A stretch of 64,000 nt of DNA from Chara braunii (Eukaryota; Plantae; Charophyceae): NCBI GenBank assembly GCA_003427395.1, contig BFEA01000024.1, positions 2,586,421-2,650,420 of the forward strand, in the 5' to 3' direction. Shown here one piece after another: positions 1 through 64,000 of the stretch. The notes under the pieces are model-generated. The model was not told where the DNA came from. It did no database searches and saw nothing but the letters and a program-made list of their open reading frames with translations. Made by a program: the position numbers and the translations under genes. Position 1 is the stretch's first letter, and every line of letters starts with the position of its first letter.

Positions 1-3000
1 TGAAAATCGAACACAGTCAAACCCTCACAGGTCAGAGCAGTCAGGCCACCTGAACTTATAGAACAGTCCGACCCTCCATGCAAAACTATAGCACTGAGTC
101 TCTCCAAACTTATGGGGACATCCCAGCCTCCAGAGCAATCAGACCCCCTAAACTTATAGAAGGGTCTGACGCTCCATGCAAACCAAAATAAACAAAGCAC
201 TGGGTCTCCCTAAACTTATGGGGACCTCCCATCCTTATTGACCCAGTCAACCATTACGCAAAACAACCCACAATCCTGCCTTTCCCAGAAACAATTCCTT
301 TTAACAATCTGCTTTCATACAACCAACAAAGCTTGAAACTGAGTTTGAACGGACATTCCTTTACTTGGTCTGATTCAGTGTCCTGAAAGTCAAACAAAAG
401 TCAGAGTAAGGCTGCACACCATATACTAAGTCAGAGATGCAATGGAAAATACAGGTAGGGGTTATAGCTGGGTTTATAGAGGGAACAGAATGGTTACCTT
501 TTAATTCCCTGCCTCCATAACTCCTCCTGAGTTCCGGCAAAGCTCCCGCAATCGGTGGGATGACTCCCCAAAGAGTCTTGTTGCGGTCCTACGGGTTGCA
601 ATCCCACCTGCCGCCTTCCTCTCAGAACCAGTAGACTAGACTTAGAATAAGAAGGGCAGAAGTAGAGACATTAAGACCCTCAGATACCAGAGAGGTGCTC
701 TCAAACTTTCGCGAGAGGGCCTTGTTACCTTCCTTCGGCTGAGGGCCCAGCAATGCCGGCCAACCGACAGCTTGGTCAACGAAGCCAATCTCCCAAAGTA
801 GCCCTCTGCCAACCTCCCAAATCACAACACTAACCTCCCTTCCCAGGCTCAGTCACCCCTCTAAGTCCAGCCGCCGCTGCACAGCAAGCTGCAACAATCA
901 GCAATAGTTAGCGGCAGTATGCAATAGTGCGCAACAACGAACAGCAGGCAGCATCAGTATGCAGCTGCCAGCAGTCGGCCACAGCTCATGCACATCCAAC
1001 AGAAGCAGCAGCTTGTGCACCGTACGTATCAGCAGTTCGTGCGGCCAGCAACAACTAGTAGCAGTTCCAACAGAGAGGCTCGAGCATACCGCACAGTCCG
1101 ACTAAGTCCGCCGCATCCGTTCACCCAAGTGATTGCCAATAGCACTGTTCTCACTGGTTTGAGTGCTAACGGCCCCGCAATGGCAGCCAGAATACGCAGT
1201 CGCCGGTCAATTTGCGGTCAGACCGTTGACAAACGGCACCCTGGCGAAGCGTCAAGTCACAGTGGTAATCCCCCCCACTTCTCTGTAACAAGGCTGCAGT
1301 CATGTGATCCCACCAGCCGCATTCAGCTCGTGAGGCACCCTGTAAATAAGCTCAGCAACCACTAAAGTGGGCACGTAAAACACTGCCAGCTGAGTCACTG
1401 CGCGCAAGAACATGGTACTGCAGAGAACGACAACGACTATGGCAGCATCTACGGGTACAGGGATTCCAGTAACAGGTACTATGCACAGCTTGATCCTTGC
1501 TACTCTCAATCAATATGATGGGGCTTGTTCCAGTCAACTCGGTGAACCTGCATTCTTGCTCCACTTGACTGTCCTTCCTTCGTCAGATAGGAAGAGTAGC
1601 GTACTAGCCCACTGGTGAGGCTTCAACTAGTAGTTCACCTGCAGTCCCTCCATCCAAGTTGTGCAGTACTTTGACTAGCCAAGAAGTCTTCCGGCCCCGT
1701 GGCCCCCCTTCTTGCCGCTATAGCTAACGAGTCGTAGCGGCACGCTGGTCAACAGATAGGCCCCCGTGGTTGGCCTACAGCAGCCTCGCTTGTCTACGTA
1801 GGATGGACGCGAACTGAGCCCAAGATCTCGTGGATGCTACTTGGGTACTCACGCCACCCGGAGTTGGCCACTAAGTTCAACTCCGCATCTGCCGTTGTCC
1901 GACACTCAGCTTGAAACGGATCTGTCAATGGTGTATGGGTCGATATATGGCCAAGCTTACCCCGTCCCGTAGCCCCGACGCCATAGCTCACCCCTTTCTT
2001 TCGCTTCGTGTCCCCGATTTCCCGGTGACTACTCCCCCTCCCTCTTTTCAACAATCACAGGAATGAAGCCGCTTGAATCTCCCGCCAGATCCCCGACGGA
2101 TACACCTCCGTTCCTTCAGCTCTATGCGTCCGGTCGACCACCCACGAACTGTGAAAAATGAGAATGAATCTTCCACTAGAACGCGGAAAGGTACATTGGT
2201 ATCTTTCGGAACTCTCAACCCTCCCCCTCTCCGTATGCGGCCTAAGGTACGTCGCACAACCTCCCGCCTTCTCTCGTTGCTTTCCTCTCCCTCTGCTCCG
2301 TTGCTCCTCCTCTCTGCCGTAACGCCCAGTATGCGAGTGTATTTGGCCACTTGCTCCACTTGATTAAGTCAAAGTGAGGGGGGCTAAACGGCGAGGAGAA
2401 AAAGTTCTTAGATTGCAACGACGGGAAGGAAACCTTCCTCATGATCGAGAGAAGGTAAGGCACAGGGGATAAGCATCACCTCTAGGTGAGTAAGGAAAAA
2501 AGAAAAGAGGAAAAGAAAAAAAGAAACAAAGGGGGATGGATTTCTTCGCTAAAATCGGGTAGGTTCATTGTTGTTTTTCACAGCATCCTCCCAGACGCAG
2601 CTTCTTTATTAACAATCTCAAAAACTAACTACTAAACTCTAAATCTAACACTACCATTTGATTCGCCTCATTCCCAAACCCCAGTTTCGCATTTTATCCC
2701 GCTCGAATCCATCGAGAATCGAGCGGGATTCAAAACTTTCACTCCCGCTATCATCCCTCCCGCCATAGTTCGACACCCCACCTTTTCTACTCACATCTTC
2801 ATCTACTAAATGTCTTCCGAATCCAACTTCGGATCTGGGGTCGCCCACCCCGAGAACCCCTGATTCAGGTCCTCCTCCGGCTGATTCCGTCCAAAAATGT
2901 GGGTTACACACTCCTCTCCTCTTCTTCCTTCCCTTTCGCCATGGTTGAGCGCAGTCTACCCTTCTTACTAACCTCTACCTACTCACTTCCAGACTAAACT

Positions 3001-5071
3001 AACGTGAGATTCGGGGTCGCCCACCCCGGAAACCCCTAGCTACACCTTTTCCTTGCCTGTTTTTGCCGAGGCTCGAGTAGTGTCCTCGATTTCCCTTTTC
3101 CTCCATACCCGCCATCACCAACAGCTCCGCGCACACCTTCTCTTCTCTATCTCTCTTCCTACTAACCTTTCACTAAATCTAATCCTACTAATAAGCTCTC
3201 CCTACCCCGAATCTTCAGAATCGCCTCTTCTCCCGCTCGATTCCGACGAGGATCGAGAGAGCTAAGCTCTTTTTGCTGCGCCCCACCTACCTCCCCGCCA
3301 TCTCCAGTTTCGACCACATCTGGCTTGAAAACGAGCCAGATCCATCCGCCTTCTTGCCTCACTATCCGTCTGCACCACCTTTCCTTGCCTCACTCCCCGA
3401 CTCTACGGCTACGCAGCCACTTCGGCAATCGCCTTGCGCTGTCTGCCCGCCCGCTGCCCTGTTCTGCTTCTTCATTCGGTTTACACGTATCCGACGCCGC
3501 TGCCCCTCCTCTATGTCGGCCCTCCGTGCTCTACTCCCCAGCGCAAAGCTGCGCTCCAATGCCGACACCTTCACAGGTGCGGGCCGATACTGCCTATGGA
3601 GGCATTCACGAAAGCCGCAGGGAGTGTATAACAACTCACGTGCCGAACCCTTCAGTCCCTGGCGTCTCAGCGCTCGGTCCCACCGCTATGTGGTGGCGCT
3701 GCTCAACAGCCCGAGCTACCCTGGGGAAAACTTCGAAGAGGACCAGCTACTAGACGGTTCGATTAGTCTTTCGCCCCTATACCCAAGACCCGACAACTGG
3801 TCGACAACTGGTCGGCACGGCAGCGCTACTGCTGCCTTGCCATTGCCTCCTCCGCCCTCTTCCTTAAGGCAGGGCCTTCCACCTCTTCGGCCTTGCAACA
3901 GATAGGGCCCACCTTAGTTTCTCTCGACACCCCGCAAGGTCGCAAATGCGGGCCAGTTGCAAACCTAAGTGTGGCCTGGGTGAGGACGGGTCCGGTGCCA
4001 GCCTCGATAGTAGTAGCACATATTCAAGTGAGAACTTTGAAGTCCGAGGTGGGGCAGAGTCCCGCGGGCATACTTATGTCCAACCTCTCCACCGCGGACG
4101 GCAGGGAACAAACGGTACTCCTGCGGAAAAGGTCCCGCCACTCAAGTTTCTTCCGCCTTGTGGGCTAATCACCCACCGACTTGCATGCACGTTCGTATTC
4201 TCAAGAGGACGAAAGAGAGGAACTTTGCCAATCATGATATCCCGAGCACGCGGAATCCCAAAGGAGGTGCCCGCTCAAGGTCCTCGACTACCAAGACGGC
4301 CTCCAAATCCAACGTTATGTCCGAGTCAAGGGACGCCAGCCTCACCAGGGCATAAGAATAGAGCTAGTATGACATCTAAATAATAAATTATTTAAAAAAA
4401 TTTAATCGTCAGCATATAATAAAAATCGAGAAAAAAAACAGGAGACCGCTAGCATCGTCCCAACGCCACTGATGACAAAACCAAGGGGGATAGCCCCGCC
4501 GGCCTCTCGCGCCACTCCAATGCTTCCGCGTCGTCGCCACTCGACCTCGATCCCTGAACCTCCTTGACGAAAATCCGATACTGTAACGAATAGCGCTAGG
4601 CCCAAGGCTGGGTCTAGCTCTGACGATAGCCTAAACAAGGGGATACCGTACGACGCGCCAATCTATCGAAACGTTCTAACCCCGCACATTGGCCTATTAA
4701 CCGTACTGTCGCCCGCCAGCCTCCGCGCCCACTGCGCGACTTATGCCGAAGCATGCCGCCGTCGACGTCGTCCTCCATATGCATGCGCAGGTCACAGGTA
4801 AACGCACCAATCAGAGAGCAAAACCTTTTTAATCCTAGTTCAATCAGGGATAAATCCGGCTGGCGATCACGCTGACTCTTCAATCATCAACAAAATAAAA
4901 GGATCACGCGCGCCTCAAATCCGCGTGCCCACACACTCCTTATTCTAGTCAACCATCAGCCACATACACAGCAGACACTGTCGCGACTCTCGCGGTATAC
5001 TCAAACCTTAAACTTATTTTTGTCACTTGCAAAACCCAGGGTGGATACCCTTGTAAGGGTATTCGCGCCAA
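1..5071. repeat. Copy 1 of a direct repeat of at least 5 kb (left end outside window); possible giant LTR or segmental duplication
   Basis: 1-1703 matches 13987-15659, 1717-4540 matches 15660-18471 in reverse, and 4544-5071 matches 18472-18998. Paired near-identical ORF-track peptides confirm this (e.g. MHIQQKQQL.. at 988 and MHIQQKQHL.. at 14944). Confidence 0.95.
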
Positions 5072-6174
5072 TAGCTTACCGGACCAAGCGACGTCCCCGT
5101 CGCTTCGCCAAATCAGAAAGTTATAAAATCATCCACACTCCACATGCTGATGAAAAAGGAGTCAATCCAATTAGCCGACAAACATAGGGTAGAGGCCTCC
5201 ATCAAACCATGCCTTCACAACTATATGCTGCCAGTTTTCTAACCCGGGCCCCTGATCGCCCAGACATTAGGACACTAACAACATAAGTTCCAAAGACCTT
5301 CCCAATCGTCCTCTCCCCGGTCCTAGACAACCTTCGGTTTCTCGTTGGGTGTCCCTAGTCCTGGCCAAAACTAGGGACGCGGGCCTTAACCGAGACCTTT
5401 GAAGGCACTCTCGCCTTCCTTCTCATAAAATCTCTCGCAATCAAATACACATACGTATATATGTATATTTAATATTCACTCAGCTCTTTCTGCAGTCTAG
5501 TATAAAAAGGCTAGGTTTCCATCTTGGCCTACCATAGCCTAGCTGATCGGACCAGGACCACGGCCCACCGCATTGTTATTTAGCGGCAGTACCCACGTTG
5601 GTTACGCAACGATAGGTTTTCTCCTGATAATCATTCAAACAGGATTCCCCCAAAATTATCAACCTTCACTACCTCACGGAGTAATTTTCCTGGGGCTGGC
5701 AACTCCCCTTAAGCTCTTACCCCGCGGTCCCGCAGCTAGGTTGCGCCGGCTAGCAGCCATCCACTGGGGTTACGCCCTCGTGGCGCTAAACTTTTACCAT
5801 TAGCTTGGTCTTCTTCAATATGTCCCAGAACTAGCACAAGTGGTTAGACGGAGCGTCGCAAAACAAAATCACAGGCCCACTGCGCGATTACATAGGGGTC
5901 TGAAGGCATTTACCAGCCCTCCCACAAAACGGCATGGCATCCTTCGCACGCTCACAAACAAAATCACCGCTAGGTCCACAAGGCCGTGACCCCTAACTTG
6001 ATCAGAGCCAGCAGTCACTCATCCTGAGACATCTCTCGCCCTGCACTCATTGCGACCTTCTCAAACATTCCAAGCAAATGTGGCCCTTTTCGTCAGACTT
6101 TATCACTCATCAGACAACTTACCATGCCATAAATCCGTTTACCCACCTTTGAAGGTGAGTCTTCCAGCAATAAA

Positions 6175-6320
6175 ACCATCCCCCTTCCCAAAAATCTAAG
6201 GGGGTCTCATCATAAAACAGAACATCCCCTCCTCCAAAAATCCGAGGGGGTCTCATCATAACACACAACATCCCCTTCTCCAAAAATCAAGGGGGTCTCA
6301 TTATAGAACAAAACATCACT
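6175..6320. repeat. About 46-47-bp tandem repeat, about 3 copies
   Basis: CATCCCC..CCAAAAATC..GGGGGTCTCAT.ATA recurs at about 6177, 6224 and 6269. Confidence 0.85.
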
Positions 6321-7619
6321 GAGAGACCATCTTATGGGTCCTCGTCACAATTTAACAATCAATAACCAGCATGGTAAGCATTCGAGTCTCAAGGATTCAT
6401 AAATCTTCTAAAAACTCTCACAATTTTTCACAAACAGACTGCCCTCCCTCCCCTTATACTATGCCCCATGAACTGCCCGTAAGCAGGTCGCACGAGTATA
6501 CCGAGGAGTAGACATTTTTACATAGCACACATTCATAAACATGAGGCGCACCCAAAACATCTCCCATACAAAGCCATCACACATCAGGATAAAGTTACAC
6601 AAGTGAGAGTGATAGTGATTGTCATAAACAAGGAATAGTCTCAGAAGTCTCCGCTCAATATACCCTCAGAGGTAGGACATCCTACCCAAAGAATCATAGC
6701 AAAAGGTAGTCTTGAGTTCGTACACAGTTGAACAGATCCCAACTTAAATCAACCCCGATATCACACAAATTTCATAACCTCTCCGGCCAGGGTCAAACTG
6801 AAACGGTCTTAATCATAAAACAGTCGTATCCCTCGACTCAGAGGAATCCAAGCAAACTCAAGACATACAAAAAATATCCAGAGGCGAAGAGGAAACACAC
6901 TAGGCCTCAATCAACAAAAAGCTTATAATTGTCTCGAATCAAACTGTTATACGTGCTTCCCTCTCATATACAAGCATATAAACGGATATACCCCCTCAAC
7001 TCAAGGCAATACCCTTAAAAATACGTATGTACAAAAATTAGGCAAGTACGACATTCAAAAAGTAAATCAAAGTCTCTAATCAGAGCATACTCTGCCCTCC
7101 AGACTATATTCCAAGATCATAAGCTCAATAAAATCTTTCCCTCGACAACTTATACACACATGACGCTCGCTCTCATACTTAAATCATACTCTAACCATTC
7201 TAGTCTTGAGTAGACATAAGAGTTTCTGATGCGATTCTCCAATTCGACCTGAAACCCTTTATGATACAACATATACACACAATACTATAAATACTTGCAC
7301 CCACATCTTCTAATTATTCGGTATATAGTCAGGGTCCTGCTGACTAAAATAAGGAGTTAGGATCACACAATCAATTAGCCTACTTTCCTAACTCCTATGT
7401 CCACGTATATACAACTGGACTTTATTAAAAGTGGCCCAAATGATCTAAGGTCAATTTCTGGTTGAAAGCGTCTCAAGTCTAGTGGTTAAGGCTAGTTTCC
7501 TTCTTTCACTATTGTACTCTCCCTAGCCTTACCCCTTTACCGTCTTTCATGTCATCCATACAGCAACATTCGAAATTTTAATCACCCTGCTTTACTTTTA
7601 GGGGTACTAAACAATATAC

Positions 7620-8480
7620 AATTTACATAGACTGCTCTCAACGTTGGCCATAGACAGACAGTAATCATTGCTGCGAACGTCATTGACCCTCATCCCTTGT
7701 ACTACACAGTAAGACGGCCATAGACGAGCCCACGGGAGAAGCATTTAGCAGAATATCAGGACATTGCCTATCGTCCTGCCACTGCCCAAATTTCATCTCA
7801 GTCTTGAGCTCTCTCATCAGGGTCATGGGATCTAGCATAAGCGTCAACCACGTTGACCATATTCATAAACCCATGACAAAAGGGTAAGAACCTTAGGTCT
7901 AAGTATAGGCCATAAATCATTTCGCACGTATAACGTTTATACCCCCATTCTTGTGCCTTCAAGGCGGCTTCTGCTGCAGCTTCTACCCTTGCATGTCCTC
8001 CAGAACACTTCTTTATGAGAAAATATGGCAGAACGACTCTTAACGGGGTTGAAGGAAGTGCAAACTCTTCAGCACACTTAACCTCTACATGGGTCTCCAC
8101 CTGCTCTTCTCCTTCACGGACCATGTCTCTCGCTCATTTGGCTGCAGCTGCTTCAGCTACCATCAGGGGTCTCGTAAGCAGACTCTCATGCCCCAATGCC
8201 AACTCAATCTCATGCAGGACCCAGAATGATGGCGGGGCGTATATGGTCACCCTCTCAATCGCACAATCCTGACCATCATTAAGTCCAGACTCGATCCAGG
8301 CGAAGATATCCATATCCATCTGTATGCCCCACCAATAAGAAATATGTTCCCGCTCTTTAACCCGTCTTGGCAATGACATCTCGAGTCCGCCTTCCCTTTC
8401 AGCTGGCAAGGCCATATTGGGATATTCCCTAGCGTAAGGCATCCTGAGTTGCCTTTGCTATGTCTGGGTTCTGCCCATCA
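7620..8480 (-). pseudogene. Decayed ORF of unknown product between the two repeat copies
   Basis: ORFs 8134..8442 and 7798..8124 are in the same frame, separated by a single TGA (AAA TGA GCG AGA GAC ATG). The frame continues on both sides, interrupted only by TGA/TAG codons. No family recognised. Confidence 0.5.
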
Positions 8481-11400
8481 CAAACAAAAGTCCAACATAC
8501 GCCTTTCGTTATCATGCTGACAATCGCGTCCTACGATCTCAACTACTAAAGCCTTAACCTTAAATCACCTTTCACTAAAGTTTGTCAATTTCAACGCCTA
8601 GGACCATCCAACTCCGAAAAACTTACAATGGTAATATATCATAATAACTGTTCATTCACAGGTATCAAAAATATTTTATAATAATAATAACTCTTGGAAA
8701 ATGATATATCACTTTTTAGTAATTGACAAAAATAGTACTCGTAAAAATCAAATGCATCATACTCAGGCTAGTCAATCACTAGAACCATATACTTCCTCAT
8801 AATGATTGTCTATATCAGCAGGCATATCATATGATAGATATGTCATGATTAAAGATGGAATTGCCAACCAATAGCATTTTTAGACATAATAATAACAAGA
8901 ATATCACACTTTTACTCCGCAGCTTTGACAGAAGTATACTGTGGCGAGGGGCAGTGTAATCCTTTTTAGAATGGATAGCATCTCAAACCCATGAGCCCCG
9001 CTCAAGGATTAAGCCTCACTGCTGCTCCCTCCGATTCTAGCATTCATTCCTTGCAGACCTCTTTCGACAAGGTAAACAACCTCACCATACACGCTTCGGG
9101 GTGGTGCAACCCCGTCCTATGCTGGTGAACCCACTTGTCACAAAGAAAGTTGGGGATTCACCCCCTACTTTCACGTGGCATGTAGTAGTTGCTTCCCTCA
9201 TAGACCAAAGCCTAACAAGTTCCAAACACTTTCCTCCTTTTCAGTAGTAATGTAGTTGTTTTATCATAGAAGATATGACAACAACACCCCACTATGAACC
9301 AGGAACATAATTCCGGCGTGGGTCTCACTACTACTTACAAGACAATCTATATCTTCTTCAAGGTCATCCTTCAGGGAAACAATAATATAGGATTGTCACC
9401 TTCCTTAGGGCCGGCCTTACACATCGACCGCTCTACAAGACAATATCTTATCCCAAGGAAGTTGTCACTCCATTCACCTCTGAATCCACATCAGACGTGG
9501 ATTCTGTGTAATATCTCTACCCCTCCTTTGAAGAACAATCCAAACATATAACCTCATCAGTCAGTCATAAATCGATATTTGAATTTGAGACACTCATATA
9601 AATCCTCGCAGATCGATAGGTTCAAATCAGTACTTCAGATAAATAACATATGTGAATATTATAAAAAAGATTACCCATCAAACAAACTACATCAAGCATA
9701 TAGCCTCACATAAATAGACATAAAACAGGCTTATTCATAATAAAATCTGGCATATATGAATAAATTTAATATATAACTCAAAAGAATGTCCATGAGAAAA
9801 ATAGTCTCAAGTCCTTAGTTCGAGTTCCGTATAGGTTCAAGTGGATGGTCCAAACCTGAAAAGGTACAAGCGGAGGTCTAACATTATCTACATCTCATCG
9901 TCCTTGCGAAAGTAAATAAGATGACCTAATTGTAAGCCCCTTCACTGTCACTCTTACTGCCTCCCCGGTAAGATACCACTTTTGTAGACTAGATGTCATA
10001 CAAATCTATTATCTTTTATGGTTATATAGATTGATCAACCGCTTAGAATCCAGACTCAAACATCTAAGTCCATACTCATAACATCTTTCATCTTTCCTTA
10101 ACCTACCTCTCCTCAAAGCGCAACGTCCAACCTGACACTTAGGAGAGGATCTATACTTTCAACTCTTGGCAGAGGAATACTATCTCGCTCATCCTTAGCC
10201 TCCAACCACTCAAATGACTCTTATAGCAGTCAAAAGGGATACCTCATAGGGTCAACTCTCACAATAATCATGCTTAACCTTAGCCACGTCAAGCACGCAA
10301 AGCATCGTCCCAATCTGCCGGCCATCTGATAAGAAAAGTTATGAATTTCAGCTATCGTTATGCCAGTCAGGGCTCGTGAACACATAATCAAAACACTTAT
10401 CACTCTTGAGCCACTTATACAGCGTTAATCAAAACCAGATTGCGTCAATCAAAACGAAATCGCACATTCAACCCTCACTTCATGCTTTATCCAACACCAT
10501 CTGCAACCAACCATTTCATCTAAGTCAATCAATAAAGCAGAAACAATCATTCCGTCTGAGTCATCAACCTACCTCAAACCTAGGCTCGAACTTTAAGGAC
10601 TTCTTAGTCTAGCAACATCTCCAATGATAATCATAATATTAACAATTCGCTCATATAGTCTAACAAAAACTCATTGTTTGCCTATGTTCTCACTTCCAAT
10701 ACCCGGATGTCGTTCCACCAGGGACAACGTTAGGCAACCGTTATCCCCGACAACCGCGCCACCTGTCGAGCGCATCGGTCCAGCACCGCACCAGAAGGCA
10801 GCGCGGGACCCTCCCGGCCGCGTCACGCAGGAGTTGGTCTTTAAATCCTTCGTCGCGAATATACATGGAGCTTCCACAAAGCCGCTCCGGCTGAGTGCAC
10901 CAGCCATACCTCTCACGAGCCCCTACGACAGGATAGGGCCTACGCGAGGCACGACTTACCTCCACCTTACGGGAGTTGTCACCTTCCTTTGGTGGGCATA
11001 TCCCCGCCTAGCTACCAGTCCACAGTACGAAAGTTAATCGGTTGCAATCGCAAAGGTGGACCAGCCGAGGGCGTTTTCTCGTTCGTTGTAGCATAGGGGG
11101 TACGCGCGGTAATACGCCTCTATCGGACCCGCACACGAACCGACATCTTGGGGGGCTGAGGTCCCAAGCTCGACTCGTCGTCAGTCGACTAGGACGCATC
11201 CCACACACCACGCGTACACCACGCCAACAAACACAACAATAATAAAACACACACACACGCATACGAAACGACACAATACAAACAACGCGACAACGCTCCT
11301 AGCCCCTCGGTAGTCGTCCCATAACTTTCCGATGCAGAAAATCGGATAGGCGTCGCGTGCGAGACTTAGTATAAAACCGAGCGGACGCAGGGCCTACTCA

Positions 11401-12559
11401 TATCGACTAGCAATGCAAACGTACGCAAGCAGTCGCAATGATGGCGTACCATGTAGTACCCATACTCATGCGGTCTTCGTTAATCTCGAGGGTCGCATTC
11501 GACACTCAAGTGTCGGCTGACACGCGCCTTGAGGGTTAATCTATCGACGCTCAACAACCGTTAAGCGCGGTTGAAGACCACACACCCTCTTGTGCACTCT
11601 GTGCAGAGTGGGTGGTACACTGGTCCATACNTGTGGTGGCAGTCGTTTCTTACTGCCCTGGAGATGAACCCCACTCCAGGCCTGGACAGAAGTCAAGGGG
11701 TTTGACTTTGACGGTTGCCACCGACTACAACGTCCAACCATAAAATCTCTAAGAAGCAAAGGATAAAAGGGGATCTCCCTTTTCTCTCAAACACATAATC
11801 TGTTTAACCCTTACACGCGGTCACAATAGGCCGCACGAAACTCAACTCATATATATACACATATATAGAGAGGGTTATTAATATAGGACGATCACTTCTC
11901 ACAGTCACAGTGGGACTCCTCTTAGCCATATATATATGTACGTGAGCGCAGGCAGTCAAATCCCAAGTCCGAATCACCAAGCATACCTGCAATCACATCA
12001 AAGATTCAACCAGAAAGTCCATGCACTACACGGGGTCAACTTCAACCATTCTCTGCTCTCACACCCCTTGCTTTAGCCATGCAAACCTCAACCTCAGCGC
12101 AACGTCCCCGCAATAAAAATACTCGGTATCTTTGTTAAATGATCATTCAATAAAGTACGGGTAAAAACACAACAAAACAGATAAACCACAGGGCTAAAGC
12201 CTTTAGGTTGAGTGGCAGGAGTGAATTGGGGTTGAATCATAAACCGACGAATCGGCAACCGACCTGTTATCAGTGATAACAGAAGATGATCCTCAAGGGA
12301 TCAAGCTGAATCTAGTCCTTCACTTGAATCAAAACGATCAAGAGGACCTGTAACATATGACAGGTCAATGCCCCAGGCCAAACCTATAAGTCCATGGAGA
12401 ATAATCCCCATATCACGATCCTACTCAAGCATCATAATTCACTTTGCCTAAACCTACCTCTAAACCAGTGCCCAAAGCAAAGGTAGACTAATGGCAGAAT
12501 CTCCCCTATTCAGGGTGGACTATCAGAATCGTCACCTGTCAAAATATAATCGATCTCCC

Positions 12560-13120
12560 TTAAACTAAGAAAATTTTGGCAGCGCTTCCCGTAGAAAAAG
12601 TGTCTTTCCAGAATTTATATAAGTCCAAATATGAAAGCAGAAATAATCTTCAACTCTGGATAGTCAAATTCTGTCTAACTCCCTAAATTAGTAAAAATTT
12701 GTGCAGCACTCCCTTTAGAAAGGGAGACTTCCCAGATTTACACTAAGTCAGATATGAACTCAAAAGATAACTTGAGTCCAACTTAGACAAGATTTAACCA
12801 CCTTCTTAGTTTTGCATAAATTTCGGCAGCACTCCCTTTAGAAAGGTGCTATTCCAAAATTTATACAAAGCCAATTCCAAAATTTAAGTATAACTTTGAC
12901 TTCTCAAAGTCCAATTTTGTCTAACTCTCTGAACTAGCAAAAATTTTGGCAGCACTCCCTTTAGAAAATGAGACTTTCCAGATTTTTACTATGTCATATA
13001 TAAAGAAAAGACAAGTTGAATTTTGACAAGTCAAAGATGGACTTACTCCTTGGATTTGTAAAAATTTCGGCAACGCTTCCCGTAGAGAAAGTAGCTTGCC
13101 AAGATTTATACAAAGCCAAG
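12560..13120. repeat. Degenerate tandem array, period about 123 bp, about 5 units
   Basis: AAAATTT(T/C)GGCAGC(A/G)CT(C/T)CC(T/G)T(T)AGAAA...CCAGATTT recurs near 12571, 12694, 12818, 12940 and 13061. Confidence 0.8.
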
Positions 13121-13399
13121 TACAAAAAATGATCCCAGATAATGCAAGAATTGACCTAAGTAAAAAAAAAAAACTATCACAGAAAATGCAGGAATCGAAA
13201 CTAACTCCTATGGCTCCAACACACGGCGAACAGCTAAAGCAACTACCTATCAAACTGAAACTCAGACAAGTAGTGATCTCACTCCGCCACGTGCAGGCCA
13301 AACCACAAAGGTAAGTACTCTCACTAACCCAAGTTCATCTGAGCAAAACAATAGTTCATGATCTTTCAGTAATTTAACCCTTTATACCCAGCTTTCATA

Positions 13400-14230
13400 A
13401 GGCATAAGGTCAGGCCACCCAAACTTATGGAATGAGCCTAACTTGCCAAAGAGTATACACAAACAGAGGGCACGACTACTTCTCTCTTCTTTGGGCATAT
13501 GACTAAACCATTCTAGCCGCCCTAACTTAAGTCCAGCCTGCCCCAGTTCACCATCAATTTTATTCTTAGTTATACTCTCTTCAAGTTGTGATAGGCTATA
13601 GTCAGACCACCTAAACTTATAGAACAGTTTGATTAGCTCGTTCTTAGATTGAATAGTAGTAACGTATAGCCAAGTTATAACCATTGGGTTTCGGCATGTG
13701 CGAGGCTTTGAGTCAGACCCCCTGAACTTACAGAAGGATCTAGCTCTCTGCCAATTTCATTTCTCTCTGAATCACCATGTGTGTTGCATTGAGTCAGCCC
13801 CCCTGAACTTACAGAAGGGTCTGCCCTTTGCCAAGATTACTGCTTCAGAATAAAAAGCAGGAACAGACTGAGCCACCTGAACTTACAGAACAACTCGGCC
13901 CTCTCGTTCACAAACAAAGAAACTTAAGAAAATCCAAGAAGCAAGGCAACTCAGGGTACCTAAACTTATAGAGCGCCCTGAGCTCCTAAAAATCGAACAC
14001 AGTCAAACCCTCACAGGTCAGAGCAGTCAGGCCACCTGAACTTATAGAACAGTCCGACCCTCCATGCAAAACTATAGCACTAGGTCTCCCCAAACTTATG
14101 GGGACATCCCAACCTCCAGAGCAATCAGACCCCCTAAACTTATAGAAGGGTCTGACGCTCCATGCAAACCAAGATAAACAAAGCACTGGGTCTCCCAAAC
14201 TTATGGGGACCTCCCAGCCTTATTGACCCA
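13400..14230. repeat. Degenerate short-repeat tract (CCC(C)T(G/A)AACTTA(T/C)(A/G)G motif), also at 40-230
   Basis: More than 10 recurrences of cctgaacttatagaa / cccaaacttatggg. Confidence 0.75.
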
Positions 14231-17200
14231 GTCAACCATTACGCAAAACAACCCACAATCCTGCCTTTCCCAAAAGCAATTCCTTTTAACAATCTGCTTT
14301 CATACAACCAACAAAGCTTGAAACCGAGTTTGAACTGTCATTCCTTTACTTGGTCTGATTCAGTGTCCTCAAAGTCAAACAAAAGTCAGAGTAAGGCTGC
14401 ACACCATATACTCAGTCAGAGATGCAATGGGAAATACAGGTAGGGGTTATAGTTGGGTTTATAGAGGGAAAGGAATGGTAACCTTTCAATTCCCTGCCTC
14501 CAGAACTCCTCCTGAGTTCCGGCAGAGCTCCCGCAATCGATGGGATGACTCCCCAAAGAGTCTTGTTGCGGTCCTACGGGTTGCAATCCCGCCTGCCGCC
14601 TTCCTCTCAGAACCAGTAGACTAGACTTAGAATAAGAAGGGCAGAAGTAGAGACATTAAGACCCTCAGATACCAGAGAGGTGCGCTCAAACTTTCGCGAG
14701 AGGGCCTTGTGGCGGCCAACCGACAGCTTGGTCAACGAAGCCAATCTGCCAAAGTAGCCCTCTGCTAACCTCCCACATCACAACACTAACCTCCCTTCCC
14801 AGGCTCAGTCACCCCTCTAAGTTCAGCCGCCGCTGCACAGCAGGCTGTAACGATCAGCAATAGTCGGCGGCATTATGCAGTAGTGCGCAACAATCAACAG
14901 CAGGCAGCAGTAGTATGCAGCTGCCAGCAGTCGGCCACAACTCATGCACATCCAACAGAAGCAGCATCTCGTGCACGGTACGTATCAGCAGTTCGTGCGG
15001 CCAGCAGCAGCTAGTAGCAGTTCCAACATCGAGGCTCGAGCATACCGCGCAGTCCGACTAAGTCCGCCGCATCGGTTCACCCAAGTGATTGCCAATAGTA
15101 CTGTTCTCACTGGTTTGAGTGCTAACGGCCCCGCAATGGCAGCCAGAATACGCAGTCGTCGGTCAATTTGCGGTCAGACCGTTGACAAACGGCACCCTGG
15201 CGAAGCGTCAAGTTACAGTGGTAATCCCCCCCACTTCTCTATAACAAGGCTGCAATCATGTGATCCCACCAGCCGCATTCAGCTCGTGAGGCACTCTGTA
15301 AATAAGCTCAGCAACCACCGAAGTGGGCACGTAAAACACTGTCCGCTGAGTCACTGCGCGCAACAACATGGTACTGCGGACAACGACAACGACTATGGCA
15401 GCATCTGCGGGTACAGGGATTCCAGTAACAGGTACTATGCACAGCTTGATCCTTGCTACTCTCAATCAATATGGTGAGGCTTGTTCCAGTCAACTCGGTG
15501 AACCTGCATTCTTGCTCCACTTGACTGTCCTTCCTTCGTCGGATAGGAAGAGCATCGTACCAGCCCACTGGTGAGGCTTCAACTAGTAGTTCACCTGCAG
15601 TCCCTCCGTCCAAGCTGTGCAGTACTCCGACTAGCCAATAAGTCTTCCGGCCCCGTGGCGACGACGTGAGAGCATTGGAGTGGCGCGAGAGGCCGGCGGG
15701 GCTATCCCCCTTGGTTTTGTCATCACTGGCGTTGGGAGAATGCTAGCGGTCTTCTATTTTTTTCTCGATTTTTATTATATCCTGACGATTAAAAATTTCT
15801 AAATAATTTATTATTTAGATGTCATACTAGCTCTATTCTTATGCCCTGTTGAGGCTGGCGTCCCTTGACTCGGACATAACGTTGGGTTTGGAGGCCGTCT
15901 CGGCAGTCGAGGACCTTGAGCGGGCGCCTCCTTTGGGATTCCGCGTGCTCGGGATATCATGATTGACAAAGTTCCTCTCTTTGGTCCTCTTGGGAATACG
16001 AACGTGCATGCGAGTCGGTGGGTGATTAGCCCACAAGGCGGAAAAAACTTGAGTGGCGGGAACTTTTTCCGCAGGAACCCGTTCGTTCCCCGCCGTTCGC
16101 GGTGGAGAGGTTGGGCACAAGTATGCTCGCGGGACTCTGCCCAAGCTCGAACTTCAAAGTTCTCACTTGAATATTTCCTACTACTACCGAGTCTCGCACC
16201 GGACCCGTCCTCACCCAGGTCACGCTTAGGTTTGCAACTGGCCCGCATCTGCGACCTTGCGGGGTGTCGAGAGAAACTAAGGTGGGCCCTATCTGTTGCA
16301 AGGCCGAAGAGGTGGCAGACCCTGCCTTAAGGAAGAGGGCGGAGGAGGCTGTGGCAAGGCAGCAGCAGCGCTGCCGTGCCGACAAGTTGTTGGGTCTTGG
16401 GTGTAGGGGCGAAAGACTAATCGAACCGTCTAGTAGATGGTCCTCTTCGAAGTTTCCTCCAGGGTAGCTCGGGCTGTTGAGCAACGCCACCACATAGCGG
16501 TGGGACCGAGCGCTGCGACGCCAGGGACTGAATGGTTCGGCAGGTGAGTTGTTATACACTCCCTGCGGCTTTCGTGAATGCCTCGATAGGCAGTATCGGT
16601 GCGCACAAGTGAAGGTGTCAGTATTGGAGCGCAGCTTTGCGCCAGGGAGTAGAACACAGAGGGCCAAGCGAACCTAGGCGCAAAGCGGCGCCGGATACGT
16701 GTAAACCGAATGAAGAAAGCAGAACTGGGCAACGGGAGGGCAGACAGCGCATGGCGATTGCCAAAGTGGCTGAGTAGCCGTAGAGTCGGGGAGTGAGGCA
16801 AGGAAAGGTGGTGCAGACGGATAGTGAGGCAAGAAGGCGGATGGATCTGGCTCGTTTTCAAGCCAAATGTGGTCGAAACTGGAGATGGCGGGAAGGTAGG
16901 TGGGGCGCAACAAAAATAGCTTAACTCGCTCGATCCTTGTCGGAATCGAGCGGGAGAAGAGGCGATTCTGAAGATTGGGGGTAGGGAGAGCTCATTTGTA
17001 GGATTAGATTTAGTGGAAGGTTAGTAGGAAGAGAGATAGAGAAGAGAAGGTGTGCGCGGAGTTGTTGGTGATGGCGGGTATGGAGGAAAAGGGAAATCGA
17101 GGACACTACTCCAGCCTCGGCAAAAACGGGCAAGGAGAAGGTGTAGGTAGGGGTTTTCGGGGTCGGCGACCCCGAATCTCGCGTTAGTTTAGTCTGGAAG

Positions 17201-19000
17201 TGAGTAGGTAGAGGTTAGTAAGAAGGGTAGACTGCGCTCAGCCATGGCGAACAGGGAGGAAGAAGAGGAGAGGAGTGTATAACCCGCATTTTTGGACGGA
17301 ATCGGCAGGAGGAGGACCTGAATCAGGGGTTCTCGGGGTGGGCGACCCCGGATCCGAAGTTGGATTTGGAAGACAGTTAGTAGATGAAGAGGTGAGTAGA
17401 AAAGGTGGGGCGCCGAGCTATGGCGGGAGGGATGATAGCGGGAGTGAAAGTTTTGAATCCCGCTCGATTCTCGATGGATTCGAGCGGGATAAAATGCGAA
17501 ACTGGGGTTTGGAAATGAGGCGAATCGAATGGTAGTGTTAGATTTAGAGTTTAGTAGTTAGTTTTTGAGATTGTAAGTAAAGAAGCTGCGCCCGGGAGGA
17601 TGTTGTGAAAAACAACAATGAACCTACCCGATTTTAGCGAAGAAATCCATCCCCTTTTGTTTCTTTTTTTCTTTTCCTCTTTTCTTTTTGCCTTACTCAC
17701 CTAGAGGTGATGCTTATCCCCTGTGCCTTACCTTATCTCGATCATGAAGAAGGTTTCCTTCCCGTCGTTGCAATCTGAGAACTTTTTCTCCTCGCCGTTT
17801 AGCCCCCCTCACTTTGACTGAATCAAGTCGAGCAAGTGGCCAAATACACTCGCATACTGGGCGCTACGGCAGAGAGGAGGGGCAGCGGAGCAGAGGGAGA
17901 GGCAGGCAACGAGAGAAGGCGGGAGGTTGTGCGATTTACCTTAGGCCGCATACGGAGAGAGGGGGAGGCTTGAAAATTCCAAAAGATACTAATGTACCTT
18001 TCCGCGTTCTAGCGGAAGATTCATTCTCATTTTGCACAGTTCGTGGGTGGTCGACCGGACGCATAGAGCTGAAGGAACGGAGGTGTATCCGTCGGGGATC
18101 TGGCGGGAGATTCAAGCGGCTTCATTCATGTGATTGTTGAAAAGAGGGAGGGGGAGTACTCACCGGGAAATCGGGGACACGAAGCGAACGAAAGGGGTGA
18201 GCTATGGTGCCGGGGCTACGGGACGGGGTAAGCTTGGCCATATATCGACCCATACGCCATTGACAGATCCGTTTCAAGCTGAGTGTCGGACAACGGCAGA
18301 TACGGAGTTGAACTCAGTGGCCAACTCCGGGTGGCGGGAGTACCCAAGTAGCACCCACGAGATCTTGGGCTCAGTTCGCGTCCATCCTACATACAGAAGC
18401 GAGACTGCTGTAGGCCAACCACAGGGGTCTATCTGTTGACCAGCGTGCCGCTACGACTCATTAGCTATAGCACCCTCGATCCCTGAACCTCCTTGACGAA
18501 AATCCGATACTGTAACCAATAGCGCTAGGCCCAAGGCTGGGTTTGGCTCTGACGAAAGCCCAAACAGGGGGACACCGCACGACGCGCCAGTCTATCGAAA
18601 CATTCTAACCCCGCACATTGGCCTATCAACCGTACTGTCGCCCGCCAGCCTCTGCGCCCACCGTGCGACTTATGCCGAATCATGCCGCCGTCGTTCGTCC
18701 TCTATATGCATGCGCAGGTCACAGGTAAACGCACCAATCAAAGAGCAAAACCTTTTTAATCCTAGTTCAATCAGGGATAAATCCGGTCGGCGATCACGCT
18801 GGCTCTTCAATCATCAACAAAATAAAAGGATCACGCGCGCTTCAAATCCGCGTGCCCACACACTCTTTATTCTAGTCAACCATCAGCCACATAAACAACA
18901 GACACTGCCGCGACTCGCGCGGTATACTCAAACCTTAAACTTATTTTTGTCACTTGCAAAAACCAAGGGGGATACCCTTGTAAGGGTATTCGCGCCAACA
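13987..19000. repeat. Copy 2 of the giant direct repeat, with internal 2.8-kb inversion; ends ...GCGCCAACA against a truncated LINE RT
   Basis: Colinear with 1-5071 except for the inverted block. The true left boundary lies somewhere left of 13987 and cannot be fixed because copy 1 is clipped by the window. Confidence 0.93.
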
Positions 19001-20811
19001 ACGTTTTCAAAAATGGAGCGACCTTTCACGAGTGCCCCTTGCTCCCATCCAACCAGGTTTGGGAGGAAGTCGGCTAAGTGCAGTGCTAGGGCTTTGGCCA
19101 GAATTTTATAGGTTACGTTTAGGACCGATATTTGTCTGTAGTTTCTGGCCTCCTTTTTGTCGCTTATTTTGTACACCAAGAAGATCACCCCTTTTACTAC
19201 CCCCTCCGGCAGTGTCCTCGTGGAGAGCGCATTGTTGTAAATATCACATAGGAATGGCGCAAAAGCCCCCCAAGTTCCCAGGAAAAAATCCACCGGCAAT
19301 CCATCCAGTCCTGAGCATTTGCCCAAGGCCATCTGTTTTACTGCCTTGTGGAGTTCTCCCACTGTCATTGGGGCGTCCAACTGATTTTTGATAGTATCAT
19401 ATATTTTTACTCGCGATCTGTCCCAGAAGTTTGAGACTTCTGAGAGGTTTGAATCAAAACAATCAAAGGAGCGCCTAGTGGTTACTATGTCCCTGAAGTA
19501 TTCCAGGGCATAGTGGCACAGTTCTACCGTGTTTGTTGCCACCCGGGCATTTGGGGAGAACGGGTGTGTTAATTCTCTAACTAGGGGTTTGGTTTGGCGT
19601 AGGATGAGGGATCTAGACGTTAATTTGGTCATCCTATCATATCCTATAATCCCCCTCAGTTTTAGCCATTCTAGCCTCTTAGCCTGTTTTTGGACTTCCA
19701 TCTCCTTCAATTGTGTTAGTGCAGTTCCTTTTTTTTTTGTGCAATAGTAGTCAGTGAAGGGGTAAGATCCCATTTGTGAATATGGTTCTTCTACCAAATT
19801 CAATAATTTTCTTTCCTTCCAATTTCTATGAGCCGCTTTCATCCTAGAGAATTCCATCAGTGCCATTCTGATGATATTGATTCCCACATCGGCTCATGTT
19901 CTCTCTTCCTCAAATAGATCCTTGGCTTGGAGCCACCCTTTATTTGGGTATCAATCCACTGAGATATCCCCTTGTCCTTCAGATCGTTCGTGTTTAGTAT
20001 GAAAGGGGGTCTTTCTTTGGATATTAAGTCGTTTGAGATTACATCGATAAAGACTGGGTAGTGATTAGAGAGATCTGCCACCCTGAGTTATGAAGATATA
20101 CATCTATCCCAGGGTGTCCCAATTGTCAGAATAAAATTTAATATCCTTCGTGGTGCTGATGCCCGGGCAAATGGTTTTGGCCCTTGCCAAGTGAAGCTAT
20201 GTTTCTCCGGACTAAAGGATCTGAATGTATCCACAAGGCCCTGAAAGTCCATGAAGGTCGATAGCAGTGTGGAGTCTGTTCTTAGCGGAAAGCACTCTGG
20301 GGAATCCGAACCTGGGTTCATCGTTGAATTTCAGTCACCTAATATTACTAAGTTTTTTGTATCAGGGATGAACCAAGGAAGGGAGGCGAGGAAGTTTGTT
20401 CAATCGATGAAGTCTGTCGAGGCGTAGACCGAGACTATCGCCCAGTCCTCATCGTCTATTGTCAGCTTTACCCAGACCAATCTGCCTCCCGGGTCGATGT
20501 ACAAGTCTATAATTTTACAGTCTAAATCTTTGTGTAGGAGGATGGTTGTTCCTCCCATCTGCAGGGGCCCAAAATTACGGGCCCTCCCACCATCCTACTG
20601 CCCTTTGTACTTTCCTAAAATTAAGTTTCGTCTTTTGAAGGCACAAGATCTGAACTGATACCATATGTACCCAAGAGTGGAGGCGTTGTCTTTTGAATCG
20701 GTTGTTTGTATCTTCAAGACCTTTTATATTCCAGCTTGCTATCCGTATTTTATTGGGTAAGACCATTGTTTTTGTCATTACCGCTAGTCTGTTGGATACG
20801 GTTTTGTTCAA
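19001..20811 (-). pseudogene. LINE A ORF2 remnant (APE endonuclease plus partial reverse transcriptase)
   Basis: Fragments 20575..20811, 20088..20321, 19857..20081 and 18928..19887, with stops and frameshifts between them. Confidence 0.9.
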
Positions 20812-23600
20812 TTGTTGTTGTTAGGGTATTTTCGGTTAGGGTATCTGTAATCAGCTCCCGGATCTCAGGCGGGTAGCCAGTTGCATTGATTAGCGACCAA
20901 AACTTCCTGATTGTCAGCCCTTACCCCATCTTCAAGTTTGATAGAGCTTCTGGATTGGGGGAGGTGAAGTCCTGGAATGGGTACCACTGGCCATTTTTCA
21001 TGCCCCATGGCTCGAAAACGGTGTGACCCTCGAAAGACTCAGGATTACAATGTGTAGCAGGGCTTTCCCCTGCCCAGGCAGGTAAACCACGTGTCTCCCC
21101 CGTTTGGGGATAGGTATTATTACGCAAGAACCGGCACCGTTAAGTACCTGTTTTTCCGTAATGTTGATAGCTTTGTTATCTGATGGTGCAACCAACACTG
21201 CTATGGATGGTATCCTTAGTTGTGCCTCCTCCGTTTTGAGTATGAAGACTAGCAGTCCCTGTTCGGAATCTGTCATAATCAGGGGGATCAAAAAATCTTT
21301 GACCTGATTTTTTTTGTTTATCTGCTCTGTCCAAGGAAGCCATGGGGGTTACAAGGAGGAGGGATTTATCTGTTGAGCATCCCGACTACGCTCTTTTTTT
21401 TAAAGAGAGTTGTTCAGCGGGGGATCCGGTCATCAGTTCTTCTTCCCGATGTCTTTCCATGGTTGGGACTGCTTTGCTCTCATTTGAACGTGCTTTTTTA
21501 CACGGTTCAGACATATCTTTGTCCTTGTCAAAATTAATCGCTCCTTCCTCGAATAAGCCAGGGATTGTGAAGTCTATCTCATCTTCTAATAGCTTGCCTT
21601 CCCCCCTTTGAGGGTCCGTTTCTAGGGGTCTGCTATTGAACGGTTCTGAGCAGTCCTTCCTCTTTAACAAGGGGGAGGGGTCGTTGTCTACTGATTTTCC
21701 CGCCTCTGAGGGTGTTGGTGTTCCCTTGAGGACCGTCCTTGTCTTAGGCGGGCTGGTCGGGTTCGGGTGCATTGTATCTCATGAGGATGCCTGACTCGCT
21801 TTCCTTTTTTTCTTGTTTTTTCCGCTGCTTGCTTCACAGAAGATAAAAGGCGCGACTGATTTCAATTATGAAATTTTATCTTTCTCCAGGGCAGTTTGTG
21901 CCTTGTCTGGTGGGGGGGATGCCCCATCCTATTTCTATTCTTGTGGCCCCGTTTTTTGGGTCTTATTGTCTTCGTTTCTTGACAGGGTGGCCTCCTCCAT
22001 CAGTGTGTCTTTCTCATCATCATTTCCTTTCTTTGTATTTCGGGGCTCATCTTCTTTGTCCTCCTCCCTTCCCTTTCCCCTTACCTCGACTCTCCTTTCC
22101 GCCTTCTCCTTGTCCCCTCTCTTTTTCCTTTCTTCTTTCCTCCTTTCCTCCTCCCTCTCTTCCTCCTCCCTCTTTTCCTCCTCCTTCTCTTCCTCCTTTT
22201 TTTCTTTGTCCCTTTTGACCGTTGTAGTAAAGGGGTTGGGTATGGGTGCGGACTTTCCCCGAGTAGTCCCTTGAGTTCCTTGCTTCCCCCGTCCCTTACT
22301 TCCCTCTTCCGTCCCCTTCTTCTTCTTATTTCGGACTACTTCCACCCAACTCCACCCCTTTTCCCTTTTTAATCCGTCCTTCCTTATCCCCTCCTGTTCT
22401 GACGTTTTCTCCTTCCCTCCTTCTTCCTTTTTCTCCTTATCCGCCTTCTCTTTGCTTTTTCCATTCTTTTCGCCTCCCTTAGCCCCTGGTTTGCATTTTT
22501 GTTTGGTCGGGCAGTCGTCGTCCGTTTCCTTATGGAAGTGACGACGGCATACAGGGCACTACGATGTCTCTGCGCAAATAACTTCAATTGTGAGCTCCCC
22601 GAATTTTCTCAGGTTGATCTTCAAGTACTTTTTGTACCTCAGTTTTGTCGCTGGGGCTAAATCAACTCGCACATTTCAGAGGTCCGGTTCCAAGGGCTTC
22701 TTGTATGTCGGGTAGTCTTTTACGACTGGACCGAAAGCATCTTCCATCGCTCCCTTTAGGAGGCCCAGAATGGCTACTTGGACCTCCGTACACCGGATCC
22801 AGAAGTACTTCTGACGCATCGCGTCTTTCCAAGCTTCAAACTGATGTAAATTCATTCAAGGTTTGAAAGTCAACTCATGCGTTTGACCATCTAGCTCATA
22901 CTTTCCCCCCCCTTTCCTTATCATCCAATCTGTGATCTGTTTAGCGGAGGCTACGTACATAGCCAGATTTCGTCCCTCATTACAGAAAGTTCCTCTCATC
23001 GGAAAAGCGTCTGGGGCTCCAGCAGTTGTCCATGCATTTTCATACATACGGACTATTCTGTTTTTTACCTCCACACTGAGATTGGAGGCTTTACTGTTAA
23101 AAAGGATTAAGACAGCGTGATCCATTAACCAGTCAGTTTGGATGCTAAACGTTTCCTCGTCAATCGTGACGCTCACAAAATCTTCCCCTGTTTCCACCTA
23201 TCCGGGAGTAATCCGACTGGGGAGGGTACCCTCATGAAAGCATTTGGAAAGCAAGGCCCTTATTCGTTGCTTCCCGTCTTCCGTCCGTAGCTTGATGGGG
23301 GTGTCGTGGCTCGATGAGGGGAAGTTTGGCTGCACCATTTTGAATAAAAGGAGTAAAAGGAAGACCACTACTAACAGAAAAAGATTCGCTACTACTCAGA
23401 AGACTCGTAGCCACTTCGCATCTATTGTTAATCTAGAGCTTGTTATCTGGTGCATCGCATAACTTAAGCAATCTTGATCATCGGTGAGGAATATGAGAAT
23501 ACCTTCCACCAGGCATCGGGTCGTTCGTTCGTTCATGGTGTTCTGTGGAGGTTGATGTCCTCTCGAGGAGGTCTTCGTTAAGTTCTTTGTTATCGTCGTC
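19001..23600 (-). mobile_element. LINE A (L1/Tx1-like non-LTR retrotransposon), degraded, 3' part missing
   Basis: ORF1 remnant at 22856-23197 with a CPVCRRHFH...C zinc knuckle near 22510-22560. AP-endonuclease motifs IASWNIKGL, LCLQKT, ILGDxN and LSNHYPV at 20050-20811. RT N-terminal motifs KCSGLDGLP, NYRQISVLNVTYKILAK and KGRSIFEN, cut off at about 19001. Confidence 0.92.
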
Positions 23601-23962
23601 TCAACTCTTTTGTCTTCTTCGTTCTCTTAGTTTTGGCCTGCCAACCGGGCCCGGGCCTACACGGCTCGGACTCTAAGCTTTCATCCCCTACCCGAAGATT
23701 AACTGCTTCCACCTTAACCCATCATACGCCCCGCCCGGGCTGATATCTCAGACCTCGTTTGTACCATAGTTCCTTACCTACCATGGGAAGGAGCTATGGT
23801 GAGAAAGGGGGTCTCTCACACCTGTACAATATTTGGTTGGGGCCAATAGGAAGGGTGGGTGGGGTCTTCAGAGGGGTTCATCTGGACAATCGAGTGGTCG
23901 AGTACTGTGGGTGACTGCCATCCGTTTAGTATCCCACCTTTACAACAACCTGGGCTTTCTAA

Positions 23963-23967
<5 letters not shown>

Positions 23968-24048
<81 letters not shown>
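23968..24048 (+). repeat. Poly(A) tract of about 81 nt between LINE A and LINE B
   Basis: Uninterrupted A run preceded by TTTT. Confidence 0.95.
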
Positions 24049-24052
<4 letters not shown>

Positions 24053-24217
24053 CCGAGGAACTAATCCGGAGAGGCGTTAATTAGAACCCTAATCCACCAT
24101 TAGCGCTAGGCGTCGCTCCGTGTCGAACGGAATAACGCATGAATTAGCGCTCCTGGACCTGGTTCCGCACACATCTCCAGGTTTGTATTTCAACAGCTCA
24201 TGGGTGTACCCACTGAG

Positions 24218-27200
24218 CTAGGATCTTGGGTGCTCGCTGCAATTTTCATTGCATGTGGGTGAGTAAGACCAAAAACGTTCCCATGTTCTCAAGAACCACC
24301 ACAACTGTTTCCTTGGGCCCTTCCCTCCTTTGGCCTTTCTCCTCCAGTCTGCCCAGATGACCCTCTGCAACCCTCTTTTTATCGCAACTTTGATTTTCAC
24401 ATCTGAGAAAGGTTTGTTCTCAAATCTTGATCGATTACGATCGTCCCAGATTACCGAGCATATAACAACTCTTGCCACCTGGGCCACGTAAGCCCAACCT
24501 TTCTTCCCAGTTTGTTCCTCCCCTACAAAGCCCAGAAGTACCCACATTTCATCTACCTTCACTTCTCCTCTTTTCATCCTATTCCAATGGTCTTCCCATC
24601 ACCGCCACACTCTCATGGACAGGTGCTTCATCGATTCAAATGGCCAAGTACAGCGAGTGCATTTTATTGAAACCTCCATTCCTCTGCTGCACAGCCACAC
24701 CGCAGACGGGGTGACTAGCAGGGATAGCATCCAAAGAATGTTAGCCTGTTTCAAGTCTGGAATCTCCTTTAGATTCTTCCATAGCTCCAAGAACTCCTTT
24801 TCCTTCCCACGCAGGTCTGTCATCATGACAACACTCCATTTGGCCACCGCTACTCCTGCAGGGCTTCTGGGCTTCTTTTCCGCCAGCCGATAGGACTCTT
24901 TCACCGTCAGACTTGTCAAGTTCATTCCTTGCGGATTGGTCCTCGAGACTCTGTCCCCTCGCCAGCGCCATGCACTCGGGTCGATTGTCAGGTCCTTCAA
25001 CAGTATTTTCCCAATCCAGGTCGTGGAGGTCAGTCTCTCCCTTTTGTTGAACGACTGGACCACTCGAACTTGGGGGGGGGGTTGCCCACTGCATAATCGT
25101 CTCCTCCCCAACTAAGGCTAGTTTTGTAGAATGTTCCTCTGCTACCCATTTCTGCACTTGTCTAAAGCCTCTCTCTGTAAGTTGTTGCACCCTCCACACG
25201 ACCCCCTCCCCTTCTTCCTGGCCCAGGGCGTACCATGTTCCCACTAGGTCCGAACCCTCTGGGTCCAATAATCTCTTTCAATGCATCGGTATTGCCTGCA
25301 GCAGTGCCTCACGGTGTTCCTCCGAGTGACGAAGGCCTTGTAGCTTCGGATACAGGTCCCTAAAGGGTATCCAATCACTTCGTGTTGTTGACCATAAGTC
25401 TGCGATTCTTGACACCTGCCTCCTGATCCAGCTTCTACTGAATTTGGCTGTTTCTGATCCTGCAGAGAAGGGGTGACCCTCTTCATTCTTTATGAAGGGG
25501 TTTTCGAAGAGACTCTGCGGAAGGACTTATTCCTTCCTGGCTGGTGGAACTCTTTCCTCTGGAGGCTGTTTAAGCCATGCACGCCTCACAACGTTCCAGA
25601 ATTCGGAGGATAGCTTTTTTCGTAAGAAGGATTGAACGAAGAAACAGAGCCACATATCTTCTAGCTTGCTAAGTTGCCAGTCCTTCATCAGCAGCTTTTC
25701 TGCCAGCAGAATCTAGTCTTCCTTCGTATCTGACATGGCTACCTTTTGAATCCATTGCCTCAGTTGTGCTTGATTTTTCTGTTGCAGGTCAACCAGGCTC
25801 AATCCTCCCTGGTCCTTTGGGAAGGTTACCATTTCCCAGGCAACTTTGACAATGAACCCATCATCTGCCTGTGCCTTTGGTTTCCACAAAAAGCGCATCG
25901 CCATTCTCTTGATTTCCGCCACCAGCGATGCTGCTAGTTCTCTCACTGTACCTACGAACCATATGAGGGAGGACAGCGCGACGTTAATGACCAGCGCCCT
26001 TCCATATAGAGACAAGTGTCACGCTGACCCCCACAGGCCTAGTTTTGCAGCAACTCTCTGCTGCAGGATGTGGCCTTGAACTAGTCCCATAAGCTTAGTG
26101 CTTACCATTACACCAAGAAATCGTTCTCCTGTCTCTGGGTCGACGCGCTTCATCCCCCATTCCACCTGCAGCGCATAGCCCTCTGGTACTAGGAAGGTTG
26201 ACTTACCCCAGTTCACCTGGGCTTTTGATAATAGCGAGTAGTGTAGCAGAACTGCCTTCAGCGCTCCCAAAGAATCTGTTGTGTTGGCGGAGATCAGGAA
26301 CAGATCGTCTGCCAGGGCCTTAGCCCGGCATTCCCGGTCTCCGGATATTGGCAGCCCCCTTATCCGTGGGTGTCTCCGAATGCAGTTGAGGGGAACTTCT
26401 AATTAGAGAACAAACAATAGAGGGGCTAGCGGACACCTTTGGCGCAGTGACCTGGAGAGTTGGAACTGCTTCGACAGATGGCCATTGACTTGTACCGCAG
26501 AGGTCGCCACTGTGTACATTGCCACGACCCGTTTGCAGAAGCCTACGCCGAACCCCATCTTCCTCAGGGTCGTGAGGACAAAGGACCAACCTACTCTGTC
26601 GTAGGCCTTCTCCATGTCTAGAGGCATCATTGTCAGGTTCAGGTTCTCAGCTTGGATGACCTCAATACTTCCGATTGTTGTGAGGATGTTGACGAAAATG
26701 GAACGTCCCTGCACAAACGCCCCCTCGTCCTTCTCTACTAGTTTCGAGAGTATTCTCCCTAATCTCGGCGCCAAAGTCTTTGCTAGTAACTTATAGATGA
26801 CGTTGAGCACAGAGATAGGTAGTTCCTTATGTTCGCCTTATCACCCTTCTTGAACATAACTGAGATCACCCCATAAGTCATCAACTCTCCCAGTTTACCT
26901 TCAAGTAGTACCTTATTGTAGACTTCCACTAGAGCTGGTCGCAACGCCTCCCAACAAGTTATGTAGAACCCCACTATTAGACCATCTTTCCCCGGGCATT
27001 TTCCTGGGGCCATCACTTTCAAGGTCTGTTTCAGTTCCTCCACTATCACTGGTCTGTCTAGAGTCAGTCTGTCTGCCTCTCCCAGCCTCACCATAGTGTC
27101 CTCCCACATATATCGCTCTAGCGACAGATCTGTGTCGCTTGTAGCATGAATCCGCCTTGCCGTCAAGATGCCCGAGTAGTACAACTTAGCGTACTCTAGC

Positions 27201-28441
27201 ATGTCCTCTTGTGATGTAGCTTGCAGTGCCCTTGGGTCGAAGGGGTGGTCCAGCTGGACCACTTGATGAAAGGAAGTGCTCCGTAGCAGCTTTCGGAAAG
27301 TGTCGCGTGTCATCCGATCATGCACAATAATCCCCTTCACCTTTAGGGTCTCCTCCCACCACGTGTGCTTCTCCAGTTGCACCTTCTCCCACTGAGCTAA
27401 CCTGGTTTCCGTCTCTGCTGCCCACACCTGTTCTGAAATCGGGTGCATTTCCATCCTCCTCTCCGCTTCTTCTACCCTTCTTCAATACTTTTCCTTTTCC
27501 TGGTTCCTCCCTCTTGCTAGTATGCGGGAGCAGACATCCATTACCCCTGCAATGGTAGCGAGACCTCTATCTAACCAATCCGCAGACGAGGTGAAGTGGG
27601 GCTTTGCAGTCAGCCAGGAGTCTATATGGTCTATTACCCAGTCCTTCAGGCCTGAATCTTCCAAGTTTTGGGAGTTCGGTTTGAAGTACCCTCTCCCCCT
27701 GCCCTCTGTCTGATTCAGTACCAGGTCTACTAACACTTGCTTGTGATCAGACATCGGCTGTGTAGTATGTCTGACTTGTATTACCCCTTGAAGCAGGCCT
27801 TTCCCTATCAGACCAAAGTCAAAACGCCTCCTTGTGACTTCTCCGGTTTCTTTCCTGATGTTGGAGTACCAGGTGAGACCCGGGTCCTCCAGGTTGACAA
27901 TCCGGAATGGATCTGTGAGATCTCAGGTATGGATTAAATCCAGTAGGGCCGCAACATCTCTCCTTCCTGCTGTCCTAGAGTCACCGCTAAGAGCCTCATC
28001 CAGTGACACATTCCAGTCCCCGAGTAGCACCAGATTATCTGTGGCCGGGATGATTGAGCCAGTAGTGGAGAAGAATTCTGCTCTTGGTGCTGGATTCGCA
28101 GGTGCATAGATCGTCATAATCACCCATTCTAGGTGGTTTGTCCGTAGCTTCACCCAAGCCCAAATGCCCTCACAGGTCTGTCTCAGCGTCGATGATGTCC
28201 GCTTGAAAGTTCCGGTGCAGCAGTATTCCCACCCCACCTCTTGTTCCTTGCGCCGGGGACCAAAACTGTGGTCCATCCCACCAACTCCCCAGAGATCTTA
28301 GCTTCTCCTTCCCCAGCTTAGATTATTGGATACCTGCACACTTCTGGTTGAAGAGCCAGGACTTCAGCCTCCTTCTCTTGTTTTTGTTCGTCGTGTCCCC
28401 CAACCCCCGCACATTCCAAGTTGCAAGTTTTAATATAACCA
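24218..28441 (-). pseudogene. LINE B ORF2 (APE-RT-zinc finger), multiple stops and frameshifts
   Basis: Colinear fragments 27923..28276, 27482..27754, 26783..27454, 26403..26810, 26019..26270, 25713..26015, 24599..25268 and 24218..24577. Confidence 0.93.
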
Positions 28442-28444
28442 TTT

Positions 28445-31043
28445 GTGTGTGTTTCCTCCGCTTGTGCTTGGATGCGGGCATCAACCTGTTCCACCTGTTC
28501 GTCTCCCCATCTTACTACAGCCTGTGTCGGGGAGCGCTGCATCGGGCTGGCTCTCGAGCTCTCTCTTGATCTCGGTCCTGCTTGGGAGGATGAGTGTCAA
28601 TTCTCCTTCAATGCGCCCCTCATGAAGTTGGAATGTAGACTCTTCTCCTCTGGTAGCTTCTCGTTCAGGTGCAGCAGTAACATTGATGAGACATTCTATG
28701 ATAGTGTTATGGCCTCCAGTTCGTGGTTGTTCTTCTCCTTCACTGCATCAAGGTTGAACCATCTGACTCCAGCTTGAGTTAAGGCGTCCGCAGCTGGAGG
28801 ATCGATTCTAGCATCTATTAAAGGGAAGTAGAACTTCGCCAGTTTTGAGTCCAGCGGGACAGTGCAACTTGCCATTACTAACCTGGGATGATTCTGATTG
28901 GGAATGCATCCCCAACACAAGAATTTCGTCCTCGTGATGATTTCCCCTGGGAGCAGTGTTCTATCCGTAGCAACTGAGGGAAGGTACGGTCTACCAGCCG
29001 ACTGCACCATCCCTAAAAAATATATTGTATTCCCGGCCATCGCACAAACCAGGGGTACCATTCTTCTTTCAATTGGGAGCCTGCTCTGCTCTCTACTTCT
29101 ATACTCTCTCTTGCTAGTTGTGTCTGATTGCGCCTCTCTTCTCCTCAAGGAACCTCCAAGGCTCCCCGTAGATGACTCTGATCTCTCCGCTCTAAGGAAC
29201 CCCTCCCCTCTCATGGCCGAGTGATCCCAAATCAAACCGCTGTCCATTAGCACCCTTGAATGTGATGTGCAACCTCCCACTGCCCCTTCGTCTGGTTCTA
29301 GGAGGTTCAACTGGTTGCCTCGGCTTTGTCTGCTTTGGGCATTGTTCTGACCCCCACCCTTTCTCTGGCCCTGGCCTGCAGATAAACTTGTATTCAAGCC
29401 TACCCTCAATCGCCTCTTATATTGAACCAGAGTTGTCTCCCCTCCATTCCCCCAACCATTAACATACCCAGTCTGAGCTCTAATTGGGATAGATCTGATA
29501 ACCGGATCCGGGTAGGCAGGGGGAGGGGATATTCCACTGTGTTGTAGCCCCCTTGAAGGGGTAGTGCGGCTGGCTGGAGGTGGTAGCTCTATGGGGGACC
29601 AGGTGGTTGGAATGATGGGTTCTGGCGGGGGTGGTCTGACCACGTGGGTGCGTGCGACCAGGAGACCATTTGTGTGTGCATTGGTGGGGGGGGTTGGGCT
29701 GGAGGGGGGTGAAACTGGGGCATGCCCAATGGAGCTGGGCCCACAAAACCCCGATTTTGAATGTAACCGTGAGCCTTTCCCTGGGCACAGGCTGAACAGT
29801 GTGGGTCTCGATAGTAGCTGCTGTTTAGACCGGGGTGGAGCGGGGGTTGACTGCGGTCCTGTTGTGGGACCCCTCCCGTGACCTGACCACGAGCTTCAGA
29901 ATGGGGGACAGCTTGAGGCTGGGGCGGTTGCGGTTGCTGTTGAGCTGGTCCATTTGTCCCCCTTGCTTCCTGCGGTGCTGCCTGTTGCGGTCTTCTTTCC
30001 TCCCTTTGCTGTTGCCCCTAAGGTTGCTATCGAGGAAGTTTTGAATTCGCCCATGCCCTTCGTTGCCCGCTCTCTTCCTGTCGAGGGCAGTTCTCCTCTG
30101 TATGGAAGTACCATCGGCACTTCCGACACCACTCTGAGTAGGGGGTGGCGATCTCCACCGTCCAAATCTCCCCCTTCAGAGATTCTACAGTCAACAAGTC
30201 TTCCACTCTAAAACGCGCCTGTGGGCCCATGTCCAACTTAATATCCATCACCTTCGGCTTCGAACGGTCTGCCTCTGGGGGGTGCATTGCCTTAACGCCG
30301 CCTATCAATCCTTCCACTGGAGATGGTAAGTAACACATTGCGTCCAAAGGAACTCTCAACGCAATGATCCAAAAATTTGTTTCCGCCTCTCGCAGCCTCA
30401 AGTCCTTCAGTTCTACTTTCGTCATTCAGGGTTTGACCATTACTGGATACTCCGTTCCCCTCAGGTTAAGCTTTAGTGAGCGTTTTTTAACCAACCATGT
30501 CGCTACTTCCACCGCCTTCGCCACGTACGAGACCACATTCTGACCTTGAAAAGTAATCCTTCCTCGTCTAATCTCTGGTTTAAACAATCTCCTCACCATC
30601 CACCCATCCTCGTATGATCTAATAAGAGCCTCCTTCATGCCTCTCATCAGGTCTCGAGCTTCATCTTGAAATATAAATATGACAGCCCTTTCTTTTAGCC
30701 ATCTCTCCTTGATGGCATCGTATGATTCGTTAACTTTAAACCGCTTCCCCCTTTCATCAACGACCACCTCCCTGAGGTTTGCTGCCAACTGCACCACCCC
30801 TTCATCATAGCACTGACCGATGTCTTGCCTCGTCCTCTCTTCCATTGCCCAAAAATTAGTCGGAGGGGCGGGTGGAGGTGGTGATCTTCTACCTCCCCCT
30901 AAGGCTTCTACTCCCTCTCCTTGCATATTCTCTTCCCCCTTGTCCCTACTGTCAGCTTCCTCTTCCCAATTTTTTTCCCAGTTATAATTCCTCCTCTCTT
31001 TCCCCTTGGTCTTTCCCTTCCTCCCCCTTCTTTCCAGACTCAC
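28445..31043 (-). pseudogene. LINE B ORF1 (gag-like nucleic-acid chaperone with CCHC knuckle)
   Basis: Lies upstream of ORF2, carries a CCHC motif, and resembles the LINE A ORF1 fragment (WL...A V.FIF; R.YE.GW; ..KP). Confidence 0.8.
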
Positions 31044-32364
31044 GTTTTCGTTAGGGACAACCCTACCTCATGTCTGCCCCTTCTTTGTTATCCTTCCCTC
31101 TTGCAGGTACCGCCCAACTGGAGCCAGACTGCTCTCTCTCCTAACCTTACAGCTTCCCCACCAGATCTCCTAGCTTCCGAGGTCTTAACGAAGTCATATG
31201 CTGCCAAGCAAAAACCTAGGTACCGTACCAAGATCACCACTAGAAGGACGGCTTCTACAGAAACCATAGCGAGCAGGACGGGTTCTAGTAGAGGGACATA
31301 CCCATCCCCATCCATGCCTACCGCATGTACGTTGGGTGCCTATCCTCTTTGGAAGAGAAGGTAGTCCAGTTCAAGCTCCTCCTAGATTTTCTCCCATCAT
31401 CTACCTTTGAGTTGCACAACGTAGTGAGTGGTGTGATATCGGGTGATGTCAGGCTTCCATTGTTTCTTGTGAAATCACCAGATTACGCAGTACTTCCCGA
31501 GAGAGTGATGACGTCACCCTGAGTACTTCCCTCCTTTGACCGTAGCCTCAGTCATCGAAAGCTTCTCTTCGTCAGATTCTGACGGTCCCGGCACCAATCT
31601 TTGTACATCCCAGGTTGCTACCCTATCTACCTACTCCTCGGCTACCTTGAAAGGAGACAATCCGACATAGTCGGTACTCTCGATGGGAGAGTATGACACT
31701 CCAATGTTTTCCGTTGGCAATTGCGGGGTAACACAGCAAGGTAGGGCTCCAAACCGACTCAACTAGACGTCATCCTGAACCGGCACCGGTTCGGAGCGGC
31801 CGGAAGAATAGCGCTACGAATAGCGCAGCCGCCCAGCCCCGACGCTAAGAACATGGGCGAAAGAGAATCAATTGGTAGGAGTCCACGCCACAAGAGGGCT
31901 GGTGGTGTCAAAATGGTGGTTGTTAGGATTCTGAGGGTGAGGGTAGGTAGGAAGACGAGGGCATCTCGGTCAATAGGGAGGAGGTTAGAGAGTGCCATAG
32001 TAGGAACCAGAACACTCGGTTAAGTAAGGGCACAGTAGCCCAAGAGGAGAGTGTCAGAGAATAAGGAACTATGGTTCCACGGGGTCGGATAGACCTGGTC
32101 GTCGGGATAGACGGTTAGGATTTTAGGCTGTGATCCGTAATCCAATTGTTAATAGGCTGTTGAGGGAGGAATAGAGATTGAGTACAGTTGTTTCTGAGAT
32201 CTTTAGAAGTGGAGTTGGATAATGGATGACATTTGGTTCGGCTGGTGCCCTAAGCTAAATTGGTTGATGCTGCAAGGACAACTCCGGGTAGAAATTGTGG
32301 GGACCTCGACCCTAATTCATTTGCAGTATACGAGTTGAGAGTTTGTTTTTTTTAAAAAAAAAAG

Positions 32365-35300
32365 CGAAAACTTGATCTACCCAAACGGATTTCTGACACT
32401 GAAAACTTGATCATTGTGGGTGATTGGAACACAGTGCTTAATCCTGGTCTAGACTCCCCCCGCCCGAAAACGCTCAGAATAGATAGCCAACTTCTAACAG
32501 AGTTCTTATCGTCTCAAAGTCTTGTTGACACCTACCGCATAATGAACCCCCATTCGTCCGGATACACATAGTATGGACCCAGGCCAAGCCCTCGCGCCCC
32601 CCAACCAAAAAAAAGCTAGATGTCATTTTTGCAAGGGGCGCACCTTGGGATCGATGCACATGGGCAAATTATAAAATTGGGACTATCTCAGACCATCACC
32701 CGGTTTTTATGGACATTATATCAAAAAACATCACTAATAAATATAAACCCCCCTTCAGGCTCAATGTTAAAATTCTGAAAGACCCAGGCATCCCTACCTG
32801 GATCATTGCTCAAATGAGGGACTGGCAAAGGGCAAGGGATCTGTTCAATAATCTTGAAGTCTGGGCTGATGTCGGGATAGGTATCATCCAGTCTGCCATG
32901 GAAAAAAATTCCAGAATAAAAGTGACGGCCAGGTCATGGAAAGAAAAATCTATACATTTGCTTATAGAGGAGGCCGAAAATTCAATGGGGGAGGACCCCT
33001 TTGCAGAGTATTATTGGTCAAATAAGCGAACAGAGGCCCGTTCTGAACTAAAACTATTGGAAACCCAACGTCAATCAGATTGGCTGGAATAGCTGAAACT
33101 CTGGGGAATTATCGGCTACAATCGCATGACAAAACTAACTTTCCGATCCCTGATACTCCGTCAAGCCAAACCTCTAATGAGAGAACTAAATCATCCCTTT
33201 GCCCTGGTTGCACCATTAGCTACAGACACAACACAAATTTGCAGCTATGCAATGGACTACTTCAAAGATATAGTCACAATAAGACGCCCTCCTGACTCCT
33301 TTGATACCGACTTGACAGAATACTCGGATTTTTGGAACAAGTCGGTGAAGTGCATTGCAAACTCAGCAAGGGAATCATTGGACTCTCCCATCTCGGTAGA
33401 AGAGGCATTGGCGGATAAATGCCCAGGGCCAGACGGACTGCCAATCGAACTCTTCCTTAGCTCGTGGGAAGCATTTGCGCCCTTTCCCTGTGAAATTTAT
33501 AACAGTGCTTTAAGAACGGGTTCCCTCCCAAAAGGGGTGGTTAGGGGTATGATCTCCCTTCTATATAAAAAAGGCGACAAAAAAGAGATACGGAATTGGA
33601 GGTCTATCTCTGTCCTTAATGTGACCAACAAGCTACTGGGTAAAATTATAGCACTCAGATTGGCGGAAATCCTACCCACTTTTGTGGGTGAGGAACAGGA
33701 TTCTTTCGTTAAAGGTAGATCCATTTTTGAAAATATTTTAACTACCTTACAAGCATTGGAGAGCGTGGGAAAAGAAAGAAGAGATGTAGAAATATTGATG
33801 TTGGACATGGAAAAAGCTTACGACAAGGTTTGTTGGGCTTTTATAAACACGACCTTGAAGAGGCTGGGGTTCGGCCCTCACTTTCGAGTCTGGACCAAGG
33901 CCCTATATGCAAATGCAACGGCCTGAGTGGTGGTAAATGGAAAACTTTCTAATCAGTTCGCTCTGACTAGATCATTGAGGCAGGGCTGTCCTCTGGCCCC
34001 ACTGAGATTCGTCCTTCAATTAGAAATACTACTCGATAACATCAGATTTAATAATAAAATTGAAGGCCTTAAGACCCCTCCTTCCCTTCATTGGAAAGGG
34101 GGAGCTATTGCTGACGACTTAACTGTAGCCTGCGTGAATTCTACCTCTTGTATGACAGAACTGCGAGTTGTGATAGATACATATTGTGAGTTGTCTGAAG
34201 CATCAATAAATAAGGATAAGTCGGTTTTTTTCCTGCCCCCTGATGTTGAGTTGTGTATGGATTGGGGACTTCATCGTATTCCTGTCAACTCGTCAAAAAC
34301 GTTCTTGGGAATTCAGGTCTCACTATCTGATTGCTCCACTATACAGGATAACATATTGGTGGGGAAAGCCACCACAAGGATTGCAAGTTAGAAAAGGAGA
34401 CACTCCCTCTCCCTTTTCGGGCGTGCCCTGATATTAACAGCAGTTGCATTCTCAACCCTTTGGTTTCCACTAGCAGTAGCAGTGTGTCTATTGGGGGAGG
34501 AAGCTTACAAGAAAATTAAAAGAGTGGCCACATGTTATATGTGGAACCCCTACATCCTGAGAAGCGAATGGGGCCTTGAAGATCCTACAAAGCTATGGCT
34601 ATGCCTAATGCTGCCTTCTTTTACACAACTTCGTCCCCAGTCCTAGACCTGGCGCAGTATCATCTTCGCTTGGAACAAGGTTAAACCCCCGGAATGGATG
34701 TCGCCAACCACCAAGTCAACCAGATTTTGTTTGACAATCCTCACATTCTGCAACAGAATGACCAGTCTTTCTCAGCAGCAAGAGGTGACTCGAACTTCGG
34801 CAAATCATGGGTCAAGAAAGGAATTCTTCAAGTAAGAGATGTATGGAACTCACAAGCATCAGATTGGGTAGACGAAGGTTCACGGAGAAGAAAACTGCCA
34901 AGATTACACAACCTCTATGAGAACTATCAGTTGCTTCTGGATGCCATCCCGCAGGCCTGGGCCTACCTGCTACAGAGTGACTCAGAAAACACTAAGGACA
35001 CCTGGGTCAGATCCCCTGATCAAAGTAACGAGATCTAGAGAATTCTGGAGTCGGGACATAACTCAGAAATCAAGGTACAGACTTGGACGCTCCATAAGAC
35101 TTTCCTGAAATCAGGCATGCTACAGAAAACTAGTGAGCAGACGGTTCCTGAAACCACAGGCCTCCAGGAAGTCCGAGTGCGGTATTCGGAAGATGGGAAA
35201 GGTAAAGCTTCTGCTCTCTTGGAAAGGGATGCAAACTCATATAGAGTAGAACCGCTCCTATTCGGTTGGAAGGGGTTGGCTTCTACTAACTCTTTTACCC

Positions 35301-36200
35301 CTCTTCTACATTATAAGTCCAAAACTGGGGTGGAATTTATGAGATCCCAGGCTAAACTGAAACCAACAGATTTGGCATTAAAGAGGGCAGCTCAACAACA
35401 AGTAGAGGGAGTCACGGAGGAAAAGCTCAGGGCTCTGTGGGTAGCATTGAAGAAAATACCTGCCCAGAAGTAAGCTGCAATAATCTGGCTATAATCCCTC
35501 TTCGTCACAGCAACTCCGGATTGGTTTTCCACTAAAGAAATGAACATCTCGATTATATGCAAACGGTGCAACTAGGGCGGGGAGAACTACTCTCATTTAT
35601 GGCTCTACTTCCCGTTGGTAGATGAGCTTTTGGTGTGGTGGTCTAAGATATGGACCAGTCTACATGGAGCAGATCTGCAATGGATAAACAATTGGTGGTT
35701 ATCAGGCCTCCTTCCCGCAGACAACAGTTTTCAAAGAGGGATTGGATACATGGGTCTCTGTTGTCGAGGAGCTTTGCTGGAAGTCATTTGGTCGGCTCGC
35801 AATGCGAAGGTTTTCAAAGGAGAGGACGTTCCCTTCCCGCAACAGAGAAACATATTCAAGAACAAAATTAGGCTGACAATAACAGCCGAGTGGACCAATC
35901 ATCGCTGGTCTCGCTTGAGAGACCTCTCATGGTTTTCACGAACATGGGTTTTATCTAACAAGTGGGTCACAGTCACACCAGATGGAAACCTCCAACTTGC
36001 AGATTGGCTAAAAAAATAGGAAGTCTAATTTTATCTGGGGGTTCAATCACTGTGGTGGTGGGTCCCTACCTCTTAGTTGGACGACATTCCGTTTTAGGTA
36101 TGTCAGGTCCACATTTTGGAAATAAGGAGGGTCTGTTGAAAACTGAGTCTTTTCACAGACCGTTTGGGTTTCTATGGATTAACTTTAAAAACTTATATTG
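32365..36200 (+). mobile_element. LINE C, 5'-truncated, same subfamily as LINE A
   Basis: LIIVGDWN and SDHHPV (APE). ORF 33126..33926 and 33927..34391 give the RT (KCPGPDGLP, LDMEKAYDKV, SLRQGCPLAP, IADD). C-terminal CKRC...HLW and end at 36019. Segments such as MTKLT.RSLILRQ.KPL.REL.HPF are shared with LINE A. Confidence 0.95.
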
Positions 36201-36299
36201 AAGAACTAATAGTCGTTCTTCAGGCTGTCGGTGGAATTACAAAGGTTTGCCTCTCTTTCTGACTCCCTCGGCCTGGCCACAGACTCAGTAGCCTTCTTT

Positions 36300-36701
36300 G
36301 TTCGCAACCCTTCAAGGGTGCGTTTTCCCCCTCTGAGAACATTTTTCGCCGTCGTTCGTTATACAGTCGTTGGAAGGTTATAAAAACAAGGCATGGCAGT
36401 TTAGGGGGTGGTGGCATCTTATTTGAAACTACAAGACCGGTACACACACACACACACACACATGCACATACATTATCCTGTCTATTGACGGGGAGCGCCA
36501 CTTGCTAGAAACTGGGTCCAGCGTCCCATGAACATCGTGAATAAAGCATCAGCCGGGACCCCACACACACACTCTCTTCAAGTTGTGTATAGCGAATATG
36601 ACAAACCATACATACAACGCAATCACTATCTTACCCTTCCCGAACCACATAAACAAACGAACTACGGGCTGCGCACCCGTGCCCTCACGGTAAGTCAATA
36701 A
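36300..36701. mobile_element. Non-autonomous Helentron/HINE-like element, internally deleted copy
   Basis: Shares both ends with 37935-38866. It has subterminal inverted repeats, a (CA)n core and a terminal CCGTG-CCCT-CACGG hairpin. Confidence 0.6.
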
Positions 36702-37319
36702 CATCGATCTTGATTCGTCAGATAGCTCACCTTTTCTGCGCTTTCAAGTTTTCAATTTTGGAAAGGGATCAAGGATGGGATGCTGGACCCGGTTTCCAGC
36801 AGAAGGTTTGAGATTATCAGTGCAGCTATGTTGTTTGTGGAGTTTGGCTCATATCTCACCTTTTACTTTGAGCGTTAAAGTTTTTTTTTTTTTAAAGATC
36901 TAAAGATGGGATGCTGGAACCGGTTTCCAACAACCAGATATAGATCATTTTAAGCAGTTAGTTTTGGTTTGTCGAGCTTGACTCGAAAGCGAAACTGGCT
37001 GAGGCTGCCAGGATAACTCCGGGTTGAATTGTGAGGGTCCCGGCCTCGTTCCAAAGGTTTTTTTTTTTTTTTTCCCAACAGAAAGATAGTTTTATTCCAA
37101 TGAAAAAGTCGGAGGCCGGGAAAATCTCCACATGACAACCCAGAGGAAAAACTGGGGCGATTACCTAGCTTAGGCTAGCTGGAAACCGGGTCCAGCGTCC
37201 CATAATGCAGGCTAGCTGGAAATCGGGTCCAGTGTCCCTTAAAACTATCCTTCGTGGAACAAAGTAGCAACTGGACTAATACATTAAAACAACAAATTTC
37301 TTCAAAACAGAGGGGAGGG

Positions 37320-39110
<1,791 letters not shown>

Positions 39111-39739
39111 CCTTACCTCCTCCTTTTTTTTTTTTATTAACAGTTATACAAGCTCCATCTATTGGTGGGGAGCAACACCTGCTGGAAAACGGCTCCAGCG
39201 TCCCATAGATACAACCATATCCTCACAAATTGGCACAAACTGGGAACCGGGCCCAGCGTCCCATATCAAGCACGTTCAAAAAAGTCATCAGAAAATTCCA
39301 AGGAGATGAGACTAGGAACCTACTAAGAATTTTAGAGTTACTCCAGCCCTTTTTTGCGAGAAGCTTCAGAGTCAAACAAAATTCGGAAAACCCTCAAGGA
39401 TCCACCACCGGTCCTCTTTCCTCACTCCGGCAAGACTTACTGCAGCAGAGCCACCATCTCTACTGCTGCTATGCCCTCTTTCTATCCTACCAGCTAGCCC
39501 CTTCACTCGTAGGACGCGTGATGTCTTGCTCTCACTGGCCACAATCCCTCTCTTACCCGTTACCCGACTTGGCTGAAAAGCCATTTGAGAAAACTTTATT
39601 CAGAAAGTATGGGACTAGCCTGCCAAAGTCCTGCAAATGCCCCAAAACCCGCGAAATCCCTAACAAAACCTTTCAAGGTTCTCCAACACTGTCTTACTCC
39701 CTACTGAGCTTTTCCAGGCCTCACACTCCCTCATCCTGC

Positions 39740-40800
39740 TGGGTTACAGGGCAACACAACTCACCCCAGCTCCGGCCAGCATCGTCCCAGCAGCAACCCT
39801 TGGTTGTCCAGTGGAATGCCCCCCCCAAAGCACCCCCAGATCTCTCTACCAGGCCTCATGCTCATGCATCAGCAGGTTACAGGGCAACACCCCAGCACCG
39901 GCCAGCGTCGTTCTGGCATCGAACAGCCGCAGGTCACCGAGTATAACAACCTTGGTACCACCTAAACAAAGTTGCCAGGAATCCCCCGAATCCATAAGAC
40001 ATTTTCAGGCCAAAACAGACTACCCCCCTTTTCAAAGGTCAGATTGCAACGTTTTTTGAATTTTAAGAAATTCTAGAAATTTTTTTTTGCCCTCCTTTCC
40101 CCGGGGCATACTTACTCAGGGACAGTACCAACCATACCAACATCACCCATAACTGATCTCTTCTCGCCACTATGCAGCCCCCCCCGATTCGCCACTGGCT
40201 TGCCTTCCACCCTCCGCAAACCCCAGACCTCTCTACAAGGCCTCATACTCCTGCAAATTGCAGGTCACAGGGCAACGCCCCAGCTCCGGCCAGCGTCGTT
40301 CTGGCATCGGCAAAACAGGGGCACAGAATAAAGAAGCTATTCGGATGTCAGTCCCGTTGTGACCCTCTCTGAACTCCTACACCCCAGTTACAGGTAAGGG
40401 CTAAGTAGGACCAAGGATCCAAAACCAGAGAACATTATGCAGACTGCACAAACACACAGCAACCACCCACTCTCCCCGCAACTATTGGAGAAAACTACAG
40501 GTCTCGTGTTCAGTCCTCAAACGACACATGGCTGGTCTCATACCCTCCCATGCTAGAGTTATGGGACCCCACCAAGCCCCAGTACCGACCAACCTAGCGA
40601 AGATGGTGAGGAGTGCCTTCCTCCCTCGGCAACTCCCCATAGCCGCACACCCCAGACGGTGACAGGGATACACCCCAGCTACGGCCACGTCGAAAGTGCT
40701 GGTTCTATCTTCCTCCCTCGACAGAACTCCCCAAGCCTCATGCTCCTCTCCAGGTCACAGAGCAAAAGCACTCCAGCACCAGCCTGCGTCGTCCCAGCCC
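39740..40800. repeat. Dispersed direct repeats of about 35-80 bp (CAGGGCAAC(A/G)CCCCAGC(T/A)CCGGCCAGC(G/A)TCGT)
   Basis: Copies near 39747, 39880, 40268, 40663 and 40759. Confidence 0.75.
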
Positions 40801-40861
40801 CTTCCTTCTGACCTACTAACAGAACCCACAGTCCCCCCACGGTCGCCCCCCCTCCCCCCTC

Positions 40862-41150
40862 TTACCCCTCAGACTTCTCTTTGGAGCAAGGGCTTGGATC
40901 CTCTCCATGGGGAGTAAAAACAAGCCCAACCACCCTTACCTCCTCCCAGTCCGGTGCTGGGGAGATAACTCTTTCCTCACTGAAATCCATTGGACCATCT
41001 GATTGGCCCCTGGTGTGGAGTGTCCATTTTTGAGCCTTGACGTCCGATCTCAGGTCGGGCCCCAGGATTTTCCAGACTGTCTTGTTTTCTATTGGGTCTT
41101 TCAACCATGTCCCGGGTGCCCAGTCTGAGTCGGCAATATAAAGTTCAATG
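40862..41150 (-). pseudogene. Short LINE ORF2 C-terminal fragment
   Basis: DWAPGTWLKDP..VWKI..QKW..EEVRV aligns by eye with the equivalent region in LINE B (VGTWY..VWRV..QKW) and LINE C (DTWVRSP..QEVRV). Confidence 0.7.
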
Positions 41151-41378
41151 CTTTCCAAAAAAAAAAAAGAAAACGTTACCACGCGAAACATTTCAAACAA
41201 TTTGGTGAGCAGTGGAGCGAGGCGACATGTTCCTTTGTGGGCGTCGTCCGTCCGTCCTTCTGTCCTTGAGCCTCTTGTCCGTTCCCTCTGCTTCTACTTC
41301 TCCTTTTTCTTTGATCGTCTTGTACTCGTAGGTGGCTCTTTGCTCACGTTCTTTCTTGTGCCTGCTCATCCGTGCTTG

Positions 41379-41677
41379 TGGGCCTCGATCCACTACTCTC
41401 GACAGGCACAAAAGACAAAAAATATGGTGGTGTATCTTTATTTCCATGTTCTAGCGGAAGATTCACTCTCGCTTTGCACATTTCGAGAGTGGTGGAGCGA
41501 GGCCCTCGCTCCACCACTCTGGAAATGTGCGAGAGACAAAAATGTGGCGGGCGCATCTGGCCATGTTGTAGGCGGAAGTTCATTGTCATTTTGCACATTT
41601 CGAGAGTGGCATATGTGCGAGGCCTACTCACACTGGGACCGTTTTTCTTTTTCTTTTGTGTTTAGGGAGTAGGCCCT
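41379..41677. mobile_element. Cluster of Harbinger-like TIR fragments including a 55-nt near-perfect palindrome
   Basis: GCACATTTCGAGAGTGGTGGAGCGAG-GCC-CTCGCTCCACCACTCTGGAAATGTGC at 41476-41530. The TIR core is shared with the MITE at 50176-50323. Confidence 0.6.
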
Positions 41678-41799
41678 AACGGTATTGTACCTATCCGCTA
41701 ACCTAGTAGTCCAAGTTCGCGCCCATGACGATCTGTCTGATAAACAGTTACGGGTGGTGTAGCAGTCAACCTCACCGGAGTGCTGCTTATTATTATTTT

Positions 41800-42180
41800 A
41801 TTACTCTCATCTCATATTTTGCAAATGAATTAGGGCCGGGGTCCCCACAATTCTACCCGGGGTTATCCTGGCAGCATCAGCCAGTTTAGCTTACGGCACC
41901 AGCCGAAACCAAATGCCACTCATTATCCCAACTTCACTTCTGCAGAACTCCGGAGAGACTGTACTCTACTCTCATCCTCACCAGCTAGCCTACAATAACA
42001 GAACCCATACGAAACTCCGAAAACATCTGTGAGCCTGGCTATTAGCCATGTCGTTGTTAAACTTTTCTAAACTGGGTAACATACTACTTCCCACTATACA
42101 TCTCGTTACTGCTAGCACAGAAAAACCTTCTTCCTACCCAACTGCCTCCTAATCTAATATACAGGCCTAAAATGGCCTGA
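41800..42180 (+). mobile_element. 5' UTR fragment of a LINE B-family element
   Basis: Colinear with the reverse complement of about 32140-32342 (TGCAAATGAATTAGGG...GGCACCAGCCGAA.CCAAATG...ACTGTACTC). A third, shorter copy lies at about 36990-37048. Confidence 0.8.
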
Positions 42181-42817
42181 TATATATTTCTGTTTGTGAC
42201 GATATATATGTGACGATATATATATATATTCTCCCTCTCTGCCTACGGTTTACCGGGCAGTTCTATTTGACGATATATATATCATATATCGTCACAAACA
42301 GTATATATTTATATATTTCAAGGCCCCAATAAATATATATATATTTTTCCGGCGCCCATGACGATCTGTCTGATAAACAGTTACGGGTGCGTAGCATTCA
42401 ACCTCACGGAGTGGGTGACGCCAAACGTAGAGCGCCTATAGACAGTGAAAGGTGAAATTGAGAGAATAAACAAAAACAGCGTAAAGAGGCAGCGTTGTCT
42501 ACTTGTGGAGGGAGGAGGTGGAAGACGTGCCATTGGCGGCTTGTGTGTCACCTGCGTTCTGACCAATGGAGAATATCCATCCTCCTGTGCAAAGTCATTA
42601 CGGCCTTCTTCCTGAACGATCGACCAATCGGAGAGTGGGCTAAACGATCGACCCAACTGACGTACGTCTTCCTCCATCTTCTCTCGCTTGCTCCAAGAGC
42701 TCGTCTTCTGCCTTTCCCCTGTGCCCTCCTCTCTTTATTCCTCGTTCTCCTCTCTCGTTTGCTTCGCCTCTGGTACTCCCTTCTTTCAGTCCTTCCTCCA
42801 TCACTCTTCTTCTCTCT

Positions 42818-43387
42818 NNNNNNNNNNNNNNNNNNNNNNNNNNNNNNNNNNNNNNNNNNNNNNNNNNNNNNNNNNNNNNNNNNNNNNNNNNNNNNNNNNN
42901 NNNNNNNNNNNNNNNNNNNNNNNNNNNNNNNNNNNNNNNNNNNNNNNNNNNNNNNNNNNNNNNNNNNNNNNNNNNNNNNNNNNNNNNNNNNNNNNNNNNN
43001 NNNNNNNNNNNNNNNNNNNNNNNNNNNNNNNNNNNNNNNNNNNNNNNNNNNNNNNNNNNNNNNNNNNNNNNNNNNNNNNNNNNNNNNNNNNNNNNNNNNN
43101 NNNNNNNNNNNNNNNNNNNNNNNNNNNNNNNNNNNNNNNNNNNNNNNNNNNNNNNNNNNNNNNNNNNNNNNNNNNNNNNNNNNNNNNNNNNNNNNNNNNN
43201 NNNNNNNNNNNNNNNNNNNNNNNNNNNNNNNNNNNNNNNNNNNNNNNNNNNNNNNNNNNNNNNNNNNNNNNNNNNNNNNNNNNNNNNNNNNNNNNNNNNN
43301 NNNNNNNNNNNNNNNNNNNNNNNNNNNNNNNNNNNNNNNNNNNNNNNNNNNNNNNNNNNNNNNNNNNNNNNNNNNNNNNNNNNNNNN

Positions 43388-43474
<87 letters not shown>
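42818..43474. repeat. Assembly gap bordered by (CT)n microsatellite
   Basis: N run followed by a long (CT)n. Confidence 0.95.
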
Positions 43475-43478
<4 letters not shown>

Positions 43479-43734
43479 CTCTGGTAGTTTCTTCCCACCC
43501 GTCCCGCTGCAGTTCTCTGTCCGCATCCTGTTTTCCTGCCGCCCCCATCTACTCGTTTTGCATCATCATCACAGTAGCTGCCTTTGCGAGATCGTCTTCA
43601 ACGAGGTTCGAACTTTCGTCTAACGTATCAAGAAGTCGACGCGCGTTCTACTCTGGTGAAGGTAAACAACAAGAGGTTAGTATGAGAGAGATCGCTATCG
43701 CTCGCTCTGTAATTGCTACCTTTGTCAATGAAAT

Positions 43735-43776
<42 letters not shown>

Positions 43777-44152
43777 TGCACAGCAGGTCATCTCCACCGC
43801 CAATCGTTCTACATGTTGAAAATGAAAAGAAAGATGAGAAAAGACAAAAGAAAAATGAAAAAATTAAAAAAAAAAATGAAAATACAAAAATGAAAAGGAA
43901 AATAAGGGTCATCACCACCGCACAATTGCACTATTTCTGCGCAGTAGATGGTCATTGTTTAACGTCACGTTTTTCACTTTTCCGGGGGCTGGGGCAGTAA
44001 TTTAGGGGCGACGGGTATTTCACTGACTCTACTGATTTCATAGATCTTTATATGACAATATATCGTTAAAATCGTCAAACAGAGCTGCACGGTAAACCGT
44101 AGGGGCAGAGAGGGAGGGGGAGAAGAGGACAACAAACGAGGGGCTGTGACAA

Positions 44153-44204
44153 ACTGTTTCGTCGGAGTTTCACCGACTCATCAGGAGGCTGAACCCTCAA
44201 TAGA
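44153..44204 (-). ncRNA. Type III hammerhead ribozyme (family A), stem III damaged
   Basis: Reverse complement reads TCTA TT GAGG-GTTCAG-CCTC CTGATGA GTCGG-TGAAACT-CCGAC GAA ACAGT. Core and stems I and II are intact; the 5' strand of stem III is mismatched. Confidence 0.85.
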
Positions 44205-44224
44205 CGATATATATATATATTTGA

Positions 44225-44740
44225 TTGTATATCGCGCTCAACTTCATCAACGTGGCGAGCCTTGTACGTGAGAGGCGCAGTGGAGGGAGGAGTTACGAAG
44301 ACTGAGAAATTGAATGATTTCAATGTGTCTATGTTTTTTGTTTTTTATCCTTTGTTCTGTGTAAAAAAATTGTAAAACACTGAAAGAAGTAAGAAGAAGA
44401 CATTGTTTTCTGTCTTAGTGGTTTGTCTGTCTCTTTGCCTCTGTCCTGTCATTTTTTCTCTTCTTCGCTTGTTTTATTTCTTCTTCTACTTCTCAGTTGC
44501 TTGGTCGGAAAGTCTGGTGGTGCCGCAAGGCGGATCTGGGGAGAAGCCCCCTGAGGAGTGCCAGGAGCGCAGCCTGGCCGAAACGCGTCGGGGAAATTGC
44601 GCGTTTTTTCTGAGAACTGTACATGCGGAGAAGAAATATAAATCCGTTGGTGCGTGTACGAGAAGCAGTCTATGGCCACTGTTTTCACTATTCTTCTACT
44701 TCACGTGTTTGCACTCTTAGTCAATAGTTCTGTGACAATA
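44225..44740 (+). mobile_element. Penelope-like retroelement 3' fragment / pseudo-LTR
   Basis: Contains a type I hammerhead with a palindromic mini stem III and is bounded by (TA)n on both sides. Its 5' part (ALN/STWRALYVRG, paralogue PALNLSSTCLALYVRG at 52395-52445) resembles the tail of a GIY-YIG ORF (inference). Confidence 0.6.
44547..44593 (+). ncRNA. Type I hammerhead ribozyme, Penelope-type
   Basis: CCCC CTGAGGA G(T)GCCAGG-AGCGCAG-CCTGGCC GAAA CGC GTC GGGG. Core is CUGANGA/GAAA/GUC, stem I is CCCC:GGGG, stem II has 7 bp, and the palindromic ACGCGT forms stem III. Predicted cut after C44589. Confidence 0.9.
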
Positions 44741-44860
44741 TATATATATAGAACCGGCAGTCTGTAGAGTTTTCCATCTGGTGTGGGTGAGCGATAGTCT
44801 ACTTTGATTTTGGTTAAGGTGGATTATCACTTACAGTGTAATCAATGAGGGGATTCTACA

Positions 44861-44887
44861 GACTGTTGAGGGTTCAGCCTCCTGATG
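44861..44887 (+). ncRNA. 5' half of a type III hammerhead, cut by an N gap
   Basis: GACTGTTGAGGGTTCAGCCTCCTGATG is identical to 44908-44934. Either a tandem copy or a contig-end overlap. Confidence 0.6.
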
Positions 44888-44908
44888 NNNNNNNNNNNNN
44901 NNNNNNNG

Positions 44909-44960
44909 ACTGTTGAGGGTTCAGCCTCCTGATGAGTCGGTGAAACTCCGACGAAACAGT
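44909..44960 (+). ncRNA. Type III hammerhead ribozyme (family A), complete, GUU cleavage triplet
   Basis: ACTG TT GAGG-GTTCAG-CCTC CTGATGA GTCGG-TGAAACT-CCGAC GAA ACAGT; all three stems pair perfectly. Confidence 0.93.
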
Positions 44961-46713
44961 TTGTCACAGCCCCTCGTTTGTTGTCCTCTTCTCCCTCTCT
45001 GCCTACGGTTTACCGGGCAGTTCTATTTGACGATATATATATATATCGTCAATGTGCTATGGTGACTTGGCTTTGAAAGAGTGATGTGGAGTTGAGCATG
45101 GGAGGTGATAATCGTATCGATTCAATAAAGAATAAAAAAATCGTATCGGATCCTGTGCTAGCTGCGGCTGTGTGGCGCTTTCGGTTTCTCTCTCTCTCTC
45201 CCGCTCTCTCAGGGCGTACTCACACCAGGACCTTCCTGGGTGTATCTGACCGCAATTACAGCCGGACTTGAATGTGTCTGACCGTAGTTACGTCCTGATC
45301 TGAGTCAAAAGAGTCCATCTGTGGTGTCAGTATTTCAATGCCGTTGATTGATCCCGTGTGTTGGGGTTCTGATCCCATCTACCGCCCGACTTCGCGCTTT
45401 CGATGCGTCGGATGGAAGGATCGGGGAACTGTTCGGTAGAGGCTCGGCATAAACGGATTGGGCCTGGCTTTGCTTCGCCGAGGATGGCGACGGCAGCGGC
45501 CCTGGCTGCAGCGCGGATGATGATGGTAATCAGGTTCCCTTGTGGTCGTTGACGAGAAAGAGTATGGAAAACAGATCGATGTGGTGATGGATTTATGGTT
45601 ATGGGACGCTGGGCCCGGATTTTCTAGTAATATTCATTCTTAATTTCATTGAATATAATTTCATGAGAATCATGGATATTATGGATATTATATTCTGGAT
45701 ATTATGAGATATCTATATATATCTTGATATATCTAGATAGAGATATCCAGTATATATTTCTCTTTCTTGATTATCCCAGCACGTGTGGGGAAAAAAAAAA
45801 AGTTGGATGGAAAAGAAAAGAAAAAAAAAAGAAAGCATAAAGAAGGATTTATGGTCTGAATGGCGCACCGATGCCACGAGTCAGGGGAGGGATAGCAGCG
45901 GCGGGAAGGCGGGGAGGGGCGGGTTATAGGAGACGAAGGGGGGTCGGCGGTAAGAGATAGGAAATGAAAGGCGGGGGTGGGTAGAGGAGATAAAGGGGAT
46001 TTGGGGGGAGGGATACGAGATGAACGAAAAAGGGGGGGCTAGGACATGAAAGTGGGGGGGGCGGGGGGGGAGATAGGAGATGAAGCCGGGGTGGGCAAGG
46101 AGATTGGAAGAGGAGAAGAATGGGATGGAGGATGAGCACTGGCGGCGCGGCGAGGGGGAGGCAGGAAGAGAAGAGGAAAAAGAAAAAGGCACTGCAGTGA
46201 ATGCACCCTCTTTTACCTCCTTTTGCAACCCTTCTTTGGCCCCTTCTTTCATCATCCATTTTTTGTTTTCTTTCTGTTTTTGCTTCTTCTTATCCGTGAT
46301 GGAGACGAGTGTCAACGTCTGACTGGCAACTTTCTCTGCTGTCTTTACTCGAATAAAACGTACGTTCATTATCACTGCATCTAGTCTGATCGTTGCCACA
46401 GATACGGGCGTAACGACTCTACGTTCTATTCAGGGGAAGGCGGTCGTTTTTTCAGTACTCTTCCCTCTGCTGCACCAGAAGTGTTTGCCTCTCCATAGCA
46501 TATAAAGGCGGGTCGGCAAGTGTTGTAGGCTTGTCCCCCCTCCCCCCCACACGAAACAAGAAAGGGGTATAGGGTTTGTGTTTGCCAATGCCTTAGTGCC
46601 GCGAGGGAGTAACCCTTGTCTCTTCTCCGCCAGCTGCTCCACCCTCCAAGATCCCCTCCCTTCCCCCGATGCCTGATCGCGCCCTGCCTTTTCCCGTTGT
46701 TTTTTTTCTAATC

Positions 46714-46921
46714 GTGCTCGATAGGGAAGTGTGTTTGATTTAATTATTTTCGGTAATTAGCTGGATAATCAAGTTGGAAAAACTAAAATAAAAAAAAGAG
46801 ACAAAAAGGAATCGGCGTGCTCGATAGGGAAGTGTGTTTGATTTAATTATTTTCGGTAAGTAGCTGGATAATCAAGTTGGAAAACGAAAAAATAAAAAAA
46901 AGAGACGGAAAAGGAATCGGC
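46714..46921. repeat. Tandem duplication, 2 x about 102 bp
   Basis: CGTGCTCGATAGGGAAGTGTGTTTG...AAAGGAATCGGC occurs twice. Confidence 0.9.
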
Positions 46922-47096
46922 GAATTCTTGGAGTCTTCCGTCCGCCGAGTATACGGGCGTTGACGGAGGCTTCTAGGCCCCATCTGCATCAGGACGAGAA
47001 TCAGTCAGTGATCTTTCTTTCTTTTTTTTTTAAATCATGTTTAATTCTCTTTTTATTCATTTTTAAAATAGCTTTCTAGTTCTTCAAAACATTATT

Positions 47097-47162
47097 ATCC
47101 TTGTTTCTCTCTGAGAGAATATAATATAGATCCTTGTTTCTCTCTGAGAGAATATAATATAG
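47097..47162. repeat. Tandem duplication, 2 x about 33 bp
   Basis: ATCCTTGTTTCTCTCTGAGAGAATATAATATAG occurs twice. Confidence 0.9.
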
Positions 47163-47729
47163 CAAGACTGTTTGCAGTCGGTTCGAGCTCTTTTAAACGT
47201 GCGGACAGCTAACTGCGCAAGGTAAGAGTGTCATCTCGGACACTCATCAAGCATTCAATCAATTAATCGATCAGCTCCCCCCAAAAAAAACAAAAAGCAA
47301 TCAGTCAGGTGACGACACGTCATTTGCTGTCGCCTACTTGGGTGCTCATCACTCGGTCTGGAACCATTACTGCTCAGGCTAGGGGACTTGTTGGACTGAT
47401 TTGCGGACGTAATTGGAGCCAGTTACATCGGGGATGGGCCGTAATTGCAGTAAGATACATGGAGGGAAAGTGGACTGAATTTGGCCAACACAACTGCACG
47501 GGTGTGTTGCGTGCCACGCGGCGCGTGATCCACCCAAATTCGGCCGGCGGGCAGTGCGAAGCGGCGGTTAGATCGACGGAATTTGGTCGTATTCGCGGTT
47601 AGTACATCCATACCTTGCGGAAAGTACAAGTGTGAGTGAGTATATGGTCCCCCTCGCTCACTCGTTCGGTCACTCACTCGCTCACCAGACAATCGCCGGA
47701 TGAAGCAATCCTTTATTATCACTAATTCA

Positions 47730-47932
47730 TTATAATTAGGGGTAACTTCGGCGCAGTCACGAAAACAGTTTGTAATTGCACTTCCGGCAATCCCGCGAAT
47801 ACAACACACCCCCACGCGACCCCACCGGACCCGAAACGTAGGTCATATACATTCAGCATTACCGGCCCTTTTGCCTCAAGTGCAATTACAAACTCAATCC
47901 CTGACTGCGCCGTAGTTTTCTCTTATAATTAA
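47730..47932. mobile_element. Probable old MITE with imperfect TIRs of about 57 bp
   Basis: AACTTCGGCGCAGTCA...GTTTGTAATTGCACTT..GGCAA is inverted against TTGCC..AAGTGCAATTACAAAC...TGACTGCGCCGTAGTT, with TTATAATTA at both ends. Confidence 0.6.
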
Positions 47933-48598
47933 CTGTTATGTAACCGTATAGTAACCAGTTAATACAGTATTTATGTGGTAAATGAATCAGTGAATGAATT
48001 GAACAAGATAAGTTCACCAGCAATCAATCAATCAATCAATCAACCAGTCAGACTCTAATCTAATCATTGGACGACTGCAAAACTAGCAAGAAGTCTGATC
48101 AGCCGTCGATTGGACTAATTAAGCCGTCAGTGGCATTCACGCGGTACATGATTGCATCAATCGAGGGGGGAGCAGACAAGTGAATTTTGGTGAAATTCCT
48201 GAACGAAATACACACAGTAAATTTTTTGTTGATGAATGAATTTGTCGATCAAACGGAAGGAAAATCAATTGACTGCCAAATGCGCCCTCGCCATCTCATG
48301 CCAGAGTCATCCCGTTTCATTCTCTTTTTTTTTTCCCTATATATATATTTTTTATAACGGAAATCACTTGATCTGGGTTGGTAGGGGGGGCGGGGGGAGA
48401 CCTTTGCCTACGAAAAGAGAAGTTGTCTTTCCGCCGTCTCGTTAATACTTCATGACTCTGAGATTGTTTGCCAGACTTAAAATCAGATTGTCCAACGAGT
48501 AATCAATTAGAAAAAAACTAGTTGGTTCAAAAAAAAAAAGAATTAGTCAGTTAATTATCACAAGAGATAAATTATTTGCCAAGCACTTAATACTCTAC

Positions 48599-48663
<65 letters not shown>

Positions 48664-48786
48664 TCAAATTTATGAGTATGTGAGAAAAAATCGTTAGAGC
48701 GGGAGAGGAAAACAGTCGGTTGTTCGCTTTTAGCAGCGGGCAACATCCTAACGCACTATTTCCAAGCTCATTGCTTGATCGATTGG

Positions 48787-48822
<36 letters not shown>

Positions 48823-49054
48823 TTGATTGATTGACATTCCTGGAAGTTCATCATGCGATCAAGATGGGGTACACAAATACAAATGTTGCTGTTGACTGAG
48901 GAGTCGATGAGATCAAACCGGTACATAAACAGAGATGCATCCGTTGATTGATATGGATTGAGTCCTGAGTTCGGATCATTCGCGAATCTTTAAAGATAAT
49001 ATACTATCATGTTATATTAATGGGTCGCTCCCTCCCTTTCTTTTCCTTTGCGTT

Positions 49055-49475
49055 TGTGTGTGTGTGTATGTAGATGTGTGACTGTGTAAATTTGTCACTG
49101 TGTGCGCAAGTGTGTGTAAGTGTGTAAGCATGTAAGTACGTGTACGAGTAAGTATGTGTGCGTAAGTGTGTTGTCATTTTTCGCTATACACAGCTCCGCA
49201 AACAAAAAACACGTGTGTGCAACTGCGTGTATGTGTGTATGTGTGTGTATGTGTGTGTATGTGTGTGTGTAAGTGTGTGTGTTTGTGTGTGTGTGAGTAA
49301 GCATGTACGTGTGTAAGTGTCCAAAAGTGTTAAGTGTGTAAGTGTGTAAGTGATAAGTGTGTAAGTGTGTGTGTAAGTGATAAGTGTGTAAGTGTGTAAG
49401 TGTGTAAGTGTGTAAGTGATAAGTGTGTAAGTGCGCAAGTGTGTGTGTGTGTGTGTGTTTGTGTGTGCGTCTGTG
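49055..49475. repeat. Compound (GT)n / (GTGTAAGT)n simple repeat
   Basis: Direct reading. Confidence 0.9.
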
Positions 49476-50175
49476 TTGTACAATCAAACGCCAATCAACG
49501 GTTACGTATTTGTGTCGTGGAGCATATTTTGTCGAAAATTCATCGGAGACATTCTAGGTAAGGGGGAAAACGGAGAAAAAGAGGGAGAAAAGGCAGTCTA
49601 AATCGCTACCGTCCTGCTCAATTCGCGGAACACGGAGGAAAAGGTGCGGAACGTCGTAAGAACGGCTCGGAACAGAAATGGCGCGGATGAGGAAAACGCC
49701 GCGGCGCGAAACAGGAAAACGGTAATCTTCTCGTGGATTATGTGTCCGACGATTGGTGGTAAACTTTTTGGCGGCAGGATGATAAAGATCACGGCGACGT
49801 CAGCCACTTACACACGCCTACGCAATCCTCTGTCCTCCGCAATCACACGATTGCTGATGCCACCTCATCAGGATTGTCGTCGTGAGTACAATCATAGTCA
49901 TCATCATCATCATCGTCATCATTGTAATCATCATCAACCGCCTTGTAAGCATCGTTGTTATGATGATGATGATCATTTCTCGTCTACAAGCGTTAATTAG
50001 CGATGGACGCACGTCACGCAGAGTTTTCTTGTTTTTGTTTCCTTCCCCCCCCCTCCCCCCCCCCGCCCTCTTCTTCTTCCCCTCTCCCTTGGGTTTTTTG
50101 TCAAAGGAAGTCTGGTAGGGACTACAATCGATCCCGATTGCAGATTTTGGCCGAGCGCACATTTGATCGACCTAA

Positions 50176-50323
50176 GGGCCTCGCTCCACTGCACAACATT
50201 CTAACTAATTGTATCTAGATCTGCTGATGATCTCACATATTCGCAATGTCGGCTCCATCCGAATGTATTCCGGCCATTTTCTGCCCAGATTCATTCAGAA
50301 TGTTGTGTGGTGGAGCGAGGCCC
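50176..50323. mobile_element. PIF/Harbinger (Tourist-like) MITE, 148 bp
   Basis: 27-bp TIRs GGGCCTCGCTCCAC(TG/CA)CACAACATTCT with 2 mismatches; flanks are TAA and TGA. Confidence 0.8.
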
Positions 50324-50669
50324 TGAACCCGTCATCATCCTTCGTCGTATATGAACATGACAAGTTCCTTTTCTCCCTGTTTTTATAAAACTAAGCTAGA
50401 TTGTTCTCTCAGTTCAACCTTACACTACCTACCTACCACTACTACTAATTATAGTATTAGGAGGAAACCCATAGCAGCCAGCACGAGTTCACAATGCCTC
50501 AAACGAGGGAACATGCGGGGACTGCGCCTGACCATTACAAATCTACATACGTATATATATCTCTCCTCCTCCCAGTCCCCCTTCCTCTCGACGTCGTGTT
50601 GATGCTAATCTGCGGGGTTCTTTGTCTTACTGACAGCCTGCTCTGCCACGTCGACGGCATTCGTCATTC

Positions 50670-51579
50670 ATGCGCCGACCCCACCAGATCAGACCTGGCT
50701 TTCCAGTGGTGACCGATTTGGATCTGCGGGCAGATCTACCAAATGCTTGTGGCTTGACAGCCACAAATGTCTGCCTACAGGCTTATCAGCGTCAATGTTA
50801 TACTGCATCCCATTTTGTTACGATTGCTTATCAGCTTGACGCTGTTGAAAATCAGTTTTTGTACGACCATAATGGTCCACCTCCTGAAGGTAGTAATTAT
50901 ACCACCTCAGGAGGCTTTACTGTAAAAATGTGTAACAGTTAGCGTTCCACGGTCGCCACTTCTTATGTATCATGTGACGCGAGGCGATGACCTTAATGAC
51001 CATCCTCATATTTCTGACTGCATTTTGCACAGACCCGGACATTATATGGCACTCATTCGTGCAGCTGCCTAGTGGGAACTGTGGGATGGTGGGACGGTGA
51101 TTCAGGCTATTTTTAACATACATGAATTTCTGTGTGCATTGCGGAATCATACTTTATTCTGGATTATTGACCGACTCTCGTGTGACACCTGTCGGGACAG
51201 GGACGCGGTGTGTCTTGGCTGCGGAATTCATCACCTATGCCATCGACATTATCAATCTATTGTAGCCGCTTCCGTCTGTGCCGAACGGTGTCCAACATTT
51301 CCTCATTGTACACATCCCTATCACCCAGATATTTGTTGTCCCTTTTGTGTGCAAGGACACTATCAGGACTGCATGATGCCGCACTGTGATAAACGTCCTG
51401 CTGCTTTTTTGACATGTGGACAGCATGTTCTTTGTCAGGACTGTTTTGATGGGATGGTACGTGCTAGCCGTCCTACTGAATGCTGTGCTGACGCAGTTCT
51501 CCTTGGGTATCCTTGTGAACATCCACGTCATCCTCAGCGTGCTTGTCCTATCTGCCGGGGTGGGGGCTCCTCTTCCTGA
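50670..51579 (+). pseudogene. Josephin (ataxin-3-like) deubiquitinase domain fused to two tandem RING-like zinc fingers; one frameshift and one stop
   Basis: CGLTATNVCLQ..IAYQLDAVE..SNYTTSGGFTV matches ataxin-3 CAQHCLNNLLQ..IAHQLDEEE..GNMDDSGFFSI. After a +1 shift at the A5 run (50924-50928) the frame reads ILHRPGHYMALIRAAA*WELWDG..EFLCALRNHTLFWI, and continues into CDTC..CGIHHLC..CPFC and C..C..CGQHVLCQDC..CPICR. Confidence 0.82.
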
Positions 51580-51617
51580 CTGGTCAATAGAATCGAGCAG
51601 GTCAGGAGCAACACTAA

Positions 51618-52064
51618 GGGCGTCGTTAGACACTCCTCGCGAGGAGTGGACGTGAGTCCAAGGATTTCATCTTTGTTCCATGTGTCCTCGGAGATGAAAT
51701 CGGAAATGAAAATGTGAAAACACTCCGAGGACAAATCCTTGGGCTCCGAGGATGTCCCAGCCAAATCATCCTCGGCTCCAAAGGACCTCGCGAGGTCCTT
51801 TGGGGCCTGAGGATCCGTGTTTCACGGAGAGGAGAGGGCATGCACGTAGAGAGACGTTACAACCGAGAATTCTGATCGTGGCGGCACCATATTATCTGAA
51901 AGCCTGAAGCACTTCTCCTTTTATTTTTCTGACATTGCTCCGAGGATGAGTCCTAAAACCGATGCTTCGAGGATGAGTGTAATGAAGACGACAAAAAACC
52001 TAAACTTTTCCGAGGATTCATCCTCGGAGCCCGAGGATGCCTGAAGGAGTGTCTAACGACGCCC
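51618..52064. mobile_element. PIF/Harbinger MITE, 447 bp, with internal CCGAGGA/TCCTCGG repeats
   Basis: Perfect 20-bp TIRs GGGCGTCGTTAGACACTCCT and a TAA target-site duplication on both sides. Confidence 0.92.
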
Positions 52065-52726
52065 TAATTGTTGGAGAGATAGAGCTTTCGATACTACCAA
52101 CAGATGTGGAGTTGAAGAAAGAAGTACAAATTTCTGAAGAAAAGAAAAAGGAGAACAAGAAAAAAGAAAAATATGTTGAACTTTGTTGTGACAATGGCAA
52201 TTGGTTTATCTGTGGGATGTGTCATGTCATTTGCTTTGTTTGATTGACAGGCCTTCCTCTTCCTTTGTCTTTTCTTTGATTGGATCCTTTTCTCTTTCTC
52301 TTGCCTCTGTGAGGTCTGGTTTCCTCCTTTTCTTTACCTCTTTGCCTTTTGGCTGCGTGCAAGTGGGTCCTTGTGACACACCGGGATGGGGGCAGCCAGC
52401 GCTCAACCTGTCATCCACGTGCCTGGCCTTGTACGTAAGAGGTGATGAACAGGTGGGGCTTTCCTTCTTTTCCTTTCCTTGTTTTGTCTTTTTCCGCCTT
52501 TGCACTCCGATTCACAGTGTGACAATATATACCGTCATGCGGATAAAGGACGGTTACAGGTTGAGGTGTGGCCCATCAAACGTGTAAAAACAGTTGTGTA
52601 TCTTCAGCTCGAAAGTGGAAAACTTGCCAGTTTTGTCGTTTTCACATTTTGCGAGGCGTGGAGTGAAGCCCTGAGAGCCTTCTGCTGTGCAGGTGGAGGT
52701 CCGACGAAACAGTGAATCACGTCCGT

Positions 52727-52759
<33 letters not shown>

Positions 52760-52996
52760 TTCACAACCCCCCCCACTCAGCCCCCCTTCTGGTTTTCTCA
52801 TTTGCTCCCCTCTCAGCGGACAGTTTCCCCGCATGGTTCTTTGTGGCAATATGCATGTAAACATTATAAAGGTACAATTATTCTTGGCCGTGAGCACCAT
52901 TTTCTCTTTAACTGAAATGGCAGGTTGATTCAGAAAAAGATCAGGAAAAAAAATCACAAGTTGACCAAGCGTTTGGGGAGAGAAGATGGAGTTCTC

Positions 52997-53100
52997 TGCA
53001 ATGATCTCACATGCAGGTGTCATCAAACAAGCTCAGCAGAGAATGTTCATCAGGTTTCCAAACACGCATGAGTAGCCAGTACCAACAGAACAGGGAACTT
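52997..53100 (+). repeat. Isolated fragment of the 390-bp repeat unit found at 61074-62072
   Basis: TGCAATGATCTCACATGCAG.TGTCATCAAACAAGCTCAGCA...AAACACGCATGAGTAGC is shared. Confidence 0.9.
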
Positions 53101-53700
53101 GTTTTATTTCATGAATTTACACAGCTGAAAAGTCTGGCCACTCCTATGGCCCCAGCAACGTACATCCGACAGCAGCTTCAGTTATGTGTCTCGCTAGTCT
53201 CTCCCTCTCTCGCCCTCTCTCAGTATGTACATGATCTCCCTCTCTTCCTCTAGTATGTACCCACTCTCTTCCCTTTCATGTATGTACACTCTCCCTCTCT
53301 GCCTCGCGTTCTCTATGCCTGGATCTATCCCTGAATACAGCCACCTCCTTGGTCTCCAGCGGCTATGGCCGCCTCCAACTTGCTTCACGCCGTCCTCCTC
53401 GTTACCACGGGGCACAAGGTCGCAATGATCACATAAACTGCGCAGTGCTTCCGCAACATGCAACTCTGAATGAATCGCCAAGGCACTGTGCTTGCTTATA
53501 TAGTTGCATGGACTGGGTTGGTCTGTCTGGACCGGCACCGGCTGCTTGGGCCTGTGTGCAGTGGACTGCATATTTCTTGGGTACCGGTGCCTTCCGGAAG
53601 GTGGTGCTGCAAGGTTGGACTTTCGACTTCTGGACCTTTCCTTTGGTACCAGGCCCAACCAGTAACGACTTGACTTCTGGACTCTTCAGGCCCAATTAGG
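53100..53700 (-). mobile_element. Probable LTR fragment adjoining the Gypsy integrase
   Basis: Non-coding, with TATATAA on the minus strand near 53495-53501 and CT-rich repeats; termini not resolved. Confidence 0.4.
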
Positions 53701-56032
53701 CGGAATCATCGATCTACATGAAGGGAAATCCCGAGTAGTGAAGGAATAACTTTGATGCATGGAACACAGGGCACGTATGCAGGTGGGGTGGAATCTTTAT
53801 AGTATACGATGGCCCATCTGCGTTGCCCTTGACTTCTAAAATCTGCCATGGTCCTATATATGCAGGCAGTAGTTTCTGCGATATTCCTTCCTCAGGCACA
53901 AACTCTTTATGCTTCACCCAAACAAGATCACCTACTGCGAACTGTGCAGGGCGCTGGTGCTTGTTAGGTTGTTTGATCATCTGGAATGGTGCCTTTCGGA
54001 TGTTCTTTGCAACCCGCTGGATTGCAAATTCGTGCGTGCCGGGAATTTGATCAGGCTTTAGACAGTCTATGGGACGTGGAGGTGTCCACCCTCTATGCAG
54101 CTCATTAGGTGTCCTAGATGTAGCTAAGTGGACCTAGTTATTATAAGCACTGGCTACCTTAGCTAGGTGCTCGTCCCAGTCTCCCTGATCAGGGCAGATA
54201 TGTAGATGTNCAGATATGTAGATGTAGCTAAGTGGACCTAGTTATTATAAGCACTGGCTACCTTAGCTAGGTGCTCGTCCCAGTCTCCCTGATCAGGGCA
54301 GATATATACTTTCGTCAGTTGTCGCCAGTGTTCCCTTGTGAACCTACTGTCTCTGTCACTAACTATAGACAAGGGGTGACCGAAGTTTAAATAAAGAACT
54401 CCTTAACGACCAGATCAGTCTGGGCTTCTGCAGGTAAGGGTACAAACACAACAAATTTACTAAATATATCGACTATCACCATGACTTGACTCTTTCCGTT
54501 CCTACTTCTAACTTTAGTATCCATAAAGTCTATAGATACGGACTCTCCAGGGCTTGAGGGAATAGGCAATGGTCTCAACAGTACAAGGGGGGCCTGCGTC
54601 GAACTCTTGTTCCTCTGATACACTTGGCAACCCTGTATATAGCTAATGTAGTCATGTTTCATACCCGGCCAAGTATATGACCTGAGCAGGGTCGCGTATG
54701 TCTTTCTCCAACCAAAGTGTCCTTCGGTGTCATGACATCCCCCTATGATGAGACTCTTAATCTCTTCATCATCAGGTGTGCAAAGCCTATTATGGGCATA
54801 AGTCCTCTCGGACAACAATCCATTGGTAGTCAAGTATCTCATGAGGTGCTGTTTGCGCTCTCCTAATCATCTCTCGATATATAGGTTTTTTTTTGTAAGC
54901 ATCTCTGATCTTTTGCTGCACATCAGCTCCAACGTCAAGGTAAGTCAGTGTGTCCCCAAAGAAGTCCGCTCGTCTACTAAGGGCATTGGCTACTACGTTG
55001 TACTTACCTTTGACATGCTTCAGCTCAAAATCAAGCTGATCAATCTCAACCCATATAGTCAACTTAGGGGTCATATGGGCCTGAATCTTCAACCATCTCA
55101 AGGTCTCATGATCTGAGTAGACCTTGAAATGTCGACCTAAGCGATAATGTCTCCAGTGGTCTAGCGCCTGTCTAAGGGCATATAACTCTAGTTCGTAGGT
55201 AGAGGCGGCTACTTTCTCGGTAGGTAGTCTGCAAGACATGAACTCTACCGGTCTATAGTCGTCTCCATCATTCTGCTGCCATTCGGCTCGCGTCAGTAGT
55301 CACTACGAAAGGTAAGGATGGGTCAGCTACCTTTAGGACCGGGTACTCTATCAACGCCTTCTTCAACTTCTTGAAGGCTGAAGTGCAATCCTTGTCCCAC
55401 TTCCACGCAACTTCTTTCTTTAGTAGTCTACGCAGTGGGGCGGCTATGGAAGTGAAGTTTCTTAAACTTCCTATAATAGGTCGGGAGTCTTAAGAAGGAT
55501 TGCAACTGTCAAAGTGTGCGACGCCGGCCAATCACGAATTGTCAAAGTGTGCGGTGCTGGCCAATCGCGAATAGCTGTGATCTTAGCATCTTCAGGTTGA
55601 CGTTGCAGATGTCCGCAACGAGATGGACACGATGAACTCCGTCCTCATCGACTACGCAACCCATTCACATTTCTTTGGGGTGAGCGTAAACCGAGCTTCT
55701 CTCAACTTCGTTAGGACGTGCCTAAGATGCTCCTGATGTTCCTCTAAGGACTTGCTAGATATCAGGATGTCATAAATTACTACAAATTTGTCTAGCCATT
55801 CTCTAAATAGGTCATTCATGCATCTTTGGAAGGTTGCAGGGGCATTAGTCAATCCGAATGGCATAACTACAAACTCATAGTGACAATAGCGAGTCCTGAA
55901 GATTGTCTTATGTTGGTCTTCTGACAATACCTCTATCTGATGGTATCTGGACTTGCATCCCTACACCCTGTCTAACATCTATTCGGGGCAGTGGTTCAAT
56001 GTTCTTGACCGTGATTGCATTCAACCCCCAAC

Positions 56033-57547
56033 TGTTACATGCCCAGTTGGGCGATGTGCATACAAAACCGAGGATCTGCAATGTGCTAGAAAGGACTGAA
56101 TGGACAATGCAGTGCAAGTAGAATCTCGACAAGCAATGTGCATTCCGATACATAGTGCTTTATAGCGCAACTCTTAGATACAAGACCTTACCTGACTGAG
56201 ACTGACCTCCATCACATAGTACAAGATAACGAAGCTGAGTGCTAGAATACTAATGATTAGCCCAATCAATGTTTCAACGCAGACCAAACATACATCATGC
56301 TCATCCCAAGGTGTGAAGGGAGCCTGGCGCTATACACAGGGAAGAAGTGCCAGGTCCAGACATACACAAACGAATAGGAGGGGATTAGACGAAGAGGAAC
56401 GGGGAGATGGGAAAGTCGTCAACACCAAGTCTCGTTACGAGTCCCAAATAATCCCTCTTCAAAATGTCTGAAGTCCAATGTCGAGTCTGGATCCGGATGT
56501 CACCAAGCTCTCTCTCTCTCTCGCTCTCTCTCTCGCTCGTAGTCTGCTGATGCAGTGAAGTCAAACAATGAGAGGGTGAGAAGGAGATGGTGGACTGAGA
56601 AGAGGAAGAAGGAGAACTCTCTCTCTCTGACGAGCCAAGTACTAACCTGTGAAGTTGGCGTTGTGCTGCAGGTACCTCGAAGACGAAGCTGGAGCAACGA
56701 CGCTGGCCTCTGCCCAATCTCTCTCTCTCTAGTACTACTCTAGCTGCTATGGCGCCCAGCGCTGAAGACTACAGCTAACGCTGCTTCTACTCCTGCAGCG
56801 CTCCTCCAGAGTGCTGCTGCCGAATCCTGAAGAGTAACGACTGCCTCCTGCCTTGCACGTGAGGTGCCTGGGAAGTACCTAAGAGCTACCTCCCAACTAC
56901 CTGCAGCCTGCAGGGCGGGCCAGTCTTATATAGTGCTGGCCCGTCCAGGAGGCTGCTCTTGCCAATGCCCAAACGTGCTAGACCCAGAGGAAGCTTCCGG
57001 GAAGTTTCCGGGTAGCTTCTGGCTAAAGCCCGAGGAAGCTTCCGGGGAGTTTCCAGGTAGCTTATGGCTAAAGCCTGAGGGCCTATAGGCCCTTGTTTTC
57101 AGGCTGTCAGGCTGAAACGACACGGGGCCTGTAGACCCTGGTTTTCAGGCTGTCAGGCTGAAACAGACACGGGACCTGTAGGCCCTGGTTTTCAGGCTGT
57201 CAGGCTGAAACAGACACGGGACCTGTAGGCCCTGGTTTTCAGGCTGTCAGGCTGAAACAGACACGGGACCTGTAGGCCTTGGTTTTCAGGCTGTCAGGCT
57301 GAAACAGACACGGGGCCTGTAGGCCTTGGTTTTCAGGCTGTCAGGCTGAAACAGACACGGGGCCTGTAGGCCCTGGTTTTCAGGCTTTCATGCTGAAACT
57401 GACACGGGGCCTGTAGGCCCTTGTTTTCAGGCTTTTGGCCTGAAAACAACATGGGGTCTGTAGGCCCTCGCTTTCAGGCTTTCAGGCTGAAAATGACACG
57501 GGCCTGAAAAGGGCCCGTGCAGCCTGTTGCAGGCGCAGCATGTAACG
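56033..57547. mobile_element. Nested solo-LTR-like insertion (about 1.5 kb) interrupting the Gypsy RT
   Basis: Splits RMCID / xxGLNAITVKN. Termini TGTTACATGC ... GCATGTAACG contain a 9-bp perfect inverted repeat. TATA-like site at about 56926. No clean TSD. Confidence 0.8.
57080..57501. repeat. 47-bp tandem minisatellite, about 9 copies, inside the solo LTR
   Basis: Unit GGCCTGTAGGCCCTGGTTTTCAGGCTGTCAGGCTGAAACAGACACGG. Confidence 0.95.
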
Positions 57548-60500
57548 TCTATGCACATCCTCAACTCACCTCTCTTCTTAGGCACGAAAAGAACCGGTGC
57601 TCCATCTGGCGAGGAGCTTGGCTTAGTCCACCCTTTCTCTAGTAGTTCATGTAGTTGCTTGCTTAGTTCATCTAATTCTTTGGGAGACATTCTATAGATG
57701 GGGCCTATGAGAGTTTTGCTACCAAGCTCAATCTCGATCCTGTGTTTGATTTCTCTTTCTATGACTCCAGATGGGGCTTTCCCCACGTCAATGAACTCTT
57801 TCAATAGTTTCTCTATCTGGGGTGGTATCGGCTCCTCTTCTCTCATTCCCTCGTTGACCGGGCTCACATATGCTACGAAGACTTGGTCTCCAAGCTTCTC
57901 TTTGACTATGTGCCTAGCGAAAACAGAGGCATGCATGAGGCAAAGGGACAAAAGGGGAATCAATTCCAGACTTGTGGAATAACCTCATAAATCTCCCGTC
58001 TTTACGTTGACATGGGCGGCTTCTCCCCAATCTGTCACTAAGATGATGTCAAAGGGAGGGCTATCTTCCACGAGGAGGGTAAGGGAGTGTAGTACCTTCT
58101 CCATCTGCTTCCCATCCTCCAACCGGAAGTATGCCTTGATCCCCTCTACGTACTCCTCAACTCACATCTCTCTATTATCGGCGAGTCGACTCACTATTGG
58201 CTTATCCAGTTTTTGCACCTTCATGCCAAGATGCAACTTCGCCAGACCCTTTCTACTAATAAAATTATGGTTCGATCCACTATCAACTAACACACCTAGT
58301 CGTGTGCTACTAATCTCTACATCCCCTAAGATAAGCTGTCCTTTTTTCTTCTTCATTTCGGCCCAGGCTTTGCGACGAGTGATCAGCTCATCACCTATGC
58401 CTGCGAGGGAACCACCTAGAGAGACTCTGACACAAGTAGTCTCTGGACAACTAGCTAGGTGGGGGCCTGGGACAGCCTCTGCCGTTGGGGTCTTTGGACA
58501 TAAGGTATCTTCATCAGCGCGCGCTTCTTCTACCTGGGTGTCTAAAGCCCTTGCAAGGGCAGCTGCTACCCCTACCAGCTGTTGCCTTTTGGGGAGCAAC
58601 TATAGTTAGGACAAAAGGAAACTATGTGGTCTGCTTCACCACACTTTAGGCAAGTTCCTTCCGCTAACCGGCGTTTCCAATCATCATAGAAGACGTTCGT
58701 TTTTTTCCAAGGTTCCCCTGCGCCTATCCCTGGGTGGGCAGGGTACCCACTCCCCTTTCCTCCATTAAAACCCGTGCTGGCAAGGGCATAACTACCTCTG
58801 CCCCCGCCTTGTTGGGAGGCAGGCGGACCGGATCTACCTTGTGGGGAACCATGACCCCTACCACCCGCAGAGCAGCCTTGATTGCTGCACTCCTCTCGGC
58901 AGCCCTGTCCTCTTCCTTCCCTACCGCGGCCACCTCGACCTCGGCCGCCACCTCCTCCACGTCCTCCCTCGTGGAGTACAGCAGCATAGCTACCTCCCTG
59001 AACTATATTGCTGTCCTCGTCCAGACCATACTCTATATCGTCGTAGCTAAGGGCCTCGCAACCTCCTTAATCGAAATCAACTACAAGGTTGTCCTTGCCC
59101 ATAATGTTACAAAAGATGGTTTTGCCCTTCCAGTGTTTCCCCTTTTCTACATCCTTGCACCAGTGGCAGTTAGCCTCCTGAACATGAGTAAGCCATCACA
59201 ATCTGGTCCTCCTCTATGATTCGCGGAGTGTGGATATACGTCCTAACAGTAGCTTCCCACCTGTCATAGTTCTCTTCGCTCTTTCCGTAATAGGTTTCGG
59301 GGAACTTGACCTCGACCTTCTCCCTCTTTATCTGGCTCTCGTCTATAGGGCCGACTACCTTTCTCTCTGGAACCCCTGGTCCTCCTAAGGCCCTTTCTTT
59401 TGCAACGGTCCTTACTATCTTTCTAGTGGCTAGCTGTTCCAGTTGCAGTGTGTAGTTAGTTGTCTGTTCGTGCACTTTGTGGTGCATGGCCACTGCAAAA
59501 TTCTTCTAGGCACTTCGCTGTTCCGTCTGTAGGGCACTTATGCGGTCCACGGTCTTGCGTAGTGCCGCGGTCTCCTCACAGGAGTGAGCACGGCGTCAGT
59601 CAAAGAGGGTCACTCTATTATCTATATCCCCAGGCTGATCCTTCTTTGCCAACAACTGCCTCTTCAACTCTTCTCCTTGTTCTCGCAGCCCCTTTTCTTT
59701 GAAACGGTTTTCACATGTTAGCAGTAGTGAATGCAGATTCCAGGGCTCGATCCTTAGTTCTCACCTTACCTGTGTACAGTATATGTGTCGACCCCGAGTG
59801 CTTGAACCCGTGACCTGTGTTTTGACAGTTGTTGTTGTCTATCGTAGGTCTATGTAGTGGTAGGGGTCCGATCTGTAGATCTGTCAAGTTGAAGTCACAG
59901 CCCTGTAGAGGTCGTAGCTGTAGGAATCTTGAAAGGTCAAGGTCGTAGCTGCAACAGTCCTGAAAGGACAAGGTCGTAGCTGCTACAGTACTCGAAAGGC
60001 CAAGTCCATAGGCTTCCGGAAGGTCCGGAAGTGGCCTTTCGAAGCTGCCTCACGTTTCAGTTAGAGGCAAGTGGGCAAGTGGCGAGCCCAGCTGCATTAC
60101 GACGGCAGTGCGACTGCATTGAGTTGGCAGTGCGAACCGATGCAGTCAGCGGTACAGGTCCAGTCAGTCCCAGTCCAGTCAAGCAAGTACCATGAGGGAC
60201 TGTGTGCACCATGGGCCGATGGAAAGGGGCAGACCAACGAGTTACAGGAGTATAAATCAAGAGGCAGCGCCCATTCATTCATTCATTCCTGCGTAAGCCA
60301 TGCGGAAGCACTGCCACAGCGACTTTTGCGAGGTGGTCTGCAGTGAGCCCGGAGACGAAGTGGGCGAGAAGGAAGTTAGCCATAGCGATAGGGAAGCAGC
60401 GGCCATAGCCGCCATAGCTGTAGATGTGTGCGGGGGTGTGTGAGTGTACACAGTGTGTTGCGTGTGGGATATCCAGGGTGATCCTGTGTGGGAGCAGCAG

Positions 60501-61073
60501 TGTGGAGTAAGTGACGAACAGAGAGTTGTCCAGGCGATGAGCCGCCATAGCCATTTGAAGTGAACTTGTATCTGAGCTGCGTTCCTGGTTACTATATCTC
60601 TGAGTTTTGAGTGGGGCGCTTGACTCCAGTTTGCTGCGCAACCTGTTTGCATGCATGCGAAGTTTGAATGAAAGCGAGTCTGATTGCATCTTCGTCATAC
60701 TCCCTCCTTTTCTGCGCCTCCAGCAACACCCTCAGGAATTATTTAATGTCGCATACAAGACGACGTGGCCACCAGTTGCCGAGTCTCTCAAGGCTTAATG
60801 GCCCTTCGCAAAGCTATACACGATTTAGAGGGCCTTAAGTGGCTACCTTGGTTGCCCGCACACCAGTCAGTACCGGTCCTTGGCGGGTCTCCTGCATCAG
60901 CAAGACATGATTTAATGCCTGACTCCTACTTAACGTGCTGCTTAACCCGCTTAGTGGCCCTACTCCTATCGACCTAAGTACATCCACAGACTCAAGAGAC
61001 TCAAGACTCAAGTGCAAGAGGACTCAACGACCAGCATCCATGGACTCGAGTATTCCAATGACTCAAAGACAAG

Positions 61074-62072
61074 GTCCAACTTGCAGCAGACTTATCCAGA
61101 GTGCGGGAAGGAAGGTACAAGTACCAAGAAACGAACAGCAAAATGTCAGCACATGCACACAGCGTTGGGGCAATGATGCACCTCACCGATTCCACTTGAT
61201 GCAGGTCTTCGAAATCTTCACACCAGGTAAGTGCTCCTCGTCAGTTTCTCACACCTCAACCATCACAATCAAACCCCAAGTACGTCACCTACTGGCCTTA
61301 ATCTTCACCAGCGGCTCTACTCCACGCGAGTGTAACGGGAACCAGCTCCGATACCAGTGCAATGATCTCACATGCAGTTGTCATCAAACAAGCTCAACAA
61401 AGAACGTTCAACAGATTTCCAAACACGCATGAGCAGCGAGTACCAAGAGAACAACGAACTTGTCCAACTTGCAGCTGACTTATCTAAACTGCGGGAAGGA
61501 AGGTACAAGTGCCAAGAAACAAACAACAAAACGCCAGTGCATGCACACAGCGTTGGGGCAATGATGCACCTCACCGAACGTCCACTCGGTGCAGGTCTTG
61601 AAAATCTTCACACCAGGTAAGTGCTCCTCGTCAGTTTCTCACACCTCAACCGTCACAATCAAACCCCAAGTGCGTCACCCGCCAGCCTTAATCTTCACCA
61701 GTGGCTCTACTCCACGCGGGTGTAATGGGAACCATCTCCGATACCAGTGCAATGATCTCACATGCAGTTGTCATCAAACAAGCTCAGCAAAGAATGTTCA
61801 ACAGGTTTCAAAACACTCATGAGTAGCGAGTACGAAGAGAACAACCAACTTGTCCAACTTGCAGCAAACTTATCTGGAGTGCGGGAAGGAAGGTACAAGT
61901 ACCAAGAAACAAACAGCAAAGCGCCAGTGCATGCACACAGCGTTGGGGCAATGATGCACCTCACCGAACTTCCACTTGATGCAGGTCTTCGAAATCTTCA
62001 CACCAGGTAAGTGCTCCTCGTTAGTTTCTCACACCTCAACCGTCACAATCAGACCCCAAGTACGTCACCAGC
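61074..62072. repeat. About 390-bp tandem repeat, about 2.6 copies
   Basis: GTCCAACTTGCAG starts at 61074, 61462 and 61852; repeated ORF-track peptides confirm. Confidence 0.95.
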
Positions 62073-62677
62073 CGACCTTAAACCGCCAGTACCCTGGGAG
62101 GAGGCTCCCCGAACAAGTCCGCGGCCAGTTTTCGAAGCTGGCCGAGAAAATTGCACTTTTCCAAATGATGCCACTGGAGGGGAGGGTATAAAATTCAGAG
62201 ATGCGGCAGCCTTGGCCTCTTTTCTCCCACAAAGGTCGAAATCGCCACTGAGGGACTGCACGATTTCATGGTAAGAAACGAGCGCCAGTCCCTCTGGCGG
62301 CGCGTTTTTTTTGTTTTCTCTTTCTCTATACTTCGTTTTTTTTTTTTTTTTTTAGGTTTTTGGTTTTTGTCGGATAACGAGTCCCAAGGCGAACATGGGA
62401 CAATGGGCGGAGGTCGTCCGACGCCGTTGCTACCGGTTGCAGGGCGTCCCCTCCAGCCGTCGGAGCATTCGGCAGCAATGGCTCTCTCTCTCTCTCTCTG
62501 GTGTGTGTGTGTGTGTGTGTGTGTGTGGAGCGCTGGGAAACTTTGCGCACTACGAATGCGAGATCGTTTTTGCGGACGGAGTCGGGTTGAGTTCTCTTCG
62601 CGACGGCATTCGACATTCGGCGCATTTCGTCCATGTTTTCCCCCCGACTGCCGCGTGTGCGCGAGTGTGCGCGCGCG

Positions 62678-62743
<66 letters not shown>

Positions 62744-62823
62744 CAACCACTAGGGTGCAGAGGTATCACTAACTTTGGGCGATGTGGTGAGTCCTTATCC
62801 ATCAGTCAAATGCATCCTGGGCA

Positions 62824-62876
62824 GACTGTCGGGGTTCAACCTCCTGATGAGTTGGTGAAAGTCCGACGAAACAGTC
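62824..62876 (+). ncRNA. Type III hammerhead ribozyme (family B), complete, GUC triplet
   Basis: GACTG TC GGGG-TTCAA-CCTC CTGATGA GTTGG-TGAAAGT-CCGAC GAA ACAGTC. Stem III is perfect; stems I and II each have one G-U. Predicted cut after C62830. Confidence 0.95.
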
Positions 62877-62936
62877 GGGTACAATCATGCTTTATTTTGA
62901 GTGTATAGCGAAGATGACAACACACACACGCACACA

Positions 62937-62973
<37 letters not shown>

Positions 62974-63011
62974 NNNNNNNNNNNNNNNNNNNNNNNNNNN
63001 NNNNNNNNNNN

Positions 63012-63045
63012 CCTGATGAGTTGGTGAAAGTCCGACGAAACAGTC
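63012..63045 (+). ncRNA. 3' part of a second family-B type III hammerhead (5' part lost in N gap)
   Basis: CCTGATGAGTTGGTGAAAGTCCGACGAAACAGTC is identical to 62843-62876, but the downstream tail differs, so it is a distinct copy. Confidence 0.8.
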
Positions 63046-63105
63046 GTACAAAACTAACCCTACAGTTGAGTGTATAGCCACGCTGACAACACACACACGC
63101 ACACA

Positions 63106-63186
<81 letters not shown>

Positions 63187-63499
63187 AGAGAGTATTTGAC
63201 ATGTATTGTGTATGTGTTGCAGTTGCTGGTGAAGAGTTTTTTGTGTAGGCGAAGTTCATTGATTCGGCAATAGTTCAAGTATGGACCATGGTCGGGGGCG
63301 AGGCTGCAGGGGGTGGCGAGGCAATAATTGCTCCAACGCACAAGACAGGGCCAGCACAGAGGGGAGGGGTGGTCGTGCACGCAGTCGCTCATGCTTCCGT
63401 GTCTCAACTGAAGAAATACGTGGGTTGTGGTCTGAAGCAGCAAGTCGTATAGGCGAGCTTGTTGGTCACCCTGATTGGTGCTTGGGGACCCTTGATGAT

Positions 63500-63732
63500 G
63501 TTACGAGGTTGCCAGTTGACAATTCGGGCAAACCAAATGCATGGAACTGTTGGAGGGCTTACAAAGAAATGGCCAAAATACTAGGGTATTGTGAGAGGGG
63601 CGAACTTCCAGACTTATTGTGGAGGCAGTGATGCTGAGATGACCTAATCCCGATGACGTGCCGTACACTGGCTTCAAACCAAGTCGAGAGTACGACGACG
63701 ACAACGGGGAGGGAGGGGGGCTGATGGTGTAG
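63500..63732 (+). pseudogene. Remnant resembling the P2X7 C-terminal 'ballast'-like domain found in transposon-associated proteins
   Basis: N..CWRAYKEMAKILGY.ER.ELP, then a 1-nt shift near 63611, then LIVEAVMLR*PNPDDVPYTGFKP. This fits the R..AY...LG..R..LP..V...IR..P....YTGF pattern. Confidence 0.55.
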
Positions 63733-63750
63733 GAAGAATACGTCCAATGT

Positions 63751-63796
<46 letters not shown>

Positions 63797-64000
63797 GTAG
63801 GTACTAGCACCAAACTGCAATTGGTACATTTTGTGGTAGGAGTTCAATTTTTTGTTCGGATTGCGGATTATCGATGCCAATGCAAACATGTGCTGCCATT
63901 AATGCTGTTTTTTTTTTTGTATGTGTCGGTTGTGGTATGTCATCTGCCTCCCGGTCTCCCTGAATTGTAACCTCTCTCTCTCTCTCTCTCTCCCTCTCTC

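Follow-up and report, generated by a model that had tools for sequence, protein, structure and literature searches.

The window (the whole 64,000-nucleotide stretch of Chara braunii DNA analysed here) holds on its forward strand a decayed, 5′-truncated, TA-flanked copy of a very high-copy repeat (Table 1), which is very probably a Chlamys-type Penelope-like retrotransposon. At the left boundary, TATATATA directly precedes position 50560 in the window sequence, and the family sequence diverges upstream of this position in 51 RNA reads from run X21, 179 RNA reads from run X22, and 10 contigs from run X2. TA runs border the element on both sides (50552-50559 and 52526-52531). DNA depth inside the element was 10^3 to 10^5, compared to 6.9 in a unique flanking contig of the same DNA run (X1), and summed contig depth at sites in the ORF was 8,453 to 164,936; these sums do not equal copy number. 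The contrast between ORF and flank thus amounts to three to four orders of magnitude. Depth rose near 50560, reached its maximum at 52323-52524, and collapsed past 52525 (86,899 to 1,188 to 3.9 across this position in X1). That the 3′ end is the deepest part is expected given the 5′ truncation. By eye, the sequence beyond the loose end at 50560 resembles the LGRR..RS.SPP linker of Chlamys-1 and -6. Searches by tblastn with relatives detected neither a reverse transcriptase (RT) nor an endonuclease in the truncated window copy. No second copy of the ORF or of the 3′ end adjoins the element as a pseudo-LTR or partial tandem copy; such partial tandem copies forming a pseudo-LTR are frequent in Chlamys elements but not obligatory (PMC8557442, in the portion available). 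No hammerhead ribozyme family was among the 16 weak Rfam matches for positions 46000-54000, none of which reached the gathering score. The locus itself is ordinary, a single dead fragment among many.

Table 1. Features of the retroelement copy in the window.
Feature	Position	Strand	Basis or remarks
5′-truncated copy, very probably of a Chlamys-type Penelope-like retroelement	50560..52525	+	1,966 bp including 450-bp MITE; DNA depth
Left TA run at 5′ truncation point	50552..50559	.	Sequence
Arg/Pro-rich linker remnant of polyprotein ORF	50562..50741	+	Frame agrees with N-terminal part of P0003
Josephin-like domain, end approximate	50742..51168	+	Asn 50742, Cys 50748, His 51040, Asp 51085
Two frameshifts (A run; near 50958)	50924..50959	+	tblastn, DNA contigs
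Premature TAG	51070..51072	+	CAG in nearly all family copies
Cys/His repeat 1	51181..51348	+	C-x2-C-x9-C-x2-H-x2-C-x2-H-x29-C-x2-C; similar to repeat 2
Cys/His repeat 2	51370..51558	+	C-x4-C-x9-C-x2-H-x2-C-x2-C-x33-C-x2-C-R; RING-like (weakly)
ORF stop codon	51577..51579	+	P0004 and P0009 ORFs terminate at same place
MITE within 3′ UTR	51615..52067	.	~21-bp terminal inverted repeats, TAA on each side
3′-UTR motif (~90 nt) common to Chlamys-1, -4, and -6_cBra	52355..52445	+	14-mer exact, remainder by eye
3′ terminus GTGACAA, then TATATA	52519..52531	+	Sequence

Other repeats surround the element. Just 5′ of the insertion, positions 50404-50454 hold a short fragment of a different, very deep repeat (44,138 in X1), inside which RNA molecules start at 50417 (X22). 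A 150-bp element with 28-bp inverted arms lies at 50175-50324, with short matches near 41203-41517, and contigs exist that carry its arms around different middles. On the minus strand, ORF lists read by eye yielded decayed pieces of an LTR-retrotransposon pol at 53714-58600 (chromodomain-like end, integrase, RNase H, RT, and protease). Several decayed LINE-like RT/endonuclease stretches occupy both strands of 18900-38200, and the repeat at 928-4383 recurs near 14914-17020, partly inverted.

A preliminary description of this locus had joined two ORFs (50670..50942 and 51097..51579) into one protein of about 302 aa by repairing one extra base in the A5 run at 50924-50928 and one TAG at 51070. 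The coordinates of both ORFs, of the A run, and of the TAG were confirmed. The TAG also held as a lesion, whereas the single extra base did not: two frameshifts and three stops were found. In a tblastn search of the window with P0003, an intact relative, the alignment traversed frames +3, +2, and +1, and 50927-50959 proved to be an 11-codon stretch in a third frame, containing a TAA at 50933. Compared with the window, aligned DNA contigs show two differing bases at the A run and one near 50958, which together produce the net single shift seen originally. The three-frame alignment and the contig differences rule out the model of a single-base frameshift. As proposed, the TAG is a former CAG: position 51070 reads CAG in 164,798 of 164,936 depth units in X1, in 76 of 78 RNA reads in X21, and in 278 of 288 in X22. 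The T allele itself was recovered from DNA contigs (~138 depth units in X1 and 163 in X2). Upstream, the TGA at 50631-50633 is CGA in 8,376 of 8,453 units of family depth (X1), and the ATG at 50670 corresponds to Leu in P0003; the frame therefore continues upstream. With the TGA at 50631, the TAA at 50933, the TAG at 51070, and the two shifts, the copy carries three stops and two frameshifts, and it is unable to make protein. An upstream exon ending in a splice acceptor near 50636 had also been suggested. The RNA-read joints listed include none at this position, and the frame runs on upstream in the family, leaving the upstream-exon model unsupported. Rather than a stand-alone 302-aa enzyme, the ORF is most likely the C-terminal end of a retrotransposon polyprotein of ~1,800 aa.

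Transcription of the family was assessed in two oligo-dT RNA runs (X21 and X22). Over the ORF, most first mates mapped to the minus strand, a pattern that denotes sense RNA in most stranded libraries. Only 23 of 1,544 and 133 of 4,794 reads in the two runs were at least 99% alike to the window. The family base was present at 50903 in 153/153 and 22/22 reads, and several other sites were similar. Because nearly every read carries the family base, the RNA derives from other copies. We conclude that other family copies are transcribed in sense and the window copy barely, if at all; the samples may lack the insertion. Separately, 112 reads in X22 continued beyond 52531 into sequence that includes CTGATGAG, a hammerhead-core-like string, with an agreement of only 0.56; these perhaps represent an expressed copy beside a ribozyme-bearing repeat.

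Craig et al. 2021 distinguished three types among the Chlamys elements of C. braunii; in Chlamys-1, -4, and -6_cBra, a C-terminal extension comprises a Josephin and a conserved Cys/His domain, the latter being called "unknown" (PMC8557442, main text and supplement in the portions available). By eye, the three consensus ORFs finish with the same Josephin and paired Cys/His repeats as the window. The Chlamys-1 and -6_cBra consensus sequences terminate in GTGACAA, and File S1 gives a (TA)n target preference for both (PMC8557442). We compared the window with the published consensus sequences by eye and by exact short motifs. None of five exact 13- to 16-mers from the window ORF occurred in the available consensus file, in which line breaks can mask matches. 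As judged from sequence, the window family is likely an uncurated sister subfamily of Chlamys-1 and -6. The earlier statement that no Josephin-RING-RING architecture had been described does not hold, as Craig et al. describe the layout with its fingers unnamed (PMC8557442). Because the fusion was already described, only the RING reading and the predicted ubiquitin-editing role are new. By eye, the Chlamys-4_cBra consensus keeps a Gln four residues ahead of the catalytic Cys (PMC8557442).

Among 756 candidates, a single close homologue of the window protein was found, P0003 (261 aa, 68% identical to the window, from a 1,084-bp contig). One open frame of P0003 covers the Josephin domain plus the first Cys/His repeat, and the protein ends within the second half. 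P0004, which we read as Chlamys-6-like, keeps both repeats in frame with the end of the Josephin and matched the window at 41% over 197 columns (tblastn, E = 9e-42); overall, the window protein is ~40 to 47% identical to relatives read as Chlamys-1 and -6. The fusion in one intronless frame, first deduced from the damaged copy, is borne out by intact P0003. With both halves in one frame there, the objection that they never share a reading frame fails. A phmmer search with P0003 over 1.84 billion representatives returned 12 further proteins; of the 10 whose records were checked, 5 are named C. braunii proteins. In five of the 12 (P0010, P0011, P0013, P0014, and P0015), a Penelope-type RT or thumb precedes the Josephin by eye; the RVT_1 match of P0014 had a Pfam E value of 0.004. 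In P0017, a single 1,282-aa ORF without any finger spans GIY-YIG (E = 0.018), motifs of an RT, and a Josephin (E = 1e-9). No longer homologue of P0003 was found, and a profile search gave only five already-known proteins, both results being weak evidence. Scans of viral and metagenome contigs with P0003 yielded no relative. The preliminary description had allowed for mobile-element or viral cargo. Repeat anatomy, TA-flanked ends, and RT-bearing relatives uphold a mobile-element origin; nothing points to a virus, the viral contigs scanned holding no relative, and the domain is most likely a polyprotein tail instead of captured cargo.

P0009 (Logan; 310 aa from a 1,291-bp contig) begins with a C2HC-like finger at its N terminus and further contains a Josephin and only one RING-like finger. 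Its Josephin scores 29.2 bits, above the Pfam cut-off, with Ser at the third triad position, and it suggests that the Josephin-finger pairing exists outside the window subfamily. The C. braunii models P0008 (GBG64487), P0007, P0011, P0005, and P0006 join Chlamys Josephin halves to unrelated exons, for example of an amino-acid transporter. These models are likely annotation artefacts, a warning that a number of Chara gene models containing half a Josephin probably represent fragments of transposons.

The Josephin motifs and the Cys, His, and Asp codons listed in Table 1 had been assigned from the window sequence; their positions were confirmed, and the family profile matches ataxin-3. In Pfam, the window read-through (with X at the breaks) matched PF02099 at E = 0.007 and 16.6 bits and intact P0003 at E = 1.6e-5 and 25.2 bits, both below the 26-bit cut-off; this gathering score was reached by 4 of the 12 other relatives. 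A family profile of 10 element-borne Josephin domains matched ATXN3L, ataxin-3, and JOSD2 at E = 1e-6 to 1e-4 (ataxin-3 itself, 1e-6 to 3e-6) and placed the triad in register with Cys14, His119, and Asn134 of ataxin-3, the following matches (USP12 and others) having E values of at least 0.05. The match came from the profile only: phmmer of the window read-through against the PDB gave nothing relevant. The spacing of 15 from His to Asp/Asn, noted before as equal to that of ataxin-3, holds in 11 of 13 family proteins (P0003 and its 12 phmmer relatives; the pattern permitted 15 to 17), the third residue among these 11 being Asp in 8, Asn in 1, and Ser in 2.

The oxyanion-hole Gln had not been evident upstream of the Cys, and its absence is confirmed and family-wide. 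Gln at -5 from the Cys occurs in one of eight natural domains and is absent from the window and P0003, and Asn at -2 is conserved in seven of the eight. Since Gln is lacking across natural domains, its absence is a family trait, not decay. The oxyanion-hole residue of ataxin-3 is Gln9; the Asn at -2 could replace it in the element domains. With the triad kept but the Gln lacking family-wide, deubiquitinase (DUB) activity is plausible, and we lean slightly toward predicting it for intact copies.

The preliminary description had read the C-terminal half as tandem RINGs. By score, this reading stands weakly for repeat 2 and not for repeat 1, a RING-like variant that returned no row in the Pfam scan and whose sixth ligand is His in each of the window, P0003, and P0004. 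All five Pfam rows for repeat 2 were RING-type, the best being zf-RING_5 (E = 0.0044, 17.4 bits versus a cut-off of 27.9), and the repeat satisfies a relaxed eight-ligand RING pattern but not the strict C-x2-C start. Both repeats have extra Cys and an H-P-x-H-P motif within the long loop. A four-sequence profile of the fingers matched the arenavirus RING protein Z (E = 0.0073), which is not known to be an E3. In RING E3s, the Arg after the last Cys is the "linchpin." The window, P0004, and P0009 all retain this Arg, as do, by eye, the three published Chlamys consensus sequences in their last repeat (PMC8557442). AlphaFold models of the Cys/His part were of low confidence (pLDDT 42 and 47). Foldseek with the pLDDT 47 model gave no match at E ≤ 0.001, and its rows at E values of 0.7 to 2.8 were mostly RING, ZZ, and B-box fingers; given the low model confidence, we do not count them as support. 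Giant-virus RING clusters are among the neighbours given by the ESM Atlas for the fingers (score ≤0.82; recognition 1779), a lead only. We found no paper naming these fingers RINGs; in the available text of Craig et al., the single "RING" of the main text refers to Naiad, and Figure 6 might label the fingers further (PMC8557442). On these patterns and scores, the fingers appear weakly RING-like, and E3 activity is a doubtful prediction.

The MITE in the 3′ UTR, which we take to be Harbinger/Tourist-like, has many internal inverted repeats and a depth level of its own, in thousands. Downstream of it, the shared 3′-UTR motif sits in the deepest part of the element. An exact 14-mer of it, from 52383, has two occurrences in the PMC8557442 supplement (584,131 characters), in the 3′ UTRs of Chlamys-1 and -6. 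The ends of the motif are able to pair as a 9- to 10-bp helix; compared with shuffles, the motif shows no superior folding (z = 0.52), and Rfam contains no match to it. These elements lack a hammerhead, and the motif may be the structure that their RT recognizes. A second TA-flanked, 5′-truncated Chlamys stub, comprising 3′ UTR only, lies at 44233-44738 on the plus strand. It shares an exact 20-mer with the Chlamys-1 and -6 3′ UTRs in the available supplement, is close by eye to Chlamys-1_cBra, and has the Chlamys-1 terminus (PMC8557442). This stub seems to be interrupted by an unrelated insert of ~200 bp near 44495-44690.

Together, these results suggest, with high confidence, that the locus is the decayed tail of a Chlamys-type element whose intact copies likely encode one polyprotein with a tail predicted to shed ubiquitin. 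A full-length element would have been reverse-transcribed at a nicked TA run by target priming, with synthesis halting early, after ~1.5 kb, to leave a 5′-truncated copy; this copy would then have decayed and received the MITE in its UTR. The polyprotein of intact copies would comprise an endonuclease, an RT, a linker, the Josephin, and two RING-like zinc fingers; for the window's particular subfamily, we infer the upstream RT. Acting in cis as a predicted deubiquitinase, the Josephin would keep the polyprotein or the ribonucleoprotein from the proteasome, and a role in ubiquitin protection is cited by Craig et al. for the Josephins of Dualen elements (PMC8557442). The fingers, as predicted zinc-binding modules, would mediate interactions, with an E2, perhaps through the last finger, or merely with some partner.

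The main rival keeps the same element but takes the Josephin for a protease that processes itself or acts on something other than ubiquitin, cleaving the polyprotein or a ubiquitin-like modifier, with the fingers as passive zinc or nucleic-acid modules; we give it a substantial probability, somewhat short of even. It gains from the helical hairpin, ~10 residues shorter than in ataxin-3, from the lack of the ataxin-3 oxyanion Gln in six of the seven natural domains reaching that position, from P0017 with its Josephin and no finger, and from viral protein Z as the nearest solved RING by profile. Cleavage mode, too, varies within the fold among bacterial Josephins (bioRxiv 10.1101/2024.07.24.604956, in the part available). 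Weighing the other way, the Asn at -2 in seven of eight domains could substitute for the Gln, the window, P0004, and P0009 all retain the Arg directly behind the final Cys, and the VTD domains of Helitrons, which also carry putative OTU DUBs, have shown DUB activity (PMC9741609, in the part available). Mobile elements thus do use deubiquitination, and a tail that sheds ubiquitin is the reading we prefer.

Two further explanations dispense with the polyprotein. Either a non-autonomous derivative or an independent small element could account for the locus, consisting of only a Josephin-finger tail and a Chlamys 3′ end and relying on RT in trans. This unlikely arrangement would accord with protein searches that gave no RT-joined sequence of the window subfamily and with P0009, in which a zinc finger, a Josephin, and one RING-like finger make up the protein. 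However, the P0003 and P0009 contigs are too short to reveal an RT, family reads continue upstream of 50560 in a frame that by eye is Chlamys-linker-like, and the published sister families are full-length (PMC8557442). A host gene (an ataxin-3/JOSD paralogue with RINGs and an upstream exon) or viral cargo is less probable still. Josephin homology, the branch-point/acceptor-like string near 50636, and the giant-virus RING clusters among the ESM Atlas neighbours would speak for such an origin, yet depth is thousands of times that of the flank, the ends are TA-flanked, the 3′ terminus is that of Chlamys, no splice joint at 50636 is among those listed, and viral contigs are without a relative.

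Beyond the preferred reading of a Chlamys-type tail predicted to shed ubiquitin lies a stronger proposal, that of a Chlamys type-1 ubiquitin-editing module in which an active Josephin with Asn in place of Gln is combined with an E3 of a new RING subtype bearing an inserted Cys/His loop. We consider it improbable. If true, a retroelement of thousands of copies would protect the protein it encodes and also attach ubiquitin to a restriction or chromatin factor of the host. Were both halves active, a retrotransposon would manipulate host ubiquitin through a single protein combining DUB and E3 and would offer a test of why mobile elements repeatedly acquire deubiquitinases (Dualen and Chlamys a Josephin; Helitrons OTU and VTD). 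What is new here, the RING-like reading of a domain left unnamed by the paper that described it, is a modest addition.

Compared with known systems, the element domain has the order and spacing of Cys, His, and Asn (Asp) in common with ataxin-3, ATXN3L, and JOSD2 (PF02099; PDB 1yzb, 3o65, and 6pgv), together with the motifs C-x5-N, IAxQLD, and GxF. It differs from this group in having no Gln at -5 and no UIMs and in lying inside a mobile polyprotein, and its helical hairpin region is the shorter one noted above. Repeat 2 resembles RING-HC fingers and arenavirus Z (zf-P11, PDB 7ckm_B) in a relaxed eight-ligand pattern with C-x2-H-x2-C-x2-C and in the terminal C-P-x-C-R, whereas the element fingers differ from them in the x4 first pair of repeat 2, in a 29- to 33-residue loop with extra conserved Cys and H-P-x-H-P, in the His at ligand 6 of repeat 1, and in scores that all fall below cut-offs. 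A20/TNFAIP3 embodies the idea of a DUB joined to ligase-type fingers, with an OTU protease and a different finger type; the likeness is functional only, and the A20-like editing proposed in the preliminary description stays a prediction. The Pfam scans returned no OTU or zf-A20 row, and there was no sequence match to A20 or to Helitron DUBs. Helitrons resemble the element in being mobile carriers of DUB-type proteases and differ in the protease families, VTD and OTU (PMC9741609). Another comparison is with the Dualen non-LTR retrotransposons, whose Josephin-related cysteine protease was proposed to counter the degradation of proteins (cited from Kojima and Fujiwara 2005 in PMC8557442) and is labelled JCP in a figure legend (PMC9977147, in the part available); the available part of PMC6431247 does not mention Josephin. 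Dualen elements likewise bear a Josephin-like protease within a retrotransposon polyprotein, but they are LINEs with APE and RLE endonucleases and no Chlamys 3′ end. The published Chlamys elements differ from the window copy in that the type-1 consensus has GIY-YIG and RT in the same ORF, both absent from the truncated window copy, and in that Chlamys-4_cBra has, by eye, four Cys/His repeats in two pairs where the window has two (PMC8557442). With Chlamys-1, -4, and -6_cBra the window copy has in common the Josephin followed by paired Cys/His repeats, the 3′-UTR motif, 5′ truncation, very high copy number, and the lack of a canonical hammerhead; the GTGACAA terminus and insertion at (TA)n are shared with Chlamys-1 and -6_cBra (PMC8557442).
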